From: Gammaproteobacteria bacterium
Lineage (GTDB): Bacteria; Pseudomonadota; Gammaproteobacteria; Eutrophobiales; Eutrophobiaceae
NCBI GenBank assembly: GCA_965215365.1
Contig: CBDCDS010000003.1
Span: 256,001-320,000 of the forward strand
Direction: 5' to 3'
DNA length: 64,000 bases
Shown here: one piece after another, positions 1 through 64,000 of the stretch
How the letters are laid out: every line of letters begins with the position of its first letter
Numbering within the stretch: the first letter of the stretch is position 1
Program-made: the position numbers and the translations under genes
Notes under the pieces: model-generated
Told to the model about the DNA's origin: nothing
The model's database searches: none
What the model saw: only the letters and a program-made list of their open reading frames with translations

Positions 1-167
1 ACCTGCTCAACCAGCTCCAGGTCATAGTACGGCAGGCCACGCTGTATCTTCTCCACCACCTTGTTGTTATCACGGTAGCGCAACAGGCGCTCACTGCGCG
101 GGATGTTATTCAACAAGGCCTGACCTGCTATCGGGTCCGGCAGGTAGGGGATATATTTAACCGGCAT
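1..167 (-). CDS. mod: Type III R-M methyltransferase (Mod) subunit, N-terminus; runs off the window
   Basis: Hand translation from ATG at 167: MPVKYIPYLPDPIAGQALLNNIPRSERLLRYRDNNKVVEKIQRGLPYY. Overlaps the res stop and resembles N-termini of Mod subunits paired with this Res type. Confidence 0.65.
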   Translation of the reverse strand, partial: MPVKYIPYLPDPIAGQALLNNIPRSERLLRYRDNNKVVEKIQRGLPYYDLELVEQ

Positions 168-3090
168 AGGGGTTCTCTGTGGTAAAAAATTCGGTGATGC
201 GTTCACGCAACCGGTTGATAGTCCGGTTCATCCTGCCTCGGCCCTTGACTTCCTCCAGGTACAGAAAATCAAACCGGTCATAGCCGAATTGCCGGTTGTT
301 TTGTTCCAGGAAGCGGGTTTCCACGAAGGTTTTGCGCGCCTGAAATGCCCGATCATCCGCATAACCTCTGCCTTTGGTTTCTATCATCAGCGCCTTGCGT
401 ATAGTTTTTCTGGTTTTGTCCCGTTGTATGATCAGAAAGTCTGTGGTGTAGCGGCCGATGTTCTGCCAGGCATTTCCTTTTTGCTGAAAACACTGGACCA
501 CAAAGCCGGTCAGGCCGCGCTCGCCATTGTAATAAATCTCCAACCGGGAATCCTGGAATCTGTCCCAGGATAGTACTTTTTGCAGCAGTTCCAGTTCAAA
601 GCCGCTGTGGATGAAATTGTATGGCAGGTAGTGAAAGCTCTTGTCACGTTGTTCAACTGCAACGGAATGCTTCTCATCCAGTTGTTGTTCCAGTTGACTG
701 GTGTCCAGGTTCAGGCGTTTGAGGTTCTCAATAGCCCGTTGAATTTCAACTGTATCCTGCTCGGTGCGCGCGGTCGGCGGGTTCTTGTCGAAGCGTAAAA
801 TTTTTTGCGTATCATCTTCATCCGGGTACAGCTTGTCGTTGACGGTCACCGGTATCAGTTTATCCACCAGTAACAGTTGTGCGTGCTCCGGGATAACCTC
901 CTCATGGGTTTCCAGCTCGCGCTTGGGGCTGAAGGCCAGGCGTACCCGGCTTTCGATTGCGGCCCGGTCATATTGTTGATTCCAATACTGAATGCCTTGT
1001 TCGGTCAGAGTCATCGCATAAAAAATGTCGCGTAAACGCCCCCGATGTTCCCTGAACTCGGCGCTGCCGGTCTTGTGAAAACCCGTTTTGGCAAGGTGGT
1101 GCAGCCACTCGTTAAAGCCGACGGGCTGTTCGGCGCGGGCGTCGCTGATGCGCAACCGGCCGCCTTCCAGATCCGCAAAATCTGTGGTGGTGACGGCGGC
1201 GACGTGATGGTAGTCCTCCAGCGAGTCATGCAGCGCCTGCAATTTTTGCGCGGTTTGCGGGGCGTGGTCGTGGACGACGGTGCGGTAGCTTACCTTGAGT
1301 TGAAAAAAATCCAGAGCCGGCAGTTGCAGTTGCTCCACCCGCGCCTGACGTTCTGCTGGCGGTGTGATGTCAGCGCCGGCGGCCTGATTGAGTTCCTGTA
1401 TGGAGGTCTGTTGCTGCTGCCGTAACTGCTGATTCAGGATTTTTGCGTTGCCCTCGTTCAGCCAGATCACCGCTTCTTCTTTTTGTGCAGCCTGCGCGTC
1501 CACCTGACGCAAACAGCGGCAACTGGTTTGCAACACCATGTTGCGCCGACAATCGCCTTGTTGCGACAAGATGATACCGGTGAGGCTGCGGCAGTCCCAG
1601 CCTTCCTTGCCGACCTGGACCAGCAGGATGTAACGCCGCGCGGACGCATGCGGTGCCGCTAAGTCCAGCGAGCGGAACTCCAGCTCCGACCCAGGCGGTT
1701 GCGGGTGCTGCTTGTTGCCGCGGTGAAACTTCAGGATCTCCTGCTCCGGGATACGCAACTCCCCCACCAGAAACGGATAGACCTCGTTTTCCAGTGACGC
1801 GATGTCGCCGCAGTAGATGGCCAGCTTGGCGATAGTCCCATCGGCATAGCGTTGGGCGCCGAATTGCTGCTGAAAATCGGTAACGCCGGCGCGGATGATG
1901 TCCAGCCGGTTGTGCATGTCCTGGGCGATGTTGACCTGCGGCTTTTTCAGGAAGCTGTTAATCGCGCTGAGCAGCGGGTAATAGTAAACCGTGTTGGCAA
2001 TGCGGGAAAATTTAATGTTGACCGAGTCCGTCACTGCAACCCGGTCCGGGCTGCTCAGAAACGGCGTGCCGGAAAAGCCAAGCACCGTGGTGATATTGCC
2101 GCCCTGCTGCCAGTTATTGACCACCTGCCGCAGCTTAATATCGTCGGTGGCGGCATGGTGCACCTCGTCGATCAGCAGCGACAGGTTGGGTATTTTACCC
2201 AGCAGGTTGCGCAACTCGTTGGCAGCGCGATCGCGCTCATCGGCGTTTTTTGCTATCAGCTCCCGGTTGCGTTGCCCGTTGACGTCCAGTCGGTCAAGGA
2301 TGACCTTCTCGGCATTGACTACGAATACGGTCCCGTAAGGGCGCGGGAAACAGCTGTTGACTTTGTGCGCATTGGGGTTCCTGACCCGGTTGCTGCTCCT
2401 GGTCGACTTCTGCTCGTCGAGTATCTCAAATGACAGCTGGCGTTTGATTTGCGCGGCGGCCGGCTGCGGAATGACCCATTCGGGGTTGAAATTCTCTATG
2501 GTTTTCAGGCTGGGCGCGATGGAGGATTTCAGACCGGACGGGATCAGCACCAGGAAATTGTGCGCAAACACGGGATTGTCCGGTTCGTTTTCCGCAAAAT
2601 ACAGGTCCAGGTACATGAGCGCCGCCATGAGGAAGGTCTTGCCGGCACCCATGGGCAGGCTCATCAGGTAGTCCGCGTAATTCACCCCATAGAACATGTC
2701 CTTGATAATGCGCGGGTAATCCAGCGCCGCCGGGTCGTCCTGGATCAGTCGTTCCAGTTCCGGCAATACCGGCGCCGCGTGGGGTTGCTGACCGAGCGCA
2801 AACCCGCACAAGGCCAACGCCGCCGGATGCCGGCGCAGATACTTGCGGGTGTCCTGGCTGACCTTGAGTTGATTCAGGTCGATGTCATCGGTAAAGAAGT
2901 TCTCCGCAAACAGTTGCCAAAGCGGTTTGTTTTCACCTTCGATTTTCAGGTACAGGTAAGTCTCAAGCGCTTCCACCTGCGGTTGACGCAGGTATCTTTG
3001 TGTTCTGATATAAGATAAAAGATTAGAGGCGGGGCAGTTACCGGACCTGAGCCAGTTATTTTTCTTCCTTGCAATTAACTCATTCAGCAT
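157..3090 (-). CDS. res: Type III restriction endonuclease Res subunit (SF2 helicase plus PD-(D/E)XK nuclease)
   Basis: 977 aa. Walker A MGAGKT, DEVHH, SGT and KEGWD helicase motifs; C-terminal YTTDF...IETKG nuclease motif. Confidence 0.85.
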   Translation of the reverse strand: MLNELIARKKNNWLRSGNCPASNLLSYIRTQRYLRQPQVEALETYLYLKIEGENKPLWQLFAENFFTDDIDLNQLKVSQDTRKYLRRHPAALALCGFALGQQPHAAPVLPELERLIQDDPAALDYPRIIKDMFYGVNYADYLMSLPMGAGKTFLMAALMYLDLYFAENEPDNPVFAHNFLVLIPSGLKSSIAPSLKTIENFNPEWVIPQPAAAQIKRQLSFEILDEQKSTRSSNRVRNPNAHKVNSCFPRPYGTVFVVNAEKVILDRLDVNGQRNRELIAKNADERDRAANELRNLLGKIPNLSLLIDEVHHAATDDIKLRQVVNNWQQGGNITTVLGFSGTPFLSSPDRVAVTDSVNIKFSRIANTVYYYPLLSAINSFLKKPQVNIAQDMHNRLDIIRAGVTDFQQQFGAQRYADGTIAKLAIYCGDIASLENEVYPFLVGELRIPEQEILKFHRGNKQHPQPPGSELEFRSLDLAAPHASARRYILLVQVGKEGWDCRSLTGIILSQQGDCRRNMVLQTSCRCLRQVDAQAAQKEEAVIWLNEGNAKILNQQLRQQQQTSIQELNQAAGADITPPAERQARVEQLQLPALDFFQLKVSYRTVVHDHAPQTAQKLQALHDSLEDYHHVAAVTTTDFADLEGGRLRISDARAEQPVGFNEWLHHLAKTGFHKTGSAEFREHRGRLRDIFYAMTLTEQGIQYWNQQYDRAAIESRVRLAFSPKRELETHEEVIPEHAQLLLVDKLIPVTVNDKLYPDEDDTQKILRFDKNPPTARTEQDTVEIQRAIENLKRLNLDTSQLEQQLDEKHSVAVEQRDKSFHYLPYNFIHSGFELELLQKVLSWDRFQDSRLEIYYNGERGLTGFVVQCFQQKGNAWQNIGRYTTDFLIIQRDKTRKTIRKALMIETKGRGYADDRAFQARKTFVETRFLEQNNRQFGYDRFDFLYLEEVKGRGRMNRTINRLRERITEFFTTENPYAG

Positions 3091-3142
3091 GATGTCAAGT
3101 CCGGTTTCGGGGGTGGATGTGTGCTATTATATACCCCCTTAA

Positions 3143-3517
<375 letters not shown>

Positions 3518-3523
3518 CGGGTC

Positions 3524-4576
3524 ATGCGTGCGACCGACGACTTACGTATCACCGCCATCAAGGCCGTGACCCCGCCCACGGAGGTCTGTGAAGAGCTCCC
3601 CATCAGCGCAGCCGCGGCCGAGACCACCTGGCAGGCGCGGCAGGCGATCATCAACCTGCTCAACGGCACCGACCCGCGCCTGCTGGTAGTGGCCGGCCCC
3701 TGTTCCATCCACGATGTGGACGCAGCCAGAGAATATGCCGCGCGGCTGCAAACACTGATTGAAAAACACCGCGCCGAGCTGCTGATCGTGATGCGCGTCT
3801 ATTTTGAGAAACCCCGCACTACCGTAGGCTGGAAGGGGTTGATCAACGACCCCGATTTAGATAACAGTTTCCACATCAACAAGGGTGTGCGTCTGGCCCG
3901 TTCCCTGCTGCTGGACCTGAACGAGCAGGGGGTACCCGCCGGCACCGAGTTTCTGGACATTATCACGCCCCAGTACGTTACCGATCTGGTCAGCTGGGGC
4001 GCCATCGGTGCGCGCACCACGGAAAGTCAGGTGCACCGGGAACTGGCCTCGGGGCTGTCCTGCCCGGTCGGGTTCAAGAACGGCACCAACGGTTCTGTGA
4101 AGATCGCCGTGGATGCCATTCGTGCAGCCGCGGTTCCCCACCACTTCCTGTCTATGCGCAAGGAGGGTAATTCGGCGATTTACACCACCACCGGCAATAC
4201 CGCCTGTCACCTGATCCTGCGCGGCGGCAAACAGCCCAATTTCGACTGCGCCAGCATTGACGCGGCCGCCGCTAAGCTCACCGCGGCCGAGCTCCCGGCC
4301 CGCATCATGGTGGACTTCAGCCATGCCAACAGCCGCAAAGAACACAAAAACCAACTGCTGGTCGGCGCTGATATAGGCCGGCAACTGCGTGACGGCGAGC
4401 GCCGGATCTTCGGCGTGATGATAGAGAGCCACTTGCAGGAAGGCCGCCAAGATGTAACGCCCGGGCAGGCACCGGAGTACGGCCGCAGCATCACCGACGC
4501 CTGCCTGGGCTGGGACGATACCGAGGCGCTGCTCGAGGAGCTGGCGGCGGCGGCCAAAGCCCGTCGCTTACTGTAG
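3524..4576 (+). CDS. aroG: 3-deoxy-7-phosphoheptulonate (DAHP) synthase, class I-alpha
   Basis: GPCSIHD, RVYFEKPRT, IGARTTESQVHR, DFSHANS motifs. Confidence 0.93.
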   Translation: MRATDDLRITAIKAVTPPTEVCEELPISAAAAETTWQARQAIINLLNGTDPRLLVVAGPCSIHDVDAAREYAARLQTLIEKHRAELLIVMRVYFEKPRTTVGWKGLINDPDLDNSFHINKGVRLARSLLLDLNEQGVPAGTEFLDIITPQYVTDLVSWGAIGARTTESQVHRELASGLSCPVGFKNGTNGSVKIAVDAIRAAAVPHHFLSMRKEGNSAIYTTTGNTACHLILRGGKQPNFDCASIDAAAAKLTAAELPARIMVDFSHANSRKEHKNQLLVGADIGRQLRDGERRIFGVMIESHLQEGRQDVTPGQAPEYGRSITDACLGWDDTEALLEELAAAAKARRLL

Positions 4577-4590
4577 CAAGGTATGAAAAA

Positions 4591-6162
4591 ATGATTAACA
4601 GACGCGCATTTCTCCAATTCATGGGTAGAACCGCAGTGGTGACGGCCGGCGCCCGTCCGGCCTTGTCGCTGGCTACCAGCCCGCCCCCGTTCCTGCCTGT
4701 TGCGCCCACTATGGACGATGAGGTCATCCTGGCCGACGGTCTGGGCTATGATATTCTGGTTTCCTGGGGCGACCCGCTCAACAGCAGCGGTGAGCGTTTC
4801 GGGTTCAATAACGACTATACCGCCTTCTTCCCGCTGGCCGGCAATCCCGGCGACGGTCTGTTATGGGTAAACCACGAAGAAGTGCTGTCCGGCTATTTTG
4901 CTTCACCGCGCGAGCCGGCGCAGAAAACGCGCGCGGATATTGACCGGGAAGTCCTGGAAGTGGGCGGCAGCATCGTCAGGATCAATCACAAAGACGGCCG
5001 TTGGCGCCTGCTCCAGGATGATCGCTACAACCGTCGCCTTGACGCCACCACAACCATTCCGTTCATCAGCGCCGCGCCCGTGGCCGGGGCTGATGCCGCT
5101 GTCGGCACCCTGGGCAACTGCGCCGGTGGCGTGACCCCCTGGCAGACGTTACTGACCTGTGAAGAGAACTTCCACCTGTTTTACGGTGACGTCAGCTTCG
5201 ACAGCGGCCGGCGCGTGCATAAAAAGGACAGTGTTATCGGCTGGGAACGTTATTTTGAACGCCCGCCGGAGCATTACGGCTGGGTCGTGGAGGTCGATCC
5301 GTTCACCGGCGCGGCGCACAAACTTACCGCCCTGGGGCGCTTCGCCCACGAAGGGGCGACCGTCACCCGGGCGCGGGACGGCCGCGCGGTCGTCTATATG
5401 GGAGACGACAAAACCGATGAGCACATCTACAAGTTCATCGGCGCCGAACCTGATTCTTTGAGTAACGGCGTGCTGTACGTGGCGGACACCCGTAGCGGAC
5501 ACTGGCTACCCCTGGCCCTGGACCAGGATGAACGGCTGCAAGCCGCGTTCAAGACCCAGACGGAACTGCTGATCCGCACCCGGGAAGCGGCGAAACTGGT
5601 TGGCGCCACCCCCCAGGACCGCCCCGAAGACATAGAGCTGGACCCGCTCACGGGCGCTGTGCTGATCGCCCTGACCAAGCACCCGCAGCGGCCCTATGGT
5701 TCCATCCTGAAACTGGAGGAACAGAATAATGACCCGGGCGCGACAACCTTCCGGGCCAGCACTTTTCTGGCCGGCGGCCCACGTAACGGTTTTGCCTGCC
5801 CGGACAACCTGGTGTTCGACCCGCGCGGCAACCTCTGGTTCTGCACCGATGTCTCCTCCCGTGAGCTCTACCAACCACCCTATGAGCCGTTCAAGAACAA
5901 TGGTCTGTTCTATGTGCCCATGTCCGGTACCGGCGCCGGCTTCCCCTGGCAGGTGGCCTCGGCCCCGCCCGGCGCGGAGTTCACCGGTCCCACGTTCAGT
6001 CCGGACGGGCGTACCTTGTTCCTGTCGGTGCAGCACCCCGGGGAAAACTCGCCATCCGCGCACACACTGAGCAGCCATTGGCCGGACGGCGGCGCAGCCC
6101 TGCCCCGGCCCAGCGTGATCGGTATCAGCGGCCCGTTGCTGGATGAGTTGACGGCAGTGTGA
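4591..6162 (+). CDS. phoX: PhoX family alkaline phosphatase, Tat-exported
   Basis: NRRAFL Tat signal; NCAGGVTPW, CEEN, GRFAHE, DRPED, PDNL, EFTG, VQHPGE motifs. Confidence 0.9.
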   Translation: MINRRAFLQFMGRTAVVTAGARPALSLATSPPPFLPVAPTMDDEVILADGLGYDILVSWGDPLNSSGERFGFNNDYTAFFPLAGNPGDGLLWVNHEEVLSGYFASPREPAQKTRADIDREVLEVGGSIVRINHKDGRWRLLQDDRYNRRLDATTTIPFISAAPVAGADAAVGTLGNCAGGVTPWQTLLTCEENFHLFYGDVSFDSGRRVHKKDSVIGWERYFERPPEHYGWVVEVDPFTGAAHKLTALGRFAHEGATVTRARDGRAVVYMGDDKTDEHIYKFIGAEPDSLSNGVLYVADTRSGHWLPLALDQDERLQAAFKTQTELLIRTREAAKLVGATPQDRPEDIELDPLTGAVLIALTKHPQRPYGSILKLEEQNNDPGATTFRASTFLAGGPRNGFACPDNLVFDPRGNLWFCTDVSSRELYQPPYEPFKNNGLFYVPMSGTGAGFPWQVASAPPGAEFTGPTFSPDGRTLFLSVQHPGENSPSAHTLSSHWPDGGAALPRPSVIGISGPLLDELTAV

Positions 6163-6234
6163 CAAGCGGGGGTCTGTAGCAATGAGAGGGCGTAGAATTT
6201 TATTCTGAGCCCGAATCGTTGTTATGCTCATGCC

Positions 6235-6567
6235 ATGCCCGTCATCAACAAGCCAAAGAAATTTCCCCTGCTGATAACGCTGCTGCTGGCACTGGTCGCG
6301 GCGAACGCGGCAGGGGCGGAGCAAGACCCCGAACACGCCTATTACCGCCTGATCATTGCCACCTGTTATACCTGCCACAGCAGCGAAAACGACGGGCCCG
6401 ACGCCATCCCCGGCCTGCATGGACAGTCGGCCACCGAGCTCAGGGACAAGTTGCTGGCATATAAAAACGACCGTGAGCAGGGCACCATGATGAACCGCGT
6501 CAGCAAAGCACTGACGGATACCGAGATTGACCGCATCAGCGCCATCTTGGGCCGCCCACAACAATGA
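6235..6567 (+). CDS. fccA: Monoheme cytochrome c subunit of flavocytochrome c sulfide dehydrogenase
   Basis: Signal peptide, CYTCH heme motif, GTMMNRVSK; directly upstream of fccB. Confidence 0.8.
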   Translation: MPVINKPKKFPLLITLLLALVAANAAGAEQDPEHAYYRLIIATCYTCHSSENDGPDAIPGLHGQSATELRDKLLAYKNDREQGTMMNRVSKALTDTEIDRISAILGRPQQ

Positions 6568-6595
6568 TACGCCACATTCACAAGACGAGGCTGAC

Positions 6596-7891
6596 ATGGC
6601 GCTGACGCGCCGCAACTTTGTGACCGGCGCCACGCTGGCGGGCGCCGCCGCCCTGGGCGGCGGTCTGCTGCCGGCCTGCTCGCGACCGCCCGGTGCCGGC
6701 GCGCCGCGGGTGGTGGTCGTCGGCGGGGGGTACGGCGGCGCCACCTGCGCCAAGTATCTGCGCCAGCTTGACCCGGCTGTCCACGTTACCCTGGTGGTAG
6801 CCCAGGCGCGCTATTACACCTGTCCGTTCAGTAATCCGGTACTGGCCGGCCTGCGCGACCTAGAGACTACCGCCCGAGGCTATGATGAGCTAAAAAATCG
6901 CTACGGCGTTCATGTGCTCCGGGCCACCGCCAGTGCCATCGACCCGGACCAACACACCGTCACCCTTGCCGACGGGACGGTGCTGCGCTACCAGCGGCTG
7001 GTACTCTCCCCCGGTATCAGCTTGCGCTGGAACCACATCATCTCCGGCTACGATGAAGCAGCCAGCCGGGTCATGCCCCATGCCTGGCACGGCGGCGAAC
7101 AGTTACTGCTGTTACAGCAGCAGTTGCGCGCCATGCGGCGCGGCGGCGTGTTTGCCATTGTAGTTCCCGGCGCCCCGTTCCGCTGTCCGCCCGGCCCTTA
7201 TGAACGCGCCAGCCTGGTGGCGCATTATCTCAAGCACGCCAACCCGCGCGCCAAGGTGTTGTTGCTGGATGCCAACGAACACTTCTCCAAGCAGGATCTG
7301 TTTGAAGAGGCCTGGGATGCGCGGTATCCGGGCCTGATCGAGCATGTCCCGATCTCGGCCGGCGGGCTGGTGCGCGCGGTGGCTCCAAAGCGCATGACTC
7401 TGCAGGCCGAGGCCGGAGAATTCAAGGTGGATGTGGCCAACGTCATCCCGTTCCAGCAGGCGGGCGGTCTGGCCGTCGAGCACGGTCTGGCCGACGAGCG
7501 CGGCTGGTGCCCGGTGGACCACCAGACTTTTGCGTCCACACTGGTCCCGGACATTCACGTGCTGGGGGACAGTTGCCTGGCCGGCAGTATGCCGAAGTCG
7601 GCCTCCTCCGCCAACAGTCAGGCCAAAGTATGCAGCCTGGCAATCGTGTCGCTGTTGCGCGATCGGGAACCCGGTGCCATGTTGTATCATAATACCTGCT
7701 ACAGTCTGGTGGCGCCGGACTACGGTTTTTCCATCAACGCCATGTACCGTTATGAAGACAACCGGATAAAACTGGTGCAGCGCGCCGGCGGGCTGAGTCC
7801 GCTGCAAGCTACGCCGGAGTATCGGGCGCGGGAAGCAAATTACGCCCGCAGCTGGTACGACAGCATCAACCGGGACAGCTTTGGGGTATAA
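6596..7891 (+). CDS. fccB: Flavocytochrome c sulfide dehydrogenase flavoprotein (FccB/SoxF)
   Basis: Tat signal TRRNF, VVVVGGGYGG FAD motif, CPFSN, RCPPGPYER, MPKSASSAN, NTCYS. Start set at ATG 6596 after GAGG. Confidence 0.9.
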   Translation: MALTRRNFVTGATLAGAAALGGGLLPACSRPPGAGAPRVVVVGGGYGGATCAKYLRQLDPAVHVTLVVAQARYYTCPFSNPVLAGLRDLETTARGYDELKNRYGVHVLRATASAIDPDQHTVTLADGTVLRYQRLVLSPGISLRWNHIISGYDEAASRVMPHAWHGGEQLLLLQQQLRAMRRGGVFAIVVPGAPFRCPPGPYERASLVAHYLKHANPRAKVLLLDANEHFSKQDLFEEAWDARYPGLIEHVPISAGGLVRAVAPKRMTLQAEAGEFKVDVANVIPFQQAGGLAVEHGLADERGWCPVDHQTFASTLVPDIHVLGDSCLAGSMPKSASSANSQAKVCSLAIVSLLRDREPGAMLYHNTCYSLVAPDYGFSINAMYRYEDNRIKLVQRAGGLSPLQATPEYRAREANYARSWYDSINRDSFGV

Positions 7892-7919
7892 TCCGGCGCC
7901 TGATGACAATGACCTTGAC

Positions 7920-9032
7920 ATGTTTCAACTCACAGACGATTTACGCATAGCCGAACTGCGCCCGCTGGTGGCGCCGGCCATCCTCATGGAGGAGTTACCG
8001 CTCAGCGAACAGGTATCCAATCTGGTAGCCAAAACCCGGGGGGCGGCGAGTCATATCATCCGCGGGGATGATGAGCGGCTGCTGGTGATTGTCGGCCCCT
8101 GCTCCATACACGACCCGGAGGCGGCACTGGAGTATGCCACGCGGTTGGCTGTCGCCGCCGCGCGTTGGCAGGACGACCTGCTGATTATCATGCGCGTCTA
8201 TTTTGAAAAACCGCGCACCCGGGTAGGCTGGAAAGGCCTGATTAACGACCCCAACCTAGATAACAGTTTCAGCATCAACACCGGCCTGCGTAGCGCTCGC
8301 AAGTTGCTGCTTGACTTGGGCCATATCGGCATCCCTGCGGGTTCGGAGTTCCTCGATACGATCACGCCGCAATTTATTGCCGATCTGGTGTCTTGGGGCG
8401 CCATCGGCGCGCGCACCACGGAAAGCCAGGTGCACCGCGAGCTGGCCTCTGGCCTGTCCATGCCGGTGGGCTTCAAGAACGGCACCGACGGCAACATACA
8501 GATCGCCATTGACGCCATCGCCGCCGCGCAAAGCCCGCACCATTTCCTGTCGGTAACGAAACAAGGCATTTCCGCCATCGTTTCGACCCGGGGCAACGAT
8601 TGTTGCCACCTGATATTGCGCGGCGCCTCCCATGGTCCCAACTATGCGGCTGCGGACCTTGCAGCTGCCGCCAAAAAGTTGCACGACGCTAACGTCACCG
8701 CGCGGGTGATGGTGGATTGCAGCCACGGCAACAGCAACAAGGACCACGAGCGCCAACTGCTAGTCGCAGAAGACCTCTGCCGGCAGCTGGCGCAGGGTTC
8801 AAGACATATTTGCGGCGTGATGATCGAGAGCAATCTGAACGCCGGCAAGCAGGCTCTCAAGGATGCGGCGACGCTGGAGTACGGCGTGAGCATCACCGAT
8901 GCCTGCATATCCTGGGAAATGACCGAACCGTTATTGGAATCTCTGGCCGATGCGGTGCGGCAGCGGCGGGTTAACCACACACTACCGGTAATGATGATGG
9001 ACGTTTACCGGCACCGCCGAGCCCATGTCTGA
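7920..9032 (+). CDS. Second DAHP synthase, class I-alpha paralog
   Basis: GPCSIHD, RVYFEKPRT, IGARTTESQVHR, DCSHGNS motifs. Confidence 0.92.
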   Translation: MFQLTDDLRIAELRPLVAPAILMEELPLSEQVSNLVAKTRGAASHIIRGDDERLLVIVGPCSIHDPEAALEYATRLAVAAARWQDDLLIIMRVYFEKPRTRVGWKGLINDPNLDNSFSINTGLRSARKLLLDLGHIGIPAGSEFLDTITPQFIADLVSWGAIGARTTESQVHRELASGLSMPVGFKNGTDGNIQIAIDAIAAAQSPHHFLSVTKQGISAIVSTRGNDCCHLILRGASHGPNYAAADLAAAAKKLHDANVTARVMVDCSHGNSNKDHERQLLVAEDLCRQLAQGSRHICGVMIESNLNAGKQALKDAATLEYGVSITDACISWEMTEPLLESLADAVRQRRVNHTLPVMMMDVYRHRRAHV

Positions 9033-9285
9033 GCCCAACACCGGTTACGACCACTACCTAGACGCCAAGGGTCTGAACTGTCCGTTGCCGGTGCTCAAGA
9101 CCAAGCTGGCCCTGAACCGGATGCAACCCGGCCAAATCCTGTTCGTGGAAGCAACCGACCCCCATTCGGTCATTGATTTTGAAGCCTACTGCGCCCGCAC
9201 CGGCCATAACATCCTGCGCATAGACGAGGGTGAAGAGGTCATCGGTTTTACCATCAGCCGGGCCGAAAATCCGCGCAAAATCTGA
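9025..9285 (+). CDS. tusA: TusA/SirA family sulfur carrier protein
   Basis: LDAKGLNCPLPVLK...ATDP motif. Confidence 0.85.
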   Translation: MSEPNTGYDHYLDAKGLNCPLPVLKTKLALNRMQPGQILFVEATDPHSVIDFEAYCARTGHNILRIDEGEEVIGFTISRAENPRKI

Positions 9286-9382
9286 CGAGGGGGCGAGTAG
9301 TTACGAACCTAGACACCAAACTTGCGGGTGCGTCGGCGATCTGCTAGACTTGCCACTCTTGTGTAACCTGTCAAGGAGCACT

Positions 9383-10678
9383 ATGACCACGCCGTTCCCG
9401 CATGATTTCAGTGACGAACGCTACTGCAAGGCCTTAAAGGGGTTATTCAAAGCCGGCACCGGCGTGACCCCACCCAAGCTCGCCGGGCGCGACGCCGAGG
9501 CCGAGCTCGCCGCCGATGTGCTGTTAGGCCCCTTAGCGGGCCGCAACCCCCCGGCGCGCGATCTGGTGCTCTTCGGGCCGCGCGGCAACGGCAAGACGGT
9601 GTTGCTCACTGATCTCGAGCGGCGCGCGGCGCGCGCCGGGATTGGCGTGCTCTCGTTGCGCCCACGCGCGCTCAAAACCCCAGCGGCACTCGCCGCCGTG
9701 TTGCTCAGGCCCGCCTCGACCACTGAGGATTCACAAGATAAGCCGGGCTTAGCCACGCGCACCGCCACTAAAGCCCTCGACACCGCCGAACGCGCCTCGG
9801 GCCAGCCGCTCAGCGTGGACAATGCCAGCGTCGGCGCGAGCGGCCTCGGCACGGTGTCATTGAGCGTCCCCGACTCCGATGCGCTCATGGTTGAGCTGGC
9901 CGAGCGGTTAACGAAGCGCTGTCGCGCACAACCGCTGTTGGTCACCGTGGACGAAGCCCATACGCTCGATATCGAGACCGGCGCTGATCTGCTCAACCTC
10001 AGTGAGGAGCTGCGGCGCAAAGATGTCCCGTTTGTCCTGATCTTAGCTGGTACACCGAACCTCGAGGCGCATTTGCGGCGTATGAACTCCACCTTCTGGA
10101 GTCGCTCTGAGATCGCGCCCATTGGCCGGTTGAGCACTGAGGCCACCGCACAGGCCTTAACCGAGCCGCTCGCTGGTTACTCGGTATCCATCGAGCCCGA
10201 TGCCTTGGCTAAGGTGGTGGATGACTCACAGTGTTATCCGTATTTCATTCAGCTCTGGGGCGAGGCTTTGTGTCGTGCCTTAGTCGAGCAGGTCGCCGGC
10301 CACACGGTGACCTTGGGTCTCGTCGAGCGGGTCGCCCCCGAGGTCGCCGCGCGCCGCGAACGTTATTACGGGGAGCGGTATCAGGAGCTCGAAGAGCGTG
10401 GCCTGCTCGAGGCCGCGGCGCTCGTCGCCGGCTGTTTCGAGAAGTCCGAGCAGGTGCATAAAGCGACGCTGCGTGCGGCGTTAGGTGAGGAGCTCGGCTT
10501 AGACGCCCAGCCGGCCACGGCGGCGCTCGATGAGATGGCGGCGTTAGGCTATCTCTGGCGCAAGAACACGGCGAATGATTTGTTCGAGCCCGGTATTCCG
10601 TCGCTCATGACCCATGTACAGGAACGATTGCAAGCTACCGTCGATAGGGACACGGCACCAGCAGGGACGCGGCCTTAG
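9383..10678 (+). CDS. STAND/AAA-like (AAA_16/archaeal-type) ATPase with probable C-terminal winged helix, copy 1 (divergent allele)
   Basis: AAGGAG RBS; LAGRD, Walker A GPRGNGKT, Walker B VTVDEAH, YPYFIQL. Confidence 0.85.
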   Translation: MTTPFPHDFSDERYCKALKGLFKAGTGVTPPKLAGRDAEAELAADVLLGPLAGRNPPARDLVLFGPRGNGKTVLLTDLERRAARAGIGVLSLRPRALKTPAALAAVLLRPASTTEDSQDKPGLATRTATKALDTAERASGQPLSVDNASVGASGLGTVSLSVPDSDALMVELAERLTKRCRAQPLLVTVDEAHTLDIETGADLLNLSEELRRKDVPFVLILAGTPNLEAHLRRMNSTFWSRSEIAPIGRLSTEATAQALTEPLAGYSVSIEPDALAKVVDDSQCYPYFIQLWGEALCRALVEQVAGHTVTLGLVERVAPEVAARRERYYGERYQELEERGLLEAAALVAGCFEKSEQVHKATLRAALGEELGLDAQPATAALDEMAALGYLWRKNTANDLFEPGIPSLMTHVQERLQATVDRDTAPAGTRP

Positions 10679-10767
10679 CCCGCATATCTCACCAAGTGAT
10701 GCGAAGATCGCGCCGGATTTGTGATGCGCCCCTTCCCTGGGGCGCACCCTGCGGACATCCAAATTCC

Positions 10768-11026
10768 TTAAAACTCAGCCTGATAGCGCATCAGCAACGC
10801 CACGTCGTGCTCACCCCGCACATGCCCGGTGTCACGCGCGACAACGGTAGCGAAGTACGCGCGGCCGCCGGCCCAAGGCCGGGAATAGGTCAGTTCCAGG
10901 TCGAGCTGGCGCCCCGACGGCGTTAACCCCAATCGGGCCTGCTCAATATGCAGCTGACGCTGCGGAGTGCGTCCCGACACCCAGCGCAGCTGTGCATGCC
11001 CCGCCTCCACCCGTAACGGCTGGGAC
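10768..11026 (-). pseudogene. Duplicated 3' fragment of the S8 peptidase gene
   Basis: Matches the last ~260 bp of the 15302-17950 gene (...LLMRYQAEF). Confidence 0.85.
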
Positions 11027-11120
11027 TGCGTCGCATGACAGCCGGCATTGTAGATTGCGGTCAGGCTCGGTTCAGATACAATTCAATATACTTTGCGCGG
11101 GCATTGGTGGTGACTGTAGA

Positions 11121-11582
11121 TGTCCGGGTTCAGAAACAAGTGAGACTCTTTAGATAAAGAAATCGGGTAGTTAAGTGTGTAAAGTGATTTCGATTAACTT
11201 ACACAGGAGGACTACCCGATGCAGATCAAAAGGTAAGCGGGTGAAATCATATCGCAGTTGGCGCGTCGATGATACTACCGATGCTGACGCGCGCGGTCGT
11301 TTGCAGCAGTTGGAATTAGTTGCGACGTTACGCGAGGATGGGTGTGGTGAGGCGACGGCACTGGCAGCAGTAGGTGGGTCGAGGGCGACCTACTACCGTT
11401 GGTTGAAGCGGTATCGTGAACATGGGCTGAAGGGTCTGGGGTGTGCCTCTCGTGCGCCGCGGCGGCGGCGTGTGCCGCAATGGACGCGCCAGCGCGAGCA
11501 GCAGGTCTTACACCTTCGCCAACGCTATCCGTTGTGGGGTAAGCGCAAGCTCTAGCGGGTGCTTAGGTATTGAACCTAGACA
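11121..11582 (+). mobile_element. Internally deleted IS481-family derivative (462 bp)
   Basis: Left end TGTCCGGGTTCAG is identical to the IS at 53190. Transposase 5' part has an early stop (ATG CAG ATC AAA AGG TAA). Ends in GTATTGAACCTAGACA, like the IS right end. Confidence 0.85.
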
Positions 11583-11649
11583 CCAAACTTGCGGGTGCGT
11601 CGGCGATCTGCTAGACTTGCCACTCTTGTGTAACCTGTCAAGGAGCGCT

Positions 11650-12945
11650 ATGACCACGCCGTTCCCGCATGATTTCAGTGACGAACGCTACTGCAAGGCC
11701 TTAAAGGGGTTATTCAAAGCCGGCACCGGCGTGACCCCACCCAAGCTCGCCGGGCGCGACGCCGAGGCCGAGCTCGCCGCCGATGTGCTGTTAAACCCCT
11801 TGACAGACGGCACCCCCCCGGCAGCGGACCTGGTGCTCTTCGGACCGCGCGGCAACGGCAAGACGGTGTTGCTCACTGATCTCGAGCGGCGCGCGGCGAG
11901 CGCCGGGATTGGCGTGCAAGCGCTGACTGCGCGCAGCTTCAAAGCGCCGGGCGGCCTTGCCGCGGTGTTGTTGAGGCCGGTTTCGGCGACTGAGAGTTCG
12001 CCCGACAAGCCGGATTGGGCGGAGCGCGACGCCGCCAAGGCACTTGATGCGGCGGGGCGCATGGCAAGCCAGACGCTCAGCGTGGACGGGGTTACCGTCG
12101 GCGCGCCTGGACTCGGCACGGTTTCATTGGGGGCGCCTGGCGAGACGGCACTGAATGTCGAACTAGTCGAGCGCTTAACGCGCCAATGTCGCACACAACC
12201 GCTGTTGGTCACCGTGGACGAAGCCCATACACTCGATATCGAGACCGGCGCTGATCTGCTCAACCTCAGCCAGCAGCTGCGGCGCAAAGATGTCCCGTTT
12301 GTCCTGATCTTAGCTGGCACGCCCAACCTCGAGGCGCATTTGCGGCGTATGAACTCCACTTTCTGGAGTCGCTCTGAGATCGCGCCCATTGGCCGGTTGA
12401 GCACTGAGGCCACCGCACAGGCCTTAACCGAGCCGCTCGCTGGTTACTCGGTATCCATCGAGCCCGATGCCTTGGCTAAGGTGGTCGATGACTCACAGTG
12501 TTATCCGTATTTCATTCAGCTCTGGGGACGGGCGCTGTGTGGCGCCTTGGTCAAGCAGGGGTGTGGCCACACGGTGACCTTGGGTCTCGTCGAGCGGGTC
12601 GCCCCCGAGGTCGCCGCGCGCCGCGAACGTTATTACGGGGAGCGGTATCAGGAGCTCGAAGAGCGTGGCCTGCTCGAGGCCGCGGCGCTCGTCGCCGGCT
12701 GTTTCGAGAAGTCCGAGCAGGTGCATAAAGCGACGCTGCGTGCGGCGTTAGGTGAGGAGCTCGGCTTAGACGCCCAGCCGGCCACGGCGGCGCTCGATGA
12801 GATGGCGGCGTTAGGCTATCTCTGGCGCAAGAACACGGCGAATGATTTGTTCGAGCCCGGTATTCCGTCGCTCATGACCCATGTACAGGAACGATTGCAA
12901 GCTACCGTCGATAGGGACACGGCACCGGCAGGGACGCGGCCTTAG
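11650..12945 (+). CDS. STAND/AAA-like ATPase, copy 2
   Basis: Same motifs and length (431 aa) as copy 1. Confidence 0.85.
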   Translation: MTTPFPHDFSDERYCKALKGLFKAGTGVTPPKLAGRDAEAELAADVLLNPLTDGTPPAADLVLFGPRGNGKTVLLTDLERRAASAGIGVQALTARSFKAPGGLAAVLLRPVSATESSPDKPDWAERDAAKALDAAGRMASQTLSVDGVTVGAPGLGTVSLGAPGETALNVELVERLTRQCRTQPLLVTVDEAHTLDIETGADLLNLSQQLRRKDVPFVLILAGTPNLEAHLRRMNSTFWSRSEIAPIGRLSTEATAQALTEPLAGYSVSIEPDALAKVVDDSQCYPYFIQLWGRALCGALVKQGCGHTVTLGLVERVAPEVAARRERYYGERYQELEERGLLEAAALVAGCFEKSEQVHKATLRAALGEELGLDAQPATAALDEMAALGYLWRKNTANDLFEPGIPSLMTHVQERLQATVDRDTAPAGTRP

Positions 12946-13034
12946 CCCGCATATCTCACCAAGTGATGCGAAGATCGCGCCGGATTTGTGATGCGCCCCT
13001 TCCCTGGGGCGCACCCTGCGGACATCCAAATTCC

Positions 13035-13293
13035 TTAAAACTCAGCCTGATAGCGCATCAGCAACGCCACGTCGTGCTCACCCCGCACATGCCCGGTGTC
13101 ACGCGCGACAACGGTAGCGAAGTACGCGCGGCCGCCGGCCCAAGGCCGGGAATAGGTCAGTTCCAGGTCGAGCTGGCGCCCCGACGGCGTTAACCCCAAT
13201 CGGGCCTGCTCAATATGCAGCTGACGCTGCGGAGTGCGTCCCGACACCCAGCGCAGCTGTGCATGCCCCGCCTCCACCCGTAACGGCTGGGAC
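13035..13293 (-). pseudogene. Duplicated 3' fragment of the S8 peptidase gene
   Basis: Repeat-unit copy of 10768-11026. Confidence 0.85.
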
Positions 13294-13387
13294 TGCGTCG
13301 CATGACAGCCGGCATTGTAGATTGCGGTCAGGCTCGGTTCAGATACAATTCAATATACTTTGCGCGGGCATTGGTGGTGACTGTAGA

Positions 13388-13849
13388 TGTCCGGGTTCAG
13401 AAACAAGTGAGACTCTTTAGATAAAGAAATCGGGTAGTTAAGTGTGTAAAGTGATTTCGATTAACTTACACAGGAGGACTACCCGATGCAGATCAAAAGG
13501 TAAGCGGGTGAAATCATATCGCAGTTGGCGCGTCGATGATACTACCGATGCTGACGCGCGCGGTCGTTTGCAGCAGTTGGAATTAGTTGCGACGTTACGC
13601 GAGGATGGGTGTGGTGAGGCGACGGCACTGGCAGCAGTAGGTGGGTCGAGGGCGACCTACTACCGTTGGTTGAAGCGGTATCGTGAACATGGGCTGAAGG
13701 GTCTGGGGTGTGCCTCTCGTGCGCCGCGGCGGCGGCGTGTGCCGCAATGGACGCGCCAGCGCGAGCAGCAGGTCTTACACCTTCGCCAACGCTATCCGTT
13801 GTGGGGTAAGCGCAAGCTCTAGCGGGTGCTTAGGTATTGAACCTAGACA
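13388..13849 (+). mobile_element. Internally deleted IS481-family derivative, second copy
   Basis: Repeat-unit copy of 11121-11582. Confidence 0.85.
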
Positions 13850-13916
13850 CCAAACTTGCGGGTGCGTCGGCGATCTGCTAGACTTGCCACTCTTGTGTAA
13901 CCTGTCAAGGAGCGCT

Positions 13917-15212
13917 ATGACCACGCCGTTCCCGCATGATTTCAGTGACGAACGCTACTGCAAGGCCTTAAAGGGGTTATTCAAAGCCGGCACCGGCGTG
14001 ACCCCACCCAAGCTCGCCGGGCGCGACGCCGAGGCCGAGCTCGCCGCCGATGTGCTGTTAAACCCCTTGACAGACGGCACCCCCCCGGCAGCGGACCTGG
14101 TGCTCTTCGGACCGCGCGGCAACGGCAAGACGGTGTTGCTCACTGATCTCGAGCGGCGCGCGGCGAGCGCCGGGATTGGCGTGCAAGCGCTGACTGCGCG
14201 CAGCTTCAAAGCGCCGGGCGGCCTTGCCGCGGTGTTGTTGAGGCCGGTTTCGGCGACTGAGAGTTCGCCCGACAAGCCGGATTGGGCGGAGCGCGACGCC
14301 GCCAAGGCACTTGATGCGGCGGGGCGCATGGCAAGCCAGACGCTCAGCGTGGACGGGGTTACCGTCGGCGCGCCTGGACTCGGCACGGTTTCATTGGGGG
14401 CGCCTGGCGAGACGGCACTGAATGTCGAACTAGTCGAGCGCTTAACGCGCCAATGTCGCACACAACCGCTGTTGGTCACCGTGGACGAAGCCCATACACT
14501 CGATATCGAGACCGGCGCTGATCTGCTCAACCTCAGCCAGCAGCTGCGGCGCAAAGATGTCCCGTTTGTCCTGATCTTAGCTGGCACGCCCAACCTCGAG
14601 GCGCATTTGCGGCGTATGAACTCCACTTTCTGGAGTCGCTCTGAGATCGCGCCCATTGGCCGGTTGAGCACTGAGGCCACCGCACAGGCCTTAACCGAGC
14701 CGCTCGCTGGTTACTCGGTATCCATCGAGCCCGATGCCTTGGCTAAGGTGGTCGATGACTCACAGTGTTATCCGTATTTCATTCAGCTCTGGGGACGGGC
14801 GCTGTGTGGCGCCTTGGTCAAGCAGGGGTGTGGCCACACGGTGACCTTGGGTCTCGTCGAGCGGGTCGCCCCCGAGGTCGCCGCGCGCCGCGAACGTTAT
14901 TACGGGGAGCGGTATCAGGAGCTCGAAGAGCGTGGCCTGCTCGAGGCCGCGGCGCTCGTCGCCGGCTGTTTCGAGAAGTCCGAGCAGGTGCATAAAGCGA
15001 CGCTGCGTGCGGCGTTAGGTGAGGAGCTCGGCTTAGACGCCCAGCCGGCCACGGCGGCGCTCGATGAGATGGCGGCGTTAGGCTATCTCTGGCGCAAGAA
15101 CACGGCGAATGATTTGTTCGAGCCCGGTATTCCGTCGCTCATGACCCATGTACAGGAACGATTGCAAGCTACCGTCGATAGGGACGCGGCACCGGCAGGG
15201 ACGCGGCCTTAG
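13917..15212 (+). CDS. STAND/AAA-like ATPase, copy 3
   Basis: Same protein as copy 2 except T->A near the C-terminus (DRDTAP vs DRDAAP). Confidence 0.85.
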   Translation: MTTPFPHDFSDERYCKALKGLFKAGTGVTPPKLAGRDAEAELAADVLLNPLTDGTPPAADLVLFGPRGNGKTVLLTDLERRAASAGIGVQALTARSFKAPGGLAAVLLRPVSATESSPDKPDWAERDAAKALDAAGRMASQTLSVDGVTVGAPGLGTVSLGAPGETALNVELVERLTRQCRTQPLLVTVDEAHTLDIETGADLLNLSQQLRRKDVPFVLILAGTPNLEAHLRRMNSTFWSRSEIAPIGRLSTEATAQALTEPLAGYSVSIEPDALAKVVDDSQCYPYFIQLWGRALCGALVKQGCGHTVTLGLVERVAPEVAARRERYYGERYQELEERGLLEAAALVAGCFEKSEQVHKATLRAALGEELGLDAQPATAALDEMAALGYLWRKNTANDLFEPGIPSLMTHVQERLQATVDRDAAPAGTRP

Positions 15213-15301
15213 CCCGCATATCTCACCAAGTGATGCGAAGATCGCACCGGATTTGTGATGCGCCCCTTCCCTGGGGCGCACCCTGCGGACATCCAAATTC
15301 C

Positions 15302-17950
15302 TTAAAACTCAGCCTGATAGCGCATCAGCAACGCCACGTCGTGCTCACCCCGCACATGCCCGGTGTCACGCGCGACAACGGTAGCGAAGTACGCGCGGCC
15401 GCCGGCCCAAGGCCGGGAATAGGTCAGTTCCAGGTCGAGCTGGCGCCCCGACGGCGTTAACCCCAATCGGGCCTGCTCAATATGCAGCTGACGCTGCGGA
15501 GTGCGTCCCGACACCCAGCGCAGCTGTGCATGCCCCGCCTCCACCCGTAACGGCTGGGACAGCCTTAGCGCCAGACGGTCCTGCGCGCCGGTGACCCCGT
15601 CGCCGCTAATTCCGAGTGAGAAGGCGCTGGTCCACAGCGCTGACGGATTGCGCAACATGCCCTGATAGCGCGCAGCAGCCTGGCTCAGACCCAGATGTGC
15701 GCTGCCCAGCAAGGTCCAAACGTCGTTCAATCGGCGCCCGGCGGACAGGCCCAGAAAGGCCGTCCCACCCGCAAAGTCGCCAAAGGCGCCGCGCGCGCGC
15801 TGACCGAGGACCCGTTCCGCTTCCGCCAGCCATCCTAACTGTAAGGATGCGTCGGCAGCGTCCGGCCAATGCAGCCGGTACTCAGCCAGCAGGCCCGTGG
15901 CTGGTGCTGAGTCAGTATCCTGCTGCTCGCCATATTGTGCCGACCCGTGAAAGGCGGCCACGCGCAAGGAACCACTTCCCGACCCGCTGAACCGGTCAGA
16001 ATTAAATGGAAAGAGTACAGCATAGCCCAGGTGGGCGCCATTGCGCGCCAGGCCAAGATAAGGATTGGTAAACGCCGCAGGGTCGCTGAAGGCGCCGGGT
16101 TTCAGCCCCACACGGCGCATGGAGGATGTCGGGTGCGCTTCGAACCACCGGTTCGGATCGTCGCGATAGCCAAGAAAAAACTGCCCGCCGGCCCCACTCC
16201 AGGTGGTTGACAGGGACGCGACCCGAATCGGCACGGCCTCAGTTACACGCCCGTCGTTGCGCCCGGCCCGGGTTGCCGGGTCGGTGTGGTCGCGGTGGCG
16301 CTGGCTTGCGCGGGTCAGACGTATCCGTGCAGACGCGTCGTGACGCTGCCAGAGTGCGCTACGCCGCTCGTTGCCCAGGGTGTAAAGACGCTCCTCAAGC
16401 CCGACCCGGGCGGCAACATCCGCCTGCAGGTACTCATCAAGCGCATGGAAGAATGGCGCCGCCGCCTCATCAAAGCTCGCCACCTCTTTGGCGGCCAATC
16501 CCCGCGCCAGCGCGTCGCCAAAGGCCGCGCCCTGACGCAGCATACTGTCGCTGGTCGGCGCCGCAGCCCCGGACAGTGACTCGCCGAGCAGCAGCCGCGT
16601 CTGCCCGCGCGGCCGGGTGGCGGCGTCAAGGTCTAAAAACCCCTGGCCGTAGGTATCCGCATCCGCATAAATGCCGGTCTTGTCGGCGCTGCTGAGCAGC
16701 CGCTGCACCAGCTCGTCATTGCCAAGTTGATTGCGGTAGTGCTGCGCCAGTAGCGCAAGCCCGCCAGTAACAAAGGGCGCCGCCGCAGAGGTTCCCGAAT
16801 CCTCAATAATGCCGAAGCACTCTGCGGTATCAGCCGGGCAATAGAGGGCGGGGACCGGGGCGGCGATGGCAACGCCCGGCGCGGCCAGACAAAAATCCTG
16901 CGCAATACCGCAAAAGTTGGAGAAATCTGCAATGTTGCCTTCCCGATCCGTTGCCACTACGGCGATACTGTGACCGCGCAGCGCCGGAAATCGCACCGGC
17001 AGACCGGCTGCGATCTCAACTGAACTGGCGGAGTCGATAGAACCGTCAGACATCATCTCACCACGGGCGTTGCCGCCCGCCCATACGTAGATGGTGCGCT
17101 CCGCAGCCGGCACGTCTGCTTGGGTCACCGCCTGAATAATGTTGGGCGCGCGCGCCTGTAACTCCTCGGCAGTGTAATTTTCAATATTGCCGGAGAGGCC
17201 CAAGCTGGCATTCACGGCTACGACCCTGGAGTTCAGCCTGTTGAAGGCTGCGGCAATTTTCTTCTCGACCTCGGCCTCTCGCCGGGCGAGGCGCTCTTGA
17301 ACTTGTTCGATAAATTGCTGCAACTCCTCAGGCGTGGGAGCTGCCGGTGGCTCTGGCAACAGGTCATCGTGCAGGCTGATATCGGGCGAGATCGAGATAA
17401 CGCCAGCATCGAAGGCAACGCCATGAACGGCAGCCTCAGGACCGAAGAAGGTCCGCCCCATAGCGGCGGCCCGATTGGCGGCAGCCGCCGCCGAGTCGTC
17501 GTTAGCGGCTTCCGAGGCGGCGCTTCTGGCGGCTGCCATGATGCCGGCCACATAGGTGCCATGTCCTATATCGCTCTGGCAGCGACCATCGTCCGCAGGC
17601 GATTCACAGACGCGGAAGTCCGGTTTGTAGCCATCCACTTCGAGCACCTCGAGCTTGCCCCGGAACCTGGGATGATCCGGATCGACGCCGGTATCAACGA
17701 TGCCCAGCGTCACTCCGGCGCCGGTTGCGCCTCTGGCATAAGCGTAATGCGCCTTGATCTGAGCCAGCCCATACTGATTGCGGAATTCGGTGCGTGCAGC
17801 AGCCTCTTCGCGTCGCTGCCGCTCCGCAACCTCCGGAGCGACCGCCGCCGGCGCCAGCTTGACGGTACCGTTGTCGCTGGCGCAGCCGGACACGAGCAAG
17901 TACAGGCCCAGCAGCAGCGCCAATGGCGCGCGCAGCGCTACCGCGGTCAT
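15302..17950 (-). CDS. S8 (subtilisin-like) serine peptidase with lipoprotein signal and autotransporter-like C-terminal beta-barrel
   Basis: LLVSGC lipobox; catalytic IVDTG, HGTYVAG and GTSAAAP; YGQGFLDL; terminal F. Start is 17950 or 17959. Confidence 0.85.
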   Translation of the reverse strand: MTAVALRAPLALLLGLYLLVSGCASDNGTVKLAPAAVAPEVAERQRREEAAARTEFRNQYGLAQIKAHYAYARGATGAGVTLGIVDTGVDPDHPRFRGKLEVLEVDGYKPDFRVCESPADDGRCQSDIGHGTYVAGIMAAARSAASEAANDDSAAAAANRAAAMGRTFFGPEAAVHGVAFDAGVISISPDISLHDDLLPEPPAAPTPEELQQFIEQVQERLARREAEVEKKIAAAFNRLNSRVVAVNASLGLSGNIENYTAEELQARAPNIIQAVTQADVPAAERTIYVWAGGNARGEMMSDGSIDSASSVEIAAGLPVRFPALRGHSIAVVATDREGNIADFSNFCGIAQDFCLAAPGVAIAAPVPALYCPADTAECFGIIEDSGTSAAAPFVTGGLALLAQHYRNQLGNDELVQRLLSSADKTGIYADADTYGQGFLDLDAATRPRGQTRLLLGESLSGAAAPTSDSMLRQGAAFGDALARGLAAKEVASFDEAAAPFFHALDEYLQADVAARVGLEERLYTLGNERRSALWQRHDASARIRLTRASQRHRDHTDPATRAGRNDGRVTEAVPIRVASLSTTWSGAGGQFFLGYRDDPNRWFEAHPTSSMRRVGLKPGAFSDPAAFTNPYLGLARNGAHLGYAVLFPFNSDRFSGSGSGSLRVAAFHGSAQYGEQQDTDSAPATGLLAEYRLHWPDAADASLQLGWLAEAERVLGQRARGAFGDFAGGTAFLGLSAGRRLNDVWTLLGSAHLGLSQAAARYQGMLRNPSALWTSAFSLGISGDGVTGAQDRLALRLSQPLRVEAGHAQLRWVSGRTPQRQLHIEQARLGLTPSGRQLDLELTYSRPWAGGRAYFATVVARDTGHVRGEHDVALLMRYQAEF

Positions 17951-17968
17951 CTTATCCACAGCCTCACC

Positions 17969-18388
17969 TCAGGATGGCGCAACAATTTCGTAAGTGTGCA
18001 TTATCTGCGCGGTCTTACCCAGCATAATCGAAGCGGAACAGTATTTTTCCGCAGACAGGTTGATGGCCCGCTCAACCTGCGCGGCTTTGAGCCCGGCGCC
18101 GGTGATGATGAAATGCACCCGTATTTCAGTAAATACCCTGGGGTGCTCAGCCGCCCGGGTCGATGAAATTTCGCTCCGGCAAGCGCTGATGTCCTGCCTG
18201 GACTTCTTCAGGATGGACAACACGTCATAGCTCATGCAGGCGCCCATGCCCAGCAGCAGGGTCTCCATAGGGCGCGGCCCCAGGTTTTTGCCACCGCCCT
18301 CAGGCGGGCCGTCAATGACAATAGTGCGGCCGTTTTCGGACTCGCCGATAAACGCCGCGCCACCGGCCCAGGTCAGGTTAGTCTTCAT
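17969..18388 (-). CDS. OsmC family protein (YhfA-like)
   Basis: GPRPMETLLLGMGAC...SAEKYCSAS. Confidence 0.88.
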   Translation of the reverse strand: MKTNLTWAGGAAFIGESENGRTIVIDGPPEGGGKNLGPRPMETLLLGMGACMSYDVLSILKKSRQDISACRSEISSTRAAEHPRVFTEIRVHFIITGAGLKAAQVERAINLSAEKYCSASIMLGKTAQIMHTYEIVAPS

Positions 18389-18498
18389 ATTGGTCACTCC
18401 CATGGAATATAGCAAAGAGTAACATATTTGCCGACCCGGACAGAACCCAGGCATTGACTTCCGGCTGCCGATAGGCTAGTGTCCGCGCGTGTAACCAT

Positions 18499-18575
18499 GG
18501 CTATGTAGCTCAGTCGGTCAGAGCGCAGCATTCATAATGCTGATGTCGGTGGTTCAAGTCCACCCATAGCCACCA
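18499..18575 (+). tRNA. tRNA-Met (CAT), elongator type
   Basis: Acceptor stem GGCTATG/CATAGCC, anticodon arm CAGCA-TTCATAA-TGCTG, T-loop GTTCAAGTC, encoded CCA; 77 nt. Confidence 0.95.
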
Positions 18576-18582
18576 TACTTCA

Positions 18583-19959
18583 ATGACAAAAAAAGTTTTC
18601 ATCAAGACCTTCGGCTGCCAGATGAACGAGTACGATTCCGCGAAGATGCGGGACGTGTTGCGTGAGGCTCAGGGAATGCAGGCAACAGAGCAGCCTGAAG
18701 ACGCCGATTTCGTCATCTTCAACACCTGCTCTATCCGCGAGAAGGCCCAGGAGAAACTATTCTCGGAACTCGGTCGCTGGCGGCAACGAAAACAGGAGCA
18801 GCCGGATTTCATGATCGGCGTGGGCGGGTGCGTCGCCAGCCAGGAAGGCGCTGCCATCCATGCCCGGGCGCCGTTCGTGGATGTGATATTCGGCCCGCAG
18901 ACCCTGCACCGGCTGCCGCGCCTGTACGATCAGGCGCGGCGCAGTGGGCGCCCGGCCGTTGATATTTCCTTTCCCGAAATTGAAAAATTCGACTGCCTGC
19001 CCGAACCCCGGGCGGAGGGCCCGGTCGCCTTTGTTTCCATCATGGAAGGATGCAGTAAATACTGCACCTTCTGCGTCGTGCCGTATACGCGTGGGGAGGA
19101 GATTTCCCGGCCGCTGGATGATGTGCTCGGCGAAGTAGCCGAGCTGGCCGCGCAGGGCGTGAAAGAAGTGACCCTGCTGGGGCAGAACGTGAACGCCTAT
19201 CGCGGCGCCACCTATGAAGGGGGCAGCGCCGATCTGGCCGAGCTGATCGAGTACGTCGCCGCCATTGACGGCATCCACCGTATTCGTTACACCACGTCTC
19301 ACCCCGTTGAGTTCTGCGACCGGCTGCTCGAGGTGTACCGGCGCGTGCCCGAACTGGTCAGCCATGTGCACCTGCCGGTACAGAGCGGTTCGGACCGCAT
19401 ACTTGCCCTGATGAAGCGCGGGCACACCGTGCTGGAGTACAAGTCGAAACTGAGGAAGCTGCGTAAAATCAGGCCGGATATCAGTATCTCCTCTGATTTC
19501 ATCGTCGGTTTTCCGGGAGAAACCGATGCCGACTTCCAGGCCACCCTGGACCTGGTCGCGGCGATCGGCTTTGACCAGTCTTTCAGTTTCATCTACAGCA
19601 AGAGACCGGGAACGCCCGCGGCAAGCTACCCGGACGACGTCACGCCGGAGCAGAAAAAACAGCGCTTGCAAATCCTCCAGGCCCGGCTCAGGCAACAGGC
19701 TCAGACGATCAGCCGGCGCATGATCGGTTCGGTACAGAAAGTGCTGGTAGAGGGTCACTCGCGCAAGGATGGCCGCGAGCTGGCCGGCCGCACTGCGAAT
19801 AATCGCGTGGTCAATTTCCCGGGCGCGCCCGAACTGATCGGCGCTTTGGTGGACGTCAACATCACCCGGGCGCTGCCCAATTCCCTGCGCGGGGAGCTGG
19901 CTGAGGCGCCCGGATGGTCCTGCGAACTGCAGGGAACCTCTAAGCACGCGGTGTCCTGA
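18583..19959 (+). CDS. miaB: tRNA-2-methylthio-N6-dimethylallyladenosine synthase
   Basis: [11 protein letters not shown], radical SAM motif CSKYCTFC, C-terminal TRAM domain. Confidence 0.97.
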
Positions 19960-19962
19960 TAT

Positions 19963-20940
19963 TTGAGCGTTTCTGCACACAACACCGCCGCCTTCGAGGT
20001 CCGGCTGGAACCGGCCGACAATGACAGGCTGGCCAATTTATGTGGTTCCCTGGACGCGCACCTGCGTCAGATCGAAAGGCGTCTTGGCGTTGAGATAAAT
20101 AACCGCGGCAATGCCTTCCGCATTGTCGGGGATGACAACATTGTGCGCGTGACCCGCCGCTTGTTGACGGACTTGTACGCAGCCACCGCAGAGGACAACC
20201 TGTCGCCGGAGAAGATCCACCTGTGGTTGCAGGACCAGGCTATCGACGATGCTGTGAACGAACAGGTCGGCACTGAGGTTGTCATCAAAACCAGGCGCGG
20301 CGTCGTCAAGGGCCGCAGTCCCAACCAGCGGTTATACCTGAATAACATCCAGTCGCACGATGTCAGTTTCGGGATTGGCCCGGCCGGTACGGGTAAAACC
20401 TATCTGGCCGTGGCCAGCGCCGTGGTGGCCTTACAGCAGCAGCGCGTGCGGCGCCTGGTGCTGGTACGCCCGGCAGTGGAGGCCGGGGAAAAACTGGGCT
20501 ACCTGCCCGGCGATCTGGTGCAGAAAGTCGATCCGTACCTGCGCCCGTTGTACGATGCCTTGTATGAAATGCTGGGCTTTGACCAGGTGATGAAATTCAT
20601 TGAAAAAAATGTCATAGAGGTGGCGCCGCTGGCCTTCATGCGGGGTCGCTCCCTGAACGAGTCCTTCATCATCCTGGACGAAGCGCAAAATACCACTATC
20701 GAACAGATGAAAATGTTCCTGACCCGCATCGGTTTCAATTCCACGGCCGTGATTACCGGCGATATTACCCAGATTGACTTGCCGCAAGGTAAAACCTCGG
20801 GTCTGCGCCACGTCATTGACATCCTTGAGCAGGAAGCCGGTATCAGTTTTACCTTCTTCAAATCCAGGGACGTGGTGCGCCATCCACTGGTGGCGCGCAT
20901 CCTGAACGCGTATGAAAAGAGTGAACGCAGCGGGGACTGA
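19963..20940 (+). CDS. ybeZ: PhoH family ATPase
   Basis: GPAGTGKT, RPAVEAGE, MRGRS, DEAQN; conserved synteny. Confidence 0.95.
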   Translation: MSVSAHNTAAFEVRLEPADNDRLANLCGSLDAHLRQIERRLGVEINNRGNAFRIVGDDNIVRVTRRLLTDLYAATAEDNLSPEKIHLWLQDQAIDDAVNEQVGTEVVIKTRRGVVKGRSPNQRLYLNNIQSHDVSFGIGPAGTGKTYLAVASAVVALQQQRVRRLVLVRPAVEAGEKLGYLPGDLVQKVDPYLRPLYDALYEMLGFDQVMKFIEKNVIEVAPLAFMRGRSLNESFIILDEAQNTTIEQMKMFLTRIGFNSTAVITGDITQIDLPQGKTSGLRHVIDILEQEAGISFTFFKSRDVVRHPLVARILNAYEKSERSGD

Positions 20941-21403
20941 CATTACCGTGCAGTGTGTCGCCACGGAGCATTTCGTTCCGGCTGAAAAAGAAATCCGGCG
21001 TTGGGCCGGCGCCGCGCTGGCGCGCGCCGGCGCGGCCGGGGAAGTGACCATCCGCATTACCGGCGCAGCTGAGATGCGCGCGCTCAACCGCCAGTGGCGC
21101 GACGCCGACCGTCCGACCAATGTGCTGTCATTCCCACTGCATGACGCCGACTGCCTGCTGCTTGGGGATGTGGTGATATGTGCGCCGGTGCTGGCGCAGG
21201 AAGCCGCACAACAGGGTAAATCCCTGCACGCGCATTGGGCGCATATCACTATTCATGGTATTTTACATTTAATGGGTTATGATCACGTCGATGACAACAC
21301 TGCCGGGATCATGGAAGCAAAAGAAACCGCGCTGATGCAGGCACTGGGATTCCCTGACCCATATCTTCCGGAGATTGCAACAAATGCTGCACAATCAGAC
21401 TGA
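20912..21403 (+). CDS. ybeY: rRNA maturation endoribonuclease
   Basis: PTNVLSFP and HGILHLMGYDH. Confidence 0.95.
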   Translation: MKRVNAAGTDITVQCVATEHFVPAEKEIRRWAGAALARAGAAGEVTIRITGAAEMRALNRQWRDADRPTNVLSFPLHDADCLLLGDVVICAPVLAQEAAQQGKSLHAHWAHITIHGILHLMGYDHVDDNTAGIMEAKETALMQALGFPDPYLPEIATNAAQSD

Positions 21404-21428
21404 CGCGGTACAGCCGCGCCGATAACCA

Positions 21429-22274
21429 ATGAGCAAAGACCAACCTCCGTCGAGTTACAGGCATTCCCGCTGGTGGAAAAAAATCATATCCACCTTTACA
21501 AAATCCCCACAGGACCTGCCCGCGCTGATTGAAATCCTGCGCGACTCCGAGGCGCGGAATATCCTCGACCCGGACGTGTTGACGATGCTTGAGGGCGCCT
21601 TGCATGTGACGGAAACGCAGGTGCGCGATATCATGGTGCCGCGGGTACAGATGGTTATCATCTCGCAACTGTCGTCACCCGCGGAGATTATGAAGACCGT
21701 GATTGACTCGGGGCATTCACGCTTTCCGGTCGTCAATGACGACCAGAACGAGGTGCTGGGAATCCTGCTGGCGAAAGACTTGCTGTCCTGTTTTGTCGCG
21801 CACGAAGCGGAAGAGTTCGTGGTCAAAAAGCTGATGCGTCCTGCCGTGTTTGTGCCGGAGAGCAAGCGCTTGAATGTTTTACTCAGGGATTTTCGCAGCA
21901 ACCGTAACCACATGGCGATTGTCGTGGATGAGTATGGCGTTACCGGGTTGGTGACCATTGAAGACATCATGGAAGAAATAGTGGGGGAGATTGAGGATGA
22001 ACATGATTATGACGAACAGACCTTTATTGAGCAACACGGAGGCAACCGCTACACCGTGCAGGCGTTTACCCCTATCGAGCAGTTCAACAGCTATTTCAGC
22101 ACACAACTGAGCCATGACAGCTATGATACGGTCGGGGGTCTGGTCATCAATGAATTCGGCCACCTGCCAAAACGCGGCGAGGTTATCGAGTTCGCCGGTT
22201 ACAACGTAAAGGTTCTGCGCGCCGACAAACGCAGAATTCACTTGTTACGTTTTGAAAAAACGTCTGTTTCATAA
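21429..22274 (+). CDS. corC: Mg/Co transport-associated CBS protein
   Basis: SGHSRFPV, VVDEYG, EIVGEIEDE; synteny. Confidence 0.93.
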   Translation: MSKDQPPSSYRHSRWWKKIISTFTKSPQDLPALIEILRDSEARNILDPDVLTMLEGALHVTETQVRDIMVPRVQMVIISQLSSPAEIMKTVIDSGHSRFPVVNDDQNEVLGILLAKDLLSCFVAHEAEEFVVKKLMRPAVFVPESKRLNVLLRDFRSNRNHMAIVVDEYGVTGLVTIEDIMEEIVGEIEDEHDYDEQTFIEQHGGNRYTVQAFTPIEQFNSYFSTQLSHDSYDTVGGLVINEFGHLPKRGEVIEFAGYNVKVLRADKRRIHLLRFEKTSVS

Positions 22275-22308
22275 GGCAACAAGCGACTTGGTGAGATATG
22301 CGGGCTAG
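22265..22308. repeat. Right-end fragment of MITE family A
   Basis: TGTTTCATAAGGCAACAAGCGACTTGGTGAGATATGCGGGCTAG matches 61376-61417. Confidence 0.8.
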
Positions 22309-23788
22309 CGCCTGCCGGCAAGGACTGCTGAGCCTGTTGGCCGGCGCCGCCACCGCGGCCGCGTTTGCGCCCTACGATGTTGCTGTCATCCCGTTCATCA
22401 CCCTGGCGGTGTTGTTCCGGCTCTGGCGTGCGGGCGACCGCAAACAGGCCTTTGTCAACGGTTATTTATTCGGCCTGGGCCTGTTCGGCGTCGGCGTCAG
22501 CTGGTTGCACGTCAGCATCAACCTGTTTTCAGGGATTAATCTGGCCGGCGCCTACCTGCTGACTTTTCTGCTGGTCGCTTATCTGGCGCTGTTCCCGGCC
22601 CTGGCCGGGCTGCTGGGACGCTGGCGCCCGGTACGTTCGGAGCCTTATTTTTTCTTGGCGCTCATGCCGTCGCTGTGGGTCCTGGGGGAATGGGCACGCG
22701 CCGGGTTATTCACCGGCTTCCCCTGGTTGACACTGGGCTATACGCAAACCGATAGCTGGCTGGCCGGCTATGCCGGCGTGGCCGGGGTGTTTGGCGTCAG
22801 CTTTTTCTGCGCGCTGCTGGCCGGCGCCCTGGCGCTGCTGGCCGGACGCAACAGGAAGCTGCTGCCGGTCCTGACATTGTTGGCTGTGGTCGTGGCCGGT
22901 TGGCAGTTACGCACCTGGCAGTGGACCGATAAAACCGGCGCAGAGATAGAGGTTGCCCTGATCCAGGGCGCGCTTCCACAGGAGCTGAAATGGCTGCCGG
23001 AATACAGGAATTTGTCCCTGAAGCTTTATCCTGAACTGACCGAGCCGTTCTGGGGCCACGACTTGATCATCTGGCCGGAAACGGCCATTCCCGGTTACCT
23101 GCACCAGTTCGAAGATTATATCGACAACCTTGAGCGCACCGCGCGGGACAGCAATTCCATATTACTGGTCGGCATTCCCAGCAAAAACACGGCCAGCGGC
23201 GCGCAGTTCAACAGTCTGGCGTTGCTGGGCGACAGGCGGCAAATCTACCATAAACGCCATCTGGTGCCGTTCGGTGAATACCTGCCGCTCAGGTCGGCGC
23301 TGGAACGGCCGTTGCGCCGGCTCGATATCCCCATCGCAAACTTCACCCCCGGTGTCGCGCAGGAACCGGCGCTGTTTCAGGCCAAGGGCTTTGCCATGGG
23401 GGTGTCCATCTGCTATGAGGCCGTGTTCGGCGCCGAGGTGATGACCAGCCTGCCCCAGGCCCAGGTGTTGGTGAACGTCAGCAACGATGCCTGGTTCGGC
23501 GATTCTGCCTCACCGCATCAGCATTTGCAGATGGCGCGTATGCGCGCCATTGAAACCGGTCGCTACCTGTTGCGCGCGACCAACACCGGCATCAGCGCAA
23601 TTATTGACGAAAAAGGGAACATCGTCGGCAAGACGCGCCAGTTCGAGCCGGATGCCGTCGCCACCCGCGTGCCCTTGTTCACAGGACACACTCCTTACTC
23701 CCTGAGCGGTGACAAACCCATCGTGCTGTTGTCACTGGCGCTGCTGCTCTGGGCCTTGCTGTTCAGCGCGCGCGCGCCGCGCGACTGA
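22298..23788 (+). CDS. lnt: Apolipoprotein N-acyltransferase
   Basis: TGFPW, WPETA, KRHLVPFGE, ICYE, NDAWFG, RATNTG. Confidence 0.96.
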   Translation: MRASACRQGLLSLLAGAATAAAFAPYDVAVIPFITLAVLFRLWRAGDRKQAFVNGYLFGLGLFGVGVSWLHVSINLFSGINLAGAYLLTFLLVAYLALFPALAGLLGRWRPVRSEPYFFLALMPSLWVLGEWARAGLFTGFPWLTLGYTQTDSWLAGYAGVAGVFGVSFFCALLAGALALLAGRNRKLLPVLTLLAVVVAGWQLRTWQWTDKTGAEIEVALIQGALPQELKWLPEYRNLSLKLYPELTEPFWGHDLIIWPETAIPGYLHQFEDYIDNLERTARDSNSILLVGIPSKNTASGAQFNSLALLGDRRQIYHKRHLVPFGEYLPLRSALERPLRRLDIPIANFTPGVAQEPALFQAKGFAMGVSICYEAVFGAEVMTSLPQAQVLVNVSNDAWFGDSASPHQHLQMARMRAIETGRYLLRATNTGISAIIDEKGNIVGKTRQFEPDAVATRVPLFTGHTPYSLSGDKPIVLLSLALLLWALLFSARAPRD

Positions 23789-24653
23789 GCGCCAGCGTCA
23801 ATACAAAACCGGCGAGCATGAGCGCGCCCGAGCCCAGCACCGTTGAGGTCATCGGGCCGGTGTCAAGCAAGGTCGGGTCAGCTTCCAGACTGGCGCGCAG
23901 GCGCGTCCGGAACGGCCATAAGACCGTCAACGAGGCCAGCAGCAGACCACTGATGAAGACCACGGTGGCGCGATAATAGCGTTCCAGCACCCAGGACAGC
24001 AGGCGGCTGAACAGCACCAGGCCGGTCACCACGCCCGCCGCGAACGGCAGCAGCACCGACAATTTGAAGTCACCGAACGCTGAGATGACCTGGGCGTATT
24101 TATTCAAGAGCAGCAACACGAACGAACCCGAGATGCCTGGCAGTATCATCGCGCAACTCGCCAGCGCACCGGCAAGAAAGATAAACCAACCGGCCTCTGG
24201 GGTCTGCACCGGAACCAGATTGAAGATGATACAGCCGCCGAGCGCCCCCAGCGCCAGCAACCGGTAATCCCTACCGCCCAATGCCTCAAGCGCGCACAGC
24301 AGCGCCACGATGGACCCGCCGATAAGCCCGAAAAACAGCCCATAGACCTGTTCGGGATAATCCTGCAGTAACCGTGGCAGAGACACCACGCGGGTAAAAA
24401 ACAGCAATGCGGCGCTGATGCCCAACAGTAACGGCAGGATAAAACCAAAATGTGGTCGGGTTAGCGCCTGGCGCAGTTCCAGCCTGAGCAAGGCGGCAAG
24501 CAGGGCCAGGTCAAAGGATTTGATTGCGGCAATGAACTCGCGATAAATCCCCAGCATAAACGCCATGGTGCCGCCGCTCACCCCCGGGATGAGGTCCGCG
24601 GTGCCGATGCAGAACCCTTTGGCAACCAGAGTGAGGCGTTGTTTAGCCCGCAT
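23763..24653 (-). CDS. DUF368 family membrane protein
   Basis: [13 protein letters not shown] and [10 protein letters not shown]; multiple TM segments. Confidence 0.85.
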
Positions 24654-25713
24654 GGTACGGCCGGCTCAGTTCGTGCACGGCGTCCACCAGCACCGCCACC
24701 TGGTCCGGGTCGATATCGGGATGAATACCATGCCCCAGGTTGAACACATGGCCCGCGCCCGGCCCGTAGGCAGCCAGTATCTCGGCCACCTGCCGGCGAA
24801 TCGAGGCCGGCGCCGAATATAACACAGCCGTGTCCAGATTACCCTGCAATGCGACCCGAGCGCCGACTGACTTGCGCGCCAGCTCGATATCCATGCTCCA
24901 GTCCAGCCCTATGGCATCACAACCGGACGCGGCGATGTCTTCAATCCACAGTCCGCCGCCCTTGGTGAATAAAATGACGGGCGTTGCGCGCCCCGGATCT
25001 GCGGCGCGCAGGCCCCGGATAATCTGCTGCATGTAGGCCAGGGAAAACTCTCGATATGCGGCATGGGACAGGATGCCCCCCCAACTGTCGAACAGCATGA
25101 CTACGTCAACCCCTGCTGCGATCTGGGTGTTCAGGTAATCGGTAATGGCGCGGCTCAGTAGCTCCAGCAGCCAGTGCAGCTGCTCCGACTGCCCGTACAA
25201 CATACCTTTGGCCTTGCTGAAATTCTTGCTCGAGCCGCCCTCTATCATGTAGGTGGCAATGGTCCAGGGGCTGCCGGCGAACCCGATCAATGGCACCTTG
25301 CCTTGCAGTTCCCGTTTGATCAGGCGCACTGCGTCCGGCACATAGCCCAGGTCGGTTTCCATGTCCGGTACCGCCAGATTACGAATATCGTTCCCGTTGC
25401 GCAACGGCCGGGCAAACTGCGGCCCCTTGTTCTCCACCACGCTCAACCCCAGGCCCATGGCGTCGGGAATGGTAAGAATATCGGAAAACAGGATTGCCGC
25501 GTCCAAGTCAAAGCGCTGCAACGGTTGTAACGTGACCTCGCAGGCAAGTTCGGGCGTCTTGCACAAGGTCATAAAATCACCCGCACGCTGACGGGTGGCA
25601 CGATACTCCGGCAGGTAACGCCCGGCCTGGCGCATGATCCACACCGGCGTCACATCCACCGGCTGCCGGCGCAATGCTCTCAGCAAACGATCGTTAAGTA
25701 GTTTCTCGGCCAT
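24643..25713 (-). CDS. hemE: Uroporphyrinogen decarboxylase
   Basis: [27 protein letters not shown]. Confidence 0.97.
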
Positions 25714-25854
25714 GTACCGGTCATTCTACATTGTCAGAACAATCAGGAACAGAATTAATCCTGCCGGGTATGTATTGACCTGCTGGTTGATTCTCGTTTA
25801 CAATAGGTGCCTCTGTATCGGGGTAATAAATTGAAAAATTCAGACTGGAATACT

Positions 25855-26322
25855 ATGGCTTTTTTTGAAAAAGCCACTTTGAAGCGGGTTCACAAAATGC
25901 TCGACATGGGCGCGGATGCCAATGCCAAGGACGAGTGGGGATTTACCCCGCTGCACTTTGCCGCGGCATTCAACGACGAGCCCGATATTATCAGCGCCCT
26001 GGTGGATGCCGGGGCGGACATGAATGCGCGCGACCGGGAATGGGGTGCCACCCCCCTGCATTGGGCGGCCTGGTCCAACGACAATCCCGGAATTATTATT
26101 GCACTGCTCGACGGCGGCGCCGACCCGAACGTGCGTGATGCCAGGGAGGCCACGCCTTTGCACGCGGCCGCCGACCAGAGCAACAACCCTGCCATTATCC
26201 TGACCCTGCTGGATTCAGGGGCTGACGTGACCTTGCGGGATGCCGGCAAGCTGGCCTGGGACTATATCAAGGACAACGCCGCCCTGAAGGACACCGAAGC
26301 CTACGACAAGCTCGGGGAATAA
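25855..26322 (+). CDS. Ankyrin repeat protein
   Basis: Three TPLHxAA...L(L/V)DxGAD repeats. Start uncertain (25807-25855). Confidence 0.85.
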   Translation: MAFFEKATLKRVHKMLDMGADANAKDEWGFTPLHFAAAFNDEPDIISALVDAGADMNARDREWGATPLHWAAWSNDNPGIIIALLDGGADPNVRDAREATPLHAAADQSNNPAIILTLLDSGADVTLRDAGKLAWDYIKDNAALKDTEAYDKLGE

Positions 26323-26437
26323 CATCTCTCGGCCATCCGGCGGCAGTGATGGCAATGGTGTGGTGCGCGGCGTGCGCGAATAATGCGCGCAACGCGGGAA
26401 GGGAGGCCTGTCGCCTCCCTTCTCACTGCGAGTCCGA

Positions 26438-26653
26438 CTACTCGGAATGGACTACGTTCTGCTGCAGGACCTGCCAGGCCGGCATATCGTCGGAACCTTC
26501 GCCCATCATGTCCTCTGCAGCCGGTGCTTCATCCATGGCCATCTCTTCCATAGCGCCACCGGTACCAGCTTCACCGCTGGTACTGGTTGTATCGCCGCAG
26601 CCCGCGACCCCCAAAATTAATGTCAGAAAAAATGCTACGCTAAGATATCGCAT
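26438..26653 (-). CDS. Small acidic lipoprotein, hypothetical
   Basis: GAGGAG RBS; MRYLSVAFFLTLILGVAGC lipobox; 71 aa. Confidence 0.6.
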   Translation of the reverse strand: MRYLSVAFFLTLILGVAGCGDTTSTSGEAGTGGAMEEMAMDEAPAAEDMMGEGSDDMPAWQVLQQNVVHSE

Positions 26654-26724
26654 GTCTTGGCTCCTCGCTGTTGGTAAAGTGCGCGCAGTTAGTATAACAG
26701 ACAGTTCAGTTATGCAAAAATTTA

Positions 26725-27642
26725 TTAGTTCACTGGCCCGGCGGCGGCGACTGAGCGGTAGAAAATAGAGCGATCGCAAGATTGCAGCCGACATTGCCGC
26801 AGATTCCCCGCAGAAGTGACCAGCAGCGGCACTTCCACACCGGCGTTGCCCAGGCTCCAGATCTTGCGGAAAACGCCGGACAGGGTATATACCGGTTCAT
26901 CATCGACCGACAACACTATGTCACCCGGCTTGATTCCGGCCTGGTGGGCGGGGCAGCCCGGATACACCCCCGTGACTACCAGCTTGCCCTCGTATTCCTG
27001 TATCAGGGCGCCCAGCCAGGGCCTGGACGGCACGCGGCGCTGCCCGAATTCACACATCTCATCCAGATAGGGCGACACCGTATCAATGGGTATGAACAGG
27101 TTGCCCAGCAATTCATCATCATCGTCATGGTGGAGTTCCAGCAGCAACGAGCCGATGCCGCACAGCTCTCCGTCCTGGTTCACCAGGGCCGCGCCGGCCC
27201 AGTCATTACAGCCGGGGGAGGTAAACAGGGCCTGGTCCAGCAGATACTCCCAACGCCCGGCAAACTCCTGTCTGGCAAACAGCGAGCACTTGAATGCCTT
27301 GGCCTGGTTGTTACGGTAGATGAACAGGCGTTCATCCACGGCGATGTCACTGCTTGAGCCGGGGTGCAGATGGCCGCCCGGCAATGGCAACGTCGGTTTT
27401 AACAGGGCGATGCCGGAATCGTGATCCTGAGCGACGATATAGGCACTGGCACCGCGCCCATCCCCGGACTTGAGCCAGATTTGCTCAGCTTCCAGCACTA
27501 GGTAGCCAACCGTGGCAATCAAACCGTCTTCCCTGATGCGCACCCCGCTGCCGCTGCGCTCGGTACCCAGCAGCTCTGCCGTCATTGCCTTGTCCGGCAC
27601 CCGGCTCTGCACCTGTACTATGCTTTCCGACGGGAACTGCAT
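26725..27642 (-). CDS. Trypsin-like (S1C) domain plus PDZ protein, catalytic residues degenerate
   Basis: GSGVRI...ATVGYLV, RPWLG, PAHQAGIKPGD. Confidence 0.8.
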   Translation of the reverse strand: MQFPSESIVQVQSRVPDKAMTAELLGTERSGSGVRIREDGLIATVGYLVLEAEQIWLKSGDGRGASAYIVAQDHDSGIALLKPTLPLPGGHLHPGSSSDIAVDERLFIYRNNQAKAFKCSLFARQEFAGRWEYLLDQALFTSPGCNDWAGAALVNQDGELCGIGSLLLELHHDDDDELLGNLFIPIDTVSPYLDEMCEFGQRRVPSRPWLGALIQEYEGKLVVTGVYPGCPAHQAGIKPGDIVLSVDDEPVYTLSGVFRKIWSLGNAGVEVPLLVTSAGNLRQCRLQSCDRSIFYRSVAAAGPVN

Positions 27643-27674
27643 TGTGCCGGTTGCCAGAACGGTTCGACGGTGCG

Positions 27675-29123
27675 CTACGTAAGCGGGGCCGGCAGGTCGG
27701 ACGACCCCATCAGGAAGCGGTCGATGCTCTGCGCTGCGGCACGGCCTTCGGCAATGGCCCACACAATCAGCGATTGTCCACGCTGCATATCGCCGGCGGT
27801 AAATACGCCGGCTCTGCTGGTCATCCAGTTCTCATCCCTTTGCACATTGCCTCGTGCGGTCAGCTCAACACCCAGTTGCGCCAGCATACCGGCCTGTTCC
27901 GGCCCCAGGAAACCCATGGCGAGCAAGGCCAGATCACAGGGCAGCACCGAATCCGTGCCGGGTATCTCGACAAAATTCAAGCGGCCGTTTTCCTGTTTCA
28001 TTTCCACCTCGACCAGTTCCAGCCCGGCGACATGCCCTTGACCGTCATCGAGAAAACGCCTGGTTGACACTGCGTAGACGCGTTCCACGCCTTCTTCGTG
28101 GGCCGAGGCGACCCGGTAGATGCGCGGCCATTCCGGCCACGGGTTGTCGGCGGCGCGGCTGTTGGGGGGTTTCGGCATAATCTCCAACTGGTGCACCGAT
28201 TTTGCGCCCTGGCGGTTGGCGGTGCCCAGGCAATCGGCGCCGGTATCGCCACCGCCGATAATGATCACGTGTTTGTCCCGGGCGCTGATAAACTGCGCCG
28301 CCGGCACCTCGTCGCCTTCGCAGCGCTTGTTCTGCAGCGGCAGGTAGTCCATGGCCTGATGGATGCCGGCCAGCTCCCGACCCGGCACCGGCAGCCCCCG
28401 GGCCTGGGTGGCGCCGCCGGCCAACAGCACCGCATCGTACTCGGTGCATAACTCCTCCGGGTCAACATCCACGCCGACATTGCAGCCGGGTCGGAACAGC
28501 ACGCCTTCCTGTTGCAGCTGTTCCAGGCGCCGGTCCAGCACCCGTTTTTCCATCTTGAACTCGGGAATGCCGTAGCGCAGCAGGCCGCCAATGCGGTCGT
28601 CGCGCTCAAATACCGTGACTTCATGGCCGGCGCGCGCCAGTTGCTGCGCCGCCGCCAGCCCGGCCGGACCGGAACCGACTACGGCTATGCGCTTGCCGGT
28701 CTTCACGGCGGCCGGCTCCGGCTTGACCCAGCCGTTTTCCCAGGCCTTGTCGATGATGGACAGTTCCACCGCCTTGATAGTCACCGGCTCATCGTTGAGC
28801 CCCAGCACACAAGACCCTTCGCACGGTGCCGGACACAGGGTGCCGGTAAATTCCGGGAAGTTATTGGTGGCGTGCAGGCGCCGAATCGCCTCCAACCACT
28901 GGTCGCGGTACACCAGGTCATTCCAGTCCGGGATGAGATTGCCTAACGGGCAACCCTGGTGGCAAAACGGGATGCCGCAATCCATACAACGGGACGCCTG
29001 GGTTTTTAAGGGTTCTACCGGCCATGGTGCCATCACCTGGCGCCAGTCGGCCAGCCTTTCGGGAACGGGGCGGTAGGGCTGTTGGGCCCGCTCAAATTCA
29101 ATAAAACCGGTAATCTTACCCAT
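27675..29123 (-). CDS. gltD: Glutamate synthase small subunit
   Basis: [33 protein letters not shown]. Confidence 0.97.
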
Positions 29124-32100
29124 TAGCTGCTTCCATAACGGCTTGCTCCTCGGACAGACCCTGCTCGCGACCTTTTTTAATGGCCTCCAGCACGATCTTG
29201 TAATCCCTGGGCATAACCTTCACGAACCGCGGTTGGTAGTCGCGCCAGTGGTCCAGGATACGTTTGCCGGCGCTGCTCTGCGTGTACTGCACATGCCGGG
29301 ACAACAGCTGTTTGATGGTGGCAACATCCTCCTGCTCCGCAACCGCTTCGAGGTGCACCAACTGCTGGTTGCAGCGAATATGGAAGTCCTCATCCTCGTC
29401 CAGCACATAAGCGATACCACCGGACATACCCGCCGCGAAGTTGCGCCCGGTTTTGCCGATGATCACCACGCGCCCGCCGGTCATGTATTCACAGCCGTGA
29501 TCGCCGACGCCCTCTACCACGGTATGAACGCCGCTGTTGCGCACGCAGAAGCGCTCCCCGGCAATGCCTCGAAAATAACCTTCGCCCGAGGTCGCGCCGT
29601 ACAGGGCGACGTTGCCGATAAGAATATTCTGTTCGGGCACGAACGTCGACGCGCGTGGCGGATACACGATAATCTTGCCGCCGGACAGCCCCTTGCCGAT
29701 GTAATCGTTGGAGTCTCCTTCCAGGGTGAGGGTTACTCCGTGCGGCACAAAGGCGCCGAAACTCATCCCGGCCGAACCGTTGAAATGCACCCTTATGGTA
29801 TCTGCGGGCAGCCCCTCAGCGCCGTAACGCCTGGTGATCTCGTAACCTAGAATGGTGCCTGTGGTGCGGTTGGTATTGCGGATGGGCAGGATGATGTCCA
29901 CCGGCTTTTTGGTTGCCAGTGTGTTCTGACACAGCGGCACCAGCGTAGTCACGTCCAGCGACTGCTCCAAGCCATGGTCTTGTTGCTGCGAGTGGTAAAT
30001 GCCCACCCCCGGACCCGGCTCAGGCTTGTACAGGATGTTGGTAAAATCCAACCCCTTGGCCTTCCAGTGACCTATCGCGTTGTTCATGTCCAGCCGGTCG
30101 CTGCGTCCGACCATTTCATCAATGGTGCGAAAACCCAGCTGCGCCATCAGTTCCCGTATCTCTTCAGCGACAAAGCGGAAGAAGTTTTCCACGAACTCCG
30201 GCTTGCCGGTGAATTTTTCGCGCAGACGCTGGTCTTGCGTGGCGACACCCACCGGACAGGTATTCAGGTGGCACACGCGCATCATGATGCAACCACTGAC
30301 GACCAGCGGCGCGGTGGAAAAACCAAATTCTTCGGCGCCCAGCAGGGCGGCAATCACCACATCGCGACCGGTCTTCAGCTGCCCGTCGGCCTGCACTACG
30401 ATACGGTCGCGCAACTTGTTCTGCACCAGCACCTGCTGGGTTTCGGCCAGCCCCAGTTCCCAGGGCAGCCCTGCATGTTTAAGGGAACTGATGGGCGAGG
30501 CGCCGGTGCCGCCGTCATAACCGGAGATCAGCACCACATCGGAGTGCGCCTTGGAGACACCGGCGGCGACCGTGCCCACCCCCACTTCCGCCACCAGTTT
30601 CACGTGCACCCGCGCTGCGGGGTTGGCATTTTTCAAATCGTGGATCAGTTGCGCTAAATCCTCAATGGAGTAAATATCGTGGTGCGGCGGTGGTGAGATC
30701 AGCCCCACCCAGGGCGTGGAATGGCGCACTTCGGCGATCCAGGGATACACTTTAGGGCCCGGCAACTGCCCGCCTTCGCCGGGTTTCGCGCCTTGGGCCA
30801 TCTTGATCTGCAGGTCGTCGGCGTTCACCAGGTACTCACTGGTGACGCCGAAACGGCCGGACGCCACTTGCTTGATGGCGCTACGGCGCAGGTCGCCGTT
30901 TGCGTCCGGGGTGTAACGGGCCGAGTCTTCGCCGCCTTCGCCGGTATTGGACTTGCCACCGATGCGGTTCATGGCAATGGCCAGGGTCTCATGGGCTTCC
31001 TTGCTGATGGAACCGTAGGACATGGCACCGGTAGAGAAGCGGCGCATGATGTTCTCAGCCGGCTCGACTTCCTCCGGCGGGATGGGCTCGGCGGCCGGCT
31101 TGAACTGCATCAGGCCGCGCAAGGTAGCCATGTTGCGGCTCTGGTCGTCCACCAGCTTGGAGTATTCCTTAAAAATCCGGTATTGCCCGGTGCGCGTGGC
31201 GTGCTGCAAGCGGAACACGGTCTCCGGGTTGAACAAGTGGTACTCACCGTCGCGCCGCCACTGGTATTCGCCGCCCCAGTCCAGGTCCGGGCGCTGCACC
31301 GGCCGCTGCGGGAAGCCGTTATGGTGACGCAGGCTGCTTTCCTTAGCGACGACCTCCAGCCCGATGCCGCCGATACGTGAGGCCGTCCAGGTGAAATAAT
31401 GGTCCACAAACTCCTTATCCAGGCCAATGGCCTCGAAGATCTGGGCGCCGCGGTAGGACTGCACCGTGGCAATCCCCATCTTCGACATGGTTTTGATTAA
31501 GCCCTTGTTGACGGCCTTGATGTAATTTGCCACGGCCTTGTCGAACTGCATCTCCGGCACAAACCCCTCGCCGATCAGGCCGCTGATGCTCTCGAACACC
31601 AGGTAGGGGTTAATTGCCTCAATGCCATAGCCGATCAACACCGCAAAGTGATGCACCTCGCGCGGCTCGCCGGATTCCAGCACCAGCCCGACCCGGGTGC
31701 GGTTGCCATTGCGGATCAGGTGGTGGTGCACGCCGGCGGTGGCCAGCAGCGCCGGGATCGGCGCCAGCTCGGCCGTGACGCCACGATCGGACAGGATAAT
31801 GTAGCTGTAACCCTCCTCGATAGCCTGATCAACCCGGGCATAGACTTCGCTCAAGGCCTGATCCAGCCCCTTGCCGCCGGCGGCCACGGGATACAGGATG
31901 GACACGGTTCTGGCGCTGAAACTAGGCAGCTTCATGTCGCGCACACGGGCCAGCTCGGCATTGGTCAGCAGGGGGGAAGGCAGGCGCACCCGCTTGCAGC
32001 TGTCGGGGCCGGGTTGCAGCAGGTTGGCCTCCGGCCCGATGGTGGTGGAAACCTGGGTGACCAGTTCCTCACGGATGCCGTCCAGGGGCGGGTTGGTCAC

Positions 32101-33723
32101 CTGGGCGAACAGCTGTTTGAAATAATCGTACAACAGGCGCGGTCGGTTGGACAGCACGGCCAGCGCTGCGTCGGTGCCCATGGAGCCGATGGGTTCTTCC
32201 CCCTTGCCGGCCATGGGCGCCACCAGCAGGCGTAATTCTTCATGGGTATAGCCGAACACCTGCTGGCGTTGCAGCAAGGTGTCGGGGTCGGTGCCGTGAA
32301 TATTTTTCGGGTTGGGCAGGTTTTCCAGCGGCATCAGGTTTTGTTTGAGCCACCGGGTATAGGGATGCTCATCGATATAACGCTGTTTCAGTTCGCTGTC
32401 GTCGATGATCCGGCCCTCGCGGGTATCGACCAGGAAGATGCGTCCGGGGCGCAAGCGCTCCTTGAGCTTGACATTTTCCGGGGCGACCTCGAGCACGCCG
32501 ACCTCGGAGGCCATGATCACCATGTCGTCATGGGTGACGTAATAGCGCGACGGGCGCAAACCGTTGCGGTCCAGCACCGCGCCGATGACCTCGCCGTCGG
32601 TAAAGGCGATGGACGCGGGACCATCCCAGGGTTCCATCAGGCAGGCGTGGTATTCGTAAAACGCCTTGCGCTCCTCGCTCATGGTCTCGTGGCCGCTCCA
32701 GGCCTCCGGAATCATCATCAGGATGGCATGGGACAGTGGCCGGCCGGTCATGTGCAGGAACTCCATGACGTTGTCGAACACTGCCGAATCGCTGCCGCCT
32801 TCGATGACTACCGGGAAGATCTTCTCCAGCTCAGGCCCGAACAGCGCCGAATCACACAGTGCTTCGCGTGCGTGCATCCAGTTGGTGTTGCCGCGCACGG
32901 TATTGATCTCGCCGTTGTGGCAGATATAGCGGAACGGGTGCGCCAGCCGCCAGGACGGGAACGTATTGGTGGAAAAGCGCTGGTGCACCAAGGCCAGCGC
33001 GCTTTCCATGTCTGGCGCGGTGAGGTCCGGGAACATGGGCTCGAACTGCGCGCCGGTCAGCATCCCTTTATAGACGAAGGTGCGCCAGGACAGGGATGGG
33101 ATATAAAACAAGTCCTGCTGTTCCAACTCCGAATTGCGGATGGCGTGCTCCACCCGCTTGCGGATGACGTACAGTTTTCTTTCAAACGCGGCCGCGTCGG
33201 GCACGGCGGCGGCGCGCCCGATAAAAACCTGCTGGAAGGTGGGTTCGCCCGCCAGTGCGGTGGGACCGAGTAAGGAATCATCGGTGGGCACGTCACGCCA
33301 GCCGAGCACGGTCTGGCCTTCTTCTTCGATAATGCTGGCAAATACCCGCCGGCACTCCTCGGCCTGGCCCGGGTCACGCGGCAGGAACACCAGTCCGGCG
33401 CCGTAGCGCTCGCTCTCAGGCAGGTCGAACCCGGCCTCGGCACACACGCGCCGGAAAAATTTATCGGGCTTCTGCAGCAACATCCCCACCCCGTCCCCGG
33501 TATTCACCTCGCAACCGCAAGCACCGCGATGCAACAGGTTTTTAAGAATGGTCAGGGCATTCTCGACAATCGCCCGGGACTTACGCCCCTTGATATCCAC
33601 CACAAACCCGACGCCACAGGAATCATGCTCCGTAGCGGGGTCATAAAGCCCTTGGGCAGGGGGCACCTGCCGGTTGTGTATTGGTTTTTGCATAAGATTC
33701 GCCTGTACCGGCTGGTCGGACAT
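29116..33723 (-). CDS. gltB: Glutamate synthase large subunit
   Basis: [33 protein letters not shown]. Start uncertain (33693-33744). Confidence 0.97.
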
Positions 33724-33882
33724 TCCTGGAAACGACCACTCCAAACAGGTGGCAGTGTAACCTATTTGCCGGTCGATGTCACTCTTGGGATCCTCTGAAT
33801 CAAGGATGTACAGCAGGGCAACCGCATACTTTTATATGTCAATGGTATCGTATAAAGGCGCCTCTAAAAATCAGCGGCACCC

Positions 33883-35979
33883 TTATTCCAGACCGAATAA
33901 CCCCAGCAGTTCATTGCGGCTCATGCGTGTTGAAAGGTCCATCGACACATCATCAACCAAGCGCTCGAACAAGGCCTGCTTTCGCTCCAGGATGCGGTCG
34001 ATACGCTCTTCGATGGTATCCTCGCAGGTGTACTTGAGCACATTTACCTTAACTGTCTGGCCCATGCGGTGAGTCCGGTCTTCGGCCTGCCGTTCCAAGG
34101 CCGGGTTCCACCAGCGGTCCAGGTGGAATACGTAGGATGCTTCCTGCAAGTTAAGGCCGAGGCCGCCCGCCCGCAATGATATGAGCAGCGCCTTGTGAGT
34201 GTCTCCGGCCTTGAATCGGTTAATAATGTCTGCGCGGCGTTCCGCTGGCATATCCCCTGTCAAGGTCAACGGATTGAAGGACCGCAGGTGGTTGGCCGCA
34301 GCCGCCACACCCGCGGTATTGCTCGTGTACTGTGAGAAAACCAGGGCCTTGTGGCCCTGAGCCGCCAGTGTCTCCAGCCGGTCAGCGATGTCATCGAGCT
34401 TGCTGGACACGCCGGTCCTGGGGTCGGCATTGCAGATTTGCTTCAACCGGGTAATCAGCTCCAGCACGTGCCTGACACCGACTTCCGCACCAAGCGACCG
34501 CAGGTAAACGATTCCTTCGCGCTCGGCTTTTTCATAACTCTCCCGCTGTTCCCGGTGCAAAGGGATCAGCAACCTGGTTTCCAGCTTAGGCGGGAGCTCG
34601 TCCAGCACGTCTTCTTTCTTGCGCCGCAGCTGCAACTCAGCATGCCGCAGCTGCAACGCCGCGCCGGGGCGATAACGCTGGCGCGGCCGGCCCTGGTCGT
34701 GGTCAACGAACTCCATGATGGATGCCAGTTCCTCCTCGTCGTTCTCAATGGGAGTGCCGGTCAACGCCCATGATCGCGTCCTTGGGATACTCTTCGCGGC
34801 CTCGCTTGTGTCGTTGCGATTCTTGATTTTCTGGGCCTCATCGAGCACGACCACATCCCATAATCCCACCGGGGCCCGGCACGCTGCAAGTAACCCCGCG
34901 TCGGAACGCATGAGGTCGTAGCTGACCAGTGTGACATCCGTTCCAGCCCGCCATTGCCAGGCCCGGTCATCCGCTGACCCGCGGATAATGATTGCGCTGA
35001 GCTCCGGCGCCCAGCGCGCGAGCTCCCGCCGCCACTGGTCCAGCACACCGGCCGGAGCCACCACGAGGCACGACTCAATTTCTCCCCTGACCCTGAGAAT
35101 CCGCAACGCCGCAATGGCCTGCACCGTCTTACCCAGGCCCATATCGTCCGACAGCAACAACCGCTCCAGACTGACCAGGGCTTGAACCCCGTCGTGCTGG
35201 AACGGCATGAGCGCGCAAGGCCACCCCAGCTGCTTGTCCGGCGGCGGCGGAGACGGCGGCAAAGCCGGGCGCGGCGCGGCGAGCACCGCCCACAGCCGTT
35301 CACTCAGTCCGGGTTCGGCGTGTTCTTCCACAGCTGCCACCGGTGCGGGCGCGGGCGTTGCGGAGGTACGGGCTACCTGCATCCCGTTATCCTCCAGGCG
35401 AGGCGGTAACGCAATCACCGTTCTCAACCCGGAGATTGTGGTCAATGCCTGGACACGGGGATCGGTAAACGCTTCCGCCAGACCCCTGGCAGCCCGCTGC
35501 AACGGCTCAAACGGGTCATCCCATCGCATAATCCCGGCGAGTATCCGACCGGCGCCCGATTCCGGTGCGGGAGGACCCGTTACCCAAAGCATTCCAGGGC
35601 CGTCAGGCGCCATACCTGCAGCAGCGTCCTTAGGCGCTACCGATGCCGGGTGAACGCGGCAAAAGGGCAATTCAATACGCAAAGTGTCGAAACGGCGTGA
35701 GGGCATCTCATCCGCCAAGCCGAACAACAGGGCCGGCGTCGCCGCGGACGACCGGAACAAGGACTTGGTCAGGGACAATAACGCGTTCTCACCCGTGGCG
35801 TCCTGCCGCGCCGTTCGGTCGAAGCTGAAGCCGAAGCTGAATCCCAAGGGGTCTCCCCGCACCGAGGTCTCGAACAAGGCGGCGCGCACGCCCCGGCCAC
35901 CCGGTGCGCCGACAAATCGCAGCCACCCGACCGCGCCGGGGCTGCCGGTGCCACTTATGTCGTGGCAGGGAACAGGCAT
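33883..35979 (-). CDS. SNF2-family helicase with uncharacterised N-terminal domain
   Basis: DDMGLGKT, DEAQKIKN, LTGTPIEN, GGLGLNL, WWNPALERQAEDRTHRMGQ. Confidence 0.92.
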   Translation of the reverse strand: MPVPCHDISGTGSPGAVGWLRFVGAPGGRGVRAALFETSVRGDPLGFSFGFSFDRTARQDATGENALLSLTKSLFRSSAATPALLFGLADEMPSRRFDTLRIELPFCRVHPASVAPKDAAAGMAPDGPGMLWVTGPPAPESGAGRILAGIMRWDDPFEPLQRAARGLAEAFTDPRVQALTTISGLRTVIALPPRLEDNGMQVARTSATPAPAPVAAVEEHAEPGLSERLWAVLAAPRPALPPSPPPPDKQLGWPCALMPFQHDGVQALVSLERLLLSDDMGLGKTVQAIAALRILRVRGEIESCLVVAPAGVLDQWRRELARWAPELSAIIIRGSADDRAWQWRAGTDVTLVSYDLMRSDAGLLAACRAPVGLWDVVVLDEAQKIKNRNDTSEAAKSIPRTRSWALTGTPIENDEEELASIMEFVDHDQGRPRQRYRPGAALQLRHAELQLRRKKEDVLDELPPKLETRLLIPLHREQRESYEKAEREGIVYLRSLGAEVGVRHVLELITRLKQICNADPRTGVSSKLDDIADRLETLAAQGHKALVFSQYTSNTAGVAAAANHLRSFNPLTLTGDMPAERRADIINRFKAGDTHKALLISLRAGGLGLNLQEASYVFHLDRWWNPALERQAEDRTHRMGQTVKVNVLKYTCEDTIEERIDRILERKQALFERLVDDVSMDLSTRMSRNELLGLFGLE

Positions 35980-36067
35980 GTCAAATCCTCACCTGAACCC
36001 GCAGGGAGCGTATTCCAGCCGGTATCTCTCACTAGGTGACGCGCCCTCACCTGGTGAGAAATGCAGG

Positions 36068-37342
36068 CTAACCCAGCTCGTCACCGGTTGCACTCTCCGG
36101 GCTGTCGTCTTCTTCATAAGGAGTGGTGAAATCCTCGAACTCGGTGTCGGGCCGGTAGCCCGGGTGCAGCCGGCTGAGATCCCATTCGTTAATGGCGGCG
36201 CGCACCTTATAACGCATTCGTCCCTGGAAGCCTGCTCCCCCGGCGGTCGCATCGTAAGGTGGCGGCTGCCAGTCGTAAGCCCTGTTGTACAAACTACGCA
36301 ATGCCTCTACGGCAGCTTTCACGGTGTCGTCACTGGGCGGTTCAAGGGTCAGACAGTCCCGTTCCAGCAGCCGCATGCCGAGCTCGGCGCGGGCGCTGAT
36401 AACGCGGTATTTCGCGCTCTGCTCAAGTCTCGGTCGAACGTAGTCACTATCCTTTTTTTGTCCGTCCGGGCTGATGATGGCAGAGGCAAAATCCTCCGTC
36501 ACCGCGCCGACGACTACCAGGCCAGGATAACTTTCTCCCGGCGCGCGCCCCATCCAGCGCGCAATTTCCGCGTAGGAACGACCGCGCTGTAATATGGAAT
36601 ATGAACCGATCAACTCTATTTCATCCAGAAACACGACCCAACCCCGATAGCCAGCGCTTTTAATCAGTTCGACGGCGAACCGCAACCGCTGCACCGGCAG
36701 GTCAGCGGGTTTCGGCGCACGAAATTTATAGTGTTGCAATTGACCAACCTGTTTCAGCCCGTTACGAAGCCTAGCGAGCAGTATCCGGTCTCCCGCCCAG
36801 AAGGATTCGATCTCGCTGTTGAGCTCTAGGTCCCCCGAATGCTCATGCACGCTCCGGCTGGCGGGAAAGATCATGTTCAAAAGCCCGTCGGAAGCAGCGC
36901 CATCAGCCCAGCGGGAAAAGGCCGCGTATTCTTCGGATTCCGGTTTCATGGACAGCGCGAGTTCTTCGATAAAGCGTCCCCGCCGGTCCGGAATCCGACC
37001 GTTTTCGATGGCTGACGTAAATACCTTCCCCAAGTCATACAGGGGGGTTTCCTTGCTGATGGCCACCCTGCTGCAAACGAAGCCACGGGAGAGAGCAAGA
37101 TGCTCTAGGTGCGCCAGGAGATGGGACTTGCCCGAGCCGAAGTCCCCGGAAATCAACATTCCCCGAGCATCTGCCTCCCGGCTCCGGAGGTCCGCTACGC
37201 CATCCAGCATTCGGCTGAAATGCTCCTCTGCTTGCGGCTGGTTGCAGCCCAATGCGCGCACCGCCTCCCTGTTCGGTACGCCGTTGCGCAAGGCTTCCAC
37301 CGCCCGCCGGGCGGTAAGTTTTTCGTCTGTGCCGGCAGTCAT
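36068..37342 (-). CDS. BrxD-like (DUF2791) P-loop ATPase
   Basis: AVEALRNGVP N-terminus, Walker A GDFGSGKSH, ISKETPL, GYRGWVVFLDEIE. Confidence 0.8.
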   Translation of the reverse strand: MTAGTDEKLTARRAVEALRNGVPNREAVRALGCNQPQAEEHFSRMLDGVADLRSREADARGMLISGDFGSGKSHLLAHLEHLALSRGFVCSRVAISKETPLYDLGKVFTSAIENGRIPDRRGRFIEELALSMKPESEEYAAFSRWADGAASDGLLNMIFPASRSVHEHSGDLELNSEIESFWAGDRILLARLRNGLKQVGQLQHYKFRAPKPADLPVQRLRFAVELIKSAGYRGWVVFLDEIELIGSYSILQRGRSYAEIARWMGRAPGESYPGLVVVGAVTEDFASAIISPDGQKKDSDYVRPRLEQSAKYRVISARAELGMRLLERDCLTLEPPSDDTVKAAVEALRSLYNRAYDWQPPPYDATAGGAGFQGRMRYKVRAAINEWDLSRLHPGYRPDTEFEDFTTPYEEDDSPESATGDELG

Positions 37343-37354
37343 TGGCTCCGTTCT

Positions 37355-38317
37355 CTATGAGAGCCGTACCAGGGCCGCCACCGGGTTGGCGATGTTTCTG
37401 TCGCGCACATCATCCATCACCCGGGTGCGAAGAGCGGGGTAGATACCCCAGCCCCTCATCGATTGCTCATCGACGAACGTGTAATCGGTCAACGCCACCA
37501 GCAATGTTCCCGGCAAGCGGTCGGCGTCATCGATAAACTCCCTGAGCAGTTCGTAATGTTCTATGGTCATCGCCCGTGTATAGTAGCGCTCCCCGTCCTT
37601 CGGGTTGCGGTGCAGCGTGACGCGAGTGTTGTCCAGAACAATCAGCGTGCCTGAATATCCCGCGTAACGTACCCAATAAAGGGCTGATTCGATGAAATCG
37701 CGCGCGGTAGTGCGGTTGATGGGCGTGTGAATATGGAACGGCTTGATATTGCTTATTCGGGTGTTGGTGCCCGTCAGCCAGTCCAGCAACGGCTGTCCAG
37801 CGTACTCCCCCGTTGTCGCGCGCTCCCTCTCGAAATGGCAGAGATGGGTCATGGCCACCCGAAAGGCCTTGGCCATGTTTGCATTCCTGGTGACCTCGCG
37901 CTCCAAGGCCGGCCTCAACTCGAAGAGGACAGACTGCGCTTCCTCAATGTCGTTGGCGCGAGCCACCGCGTCGATGACGTTGGCCGCGCCGTTGGGGTCG
38001 ATGCCATCGACTCGATAGGCTTGCTTCGATAGCAGGCGCAGCACCACGCGGCGCGCAAGGAGTTGCCAATCGACCTGTGATGCCAGCATGAAAAAGAGGT
38101 CCTGGGGCATGTGGACGCGACAGGTGAGCGCATCCAGCGTCACAAACAGGTACTCCTGCTCGGCGCCAAGGGCTTGCAGCTTCTCTGCAAGCTCCGGCAT
38201 TCGTTCGTTGGCGGTGACTGCGAATTTGACGGTACCGCCGCCATCCTTGATGAACGTTGAGAGGTACTCCCGGTCTATATGGCGCACCCAGTCGGCGACC
38301 GGGATAGCTTGGGTCAT
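37355..38317 (-). CDS. BrxD-like (DUF2791) paralog with degenerate Walker motifs
   Basis: DGGGTVKFAV without GxGK[ST]; GYSGTLIVLDN; YELLREFID; YPALRTRV. Confidence 0.65.
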   Translation of the reverse strand: MTQAIPVADWVRHIDREYLSTFIKDGGGTVKFAVTANERMPELAEKLQALGAEQEYLFVTLDALTCRVHMPQDLFFMLASQVDWQLLARRVVLRLLSKQAYRVDGIDPNGAANVIDAVARANDIEEAQSVLFELRPALEREVTRNANMAKAFRVAMTHLCHFERERATTGEYAGQPLLDWLTGTNTRISNIKPFHIHTPINRTTARDFIESALYWVRYAGYSGTLIVLDNTRVTLHRNPKDGERYYTRAMTIEHYELLREFIDDADRLPGTLLVALTDYTFVDEQSMRGWGIYPALRTRVMDDVRDRNIANPVAALVRLS

Positions 38318-39126
38318 CGGTCACTCCCGCTGAATCGGATTCCATAATACTCGGCGCTATCGCCCTGCGGCCCGATGAAGGAGAACAGGTCGCGGGAACG
38401 CCTGCGGGTCCCGGTAGATGAGGGGAAAGAGACCGTGGCGCCATTCCTGGTGCGACGCGGGCCGTTCGAATCCAGTATGTACAGGTCGCGGGCGAAGTCA
38501 TTGCGATCATAGTCGCGAGCACCCCCCGGGAGAGCTGTCATCAGTTTATAGATCCTGGCAAGCGGCACCACGCTGCCGCTCCCCGACGACAAGGGGTCTG
38601 CAGATGAGCTGTCCGAAATATCGGTGTAAACGCTGTACAAAGACTCAAGAAAACGTTGCGGGGGAAAGCCGCTGGATTTTTTCTGGTTCGCCAAAAGCAG
38701 GTCAACAAGATACGAGGGCCTGACCGCTACAACTCTTTTTTTATCCACTCTCACCGCACGTTCCGCCGCAAGTATCCTGACGATGGAAGGATAAGAGATC
38801 AAGAGTTCATCCTGCTCCTGAATTCTTAACCCCTTTTCGTCGGCAATGGTTTTGATAGCATCGATATACTGCTCACCGAAGAGCAGTTGTTCTTCCTCGT
38901 CCGAGAACGGCCAGCAGGAACCAGCGTTCGAGACCTCTTGGCGGAGCGCGGTCAAGCCCTCATTCAACTTCTCCTGGCAGCGCTTGATGTTTGCTACGTT
39001 GCCAGTCTGCGCGGCTTTCACCAACGCACGCGCCTGTGAGACTACATTGCTGGCGGACTTCTGCGCCGCACCGGCGGCCCTTTCAGTATCACGACAGGCT
39101 TGTTCGAAGCTGACCACTGCGCGCAC
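38314..39126 (-). CDS. Hypothetical protein, first gene of the BrxD/SNF2 operon
   Basis: 270 aa; stop overlaps the next start (ATGA). Helical N-terminus, YDRNDFARDLY near the C-terminus. GTG start has a weak RBS. Confidence 0.75.
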   Translation of the reverse strand: MRAVVSFEQACRDTERAAGAAQKSASNVVSQARALVKAAQTGNVANIKRCQEKLNEGLTALRQEVSNAGSCWPFSDEEEQLLFGEQYIDAIKTIADEKGLRIQEQDELLISYPSIVRILAAERAVRVDKKRVVAVRPSYLVDLLLANQKKSSGFPPQRFLESLYSVYTDISDSSSADPLSSGSGSVVPLARIYKLMTALPGGARDYDRNDFARDLYILDSNGPRRTRNGATVSFPSSTGTRRRSRDLFSFIGPQGDSAEYYGIRFSGSDR

Positions 39127-39144
39127 TACCGGAGATAACCCGAC

Positions 39145-39474
39145 TCAGTCGGTGCCGTACTTTGCCGGCTCTTCCGCCACGCGGCGACTGAGTAGCGCAT
39201 CGCTCAGCCCCCCCACTAGGCCTTCTAAGTGCGCCATGCGTTCGCGTAACTCGCCTATCGCTGCTCGCGTGGTTTTGAATTTTTCTTGCACGGCTTTGAA
39301 TTGTGCCTGTGTCTCTGCGCGCACGGCTTTGAATTGTGCCTGTGTCTCTGCGCGAAGGGTGCGCGTTTCTTCGCGTTGGGCGCGCTGGCCGTTGAGAATG
39401 AGGCCGGCGAGGGCGATGATGGCGCCGATGAGCGTGATGGCGGCGCTGATGATGGCGATGAGTTCCATGGACAT
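39145..39474 (-). CDS. Membrane-anchored coiled-coil repeat protein, copy 1 (109 aa)
   Basis: Hydrophobic N-terminus, RAETQAQFKAV x2, conserved tail RERMAHLEG...VAEEPAKYGTD; GGAG RBS. Confidence 0.8.
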   Translation of the reverse strand: MSMELIAIISAAITLIGAIIALAGLILNGQRAQREETRTLRAETQAQFKAVRAETQAQFKAVQEKFKTTRAAIGELRERMAHLEGLVGGLSDALLSRRVAEEPAKYGTD

Positions 39475-39524
39475 GTTCTGTCTCCTCCGTATCCGGTTTG
39501 GTACAACAGGTTATCGTGCTTTCC

Positions 39525-39552
39525 AGTGTAAGGCATCCGGGGGTGTTGTCAA
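39525..39552 (-). promoter_or_regulatory. Sigma70-like promoter of the coiled-coil cassette (present in all 4 copies)
   Basis: TTGACA-N16-TACACT here; TTGACA-N16-TATACT at 44739-44766 and in copies 3 and 4. Confidence 0.65.
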
Positions 39553-39773
39553 TGGTTTTGTGGCGGGTAGAGAGTAGTCTCTGGTACGGGTGACGTGTTA
39601 TCATCAGGTTGTGTTGCCGGATTATACCCTTATACAGGCCATAGGCCTGACAGGCCGCCAGAATTGCGAAAACTACTACTTGCCATCTTGAAGGGAGAGG
39701 TGCCTTTCAATGTCTTTGCTGACCGGAAGCCTATCGAGGAGCACCTGGCCTGCACTCGCGCAGGGGGTAAACC

Positions 39774-42422
39774 ATGAGCGAACAACGTTATACGTATGCG
39801 CGTTTTTGGAAATGTGCCCTACAGGTTAACCCTCATGGTTACAATGAGAATTACCAGGGCAGGGATCATGGCATGGATGCCAGGGTCTATGCGGAGTCTC
39901 TGCGAGATGTCTGCCTGAGTAAAAATATCCAGGTTGTCGGATTTGCGGACCATGGTAGTGTTGCAGATGCGGAAGTTGCTCGCAAGATTCTGGTAGAAGC
40001 TGGTATCGTCGTTTTCCCAGGCTTCGAAGTGGCAACTACGGAGAAAGTTCACTGGGTCTGTCTTTTTCCGGAATCCACCACAGAGCAGCAACTGGAGCGT
40101 TACCTGGGTAAGTTGAATTTGACCAATACTCAGGATGGCGCTCGTCCATCCGACCTGGGCGGACAGAAACTGCTTGCGGCTGTTGAAAATTTAGGAGGGT
40201 TTTGCTATGCCGCTCATGTGACCTCAAATAGCGGTGTCCTGAAAGGCAAGTTCAACAACCTCTGGATAGATCCTCGACTGCGAGCAGCCCAGATCCCTGG
40301 CAAGGTTGATGACCTTCCGCAAGAATACAAGCTGATAGCGCAGAACAAAAATGTTGATTATCACCGTGATAATCGGGTTGCGCTGATTAACGCCAAGGAC
40401 ATCGCAGTACCAGATGACCTCCGTAAGCCTGGCGCAGCAACCTATATTAAGATGACTCGACCTTGCTTTTCATCATTTCTGATGGCATTTAAGGACCCGG
40501 AATCACGGATACGACTTACTGACGAAATGGTAGATCGTCACTACAGCAGGATAGACAGCATTACCATTGAAGGGGGTTACTTTGATGATCTGTCAGCGGA
40601 AATATCAGGTCACCTGAATGGAGTAATTGGAGGCCGAGGCACCGGAAAGTCCACGTTGGTGGAATGTATTCGATATGCGCTGGATGTACCACATAAAGGC
40701 GAAGAGGCAATCCGGCAGGGAGATCAGATCGTCAAGGAAAACCTCGGACGGGCAGGTGGGAGAGTGATCCTGAAACTCAGGTCAGCGTCTAACCACATGA
40801 AGAATTACACAATCATCAGGCGGTATGGCGAACCGCCGCGAGTGATAGATGAGCAGAATAACGAATCACGACTGCATCCCGGTAAGGATCTCCTTCCTGG
40901 TGTAGAGATATATGGTCAAAATGAAATTTACGAATTAGCGAAAAGTCCGGAAGCCTTAACTCGAGTATTGGACCGTTTCCTGCCGGAAAGTACAGGTCAG
41001 CAAGGTCGTCTCAATGCGGCGTATCGTAAACTCAAAGAAAACACTGAACGACTGACTAAGGCGCGGGAGCAAAAAGATGAGATCGAACAGCAAATCGCGC
41101 AGCTTCCCAAGCTCGAAGAACAGGTGAGACAATTTGAGGAACAGGGTTTCGAGGAAAAACTTAAACAAGTGCCTCTGCTGGAAAAGGAACGACAACTTGG
41201 CCCCAGGGTTCTGGATGAAGTAAAATTGGCACGAAATTCTCACCTCGGATTTGCGGAGTCTATCCCAGACCTGGTATTTCTTAGTGATAAAGCTCTTGAA
41301 GGATTGCCTCATGCAGATTTACTGCGAAACGGGCGACAGGTTTTGGAGTCATTGAATGACACTTTGCACAAGAAGCTTACTGAGATTGATCATGCGATAG
41401 GCGGGGCGGAGACGGCTCTTAATGCTATTGTTGGCGAACTTGATACGGCACTTAAGACAGCAGCAAGCCAATTAGAGCAAGAATTTTCCAAGCTCCCCGA
41501 AGTTGCCGGGAAGGAGGGCAAGGAAATCGGACGTGCTTATCAGCGGTTATTGCGGGAGATTGAACAAGTTAGGCCAGCACAGGCGCGGCTGAAAACGGTG
41601 CAGGCGCTTGTCAGAGAGTTGGAACAGAGCCGGCGCAATCTGCTGGGTGAAATATCGGATATGCGTAGCGCTCGCACAGGAGCAAAGCAGAAGGCTATAA
41701 AAAGCCTCAACAAGCGTCTCGCCGGTAAACTTCGGATTGAGCTTGTTCCAGACGGCTTGCGCAAGCCGCTACGGGAATTCCTGCAGGATTTACCAGGGAT
41801 TGGAGAACGCAAAACCCAATGGGTGGACAAGGCTCAGGATTTGACGATATTCGGCCTGGTCGCCGCTATTGCGGAAGGGAAGGAGGCGTTGCTCAGCAAA
41901 GAGTGGGGATTGACATCGGGGCTTGCCGATTCTTTGCTTCGCATGACACCCGGTGACCTGTGTAAGGTGGAAGGAATCGATCTGGAGGAACAAATCAGCC
42001 TAGAGCTCAATGTGTCTCACGCGGGCGAACAGTACAGGCCTTTGGAGCGTCTGTCAACAGGGCAACAATGTACAGCGATACTGCATTTGCTGTTACTCGA
42101 TAATCAAGACCCGCTGATCATGGATCAACCGGAGGATAATCTGGATAACGCCTTTATTGCCGAACGGATAGTTCAGGAACTGCGGGCAGCCAAGACGGAA
42201 CGGCAGTTCCTGTTTGCAACTCATAACGCAAATATTCCAGTGTTCGGTGACGCTGAATGGATAGGCGTGTGTATGGCGACTGATGATCAAGCAGAGATGC
42301 CGAATGAAGCCCAGGGCTCTATTGATATTCCGTCGATTCGTGATCATGTAGCAAGAATTCTGGAAGGTGGAAAGGAGGCATTCATGCAACGCAAAGAGAA
42401 ATACGGGTTTGATTACCAGTGA
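39774..42422 (+). CDS. PHP phosphoesterase-like domain fused to SMC/ABC-type ATPase (TrlF/Ppl-like)
   Basis: N-terminal FADH/GFE/VHW/AAHV; Walker A GGRGTGKST, coiled coil, LSTGQ, IMDQPEDNLD, ATHN; lower GC than flanks. Confidence 0.82.
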   Translation: MSEQRYTYARFWKCALQVNPHGYNENYQGRDHGMDARVYAESLRDVCLSKNIQVVGFADHGSVADAEVARKILVEAGIVVFPGFEVATTEKVHWVCLFPESTTEQQLERYLGKLNLTNTQDGARPSDLGGQKLLAAVENLGGFCYAAHVTSNSGVLKGKFNNLWIDPRLRAAQIPGKVDDLPQEYKLIAQNKNVDYHRDNRVALINAKDIAVPDDLRKPGAATYIKMTRPCFSSFLMAFKDPESRIRLTDEMVDRHYSRIDSITIEGGYFDDLSAEISGHLNGVIGGRGTGKSTLVECIRYALDVPHKGEEAIRQGDQIVKENLGRAGGRVILKLRSASNHMKNYTIIRRYGEPPRVIDEQNNESRLHPGKDLLPGVEIYGQNEIYELAKSPEALTRVLDRFLPESTGQQGRLNAAYRKLKENTERLTKAREQKDEIEQQIAQLPKLEEQVRQFEEQGFEEKLKQVPLLEKERQLGPRVLDEVKLARNSHLGFAESIPDLVFLSDKALEGLPHADLLRNGRQVLESLNDTLHKKLTEIDHAIGGAETALNAIVGELDTALKTAASQLEQEFSKLPEVAGKEGKEIGRAYQRLLREIEQVRPAQARLKTVQALVRELEQSRRNLLGEISDMRSARTGAKQKAIKSLNKRLAGKLRIELVPDGLRKPLREFLQDLPGIGERKTQWVDKAQDLTIFGLVAAIAEGKEALLSKEWGLTSGLADSLLRMTPGDLCKVEGIDLEEQISLELNVSHAGEQYRPLERLSTGQQCTAILHLLLLDNQDPLIMDQPEDNLDNAFIAERIVQELRAAKTERQFLFATHNANIPVFGDAEWIGVCMATDDQAEMPNEAQGSIDIPSIRDHVARILEGGKEAFMQRKEKYGFDYQ

Positions 42423-43675
42423 CCAAGACTGAATTGCTGGAACTGATAGCGAATGGAGAGAACTCCGGAACGGAGTTCAAGCGCGATGATCTTCGCCCCG
42501 AGCAGTTGGCTAAAGAAGTTGTAGCGTTGGCTAACTTTCAGGGTGGCCGCATTCTTTTAGGGGTCGATGATGACGGAACGATCACTGGGGTTCAACGCGC
42601 TGACCTTGAGCGCTGGGTGATGGATACTGTCTTCGGCCGCTATGTTCATCCCATAATCATCCCATTTTACGAAGAAGTACAGATCGATGAAAAGTACCGT
42701 GTCGCCGTTGTAACCATAAGTCAAGGAACTACCAAGCCCTATGTAGTCCGTAACCGTGAGCGTGAAGACGTCTATATTCGGGCTGGCAGTACATCGCGCT
42801 TAGCGACGCGTGAGCAACAGGCTCGATTGTACGCACTCGGTGGCATGTTCCACGTAGAACTACTTCCCGTCTCAGGCAGCAAACTGACTGATCTTAGTCT
42901 GGACCGATTGAAAAATTACTTATTGGCCATTGTGGGTGACAAGAAATCGCCCGTGGATAACGAGGAATGGCACGAGCGCTTGTGTGGTTTGGGCTTTATG
43001 GTTGAACGCGATGACGGCCCTGCTATCTGCACAATCGCCGGTCTGCTCTTGTTTGGACATTCTCCTCGACGACTCCTTCATCAGGCCGGCATCCGTTGGA
43101 TGGCATTCAAAGGCAATGATAAAAGCTATAAAGCGCTGGATGATCAACTTATTGATGGACCACTGGTTGCCCTGCGAAAACCATCAGATGGGGGTAGGAG
43201 TGACATTACAGAAAACGGGTTACTGGAGAATATTATTCGGGTGATGCGACCATTTGTTTCAGAAGAACCAAGTGAATTAGAGGATTCATTACGACGAGAA
43301 CGTAATTGGCTGTACCCGGCAGATGCACTACGTGAGGCTATCATCAATGCGGTTGCCCACCGTGATTGGACTCGCTATGAGGAGATTGAGATTACACTGT
43401 ACGCAAACCGACTCGAGGTCTTGAGCCCTGGTGCGCTACAGAATTCGATGACAGTAGAAAAAATGTTAGCTGGCCAACGTTCACCACGCAACTCTTTGAT
43501 TGTTCAGGTTTTACGCGATTACGGTTACGTAGATGCAAGAGGCATGGGGGTAAGAAATAAAATTATTCCTCTCTTATTGGAGCAAAATCAGACAAAACCG
43601 GAATTCATAGCGACTGAGGATTACCTCAGGCTTGTCATGTATATCAGAAAGCCAAATGCCGAGACTGGAGATTGA
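42419..43675 (+). CDS. Schlafen/AlbA_2 domain protein with RecG-C-like HATPase domain
   Basis: GENSGTEFK...ALANFQGGRILLGVDDDG; LREAIINAVAHRD; SPG; RGMGV. Confidence 0.85.
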   Translation: MTKTELLELIANGENSGTEFKRDDLRPEQLAKEVVALANFQGGRILLGVDDDGTITGVQRADLERWVMDTVFGRYVHPIIIPFYEEVQIDEKYRVAVVTISQGTTKPYVVRNREREDVYIRAGSTSRLATREQQARLYALGGMFHVELLPVSGSKLTDLSLDRLKNYLLAIVGDKKSPVDNEEWHERLCGLGFMVERDDGPAICTIAGLLLFGHSPRRLLHQAGIRWMAFKGNDKSYKALDDQLIDGPLVALRKPSDGGRSDITENGLLENIIRVMRPFVSEEPSELEDSLRRERNWLYPADALREAIINAVAHRDWTRYEEIEITLYANRLEVLSPGALQNSMTVEKMLAGQRSPRNSLIVQVLRDYGYVDARGMGVRNKIIPLLLEQNQTKPEFIATEDYLRLVMYIRKPNAETGD

Positions 43676-43713
43676 AACACAATTTCAGTTGGCGCTGTAT
43701 TCTCCCGGTTCTT

Positions 43714-44003
43714 CCGCTTCAACCAACGGTAGTAGGTCGCCCTCGACCAACCTACTGCTGCCAGTGCCGTCGCCTCACCACACCCATCCTCGCGTAACGT
43801 CGCAACTAATTCCAACTGCTGCAAACGACCGAGCGCGTCAGCATCGGTAGTATCATCCACGCGCCAACTGCGATATGATTTCACCCGCTTACCTTTTGAT
43901 CTGCATCGGGTAGTCCTCCTGTGTCAATTAGTTGAGATTAATTCACACACAGACTACCCGATTTCTTTATCTAAAGAGTCTCACTTGTTTCTGAACCCGG
44001 ACA
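43714..44003 (-). mobile_element. IS481-family 5' fragment
   Basis: Left end (reverse complement TGTCCGGGTTCAG) at 44003; transposase N-terminus with the same AGG-TAA lesion as the 11121 copies. Confidence 0.85.
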
Positions 44004-44073
44004 AAGTAGCGCTATGGCAGTTCTGTTCCCTTGGGGGAGAGGTCGGGGTGAAGGGATGAAATACTCCTTAAAA

Positions 44074-44115
44074 TAAAACAGGGGCTACATCAGCAGCGGG
44101 CGCTGCCGGGTAGCC
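44074..44115 (-). terminator. Intrinsic terminator-like hairpin of the cassette (also near 45634, 46815 and 47528)
   Basis: GGCTAC...GTAGCC stem followed on the minus strand by CCTGTTTTA. The stem is longer (AGGGGCTAC/GTAGCCCCT) in the 47.5 kb copy below the RTX gene. Confidence 0.6.
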
Positions 44116-44196
44116 GTTGGGTTTGTTGACTTTCGTGAACGGGAAGTTGGGGTTGCTGCTTGAAATTCAGACTGCAACCGTTAGCTGTGGCTTGGC

Positions 44197-44688
44197 TCAG
44201 TCGGTGCCGTACTTTGCCGGTTCTTCCGCCACGCGGCGGCTGAGTAGCGCATCGCTCAGCCCCCCCACCAGGCCTTCTAAGTGCGCCATGCGTTCGCGTA
44301 ACTCGCCTATCTCTGCTCGCGTGGTTTTGAATTCTGCCTGTGTCTCTGCGCGTTGGGCTTGCATTTCTTCGCGTTGGGCCTGGAATTGTGCCTGTGTCTC
44401 TGCGCGTTGGGCTTGCATTTCTGCGCGCACGGCTTTGAATTCTGCCTGTGTCTCTGCGCGTTGGGCTTGCATCTCTGCGCGCACGGCTTTGAATTCCGCC
44501 TGTGTCTCTGCGCGTTGGGCTTGCATTTCTGCGCGCACGGCTTTGAATTCTGCCTGTGTCTCTGCGCGAAGGGTGCGCGTTTCTTCGCGTTGGGCGCGCT
44601 GGCCGTTGAGAATGAGGCCGGCGAGGGCGATGATGGCGCCGATGAGCGTGATGGCGGCGCTGATGATGGCGATGAGTTCCATAGACAT
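44197..44688 (-). CDS. Membrane-anchored coiled-coil repeat protein, copy 2 (163 aa)
   Basis: (RAETQAEFKAV-RAEMQAQ) x3 plus variants; same termini as copy 1. Confidence 0.8.
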   Translation of the reverse strand: MSMELIAIISAAITLIGAIIALAGLILNGQRAQREETRTLRAETQAEFKAVRAEMQAQRAETQAEFKAVRAEMQAQRAETQAEFKAVRAEMQAQRAETQAQFQAQREEMQAQRAETQAEFKTTRAEIGELRERMAHLEGLVGGLSDALLSRRVAEEPAKYGTD

Positions 44689-44860
44689 GTTCTGTCTCCT
44701 TTGTATCCGATTAGGTACAACGGGTTATCGTGTTTTCCAGTATAGGGTATCCGGGGGTGTTGTCAATGGTTTTTTGTTGGGTTTTGTGAGTTTTCTCACA
44801 AAACTGTGAAGGTTTTGCTGTTCGGGCTGGGGCAATTTGGTGAGATCTGCGGGCTAATTG

Positions 44861-44888
44861 TTGACAAATAAAGAAATAGCGGTACGAT
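44861..44888 (+). promoter_or_regulatory. Sigma70-like promoter of the NYN gene
   Basis: TTGACA-N16-TACGAT. Confidence 0.6.
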
Positions 44889-44901
44889 GGCACCTGTTCC
44901 G

Positions 44902-44967
44902 GGCCTTTGGCAGTAGGCTTTCCCGAGTGTTACAGGAGGAAAGCCAAACCCAAAGGCCATTTTGTTT
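44902..44967 (+). ncRNA. Putative structured leader RNA upstream of the NYN gene
   Basis: Nested stems GGCCTTTGG/CCAAAGGCC and GGCTTTCC/GGAAAGCC followed by ATTTTGTTT. Confidence 0.45.
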
Positions 44968-44991
44968 CAACGTCAGTAAAGGAATAGAATC

Positions 44992-45636
44992 ATGTCTGTC
45001 GCAATTCTTGTAGATGCAGCCTTTTTCATCAAGCGATTCCCTGCGATTTATCCAGGACTTGATAAAAGCAACCCTGAAGTGGTTGGCAAAACTTTATGTT
45101 CCATGTGTATGGAGCATGTGAAAGGAGAAGTCTTGTACAGGATACTGGTCTACGACTGCAAACCATTGAATAGAAAAAGCGCGCATCCGTTAACTGGAAG
45201 ACCGGTTGATTTTTCAAAAATACCGGGGGCGCTATTTCGTGTGGAGCTCCATAAATTTTTGAAAAAACAACGAAAGGTTGCGCTTAGATTGGGAGAGCTT
45301 ACGTCGACGGGAGCCTGGAAGATCAAGACATCTGTAACCCGTAAGCTCTTGAGAAAGCAAATCAATATCAGCGATTTGTCAAACATGGATGTTGAATTTG
45401 ATGTAAAACAGAAAGGCGTGGATATGCGTATCGGGTTAGATATTGCATCATTGTCTTTGAAAGGGATGGTTAATCAGATCATATTGATTTCAGGGGATGG
45501 CGATTTTGTTCCGGCAGCGAAACTGGCACGACGTGAAGGGATTGACTTTGTTCTTGACCCGCTCTGGTCCACATTCATTAGTGAAGGGCTTTACGAACAT
45601 ATAGACGGACTTAAATCAGTTGTACCCCGCCCGTAA
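44992..45636 (+). CDS. NYN (PIN-fold, LabA/DUF88) domain ribonuclease
   Basis: AILVDAAF, YDC, QKGVDMRIGLD, SGDGDFVPAAKLARREG, DPL, HID. Confidence 0.88.
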   Translation: MSVAILVDAAFFIKRFPAIYPGLDKSNPEVVGKTLCSMCMEHVKGEVLYRILVYDCKPLNRKSAHPLTGRPVDFSKIPGALFRVELHKFLKKQRKVALRLGELTSTGAWKIKTSVTRKLLRKQINISDLSNMDVEFDVKQKGVDMRIGLDIASLSLKGMVNQIILISGDGDFVPAAKLARREGIDFVLDPLWSTFISEGLYEHIDGLKSVVPRP

Positions 45637-45756
45637 AACAGGGGCTACGTCAGCAGCATGCGCTGCCGGGTAGCCGTTGGGTTTGTTGACTTTCGTGAAC
45701 GGGAAGTTGGGGTTACTGCTTGAGATTTAGACTGCAACTGTTGGTTATGGCTTGGC

Positions 45757-46086
45757 TCAGTCGGTGCCGTACTTTGCTGGCTCTTCCGCCACGCGGCGGC
45801 TGAGTAGCGCATCGCTCAGCCCCCCCACCAGGCCTTCCAAGTGCGCCATGCGTTCGCGTAACTTGCCTATCTCTGCTCGCGTGGTTTTGAATTCTTCTTG
45901 CACGGCTTTGAATTGGGCTTGTGTCTCTGTGCGCTGGGCTTGCATTTCTTCGCGTTGGGCCTGGAATTCTGCCTGTGTCTCTGCGCGAAGGGCGCGCGTT
46001 TCTTCTCGCTGGGCGCGTTGGCCGTTGAGAATAAGGCCAGCGAGCGCGATGGTGGCGCTTATGATTGCGATGAGTTCCATGGACAT
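45757..46086 (-). CDS. Membrane-anchored coiled-coil repeat protein, copy 3 (109 aa)
   Basis: TM segment 7 aa shorter; different heptad/hendecad combination. Confidence 0.8.
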   Translation of the reverse strand: MSMELIAIISATIALAGLILNGQRAQREETRALRAETQAEFQAQREEMQAQRTETQAQFKAVQEEFKTTRAEIGKLRERMAHLEGLVGGLSDALLSRRVAEEPAKYGTD

Positions 46087-46407
46087 GTTCTGTCTCCTTC
46101 GTATCCGGTTTGGTACAACGGGTTATCGTGTTTTCCAGTATAGGGTATCCGGGGGTGTTGTCAATGGTTTTTTGTTGGGTTTTGTGGGGTTTGTCACAAA
46201 ACTGCCAACCCGCATATCTCACCAAGTGATGCGAATATCGCCTCAACCTGCGCGCAGTAAGGGCTGGATGGCAATACCTGGGCGAAGCTCGGGGAGGCGC
46301 TGCCGTTTTCGCAAGACGAAAAAAGTTTTGTCGATCAGGTAATATGGATGTTATAGTTTGATCGTCACCGGCTTGGTGTACGTAATGCTTTACGTGGGGA
46401 TTTAATA

Positions 46408-46635
46408 ATGTCGGGATTTGACTACGAAAAGGAAATAATCGGCTACTATAAGCTCTGGCTTGGGGTGCTGCTGGTCACGGACATCAGTTTGTGTGGCTGG
46501 CTCGCAAACAACTATCTTTCGGCGCCACAGTGGTTAGTGACCGGGGCTGCTCTGTTGGTCTTTCTGACGACAGGTTTCGTCGTGTTTATTGGTTCAAGCA
46601 CCGAAAGTTTCATTAAGAAACTAAAGAGGAAATAG
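46408..46635 (+). CDS. Small two-TM membrane protein, hypothetical
   Basis: 75 aa, two hydrophobic segments, basic C-terminus. Confidence 0.6.
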   Translation: MSGFDYEKEIIGYYKLWLGVLLVTDISLCGWLANNYLSAPQWLVTGAALLVFLTTGFVVFIGSSTESFIKKLKRK

Positions 46636-46637
46636 CT

Positions 46638-46724
46638 ATGGATATGTTTGTCGCACTTATGATGGTGAGCGTCGGCTTGGTGTTTTGTTACATGGCCTAC
46701 AGGGCCACCCGGAATTTGAAGTAA
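46638..46724 (+). CDS. 28-aa hydrophobic peptide
   Basis: GAGGA RBS; MDMFVALMMVSVGLVFCYMAYRATRNLK; starts 2 bp after the previous stop. Confidence 0.45.
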   Translation: MDMFVALMMVSVGLVFCYMAYRATRNLK

Positions 46725-46936
46725 CTGCAGAACTTACCCGTTTTACGCCCAGCTGTCTTACCGAGGTTAGCGGGAACTACCGTGTCCGGTGGGAAAATAA
46801 ACCACTCCCTGCAATAAAACAGGGGCTACGTCAGCAGCGGGCGCTGCCGGGTAGCCGCTGGGTTTGTTTACTTCTGTGGACGGGAAGGCTGGGTTGCTGC
46901 CGGGATTCAGACTGCAACCGTTGGCTGTGGCTTGGC

Positions 46937-47362
46937 TCAGTCGGTGCCGTACTTTGCTGGCTCTTCCGCCACGCGGCGGCTGAGTAGCGCATCGCTCAGT
47001 CCCCCCACCAGGCCTTCCAAGTGCGCCATGCGTTCGCGTAACTCGCCTATCTCTGCTCGCGTGGTTTTGAATTCTTCTTGCACGGCTTTGAATTGGGCTT
47101 GTGTCTCTGTGCGCTGGGCTTGCATTTCTTCGCGTTGGGCCTGGAATTGTGCCTGTGTCTCTGCGCGTTGGGCTTGCATCTCTGCGCGCACGGCTTTGAA
47201 TTCCGCCTGTGTCTCTGCGCGCTGGGCTTGCATCTCTGCACGCTGGGCTTGCATTTCCTCTCGTTGGGTGCGCGTTTCTTCTCGTTGGGCGCGTTGGCCG
47301 TTGAGAATGAGGCCAGCGAGCGCGATGGTGGCGCTTATGATGGCGATGAGTTCCATAGACAT
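46937..47362 (-). CDS. Membrane-anchored coiled-coil repeat protein, copy 4 (141 aa)
   Basis: Same termini, another repeat combination. Confidence 0.8.
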   Translation of the reverse strand: MSMELIAIISATIALAGLILNGQRAQREETRTQREEMQAQRAEMQAQRAETQAEFKAVRAEMQAQRAETQAQFQAQREEMQAQRTETQAQFKAVQEEFKTTRAEIGELRERMAHLEGLVGGLSDALLSRRVAEEPAKYGTD

Positions 47363-47620
47363 GTTCTGTCTCCTTCGTATCCGGTTTGGTACAACGGGTT
47401 ATCGTGTTTTCCAGTATAGGGTATCCGGGGGTGTTGTCAATGGTTTTTTGTTGGGTTTTGTGAGTTTTCTCACAAAACTGTGAAGGTTTTGCTGTTCGGG
47501 ATGGGGCAATGGGACGGGGGGTACAAATAAAACAGGGGCTACGTCAGCAGCATGCGCCGCCGGGTAGCCCCTGGGTTCGTTTACTTCCGTGAACGGGAAG
47601 TTTGGTTACTACTTTACTGA

Positions 47621-50600
47621 TCAGGCCACCAAGATGAAACCACCTTCACCTGCTTCGAACACCTCCGGATCATTACCACTAGCAATATTAAATATCTTCA
47701 GGCTGGTGAGTTTGCCATCACGACCAACTTCACCTACACCCCCCAGACTGTTAACACCATCCAAGATGATTTTCCCGCCGCCGACTGAGGTCAAATCGAT
47801 CCTGACGTTGGTACCGAACACATCAATCAGATTCATCAAATCCGCCTCTTTGAGGTTGTAGGCAGACAGATCAATGGCGTCATTTTCAAGGCTGGTAAGA
47901 CCGGAAATAACATCGTCTCCGTTTCCATCGGCAGGGCTGAACACAAAGGTATCCTGACCAGCGCCGCCATCCAGTTGGTCATCCCCAGCACCGCCATTGA
48001 TCGTGTCATCGCCGGAACCACCGGTAATTTTGTCATTGCCCGCATCGCCGTGCAGCTCGTTATTACCGCTTGCGGCACGTATAATATCGTTGCCATCGCC
48101 GCCGTACAGCTTATCGTCGCCAGCGCCGCCAATCAACATATCATCACCCCCCATGCCTTTGAGAACATTGGGGTTGTCATCGCCGGTCAGTGTGTCTTTC
48201 TGGTTGGAACCGGTCAGGTTCTCGATACTGCCCAGCCTATCGCCAGCAGCGCCATTAGTCTCGGGGTTTTCATCGACATCAAAAGGAGAACCGGGGTTCA
48301 TGAGCATAGACGGGACACCTTCTGCATCAATACCATTACCATCACCCGCCGTGATCGTAGGAGTATCCACTGTACCGAATACAAACGGCTCTCCTTTGGT
48401 ACCCATGCCTGTAACCTGCTTTGTATCATTATCGGTCACCAAGCTCACGGTAACACCTACCATAGAGGCCTCGTAGGATACGGTATCGCGGCCGCCATCA
48501 CCCTGAATCAGGTCAGCGCCAGAGCTGGCGATGAAAATGTCATCATGTTCGGAACCCCAAACCAACTCGATGTTGTTCAAGATATCGCCGTCGGCATCGC
48601 CGCGGGTGCCTCTACCAGTAGCCAGATTAACCGTGATGCCAGCGGTTGCGTTCTTATAGACGGCCCAGTCGATGGAAGCGGGCTTCATTTCGCCTGGATC
48701 AACGGTACCGTTTCCATCGGCATCACCAGGCACCATGTTGTTCCTTTCATCTTTATCCTCACCACCGTCCAGCATGTCGGCGCCCGGACCGCCGGTCAGA
48801 CGGTCGGAGCCGGCGCCGCCCCGGAGGGTATCATTGCCAGCGCCACCGTTCAGGTTATTGTCGTGGTCATTACCGGTCAGGCTGTCGGCGTACTTGGAAC
48901 CGGTGATGTGCCGGAACGTCGCGACATCAACCGTGTTGTTCGGATCACGTCGCGTCGGTGCGCTTTCTTCGTAAGTCACAATAGTATCGCCTTCGGCATG
49001 ACCGCCGGCAGCGCTGGCCGTGGCCAGGTTTATCGTGACACCTGCGTTAGACGTGGCGTAGAGCAGGGTGTTGGCCTCGAAATTCGGATTGCCCTTGTCA
49101 TCTTCAGCATCGCCGGCAGCATCGCCGGCATCATTGGCAGGTGTATAGCCACCGTCCAATTCATCCGCGCCAGCACCGCCTTCAATCGTATCGTTACCAC
49201 CGGCACCGTCTATATCGTCATCACCGTCCATCCCCCACAGCTTGTTAGCGACCATGTTACCGGTTAAATCATCACCGTAGGCAGAACCTCTGATGTTTTC
49301 AAAGTTGGTGGCTGTATCGCCGGAGGCGTGGCCTCTGGACGCAATCGCAGCAGCACCATCACCATCTCGCAGCTCGACCCTGACCCGGGTATCGGAATGG
49401 CGGTAGGAGAGAGTGTCTTCGCCCTCACCACCATCCAAGGTATCTCCACCTTCGTGACCTTCGATTTCGTTATCATGACGATTGCCCGTCAGGGTATCAT
49501 CGTCCTGAGAACCGATGATGTTTTCAATATTTTTCACAGTACCACGGGCTGCGCCCCCGACAGTGATATTACCTGCTAACAGATCCACCGTAAGACCCTC
49601 ATCTAACAACGCGAAAGAGACAGTATCAACCGCGTTCGGGTCTCCCTCCGCTTCAGTTTCTGAAGGATCCATAACCATAACCCAACCATCAACTTTATCC
49701 CCAGGCCTAGCATGAATCATATCGCTGCCAGCGCCGCCATAGTACGTGTTAGTGCCTCTATTACCCCACAAATGGTCATTGCCAGGGCCGCCGAAGAGCA
49801 TATCATCACCGGCACCGCCGAAGATTCTGTCGTTGCCCCTCCCACCATAAAGCGTATCGTCATTGTCGATACCAGAGTTCGTACTGCGCGCATCGGTCGG
49901 ATTCGGGCCGCCGTAAATCGTGTCATCGCCATCGCCGCCCCGGATGGTGTTATCCCTGAAATCACCGGCCAGGATATCGTTGTAGGCCGACCCGGTCAGG
50001 TCTTCAACATCAGCCAGCATGACGGAGGTGGAATCCCCGTCGCTGTTGGTATAGTCAGTCTCAGCCGTCAGGCTCCAAGTATCGCCTTCGGCGTCACCCA
50101 ACATGGCCTGCCCACTGTGCAGGCGCACTATGACACCCATCGGGGACATGCTATAGGAAGCTATATCGCTCCCGGCGCCACCGGTCAGCATGTCGGCGCC
50201 GGGGCCGCCTTCGAGGGTGTCATCGCCGTCGCCACCGGTCAGCATGTCGGCGCCGGGGCCGCCCCAGAGCTTGTCATCGCCCCGGGCGCCGTCCAGCATG
50301 TCATCCCCATCAAGCCCCCACAGTTTATTGACTCGTCTACTACCGGTGAGCACGTCGTCATAGGCAGAACCGATGATGTTCTCAATCCGGTCATTGCCCT
50401 TGTCAACGAGGGTATCGCCGTCGGCATCGCCGCCGCGCGCCGCGCCACTGGTCAGATTGATGGTGACGCCCACCATCGAACCGACATAGGTGATGGTGTC
50501 TTCACCATCACCCCCGCTGAGCGCGTCAGCCCCCGGACCGCCTGACAGCAGGTCATCGCCATTCCCGCCATTCAGCTTGTCATCGCCGCCCATGCCGTAC

Positions 50601-51163
50601 AAGGAATCGTCACCGTTCAGACCGTTGAGCGTATCGTTCTGAGCGCCGCCCTTGATTTTGTCGTCTTCATCTGTGCCCGCCAGAGTCCCACCGACAGTCG
50701 TCGCTGGCACCTTCTTCTCATTCAACGTCACCGTGTAGTCAGCAGACGTCATAATGACATTTGTACCCGGGTTGCCCGTATAGGCACTCACTGCGATAAA
50801 GTACTTCTGCGTGCCACTGCCGGCTTCGGGCGTAAACTTAAGCTTAGGATGCAGTGCGGTTGAGACGCCGTTGGAGCCCACAACATCATCTTCCATCTTG
50901 ATTTCGCCGCCCTTTCCATCGTACAGCGTCAAAATGGTATCGGTAAGGGTATCACTACCCTCTATGGAAAACGTGTACTCATTACCCTCGCTCAGCTCGA
51001 CCGCAATCCAGTCCACATCGTGCTTGGAGGTCAGGGTGCCCTTAACCGTGCTTGCCACTGATTTACCATCAAACGGCCCGTTCGGCGGCATGAAGCTAAG
51101 CTCAGTGCTCGTATCTGCGGGCGCATCCTTGCCCATCAACTTGCTTTCGTCTCGGTCTGGCAT
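47621..51163 (-). CDS. RTX (hemolysin-type Ca-binding) repeat protein, probable type I secretion substrate
   Basis: Many GGxGxDxLx nonapeptides and IENxxGS repeats; N-terminal DVDW PPC-like domain; AGGAG RBS before ATG 51163. Confidence 0.9.
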   Translation of the reverse strand: MPDRDESKLMGKDAPADTSTELSFMPPNGPFDGKSVASTVKGTLTSKHDVDWIAVELSEGNEYTFSIEGSDTLTDTILTLYDGKGGEIKMEDDVVGSNGVSTALHPKLKFTPEAGSGTQKYFIAVSAYTGNPGTNVIMTSADYTVTLNEKKVPATTVGGTLAGTDEDDKIKGGAQNDTLNGLNGDDSLYGMGGDDKLNGGNGDDLLSGGPGADALSGGDGEDTITYVGSMVGVTINLTSGAARGGDADGDTLVDKGNDRIENIIGSAYDDVLTGSRRVNKLWGLDGDDMLDGARGDDKLWGGPGADMLTGGDGDDTLEGGPGADMLTGGAGSDIASYSMSPMGVIVRLHSGQAMLGDAEGDTWSLTAETDYTNSDGDSTSVMLADVEDLTGSAYNDILAGDFRDNTIRGGDGDDTIYGGPNPTDARSTNSGIDNDDTLYGGRGNDRIFGGAGDDMLFGGPGNDHLWGNRGTNTYYGGAGSDMIHARPGDKVDGWVMVMDPSETEAEGDPNAVDTVSFALLDEGLTVDLLAGNITVGGAARGTVKNIENIIGSQDDDTLTGNRHDNEIEGHEGGDTLDGGEGEDTLSYRHSDTRVRVELRDGDGAAAIASRGHASGDTATNFENIRGSAYGDDLTGNMVANKLWGMDGDDDIDGAGGNDTIEGGAGADELDGGYTPANDAGDAAGDAEDDKGNPNFEANTLLYATSNAGVTINLATASAAGGHAEGDTIVTYEESAPTRRDPNNTVDVATFRHITGSKYADSLTGNDHDNNLNGGAGNDTLRGGAGSDRLTGGPGADMLDGGEDKDERNNMVPGDADGNGTVDPGEMKPASIDWAVYKNATAGITVNLATGRGTRGDADGDILNNIELVWGSEHDDIFIASSGADLIQGDGGRDTVSYEASMVGVTVSLVTDNDTKQVTGMGTKGEPFVFGTVDTPTITAGDGNGIDAEGVPSMLMNPGSPFDVDENPETNGAAGDRLGSIENLTGSNQKDTLTGDDNPNVLKGMGGDDMLIGGAGDDKLYGGDGNDIIRAASGNNELHGDAGNDKITGGSGDDTINGGAGDDQLDGGAGQDTFVFSPADGNGDDVISGLTSLENDAIDLSAYNLKEADLMNLIDVFGTNVRIDLTSVGGGKIILDGVNSLGGVGEVGRDGKLTSLKIFNIASGNDPEVFEAGEGGFILVA

Positions 51164-51629
51164 CTCTTTTTCTCCTGTGCTAATCAGTAGAAGTAAACGA
51201 ACTTTTTGGCGCATTCATGCGGTAGATCGCATTATTACATACTTTTGAAAAAAAACAATCACTGTTCACAAATATCGCAATTTAGCGGCTATAAGTCAAC
51301 ACAAATCTCTAAATTTTGTCAATGGGGCTCCCTTACGGTGTGTTGCCCATGGTACAACTTTTTTCGATCTGTCGCAATATACCGGTGTTCACGGAATATG
51401 TCAACTGCATAATAAAAAAAAGTTGCAGGCATGTCAACATATTTGCCCGCCGAACTTCCCCATGACCTGTAATCTTCGCAGTGTGCCAAGTTTATCTGGT
51501 GTTGTCAACAAAATAATAGAAAAAATATTTTGTTGTCAAGTCTTTTGGTAGTTTACCTGAAATTCTTTTGTAAATGTACGGCAAAACAACCTTATTCTGA
51601 CCATTCTCACCCATATCGGGGCGCTTGTC

Positions 51630-51765
51630 CAGAACTTTCGGATTCTGGAGTTTCCCTTTGCTTTTTCACCCCGTGTACATTAGTATTGTTACGAGCCGGC
51701 TGTCCATGGCCGGCTGCTGCTGTTAACTATCAACCAAACCGATAAGGAGGAATCTGTCATGGAAA
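51630..51765 (+). repeat. 136-bp duplicated promoter/leader (second copy 52564-52699)
   Basis: Near-identical sequence 934 bp apart containing TTGCTT-N17-TAGTAT, a small hairpin and an AAGGAGG RBS. Confidence 0.9.
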
Positions 51766-52433
51766 AACAATTGCCGCGTAAACCCGCTACGTTTGAGACG
51801 GTCTGGGCCAGCTTGCAGGAATTGGCCGAGATGCAGAAGGAGACTGAGCGGCTTATAAAAGAGAATGCCCGGGAAACTGACCGGCGCATGAAAGAAAATG
51901 CCCGGGAAACTGACCGGCGCATGAAGGAGACTGAGCAACTGATGAAGGAAACCTACCAGGAGATGAAATATACCGACCGGCGCATGAAGCAGTTGCAAGG
52001 CACGTTCGATAACCAGTGGGGGGCGTTCATGGAAAGCCTGGTGGAAGGCGACTTGGTCGCCATGCTGCAAGACCGGGGCATCCCTGTGCAAAAGACCAAA
52101 AGCCGCCGCCTCGGTCGTATCAATCGTCTCAATGACGGCAAAAACTATGAGTACGACATCTTGGCGATTAACGGTGAACAGGTGGTGGTCGTGGAAGTCA
52201 AAACCACGCTGCACCCGGAGGGGGTCAAGGACTTCCTTGAAGACCTGACGGAATTTACCACCTGTTTCCCGGACTACAAGGGCAAGGTCATTCATGGCGC
52301 CATGGCGTATCTCAAGACCGATGAGAGCGTGCAACGGAATGTCATCCGCCAGGGCTTGTTTGCCATCCGCGCCACCGGCGACAGTGCCAGCATCGTTAAT
52401 GAGGAGGGGTTTGTGCCACGGGTGTTTGGGTGA
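51759..52433 (+). CDS. Coiled-coil plus PD-(D/E)XK nuclease-like protein (DUF3782-like)
   Basis: KENARETDRR 11-aa repeats; WGAFMESLV; EYDILAING...VVEVK. Confidence 0.8.
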   Translation: MEKQLPRKPATFETVWASLQELAEMQKETERLIKENARETDRRMKENARETDRRMKETEQLMKETYQEMKYTDRRMKQLQGTFDNQWGAFMESLVEGDLVAMLQDRGIPVQKTKSRRLGRINRLNDGKNYEYDILAINGEQVVVVEVKTTLHPEGVKDFLEDLTEFTTCFPDYKGKVIHGAMAYLKTDESVQRNVIRQGLFAIRATGDSASIVNEEGFVPRVFG

Positions 52434-52692
52434 GCGATACGCAGCCGTTAACGTTGATCCGGCGCAGCAGGGCGCGCAATCAAGTAAGAAACGGCCTGAC
52501 TTCTTATTGGTGCTTGATATGCTTATACAACGTCGAAACGCACTTTATTGAGAGGCGGAACAGCAGAACTTTCGGACTCTGGAGTTTCCCTTTGCTTTTT
52601 CACCCCGTGTACATTAGTATTGTTACGAGCCGGCTGTCCATGGCCGGCTGCTGCTGTTAACTATCAACCAAACCGATAAGGAGGAATCTGTC

Positions 52693-53085
52693 ATGGAAAG
52701 TCTGGTCGAGGGTGACCTCGTAGCCCTGCTGCAACGCCGGGATATTCTGGTAGATCGCATCCATCCCAGGCCTTATGGCAAGCGCAACGGCGAGGACTTT
52801 GAGTTTGACATTGTGGCGATTAACGGGGTCGAAGTGGTGGTGGTGGAAGTGAAGACCACCTTGTGTGCGGCGGACATCAAACACTTTCTGAAAAAACTGC
52901 TCAAATACACGTATTACGAACCGGAACATCGGGGCAAGACGATTTACGGGGCGATGGCCTACCTCAAAACCAGCAAGGCTGCCAAAACACATGCAGAACG
53001 CCAGGGCCTGTTCGTCATCCGCGCCACCGGCGACAGTGCCAGCATCGTTAATGAGGAGGGGTTTGTGCCACGGGTGTTTGAGTGA
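52693..53085 (+). CDS. PD-(D/E)XK nuclease-like paralog lacking the coiled coil
   Basis: MESLVEGDLV...EFDIVAING...VVEVK; C-terminus shared with the upstream paralog. Confidence 0.7.
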   Translation: MESLVEGDLVALLQRRDILVDRIHPRPYGKRNGEDFEFDIVAINGVEVVVVEVKTTLCAADIKHFLKKLLKYTYYEPEHRGKTIYGAMAYLKTSKAAKTHAERQGLFVIRATGDSASIVNEEGFVPRVFE

Positions 53086-53189
53086 GCGCGGCCTGTTTGC
53101 GGTGAACGGTTACGGTGAACAGGCAAGCATCCCGGTCATTCACATTGTGGACATCACGTAGATTTTTTGGAAAAACTTGTATGGGAGTG

Positions 53190-54322
53190 TGTCCGGGTTC
53201 AGAAACAAGTGAGACTCTTTAGATAAAGAAATCGGGTAGTTAAGTGTGTAAAGTGATTTCGATTAACTTACACAGGAGGACTACCCGATGCAGATCAAAA
53301 GCCTGCGGGTGAAATCATATCGCAGTTGGCGCGTCGATGATACTACCGATGCTGACGCGCTCGGTCGTTTGAAGCAGTTGGAATTAGTTGCGACGTTACG
53401 CGAGGATGGGTGTGGTGAGGCGACGGCACTGGCAGCAGTAGGTTGGTCGAGGGCGACCTACTACCGTTGGTTGAAGCGGTATCGTGAACATGGGCTGAAG
53501 GGTCTGGGGTGTGGCTCTCGTGCGCCGCGGCGGCGGCGTGTGCCGCAATGGACGCGCCAGCACGAGCAGCAGGTCTTGCACCTTCGCCAACGTTATCCGT
53601 TATGGGGCAAGCGTAAGCTCTGGCGGGTGGGGGTGCGCGAGCAGGGCTGGACTTTGAGCGAGAGTACGGTCGGGCGCATCGTGGCGAAGCGGGTGCGGCT
53701 GGGCCGGGTCAAGCCGGTGGCGTTTTACTATGGCCGGGTGAAGCCTAAGCGCCGCCGGGCGTTTACCCATCATGCCAAGCGCTGGCGCTACGGGATGAAG
53801 GCTAAGGCGCCAGGGGAGTTGATGCAGATAGACCACATGAGTGTCGGCTTCACGGACGGCATCACGGTGAAGGAGTTCAAGGCCGTCTGTCCGGTGAGCA
53901 AATGGAGTGCGCTGCGAGCCTACAGTCGGGCCACCAGTGGCAATGCCCGGCGCTTCTTAAAAGCGCTGTGCCAAGAGGCGCCGTTTCCCATCCGTTCTAT
54001 CCAGGTCGATGGCGGCTCGGAGTTCCGAGATGAGTTCGAGCAGGCTTGCCAGGACTTAGGAATCCCCCTGTACGTGCTGCCCCCGAAAAAACCCGAATAC
54101 AACGGCTGTGTAGAACGCGCCAACGCCACCAGCCGCTATGAGTTCTATCCGTTCTACGAGGGTCCACTGACCGTGGCCGCCATCAACCGCAAACTGGCAG
54201 AGTATCAGCAATACTACAATACCTACCGGCCGCATGACGGTATGGGTTTATTAACCCCAATGGAGTATTATCAACAACTCACACAGCCTGCCTCTGAGTC
54301 TCATATGTATTGAACCTGGACA
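53190..54322 (+). mobile_element. IS481-family insertion sequence, apparently intact (1133 bp)
   Basis: Imperfect TIRs TGTCCGGGTTCA / TGAACCTGGACA (TGT...ACA ends); single DDE transposase; no obvious target duplication. Confidence 0.88.
53288..54313 (+). CDS. IS481-family DDE transposase
   Basis: HTH SRATYYRW; QIDH, QVDGGSEF, NGCVERAN, YNTYRPH. Confidence 0.92.
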   Translation: MQIKSLRVKSYRSWRVDDTTDADALGRLKQLELVATLREDGCGEATALAAVGWSRATYYRWLKRYREHGLKGLGCGSRAPRRRRVPQWTRQHEQQVLHLRQRYPLWGKRKLWRVGVREQGWTLSESTVGRIVAKRVRLGRVKPVAFYYGRVKPKRRRAFTHHAKRWRYGMKAKAPGELMQIDHMSVGFTDGITVKEFKAVCPVSKWSALRAYSRATSGNARRFLKALCQEAPFPIRSIQVDGGSEFRDEFEQACQDLGIPLYVLPPKKPEYNGCVERANATSRYEFYPFYEGPLTVAAINRKLAEYQQYYNTYRPHDGMGLLTPMEYYQQLTQPASESHMY

Positions 54323-54462
54323 CATGATTGACAATGTCATCAATTTTAGGAATCATTGTTTCCTTGCGTGTAGCTTTGGCGGTTAAAAATGCGCAAATTG
54401 GACGAAAAACAGAGCCATGTTGGTATGCAATACTTCAATCTACAGCTATTTGGAGATGAAAA

Positions 54463-55119
54463 ATGCTTAAGTTAATGACATTGCCCACCCCCCCCCAGAA
54501 CAAAACACATCTTGAACACCGGACAGCGCTCATCGTCGCATTGGCGGCCCTGACGCTGGCCCTGCCATCGGCGGTGATGGCGCAGAACGCCTGCACAACT
54601 GGAACATGCACGATCTCCGTCACCGGCAACATCAACGGCTACCACGTGGGCGGCTGCGGCGGCGACCACTTGCGCTGGCATCTGCGCCTGTCGTCCACCA
54701 ATCCCGCCGTCGCCTTCAGAGACTTTGGCGGATCAACCGTCAGAATTGAAGTCAAAACCCAGCCATCCACTGAATGGAACCAGCTGGAATGGCGGCGCGA
54801 GGGTGGAGCGTGGCAAAATCTCGCCCCGAGTAGAGAGGGCGGTTATGCTACTTTTGGAACCGGAGCCTTGGACCAGGACCTCGCCCTGGATATCCGGCCC
54901 AGGACCGGAGCCGTGATCAAGGGCTTGGGCGGGAACATCGGCAGCGGCATGATGGCCATCTGGGTTGATGAAATTAGGTCCAACCCCAAGCCGTATGCAG
55001 TCAGGAAAACCAGCACCACCGCCTTCTTCTCGAGTGGCGAGGGCTGCGGCCGCAGCCTGCCCTCCGGCTATAACGAGCCGGACGGCCATCTCTATGAGGA
55101 CGGGGTGCGCATCCGCTGA
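54463..55119 (+). CDS. Secreted hypothetical protein
   Basis: GGAG RBS, signal peptide ending VMA|Q, four cysteines. Confidence 0.65.
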   Translation: MLKLMTLPTPPQNKTHLEHRTALIVALAALTLALPSAVMAQNACTTGTCTISVTGNINGYHVGGCGGDHLRWHLRLSSTNPAVAFRDFGGSTVRIEVKTQPSTEWNQLEWRREGGAWQNLAPSREGGYATFGTGALDQDLALDIRPRTGAVIKGLGGNIGSGMMAIWVDEIRSNPKPYAVRKTSTTAFFSSGEGCGRSLPSGYNEPDGHLYEDGVRIR

Positions 55120-55302
55120 CCAAAGGGAGCCGCTGGTGCAGAGCCGGTGGCCAGCTTGCTGATCTTCGAGGTGGACAGTGTTGCCGAGGCGACCGCCATG
55201 CTCCAGGCCGACCCCTACTACCAGGCCGGTCTCTGGCAGGAAGTCCGCATACAGGAGTTCAAAGGCGTAGTCGGTAGCTGGGTGGGCGGCAGGCAGTGGT
55301 GA
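55120..55302 (+). pseudogene. YciI-family 3' remnant
   Basis: Hand translation ...EPVASLLIFEVDSVAEATAMLQADPYYQAGLW...GSWVGGRQW*; N-terminal half is missing. Confidence 0.6.
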
Positions 55303-55315
55303 GGCGCAAAAAACT

Positions 55316-56731
55316 TTAAGCGGGGAACCACCACGGGTCCCAAGCCCCTTGAGTATTCTCAAGCAGCGCCTTGGTCCGCAGAAAACGGTTGATGGAAGCC
55401 GGCCCCATGCGTGAGCCGCCCATGCCGGAGGCCTTGAATGCCTGCTTCTCACCTTCGTGCATAACGCTGGTCAAAGCTGCGTCGTTAATACTGACTGCGC
55501 CGGCCTCCAGTCTGGCGGCGATACCCCGGGCGCGCTCGGCCTCGTTGGCAAACACGGCCGCAGACAGGCCGAAGATCGTATCATTGGCCAGTTCCACAGC
55601 CTGCTCATCGGTGTCGAAGGCCATCACCGGCAATATCGGCGCAAAGGTTTCTTCGGTCATGATCAGCATGTCATGATTGACGTTGGACAGCACAGTGGGT
55701 TGACACCACAGCCCGCCGTTGTGTTCGACAATCCCGCCGCCGCATTGCACCTGCGCGCCTTTGGCCGCGGCGTCCTGCAAATGAGCCTCAATAATGTCGC
55801 GCTGGCGCGCTGAGATAATCGGGCCAATCTCGCCCTCGTCGATGGCGTGGGTGTTCAACTTCAGGGAACCGGCTTGTTGCGCCAGGGCCGCGCTCAGGTC
55901 GTGACAGATCGGGGCTTCGGCATACACCCGCTCAATCGACAGGCAGGATTGACCGGCATTCACCATGCCGCCCCAGCACAGCGCCGCGGCGGTGCGTTTA
56001 AGATCGGTATCGGCGGTGACTATGGCCGGGTCCTTGCCGCCCAGTTCCAACTGGCAGGGGATGAAGTTGCGCGCCGCCGCCAGCGCCACCTGTTTGCCGG
56101 TTGCCACACTGCCGGTAAAGCAAACCAGATCGGCCTGATCGATGAGCGCGCCGCCCAGGCTGCCGTCTCCGGGCACAAAATGAAACACTGAAGCAAGATC
56201 TGCCACGCCCGCCAGGATCTGCGCCAGCGGCGCAACGAAGCGCGGCGTGATTTCACTCGGTTTGACAATCACCGCGCTACCGGCCAGCAGCGCCGGAATG
56301 GCGTCAATGCAGGACAGCAGCAGGGGAAAATTCCAGGGGGATATAACAGCCGTCAGCGGGTAGGGCAGCCGTTGTGCGCCGACCTCAATAAAAGGGATAG
56401 TCGTTGTTTTGCGCTCACCGGCTGCCAGCAATGCCGGGGCCAGACCACACCAGCGTTCGATGCTGGCCACCACGGCGTTAATTTCCAGTTCCGTCTCCGT
56501 ACTGCGACCGGTATCGGCGCACAGGGCCGCGAACAACGCGTCGCGCTGCGCCGAGATAGCGCCCGCCAGTTCCAGTAAAGCCCGGCAACGCCGCGCCACG
56601 CCGCCTTCCAGCCACTGCTGCTGCGCGGCGCGTGCATCAAGCGCCAGACGCGCCAGTTCCGCAGTGCTGACTTGCTCAAAATGATAGTCAATACGACCGC
56701 TGCGGGGATTGCGAACCTCAATTAAAGCCAT
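55316..56731 (-). CDS. Aldehyde dehydrogenase family protein
   Basis: SPWNFP, KPSE, FTGS, LELGGKD, GQSC, EETFAP. Confidence 0.93.
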   Translation of the reverse strand: MALIEVRNPRSGRIDYHFEQVSTAELARLALDARAAQQQWLEGGVARRCRALLELAGAISAQRDALFAALCADTGRSTETELEINAVVASIERWCGLAPALLAAGERKTTTIPFIEVGAQRLPYPLTAVISPWNFPLLLSCIDAIPALLAGSAVIVKPSEITPRFVAPLAQILAGVADLASVFHFVPGDGSLGGALIDQADLVCFTGSVATGKQVALAAARNFIPCQLELGGKDPAIVTADTDLKRTAAALCWGGMVNAGQSCLSIERVYAEAPICHDLSAALAQQAGSLKLNTHAIDEGEIGPIISARQRDIIEAHLQDAAAKGAQVQCGGGIVEHNGGLWCQPTVLSNVNHDMLIMTEETFAPILPVMAFDTDEQAVELANDTIFGLSAAVFANEAERARGIAARLEAGAVSINDAALTSVMHEGEKQAFKASGMGGSRMGPASINRFLRTKALLENTQGAWDPWWFPA

Positions 56732-56792
56732 GGTTATCGATACTCTATTTGTACGTTGTCAGCATTATCCTGCTGCTGATATAGCGGTAATA

Positions 56793-57194
56793 TTACGCGC
56801 ATGCATCGTAAGAGAGCAGGTGAGGATATGCCAGGATACGATCATCTGCGGTCATCAGGATGAGGTCGTGTACCACTGCCGTGGCTACAAGAATCCGGTC
56901 GGCAGGGTCGCGGTGAAATTCTCCGGGAAGTTCGTAGGCAGCCAGGGCTATCTCATGCGTGATCAGGATGGTTTCAGCGTGAAGCGCTTGCAGCGCTTCC
57001 GGGATCCAGGTTTGCAGTTTGCCGGCCAGGGTCAAACGTCCTCCCCATGCCAGACGCGCGATCTCCAATGACGAAATACTTGAGATGAACAACGTGTTGT
57101 CTTCGTTAAGAAGCATATCCTTTGATTTCGATCCTAATCGTTCTTGCGCTTCCTGTGTCCATAGCCAAACATGTGTATCAAGCAAAATCCTCAT
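56793..57194 (-). CDS. vapC: Type II TA toxin, PIN domain
   Basis: MRILLDTH, HRDPADR, TAD. Confidence 0.88.
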   Translation of the reverse strand: MRILLDTHVWLWTQEAQERLGSKSKDMLLNEDNTLFISSISSLEIARLAWGGRLTLAGKLQTWIPEALQALHAETILITHEIALAAYELPGEFHRDPADRILVATAVVHDLILMTADDRILAYPHLLSYDACA

Positions 57195-57427
57195 TGCTCC
57201 ATGTCCCACTCATCCATGAAGTCGGAATGGACAATATCGCCATGAACGGTAATTCGGCCACGCAGTTTACCCAGTTCCCGCTTGCGGGAAGCATCTTCGA
57301 TATACGGGTTGATCACGGCAATGGGGCGCTTGCGCAATGTCACCATGAGCGGTTCTCCCGTTATTTTTACGGTCTTCAATTTATCAATGCACTTTGCCTT
57401 GAATTCCGAAATGCCTATCTCTTTCAT
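57191..57427 (-). CDS. Phd/YefM-family antitoxin
   Basis: MKEIGISEFKAKC...TGEPLMVT; overlaps the vapC start. Confidence 0.85.
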   Translation of the reverse strand: MKEIGISEFKAKCIDKLKTVKITGEPLMVTLRKRPIAVINPYIEDASRKRELGKLRGRITVHGDIVHSDFMDEWDMEQ

Positions 57428-57461
57428 TATGATCTCAATATATCAACACTCAACTAATATA

Positions 57462-57481
57462 ACCTGGTCAACTGACCAGGT
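57462..57481. promoter_or_regulatory. Palindromic operator upstream of the TA operon
   Basis: ACCTGGTCA-AC-TGACCAGGT perfect inverted repeat. Confidence 0.6.
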
Positions 57482-57516
57482 CAACTAATTAGTCAACCGG
57501 TGTTAGTCAACCGATG

Positions 57517-58563
57517 TTAAATCAAGTCCTGCTTGATTAATTCATCAATGACGCTTTTCAGTGTCTTAATGAAATGGCTGCGCTCGGGCACGATGGCGGC
57601 GCCGGTATCGTCCAGCAGGGTGTTGGCGGGGTAGCGCGCCTGCGGCTGGGCGATGTGCGCATACAGTTCCAGCCGCTGGCGCGCCAGCAGGCTGGACATG
57701 CCGGGGCGGCGGCGCTGGCGGCGCAGGGCGGCTATGTCGATTTCGTGGTTGGCGACCATACTCTCGCCGTATCCCGCCGCCGCCAGCACCTTGCCCTGAT
57801 AGTCGATGACCTTGGACATACCGTCCGTGGACGACTCGGGAATCCCCGTGCCGCAGATGCCGCCGCTGTTGGCAGAAATGACGTAGGCCTGGTTTTCACT
57901 GGCGCGGGCGCGTTTGGCAAGGTCCTTGGGAGTCAGTTCCGGGCTACCCACCTCGCTGGTTGAATGCAGCAGCACCTCGGCGCCGCGCAGCGCCAGCGCG
58001 CGACTGAGCTCCGGGTAGAGGATCTCCTCCGAGGCCACCGTCGCCAGCCGCCCCAGCTCGGTGTCCGCCACCGGGAAGATCCCGGCCACGCCGTAGCGGT
58101 CGAGATAGCGCTCCCAGACATCGTGCGGGGTCGGGGCAAACAGGGAGAGCAGGCGGCGGTAGCGATGGATGGTGTCACCGTTCGGCGCAATAATGAAACT
58201 GGCCTGAAAATAAAGCCCCGGAAAGGCCCGGTCGCGCTCATACACATTGCCGGACAGGTAAACATCATTATCCTGGCAAATCTTCCCCAACGCCTCATAT
58301 TCCGGCCCGTCCACATCGATGCCGGCTTTTTCAGCCCAGGCATCCACCGGGTCACCCATCGGGAACCCGGTCAGGAAGTATTCCGGCGCCACCACCAGAC
58401 GCGTATCCGGCCCGATAAAGCCCTTGCTCGCCGCCACCTGCACACCACAGGTCTCAATCGCGGAGAAAATACTACGACGCGCCTCGGCCACACTCAAGGC
58501 ATTCACCGCCCGGCAACAGGTCTGCAGGGCCAGGGCGTAGTAGGGGGTCATGGTTTTAACCAT
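57517..58563 (-). CDS. Nitrilase/carbon-nitrogen hydrolase family protein
   Basis: VAPEYFLTGF, SEEILYPE, RARASEN, SAN. Confidence 0.82.
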   Translation of the reverse strand: MVKTMTPYYALALQTCCRAVNALSVAEARRSIFSAIETCGVQVAASKGFIGPDTRLVVAPEYFLTGFPMGDPVDAWAEKAGIDVDGPEYEALGKICQDNDVYLSGNVYERDRAFPGLYFQASFIIAPNGDTIHRYRRLLSLFAPTPHDVWERYLDRYGVAGIFPVADTELGRLATVASEEILYPELSRALALRGAEVLLHSTSEVGSPELTPKDLAKRARASENQAYVISANSGGICGTGIPESSTDGMSKVIDYQGKVLAAAGYGESMVANHEIDIAALRRQRRRPGMSSLLARQRLELYAHIAQPQARYPANTLLDDTGAAIVPERSHFIKTLKSVIDELIKQDLI

Positions 58564-58587
58564 GCAACTTCCATTGATAAGGGTGCC

Positions 58588-58875
58588 TCATACCCCCTCG
58601 ACCAGCAACACGCTCACGTCCACGGCGCCTTCCCGCACTTTTTTCAACTCGGCATAATCGTCGGAATGCCACAGGGCGCGGGCTGCGTCCATGGAGGGCC
58701 ACTCGGAGATGACCAGGGCCTGGTGGTCCCAGTCGCCTTCCAGTTTTTCGACCTCGCCGCCCAGGGCCAGGTATTTGCCGCCGTATTGGGCTACCAGGGC
58801 CGGCATGCGTTGGGCGTATTCGGCAAATTGTTCGGGCCGGGTGACGGTGGCTTGTACGATCATATAGGCTGGCAT
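58588..58875 (-). CDS. DUF1330 family protein
   Basis: MPAYMIV...YGGKYLALGG...LEGDW...WHSDDY. Confidence 0.85.
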   Translation of the reverse strand: MPAYMIVQATVTRPEQFAEYAQRMPALVAQYGGKYLALGGEVEKLEGDWDHQALVISEWPSMDAARALWHSDDYAELKKVREGAVDVSVLLVEGV

Positions 58876-58885
58876 GGCGTGGCTC

Positions 58886-59614
58886 CTACTTTTCAAATTC
58901 CACCAGTTCGTAAAACGTTTGCATGTACCCGCCCACGGCGCCGCGTAAAAAGATGTAGTCGCCATCGGCGCTGCACCAGATGTCGTACTCCGGGTGTTCC
59001 TCCGGCAGTTGTCCGGCGGTATCGACATAGCGGAAATGGAGCGCGTCGAAGGTGCCAGCGGGTACGGTGATGGTGTCCTCGCCGACGTATTCAATGCCGA
59101 ACCCGAGCTTAAACAGCAGCGGCCCCGTGGCGCCCCGGTGGTCGGGCGAGGTCACCATCATGTCCGGGAAGAAAGTCCGGCCCGGCCCGCGTCCAAGATC
59201 ATAGACGCATAGGCATAAGGCGTCGCCGATGATGGGGTGGCCGGTCAACCAGCGCGTGCGTCGTTCCAGTTCCAGGCGTTGTGAGATGCGTCCGTCCTTG
59301 GCGTTGAACAGCTCCGTTTCCGCACAGCTGTCGGTAAACCGCATCCAGCCGGAACCCTCGAACTGATCATCAATGGTCAGGCGCACGAAACAGTCCAGGG
59401 GGTAATTGTCGGCGTCCATACTCAGCACCACATCGCGCAACACGGTGGGCGGGTCATCTATTTCACAATGGGCGCGCAAGGTGCGTTTGCCGTCATTATG
59501 GACGGTGATAATAAACGATTCCCGCCCGCGCTCCTGTCCCAGACGTTCCGGTTTGTTACTGGTGTAGAGGATTTTGCCGCGTAGTGTTCGGTGTTTCATT
59601 TCAAGGAGCCTCAT
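58886..59614 (-). CDS. Conserved hypothetical protein
   Basis: 242-aa ORF in operon with DUF1330 and the nitrilase-like gene; TITVPAGTF motif. Confidence 0.75.
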   Translation of the reverse strand: MRLLEMKHRTLRGKILYTSNKPERLGQERGRESFIITVHNDGKRTLRAHCEIDDPPTVLRDVVLSMDADNYPLDCFVRLTIDDQFEGSGWMRFTDSCAETELFNAKDGRISQRLELERRTRWLTGHPIIGDALCLCVYDLGRGPGRTFFPDMMVTSPDHRGATGPLLFKLGFGIEYVGEDTITVPAGTFDALHFRYVDTAGQLPEEHPEYDIWCSADGDYIFLRGAVGGYMQTFYELVEFEK

Positions 59615-59628
59615 CAGGCAGGAGGTAT

Positions 59629-59940
59629 CTACATCACGATAATCTGCCCGCTTGCGATCCGGTGTGCCACGGACGCGAGATAGGTCTGGTACGGCATACC
59701 CAGCTCCCGGGCAATGGCTTTCACGCGTTTGATATCACGCTCTTGCAGGCGCAAAGTGACAGCCTTGCGTTTCTGGGTATTCTCAAGGACACTTTTCCAC
59801 TCCGCGCGGACAGCCTTTTGCTCAACCGCACTTTGCGGTGAGACGCCCCCACTCTCGATAGCCGCCTCAAAATCCGTCACGAATTCTTGTTCTTCTTCAT
59901 CCGGAAACGGGTCAGGACTATACTGCCGTACATTACTCAT
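59629..59940 (-). CDS. CopG/RHH-type antitoxin
   Basis: KAVTLRL...A.ELGMPYQTYL motif. Confidence 0.78.
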   Translation of the reverse strand: MSNVRQYSPDPFPDEEEQEFVTDFEAAIESGGVSPQSAVEQKAVRAEWKSVLENTQKRKAVTLRLQERDIKRVKAIARELGMPYQTYLASVAHRIASGQIIVM

Positions 59941-60035
59941 GTTTGTCTCTCTCCGGCAACCTCTGGAACAAACGCTTGGCCTTGCGGCTGCGATAGATGG
60001 TCTTCAGGAAGCGTACATTACCTTTCTTAATATAT
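59933..60035 (-). pseudogene. 3' remnant of the cognate BrnT-like toxin
   Basis: Hand translation YIKKGNVRFLKTIYRSRKAKRLF...HE*, overlapping the antitoxin start; cut at the IS5-like end. Confidence 0.55.
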
Positions 60036-60227
60036 GGGCACCTCTATTAACTCACCCCCGATGGTATAATACGGGGCACTGATTATCAATTTATCTGAGA
60101 AGGTGCTCTGATGCAAAACGACGACATATTCGGTTCTTTTTTTGACCCGCAGGACGCCCGTCTGGACAAACTGGGCGACCCGTTGGTACGGCTTGATAAG
60201 GTGGTGGACTGGTCGGCGTTTCGTTAA
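60036..60227 (+). mobile_element. IS5-family 5' remnant
   Basis: End GGGCACCTCTATTAA; ORF 60111-60227 MQNDDIFGSFFDPQDARLDKLGDPLVRLDKVVDWSAFR* is a typical IS5 transposase N-terminus. Confidence 0.65.
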
Positions 60228-60697
60228 ACCAAAACCTGCGCGAGGCGAAGCGTCAAAAGAACGATGACTTCTATAAATACGTCGCCCAACTGGTACAGCA
60301 TGGCAAGAAGTTCCTGATTATCGGGAATGTGAATGCCATCACCTATAAGGAGATATTCCCTCTTATCAAGGACGGTAGAATATGGCTCGACCCCAAAGAG
60401 CTTGAGGCCGACATTGCGCGCCTGATGGTGGACGATGACGTGACGAAGAAGTCAGGGGTTTACCCGTATCTCCTTACCGGCGATGAAAAGCACCTGAGCA
60501 TCCGGGCATTCTCTGAGGCCATGAAGCAGCAGGCATACGAAAAGCAGGCTGGAATATGCCTTGTGTGCGGGGAAAAGTTTGAACTATCGGAAATGGAAGC
60601 AGACCATATCGATCCCTGGAGTAAAGGCGGAAAGACCAACGAGGACAACTGCCAGATGTTATGCCGGCCGTGTAACCGTAGAAAATCATCAAGATAA
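60227..60697 (+). pseudogene. In-frame chimera of EcoRI-like adenine MTase fragments and an HNH endonuclease C-terminus
   Basis: NLREAKRQKNDDFY | YVAQLV...FLIIGNVNAITYKEIFPLIK...IWL | DPKELE...CLVC...EADHIDPWSKGGKT..NCQMLC..CN. Confidence 0.7.
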
Positions 60698-60702
60698 AAG
60701 CT

Positions 60703-61179
60703 ATGACGTTCTCAACGGCAGATCTGCATGATACGCACGAGAGCAAGGTCCGCGTTGCCAGCATTCTCATGCAGTCCTACGGACAAAAAGTCCGGTTCTC
60801 CGGTGCTATCGCCACGGTAAAATGTTTCGAGGATAACTCTCTGGTCCGAGCGGCGCTGGAAGAACCCGGCAACGGCCGCGTGCTGGTCGTCGATGGTGGC
60901 GGCTCCATCCGCTGCGCCCTGGTCGGCGACAAACTGGCGCAACTGGCGCTGAACAACGGCTGGACCGGACTGGTAGTCCACGGTTGCATCCGCGACGCCG
61001 CCGTCATCGCAACACTGAATACCGGCATCAAGGCCCTGGGCACAAACCCCAGACGCAGCGTCAAGCAAGGCCAGGGCGAACGCGACATCCCCTTGGCCTT
61101 CGCCGATACCACTTTCACGCCGGGCCACTGGCTCTATGCCGATGAAGACGGTATCCTGCTCAGTTCGGTGGAGTTGTAG
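60703..61179 (+). CDS. rraA: RraA family (RNase E regulator / HMG aldolase-like)
   Basis: TADLHD, VKCFEDNS, VLVVDGGGS, GCIRD, YADEDG. Confidence 0.9.
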   Translation: MTFSTADLHDTHESKVRVASILMQSYGQKVRFSGAIATVKCFEDNSLVRAALEEPGNGRVLVVDGGGSIRCALVGDKLAQLALNNGWTGLVVHGCIRDAAVIATLNTGIKALGTNPRRSVKQGQGERDIPLAFADTTFTPGHWLYADEDGILLSSVEL

Positions 61180-61276
61180 AAACCTCTCAACCCTGCAACA
61201 GTTCGGCCCCTTCAAGTCGAGCTACCTTCCGGCCAAACGTATATAGAAGATGTGCCTGTGACCTCTGTGTTGCCTT

Positions 61277-61417
61277 TAGCTCGCATATCTCACCAAGACC
61301 AGCGAGGGCGCATCAAGCGCAGTGTGTTATGCGGAAAGAGCAGCAGTATTATCATCACTTATTGAGAGCAATCATGTTTCATAAGGCAACAAGCGACTTG
61401 GTGAGATCTGCGGGTTA
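61277..61417. mobile_element. MITE family A, complete copy (~141 bp)
   Basis: TIRs TAGCTCGCATATCTCACCAAG / CTTGGTGAGATCTGCGGGTTA; solo ends at 10676, 12943, 15210, 22288, 44837 and 46207. Confidence 0.75.
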
Positions 61418-61483
61418 ATAGCTTTCCCTTCGCTATAGCAAAATGCAGGTGAATACAAGGGATGAATGACTTATACTCTCTGC

Positions 61484-62410
61484 ATGGAGATCGATTTTCA
61501 GCCAGACTTCAGTAACGATTGCGAGCTGATTGCCGTGGCTATCGCGTTTATCCGGGACAACGCCGTGTGGGAGCCTACGCTTGATGAGGTGGCGGCGCGG
61601 GTGAGCCTGAGCCCCGGGGAGTTGCAGCGCAAGTTTACGGCTTGGGTAGGGGTCGGTCCCGAGCGGTTTTTGGAGTTTCTCACGGTGCAGCACAGCAAGG
61701 CGTTGCTGGATCGATCGGCTGAGGCGCCCCCGGCCGCGCCGGACCCGGGCCGGTCCGGGTCGGGCCGCCGGTATGACCGGCTCGTTACCATGGCAACCGT
61801 TACCCCCGACCAATATCAAACTCTGGGCGACGGTTTGCGCATCCATTACGGCTACCACTACAGTCCGTTCGGGCCGATGTTGCTGGCGCTGACCGATAAC
61901 GGCATCTGTGAGCTGGCGTTCGGCCTTGACTATACGTTGGAGGCAGAAGCAGAAGAACTGGAGAAACGCTGGCCGGGCGCGCAGATTTTTGAGGAGCCGG
62001 AACGCACTGAGACAACCGCCGAGCGGCTGTTCCACCCCGAAGACAGCCGCACACAGGATAGCGACAAAACAGGATTCCGCCTGTTTGTAAAAGGCACCGA
62101 CTTCCAGCTCAACGTCTGGCGGGCGCTGCTCAGGATACCGGCGGGAAGCCTCATCTCCTACAAACAACTGGCACACTTGACCGGCAATCCCGACGCAGTC
62201 AGGGCTACCGCCGCCGCCGTGGGCGCCAACCCGGTCTCCTACCTGATTCCCTGCCACCGCATCCTGCGCGCATCCGGTGAACCGGGGGGTTACCATTGGG
62301 GCATTGAACGCAAGCAAGCCATGATCGCCTGGGATTCAGCGCGTACTGAAGCTTTTAGATCCGGCACAGAAATGGTCACCTCTCACAAACACGAGGTTAC
62401 CAAATGGTAA
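61484..62410 (+). CDS. AraC-type HTH plus methylated-DNA-protein-cysteine methyltransferase (Ada-like)
   Basis: PTLDEVAA..LS..LQRKF; GTDFQ..VW; IPCHR active site. Confidence 0.88.
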   Translation: MEIDFQPDFSNDCELIAVAIAFIRDNAVWEPTLDEVAARVSLSPGELQRKFTAWVGVGPERFLEFLTVQHSKALLDRSAEAPPAAPDPGRSGSGRRYDRLVTMATVTPDQYQTLGDGLRIHYGYHYSPFGPMLLALTDNGICELAFGLDYTLEAEAEELEKRWPGAQIFEEPERTETTAERLFHPEDSRTQDSDKTGFRLFVKGTDFQLNVWRALLRIPAGSLISYKQLAHLTGNPDAVRATAAAVGANPVSYLIPCHRILRASGEPGGYHWGIERKQAMIAWDSARTEAFRSGTEMVTSHKHEVTKW

Positions 62411-62628
62411 CCTCTAAAAATGCCCTCCGTGGCATTTTGTGATGCGTCCCATCCTTGGGACGCCCCCTGCGGGCGTCCTGCGGACGTCCAAATCCGCTCC
62501 GGGCGGATTTGTGAGAAGGAAATGAAAAAATGTGATTTTTCATTTCCTTCATTTTCAAAAACTTACGTGATTAAAAATGGCGGCATATCCTTATGCCGCA
62601 CGGGTGCCTCTAATTTTTAGAGGCACCC
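62406..62628. mobile_element. MITE family B with IS5-like ends and an internal REP-like palindrome
   Basis: GGTAACCTCTAAAAAT ... ATTTTTAGAGGCACCC; several internal hairpins. Confidence 0.6.
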
Positions 62629-62680
62629 AAATATTATAAAACCGGTTGATGTATCATCCAATTGACATTACAATGGCATA

Positions 62681-62884
62681 ATGAGAACTACTATTGATAT
62701 TCCTGACAGGGAGTTGACGGATGCCATGCAGTTCACCAACGCCAAAACCAAGCGTGAGGCTGTGGTGACGGCCATCATTGACTTCAATCAGCGCCAGCGC
62801 ATGGTGCAACTCATAAAACATGCCGGCACTTGTGCGGCGCTAGTCACCGCGGACGCGTTGCAGACACAACGCCGACAGGGTTGA
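62681..62884 (+). CDS. vapB: Type II TA antitoxin
   Basis: MRTTIDI...AKTKREAV. Confidence 0.85.
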   Translation: MRTTIDIPDRELTDAMQFTNAKTKREAVVTAIIDFNQRQRMVQLIKHAGTCAALVTADALQTQRRQG

Positions 62885-62889
62885 TTTAG

Positions 62890-63264
62890 TTGATCCTTGT
62901 TGATAGCTCCTCCTGGATTCATCTGCTTCGTCCCAACGGCGACCCTGCAGTCAGATCCAGGGTTGAACAGGCATTGCGCTCAGGTCAGGCTTGTTGGTGT
63001 CCGCTCATTCAACTGGAACTATGGAATGGTGCTGGCGGTAAGCAGGAGAAAAAAGTTTTACGGGAGTTTGCAACGGTCCTCCCCGAACTCCCGGTTACTG
63101 GCGCTGTTTGGGAAGCAGCCTACGATCTCGCGCGCCGTGCCCGGAAGCGTGGCATCACAATTCCAGCCAGCGATTTGCTCATTGCAGCTTGTGCACGATA
63201 TCACCAGACAGAGCTGGAAACCGCGGACCAGGATTTTGCAAAACTGGAAGTACTAACCACATGA
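62890..63264 (+). CDS. vapC: Type II TA toxin, PIN domain
   Basis: MILVDSSSWI, DLLIAA, DQDF. Confidence 0.88.
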   Translation: MILVDSSSWIHLLRPNGDPAVRSRVEQALRSGQACWCPLIQLELWNGAGGKQEKKVLREFATVLPELPVTGAVWEAAYDLARRARKRGITIPASDLLIAACARYHQTELETADQDFAKLEVLTT

Positions 63265-63276
63265 AAATCAACTGAC

Positions 63277-64000
63277 GTGAAACTGACATTTGTACTGGTG
63301 CATGGTTCCATGCACGACGGTTCCTGCTGGGACCAGGTTATTGCCGAACTCAACCGTCGGGGGCATGTCGCCTACGCGCCGACTATGGCGGGACACGGCG
63401 AGGATGCCGGCAACTTTTTTACCCAAGCTGATTGTGTGGACTCCGTGGTGGATTACATCCTGGCGCGCGACCTTAACGACTTTGTGCTGGCGGGGCACAG
63501 CTTTGCCGGTATCGTTATACCCAACGTGGCTGAGCGGGTGGCCGCGCGCGTCAACCGGGTGGTTTTTCAGAACGCCATGGTGCTGGAAGACGGGGAGTCC
63601 ATCTTCGACGTGATAACGCCAGCACATCAACAGATGTTTGACGCGATAATCAAGAAAGAGGGCGACCGGGCCAACTGGATGTTGCCGTTTGAGGTGTTTC
63701 GGGAAGCGTTCATCAACGATGCCGACCTGGAGACGGCCCGGGAGGTGTATGCCAGACTCAAGCCGGTCTGCGTTTATTCACAGAACGAGAAGATCAACAT
63801 GCAGGGGTTCGGGCGCCTGAAGGTGCCCAGGAGTTACATCAACTTCACTGATGACGTGGTCTTGCCCCACGGCAAGTACGCCTGGTATCCCCGCATGGCG
63901 GCGCGCCTGGGTTTGTGCCGGGTGGTACAGAAACCGGGCAGCCATGAGGTGTGTTACACCAACCCGAAGCTGCTGGCAGAAGCATTGATAGAGGCCGGCA
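63277..64000 (+). CDS. Alpha/beta hydrolase (esterase-like); runs off the window
   Basis: Hand translation from GTG: KLTFVLVHGSMHDGSCW...GHG...LAGHSFAG; not in the ORF track because it has no stop in the window. Confidence 0.85.
   Translation, partial: MKLTFVLVHGSMHDGSCWDQVIAELNRRGHVAYAPTMAGHGEDAGNFFTQADCVDSVVDYILARDLNDFVLAGHSFAGIVIPNVAERVAARVNRVVFQNAMVLEDGESIFDVITPAHQQMFDAIIKKEGDRANWMLPFEVFREAFINDADLETAREVYARLKPVCVYSQNEKINMQGFGRLKVPRSYINFTDDVVLPHGKYAWYPRMAARLGLCRVVQKPGSHEVCYTNPKLLAEALIEAG

Follow-up and report, generated by a model that had tools for sequence, protein, structure and literature searches.

Tandem coiled-coil genes behind an RTX gene, with defence-type genes between the copies, in a gammaproteobacterial genome

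In this gammaproteobacterial genus the 3' flank of RTX genes carries one to several tandem, separately transcribed copies of a small coiled-coil gene, here called FAM. The repeated FAM unit is more than a bare scaffold: it constitutes a whole, conserved gene equipped with a promoter and a terminator. In the window, which denotes the whole 64,000-nucleotide stretch of DNA analysed, four such copies alternate with unrelated genes. We consider it probable, with some reservation, that foreign defence-type genes were gathered here by ordinary recombination between the repeats and not by an integron-like machine. The region is composed as follows.

29116..33744, minus strand, gltB, glutamate synthase large subunit, conserved flank (Pfam GATase_2, Glu_synthase and others)
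33883..39126, minus strand, four-gene accessory operon (Pfam, PADLOC and NCBIfam matches, all under the curated NCBIfam cut-offs), made up of the next four genes
33883-35979, minus strand, SNF2 helicase, 698 aa
36068-37342, minus strand, BrxD-like ATPase, 424 aa
37355-38317, minus strand, BrxD-like protein, 320 aa
38314-39126, minus strand, 270-aa protein without assigned family
39145..39552, minus strand, FAM copy 1 (ORF 39145-39474, 109 aa; promoter 39525-39552)
39774-42422, plus strand, TrlF-family/Ppl-like PHP-ATPase, cargo (NCBIfam NF045780, 527.8 bits, cut-off 350; PADLOC Ppl, 8e-36)
42419-43675, plus strand, Schlafen AlbA_2 + HATPase_c_4 protein, cargo (Pfam SLFN_AlbA_2, 2e-21)
43714..44003, minus strand, truncated copy of an IS481-family IS, first 290 of 1133 nt, outer end towards the terminator of unit 2
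44071..44836, minus strand, FAM unit 2 (ORF 44197-44688, 163 aa; terminator 44071-44151; promoter 44739-44766; palindrome 44781-44804)
44992-45636, plus strand, NYN-domain protein, cargo, convergent with copy 3 (Pfam NYN, 2.4e-8; phrog_5783, 6.7e-72)
45631..46204, minus strand, FAM unit 3 (ORF 45757-46086, 109 aa; terminator 45631-45711; promoter 46137-46164; degenerate palindrome 46179-46202)
46207..46241, strand not given, 35-nt dispersed repeat
46408-46635, plus strand, small hydrophobic 75-aa ORF with two transmembrane segments
46638-46724, plus strand, gene for a small hydrophobic 28-aa peptide
46812..47510, minus strand, FAM unit 4, the ancestral copy beside the RTX gene (ORF 46937-47362, 141 aa; terminator 46812-46892; promoter 47413-47440; palindrome 47455-47478)
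47525-47605, minus strand, two-hairpin terminator element closing the RTX gene (repeat family D5; -38.7 kcal/mol, z -4.45)
47621..51214, minus strand, RTX protein, 1197 aa (Pfam HemolysinCabind, 6e-84)
51759..52433, plus strand, coiled-coil and Hjc-like (PD-(D/E)XK) protein, divergent from the RTX gene (weak Pfam Hjc matches)
53288-54313, IS481-family DDE transposase (Pfam scan of window ORFs)

The initial annotation had described four near-identical minus-strand units with small genes, and alignment of the ORFs of 109-163 aa bore this out. All four copies align across promoter, GGAG ribosome-binding site and gene, copies 2-4 also over about 125 nt of the 3' flank. The common near-consensus sigma-70 promoter, TTGACA-N16-TA(T/C)ACT, was recovered by the promoter scan as TTGACA-16-TATACT (11/12) at 47440-47413, 46164-46137 and 44766-44739, and as TTGACA-16-TACACT (10/12) at 39552-39525 in front of copy 1. 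The terminator element reported to close both copies 2-4 and the RTX gene was found at these four sites with 88-100% identity, and folds into a hairpin followed by a U-run (-25.5 to -38.7 kcal/mol, z -2.1 to -4.45). Folding of the stretch 3' of copy 1 gave no such hairpin (z +1.24), and this copy has neither the terminator nor the upstream palindrome. Only 18 nt separate its stop codon from the start of the four-gene operon, the gap contains no terminator, and copy 1 probably supplies the promoter for the SNF2/BrxD-like genes downstream. Plus-strand cargo runs convergently onto a unit's terminator. The NYN stop codon (TAA, 45634-45636) indeed lies within the first bases of the repeat, in the U/A-run of the terminator, and the start of the Schlafen gene overlaps the end of the PHP-ATPase gene (42419-42422).

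A TGTGA-N6-TCACA palindrome, which we take to be a CRP-type operator, is found some 61 nt in front of the inferred start in FAM units. Seven of the nine TGTGA-N6-TCACA sites of the genome belong to FAM-type promoters, and with at most one mismatch the palindrome stands 111-118 nt before the ATG in 21 of 23 canonical FAM genes of the present genome and its sister genome G006. The genome holds one gene for a CRP/FNR-type regulator. Judged by its position and the CRP consensus, the palindrome is a putative operator. A second type of coiled-coil gene, FAMb, carries it 49 nt from the -10 box, compared to 48 nt in FAM, in front of a different core promoter.

The predicted FAM protein starts with an N-terminal membrane helix which continues into one long helix with 7+11-residue repeats; in the structure model residues 3-101 form a single helix (pLDDT 84.9). 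The motif RERMAHLEGL is conserved at the C-terminus. At E<=0.001 the family comprised 546 proteins among 630 candidates, and a profile search yielded 1408 cluster representatives (E<=1e-3), or 231 under the stricter limit E<=1e-10. No Pfam or NCBIfam family matched above its curated cut-off, and the matches to PHROG were weak, the best with E 3e-5. PspB (E 0.0017; 18.6 bits, cut-off 51.7) and DUF2730, a phage Mu-like releasin family by its Atlas cluster name (23.1 bits, cut-off 24.9), are small bitopic coiled-coil proteins which share with FAM the N-terminal membrane helix, the helical heptad-rich tail and a length of 70-160 aa. However, only FAM has the C-terminal RERMAHLEGL and the 7+11 repeats, and the matches are far under the cut-offs. 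We tentatively see in FAM a membrane-anchored coiled-coil protein that is abundant and regulated and has a link to the RTX/type I secretion locus.

FAM follows the full-length RTX paralog in three of three cases in the present genome and in six of nine in the sister genome. The present paralogs are all of about 1200 aa, those on contigs C1 and C2 with 54-55% identity. Relatives have tight arrays free of cargo, among them L022, where five copies precede type I secretion genes (ABC, HlyD, TolC), and L023 with four copies. Alternatively, the FAM genes might themselves be defence or membrane-protective genes, e.g. exclusion or abortive-infection effectors, so that defence clustering alone would explain the locus and the repeats would have no role in capture. 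We regard this as unlikely. In its favour, each unit is free-standing with its own promoter and terminator, the repeat length is variable, and in other genomes FAM genes occur amid toxin-antitoxin pairs, transposases, relaxases, restriction and ankyrin genes. Record titles place the family in MAGs from many phyla, a sign of horizontal spread, and PspB, DUF2730 and the N-termini of PD-Lambda-1 are weak look-alikes. Against it, all family matches fall under the cut-offs and are of a kind usual for coiled coils, and the viral contigs, phage records and plasmid records searched yielded no FAM. The arrays of the closest relative stand between the RTX gene and type I secretion genes without defence neighbours, and 50 FAM loci from other phyla showed mixed neighbours, many of them housekeeping genes.

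Comparing the locus from gltB to the RTX gene across genomes, as had been proposed, showed that its cargo varies. At the counterpart locus the sister genome has RTX, one FAM and gltB, with about 250 nt of L027 where the window has 33788-46626 (12.8 kb). Homology picks up again at 33787, leftwards of which the identity to L027 is 93%. The insert contains the SNF2/BrxD-like operon behind copy 1, the TrlF/Ppl-like ATPase with the Schlafen gene, the truncated IS and the NYN gene. The 270-aa protein of the operon was found in one of 300 class genomes scored, namely the present genome itself; NYN was detected in 8 of the 23 genus genomes, but not in the sister genome. At three syntenic loci the sister genome has FAM genes without the inserts of the present genome. 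Two further arrays of the present genome contain toxin-antitoxin genes absent from the sister genome. The array on C1 has PIN/MazE-like and DUF5615 genes which the syntenic L026 does not have, and the C2 array differs from L028. The inserts between FAM copies are mostly of defence or toxin-antitoxin types, in line with the proposed enrichment, and most cargo points against the FAM array. The picture of gaps filled with plus-strand cargo holds for the PHP-ATPase/Schlafen pair and NYN, but the 28-aa gene is ancestral and not cargo, because the sister genome has this region as well, between FAM and gltB; at the position of the 75-aa two-TM ORF it has a different small ORF. The 87-aa 'HTH' ORF (43621-43884) belongs to the truncated IS, which contains most of it. 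In no other species was the cargo of the present genome found between FAM units: the 1.5 kb or so around nine NYN loci showed neither FAM nor the terminator nor the palindrome, so that a transfer of cargo by way of flanking homology is hypothetical.

Several signs point to exchange between the units. Identity among the copies is mosaic, with 96% between the upstream regions of copies 2 and 4, 98% between the 5' CDS of copies 1 and 2 and 99% between the 3' CDS of copies 3 and 4. The block 45634-47614, which includes the small-ORF block 46408..46724, recurs on C2 (92% identity). The flanks of the window's RTX gene are swapped, the upstream side matching L026 of the sister genome (87% over 719 nt) and the downstream side L027. 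Cargo junctions lie at differing positions within the unit, on C1 cargo truncates two FAM genes, and IS fragments occur at junctions. Contigs of two other runs, X6 and X7, join 45633 to 47517, which takes NYN straight to the RTX terminator with 1883 nt skipped. The short side of this joint has 34 letters, lies within a 91%-identical repeat and was placed at 88% likeness, so that a k-mer assembler may have switched repeats. Varying junctions, mosaic copies, swapped flanks and IS debris fit homologous recombination together with IS activity. The IS481-family element is present in at least 30 genome copies of 94-98% identity, with full copies at 53190-54322 and elsewhere. In one place insertion seems likelier than homologous exchange: the NYN block lies precisely where a terminator meets a promoter, with a possible TTTA duplication of 4 nt. 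Copies, loci and genomes differ in copy number, in repeat number and in the combination of flanks. As the units are 80-99% alike and each genome has them at three or more loci, they act as portable homology. Unequal crossing-over of the RecA type and gene conversion among the units, combined with IS activity, would allow foreign DNA to be fixed or lost between them. In the present strain the outcome would be a 12.8-kb defence islet compared to the 250 nt or so of the sister species, with the operon fused behind unit 1 and no terminator between. Of the recombination scaffold first suggested, the part that stands is that the repeats behave as recombination substrates with content differing between genomes; as complete expressed genes the units are not a bare scaffold.

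A site-specific cassette system is an alternative mechanism. A conserved RTX-linked tyrosine recombinase, encoded in the present genome on C2 (14797-15765), would target the terminator hairpin or the 9-6-9 palindrome and move units with their cargo as an integron analogue. Orthologs adjoin RTX genes at 12 loci of relatives (L022, L024, L053, L055, L060, L133-L137, L038, L040), with 65-77% identity among four of them and 66-95% to the present copy. The recombinase was found in 14 of 23 genus genomes, in 8/8 with at least five FAM matches versus 6/15 with fewer; the genomes with recombinase and FAM are kin, so this co-occurrence is not an independent test. The present genome is without exactly the RTX-FAMx5 block which in the sister genome separates the recombinase gene from the ABC gene of type I secretion. 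Two homology breakpoints adjoin the palindrome (FAMb promoters, unit 3), and arrays of G014 flank the recombinase in both orientations. We nevertheless consider this explanation doubtful. As the initial annotation had stated, no integrase was detected: none of the 51 window ORFs scanned with Pfam (21 + 30 in two scans) matched a tyrosine or serine recombinase. Against NCBIfam the orthologs of G006 and G014 gave weak Xer-like matches (E about 1e-12, far under cut-offs) and no integron-integrase model. Cargo borders vary within the unit up to the truncation of FAM genes on C1, and the distance from palindrome to -10 box is kept in two unrelated core promoters, as for an activator site. G013 and G011 have no FAM match and still carry the recombinase, and the dxs-recombinase-RTX/type I secretion synteny is explicable by vertical descent.

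An assembly artefact, in which collapsed or mis-joined repeats merely mimic an alternation of units with cargo, appears very improbable. In favour of this reading, the genome consists of three contigs breaking in RTX and ABC genes, where C2 starts inside an RTX gene and its end overlaps the start of C1. No short-read contig covers a whole unit, and the block order therefore rests on the assembly. However, contigs of run X5, which stems from a different, independent study, agree with each unique segment to within 0-1 differences and bridge the junctions 36517-39196, 44807-45663 and 46157-46845; they likewise contain the joints of unit and cargo to either side of NYN, of the small-ORF block and of the operon. 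Contigs of X6 and X7 contain the junction of operon and copy 1 and the TrlF-Schlafen-IS block, and the four copies differ mutually in repeat number and point changes. The read-contig comparison showed a depth spike at the truncated IS (43714-44003).

Sedentary chromosomal integrons are cassette arrays, some with defence genes, which rely on attC sites of 60-140 nt and an IntI-type integrase. The FAM arrays resemble them in that repeats alternate with unrelated small cargo, partly of defence or toxin-antitoxin type, and content varies between strains. Unlike integrons, they have no IntI-type integrase at the array, and the repeat is a whole expressed gene with promoter and terminator instead of an attC site; the cargo has no fixed borders and mostly runs antiparallel, one block being driven by a unit promoter, and arrays exist without cargo. 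Cargo-free arrays in relatives, varying junctions, antiparallel cargo, the lack of a window recombinase and IS debris thus speak against the integron-like character first proposed. Phage 'morons' are promoter-gene-terminator units inserted between genes. FAM units are similarly autonomous, bounded by promoter and terminator, and stand singly among unrelated genes in other phyla, but they were not found in the phage and viral collections searched and are tandem and RTX-linked in this genus. Core defence hotspots or islands occupy conserved chromosomal positions, as described for P. aeruginosa (PMC10250203) and for P2/P4 hotspots (PMC9122126). As far as these two sources describe them, the FAM locus shares the fixed position (gltB-RTX gene), the strain-specific defence-type content and the lack of a dedicated integrase at the site. 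Within the same scope it differs in being built of multi-copy paralogous units also present at other loci, which makes exchange possible within and between loci of one genome, and in that the units lend promoters and terminators to inserts.

The 35-nt dispersed repeat takes the place of the left part of the upstream region of unit 3; about 86 match rows belong to it (131 in total minus the first 45 of the IS query), with the best 70 of the 131 listed. Genes similar to the coiled-coil/Hjc-like gene adjoin RTX genes in L026 and L037.

The repeated units reported in the initial annotation held up after some corrections, and open reading frames, promoters, shared flanks and terminator folds were found for them. 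The genes belong to an unnamed family of small membrane coiled-coil proteins, here called FAM, and the ORF calls gave near-identical small proteins for the following four copies.

FAM genes of the window
39145-39474, minus strand, FAM copy 1, 109 aa
44197-44688, minus strand, FAM copy 2, 163 aa
45757-46086, minus strand, FAM copy 3, 109 aa
46937-47362, minus strand, FAM copy 4, 141 aa

The copies differ by 54-nt (18-aa) repeats built from 7- and 11-residue sub-units, and their lengths differ because the number of these repeats differs. DNA alignment and the repeat finder (families D2, D3 and D5) identified about 150 nt common to the copies upstream, with the promoter TTGACA-16-TATACT and a GGAG ribosome-binding site, and about 125 nt common to copies 2-4 downstream. 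Using a promoter scan, every FAM unit was found to have its own promoter, the four of the window ranking among the best matches. A fourth occurrence of the downstream element was located by the repeat finder at 47525-47605, directly 3' of the stop codon of the RTX gene. All four elements fold into a small and a long hairpin followed by UGUUUUAUU (-25.5 to -38.7 kcal/mol, z-scores of -2.1 to -4.45), and terminator-pattern matches were obtained as well. As GC-rich hairpins with a U-run at the 3' end of a gene, they fit predicted intrinsic (Rho-independent) terminators. No such fold was found 3' of copy 1 (z +1.24), and an Rfam scan of positions 38500-52000 yielded nothing at E≤1.

The FAM unit is a genuine gene, and its family has no name. 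Of 630 candidates from a word-indexed search, 546 proteins reached E≤0.001, every one of them unnamed or annotated as "hypothetical", and a profile search of 1.84 billion representatives yielded 1,408 proteins at E≤1e-3, 231 at E≤1e-10 and 5 at E≤1e-30. Members have the N-terminal membrane segment MSMELIAII...LAGLILNGQ and the C-terminal motif RERMAHLEGLxxGL...RRVAE in common and differ in blocks of repeats. All matches to Pfam and NCBIfam, including PspB and DUF2730, remained under the curated cut-offs, and an assignment to PspB, DUF2730 or another named small membrane family was rejected for this reason. Comparison with PADLOC and PHROG gave weak matches of the coiled-coil type only; those in PHROG, which comes without cut-offs, had E≥3e-5, and most were proteins of unknown function; names were attached only to an Rz-like spanin and tape-measure proteins. 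The Protein Atlas returned only unnamed clusters (at 0.92-0.93), and 21 matches among longer proteins contained no informative fusion. The AlphaFold2 model computed with an alignment was a single helix of residues 3-101 (mean pLDDT 84.9). The charged residues QRAQREETR directly follow the membrane segment, which under the positive-inside rule for membrane segments suggests a cytoplasmic location of the long helix. Titles and abstract openings in the literature contained nothing on the family or on RTX-linked arrays of small genes. An uncharacterised family of small membrane-anchored coiled-coil proteins was brought to light.

The window corresponds to positions 256001-320000 of contig C3 of the genome under study (G000). 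In this genome, FAM units were also found on the two other contigs, C1 and C2, always adjoining an RTX paralog of about 1,200 aa, and FAM followed all three full-length RTX paralogs. In the sister genome G006, a single contig, six of nine full-length RTX paralogs were followed by 1-5 FAM genes on the same strand, and three FAM loci had no RTX gene. The arrays of G006 were tight, with a spacing of about 650 nt and no inserted genes. One of them (locus L022) is bordered by an RTX gene on one side and by type I secretion genes for ABC, HlyD and TolC on the other; FAM stands directly before ABC-HlyD-TolC in L022, L040 and L046, and at most 3 kb away in L060. Judged by gene order, FAM shares a conserved neighbourhood with an RTX substrate gene and ABC/HlyD/TolC genes, as a putative accessory gene of an RTX/type I secretion locus would. 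Of 28 stretches fetched from the genus, 18 contained an RTX-like ORF, by our own count one with at least six GxGxD motifs. Within the genus, FAM was detected in 18 of the 22 other genomes, against none of 18 sampled genomes of other genera. A wider scan found relatives in metagenome-assembled genomes which, according to their record titles, belong to Gammaproteobacteria, Binatia, Acidobacteriota, Gemmatimonadota, Alphaproteobacteria, Dehalococcoidia and others. Outside Gammaproteobacteria FAM was mostly single-copy, and an RTX neighbour was seen at 0 of 50 loci versus 9 of 17 gammaproteobacterial loci; 60 ORFs scanned beside FAM in other phyla were a mixed set in which no constant partner was found. 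None of 109 pattern matches of the profile to viral contigs was confirmed, and tblastn of the FAM protein against plasmid and phage records gave no match. Within one genus, FAM shows tight linkage to RTX genes and type I secretion and lies behind a conserved palindromic putative operator.

This 24-nt palindrome, GTTTTGTGAG-AAAA-CTCACAAAAC, is located upstream of the FAM -35 box and contains TGTGA-N6-TCACA. Allowing at most one mismatch, it was found before 21 of the 23 canonical FAM genes of G000 and G006, 111-118 nt from the ATG, and it was kept upstream of FAM genes at several other loci of the genus. Seven of the nine TGTGA-N6-TCACA sites of the genome lie in these promoters. A further type of small membrane coiled-coil gene, FAMb, has 11-residue repeats (RINEVENKLSD).

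FAMb genes of the genome under study
C2 5270-5730 (locus L021), FAMb
C2 5976-6400 (locus L021), FAMb
C3 about 1648980-1649540, FAMb

The longest ORFs at these positions are antisense artefacts, and two minus-strand ORFs of 153 and 134 aa on C2, considered as cargo, were rejected as antisense artefacts of FAMb. Terminator and palindrome of FAMb are as in FAM, the core promoter is different, and the distance from the palindrome centre to the -10 box is 49 nt in FAMb versus 48 nt in FAM. Class I CRP promoters carry the TGTGA-N6-TCACA consensus centred near -61.5. Because its distance is nearly constant in two unrelated promoters, the palindrome was read as a putative activator site near -61, a geometry like that of class I CRP promoters. 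One CRP/FNR-family gene of the genome (C3 2446338-2447072) scored above the Pfam cut-off; its recognition helix has the pattern R-E-x-x-x-R, which is linked to TGTGA recognition.

Comparing the genome under study with G006, we found the claim of variable cargo between constant repeats borne out at three syntenic loci. The first is locus L027 of G006, with the order RTX, one FAM, small hydrophobic ORFs, gltB and gltD. Its positions 8559-9089 align to window 47119-46627, and from 9340 on it aligns to the window from 33787 leftwards (93%); therefore 12.8 kb of the window (33788-46626) replace about 250 nt of G006. This stretch contains FAM copies 1-3, an SNF2/BrxD-like operon, a TrlF/Ppl-like ATPase gene with a Schlafen-AlbA_2 gene, a truncated IS and an NYN gene, while copy 4 and a gene for a 28-aa peptide are ancestral. 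At the second locus, on C1 (mlaA, glycosyltransferase, hpnH-like radical-SAM gene, array, RTX) and matching L026 of G006, one intact FAM gene and two truncated ones have a PIN/MazE-like pair and a DUF5615 gene between them; L026 has two intact FAM genes without the pair and without DUF5615. The third, on C2, reads RTX, FAM, small ORF, FAM, FAMb, FAMb, pgi; its counterpart in G006, L028, has FAM and pgi. Accessory content thus varies at a conserved position, as in a defence island or hotspot. In other genomes, 107 ORFs between FAM copies were scanned, the majority without a match and many of them probably non-genes; those recognised included YoeB/YefM, HipA with an HTH protein, DUF5615, Uma2 and a reverse transcriptase, and also IS110 and DDE transposases, relaxases and ankyrin proteins.

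Of defence or toxin-antitoxin families, the cargo showed a TrlF family match above the NCBIfam cut-off, the PIN/MazE-like pair and DUF5615; the Ppl, BrxD, ZorD/DpdE-like SNF2 and NYN matches all remained below their family cut-offs, and no complete known defence system was recognised among the cargo. The operon at 33883-39126 encodes a 270-aa unknown protein, two BrxD-like proteins and an SNF2 helicase, and no complete known system was matched. Its SNF2 part scored like ZorD/DpdE (E of 1e-71 to 1e-67) without their N-terminal parts. The 270-aa first protein was found in one of 300 scored genomes of the class, G000 itself, one further genome not being scorable. By its predicted content the operon is a candidate new defence system. 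Its first ORF starts 18 nt after the stop codon of copy 1 with no terminator between, and the four genes are probably read from the copy 1 promoter. The junction of operon and copy 1 was present in contigs of three other sequencing runs.

The TrlF, Schlafen and NYN genes and the small ORFs are encoded on the strand opposite to FAM. NYN, the small ORFs, the TrlF-Schlafen pair and the DUF5615 gene of C1 are oriented opposite to the array, and their ends fall at or close to a unit terminator, with an IS fragment between the TrlF-Schlafen pair and its terminator. The unit terminator has an A-run on the other strand, and we infer that unit terminators would stop transcription both ways. NYN homologs were found in 8 of 23 genomes of the genus. 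None of nine NYN loci elsewhere had FAM, terminator or palindrome in the fetched flanks, so NYN is not a fixed partner of FAM. A reading of the NYN block as transposon-like cargo was not supported, with a best terminal inverted repeat score of 11 versus a shuffled median of 13. The 28-aa hydrophobic peptide gene (MDMFVALMMVSVGLVFCYMAYRATRNLK) is conserved between window 46638-46724 and L027 (about 8990-9080). It is convergent with the FAM gene adjoining RTX, so that any transcript running on past FAM would be antisense to the peptide gene. The peptide looks like a small membrane toxin type.

The initial annotation had noted that no integrase is present in the window and had called the locus integron-like. 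The former was confirmed, as no tyrosine or serine recombinase and no Phage_integrase domain was detected among 51 window ORFs scanned; the latter was not borne out, with no IntI-type gene by the array. Integrons carry attC sites at fixed cassette borders, whereas here, judged by border positions and the Rfam scan, the insert borders lie at differing unit positions. Integron cassettes are promoterless, of one orientation and served by a common promoter, whereas each FAM unit has its own promoter and cargo lies on the opposite strand. A tyrosine recombinase gene linked to RTX genes, the single nearby candidate of the genome, was found outside the window on C2.

RTX-linked tyrosine recombinase genes
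C2 14797-15765 (L021), recombinase of the genome under study, between dxs and the ABC gene
L022 2275-3243, ortholog
L024 13210-14193, ortholog
L053, L060, L133-L137, L038 and L040, orthologs

At 12 loci of the genus the gene adjoins RTX genes of about 1,000-1,900 aa, in most cases with divergent orientation. Identity among four orthologs is 65-77%, and orthologs of the genus are 66-95% identical to the G000 copy. Those of G006 and G014 gave weak Xer-like matches in NCBIfam and no match to the integron-integrase model at E≤0.01. In genome G013 the recombinase gene lies between RTX genes though no FAM match was found there. The recombinase may drive multiplication or rearrangement of RTX paralogs, and its position is a testable lead on how genes for large surface or secreted proteins multiply or move. 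It was present in 14 of 23 genomes of the genus, comprising 8 of 8 with at least five FAM matches and 6 of 15 with fewer, a co-occurrence which is not a statistical test because the genomes are kin. A site-specific role of this enzyme in the array changes is unlikely: vertical synteny accounts for its neighbourhood just as readily, and the palindrome has the traits of a putative operator. Quite improbable in our view is a new cassette-exchange system formed by FAM units and recombinase, with FAM as a new anti-phage or envelope-guard family. If true, "carrier" genes with a hairpin terminator and a palindrome at their ends would be excised and re-inserted with adjacent cargo, moving defence genes among RTX loci and, by way of such relatives of the units, between co-resident members of different phyla, and the FAM proteins would be membrane-anchored and under a cyclic-nucleotide regulator.

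Ordinary recombination and IS activity, rather than an integron-like machine, are the most likely mechanism. The copies are mosaics: in the upstream 150 nt copies 2 and 4 are 96% alike, in the first 60 nt of the gene copies 1 and 2 (98%) and copies 3 and 4 (95%), and in the last 150 nt of the gene copies 3 and 4 (99%). The block of terminator, FAM4, small ORFs and FAM3 (45634-47614) recurs on C2 with 92% identity. The upstream flank of the window RTX gene is orthologous to L026 of G006 (87% over 719 nt) and the downstream flank to L027; paralogous loci therefore exchanged flanks. A block of RTX and five FAM genes between the recombinase and ABC genes of G006 is absent in G000. Two sequencing runs, each from a different other study, gave contigs in which 45633 was joined to 47517, so that FAM3, the small ORFs and FAM4 are missing and NYN abuts the RTX terminator; this join is a hint only, because its short side has 34 letters and lies within a repeat. 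Among the runs listed as containing the sequence, none was of RNA. Contigs of run X11 were short pieces only, and runs labelled "sponge metagenome", in which only 0.11-0.13 of the words were found, have no bearing on habitat. Taken together, mosaic identities, the recurring block, flank exchange and the block absent from G000 point to homologous recombination between units.

Insert borders vary: for NYN and the ancestral block they follow the U-run, for unit 3 the border is at the palindrome, for unit 1 at about -45, and on C1 borders fall inside FAM genes. IS activity probably also contributed to the change in content. Positions 43714-44003 are the first 290 nt of a 1,133-nt IS481-family element of which the 2.7-Mb genome holds at least 25 full, near-identical copies, one of them at window 53190-54322. 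A dispersed 35-nt repeat at 46207-46241 made up about 86 of 131 match rows in a joint search for IS and repeat, and a similar 18-nt piece lies in the upstream region of unit 2. A self-contained small gene present in many copies would supply homology, promoters and terminators, and foreign genes would accumulate between its copies, which offers one way for a defence islet to grow without an integrase. On the predictions from its DNA, the locus is a variable, defence-type locus on direct repeats that are copies of an RTX-linked small gene, predicted to be expressed. Its kind, the defence hotspot, is known; new is its construction on an uncharacterised protein family.

The overlap of contigs C2 and C1 lies in the type I secretion ABC gene, and the start of C2 cuts through an RTX gene; the three contigs are therefore probably one chromosome broken at repeats. 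Elsewhere in the window, three tandem genes for AAA_22/AAA_16 ATPases of about 500 aa with a period of about 2,267 nt, separated by truncated IS481-family copies at 11121-11411 and 13388-13678, adjoin a convergent gene for an 885-aa subtilase (Peptidase_S8), together covering 9230-15212 and 15302-17959. A coiled-coil protein with tandem 11-residue repeats and a weak Hjc/PD-(D/E)XK-like C-terminal domain is encoded at window 51759-52433, L026 11611-12330 and L037 14827-15486, divergent from RTX paralogs. An ankyrin-repeat protein of 171 aa is encoded at window 25807-26322, and ankyrin genes also separate or flank the FAM genes of L035, L039 and L114.
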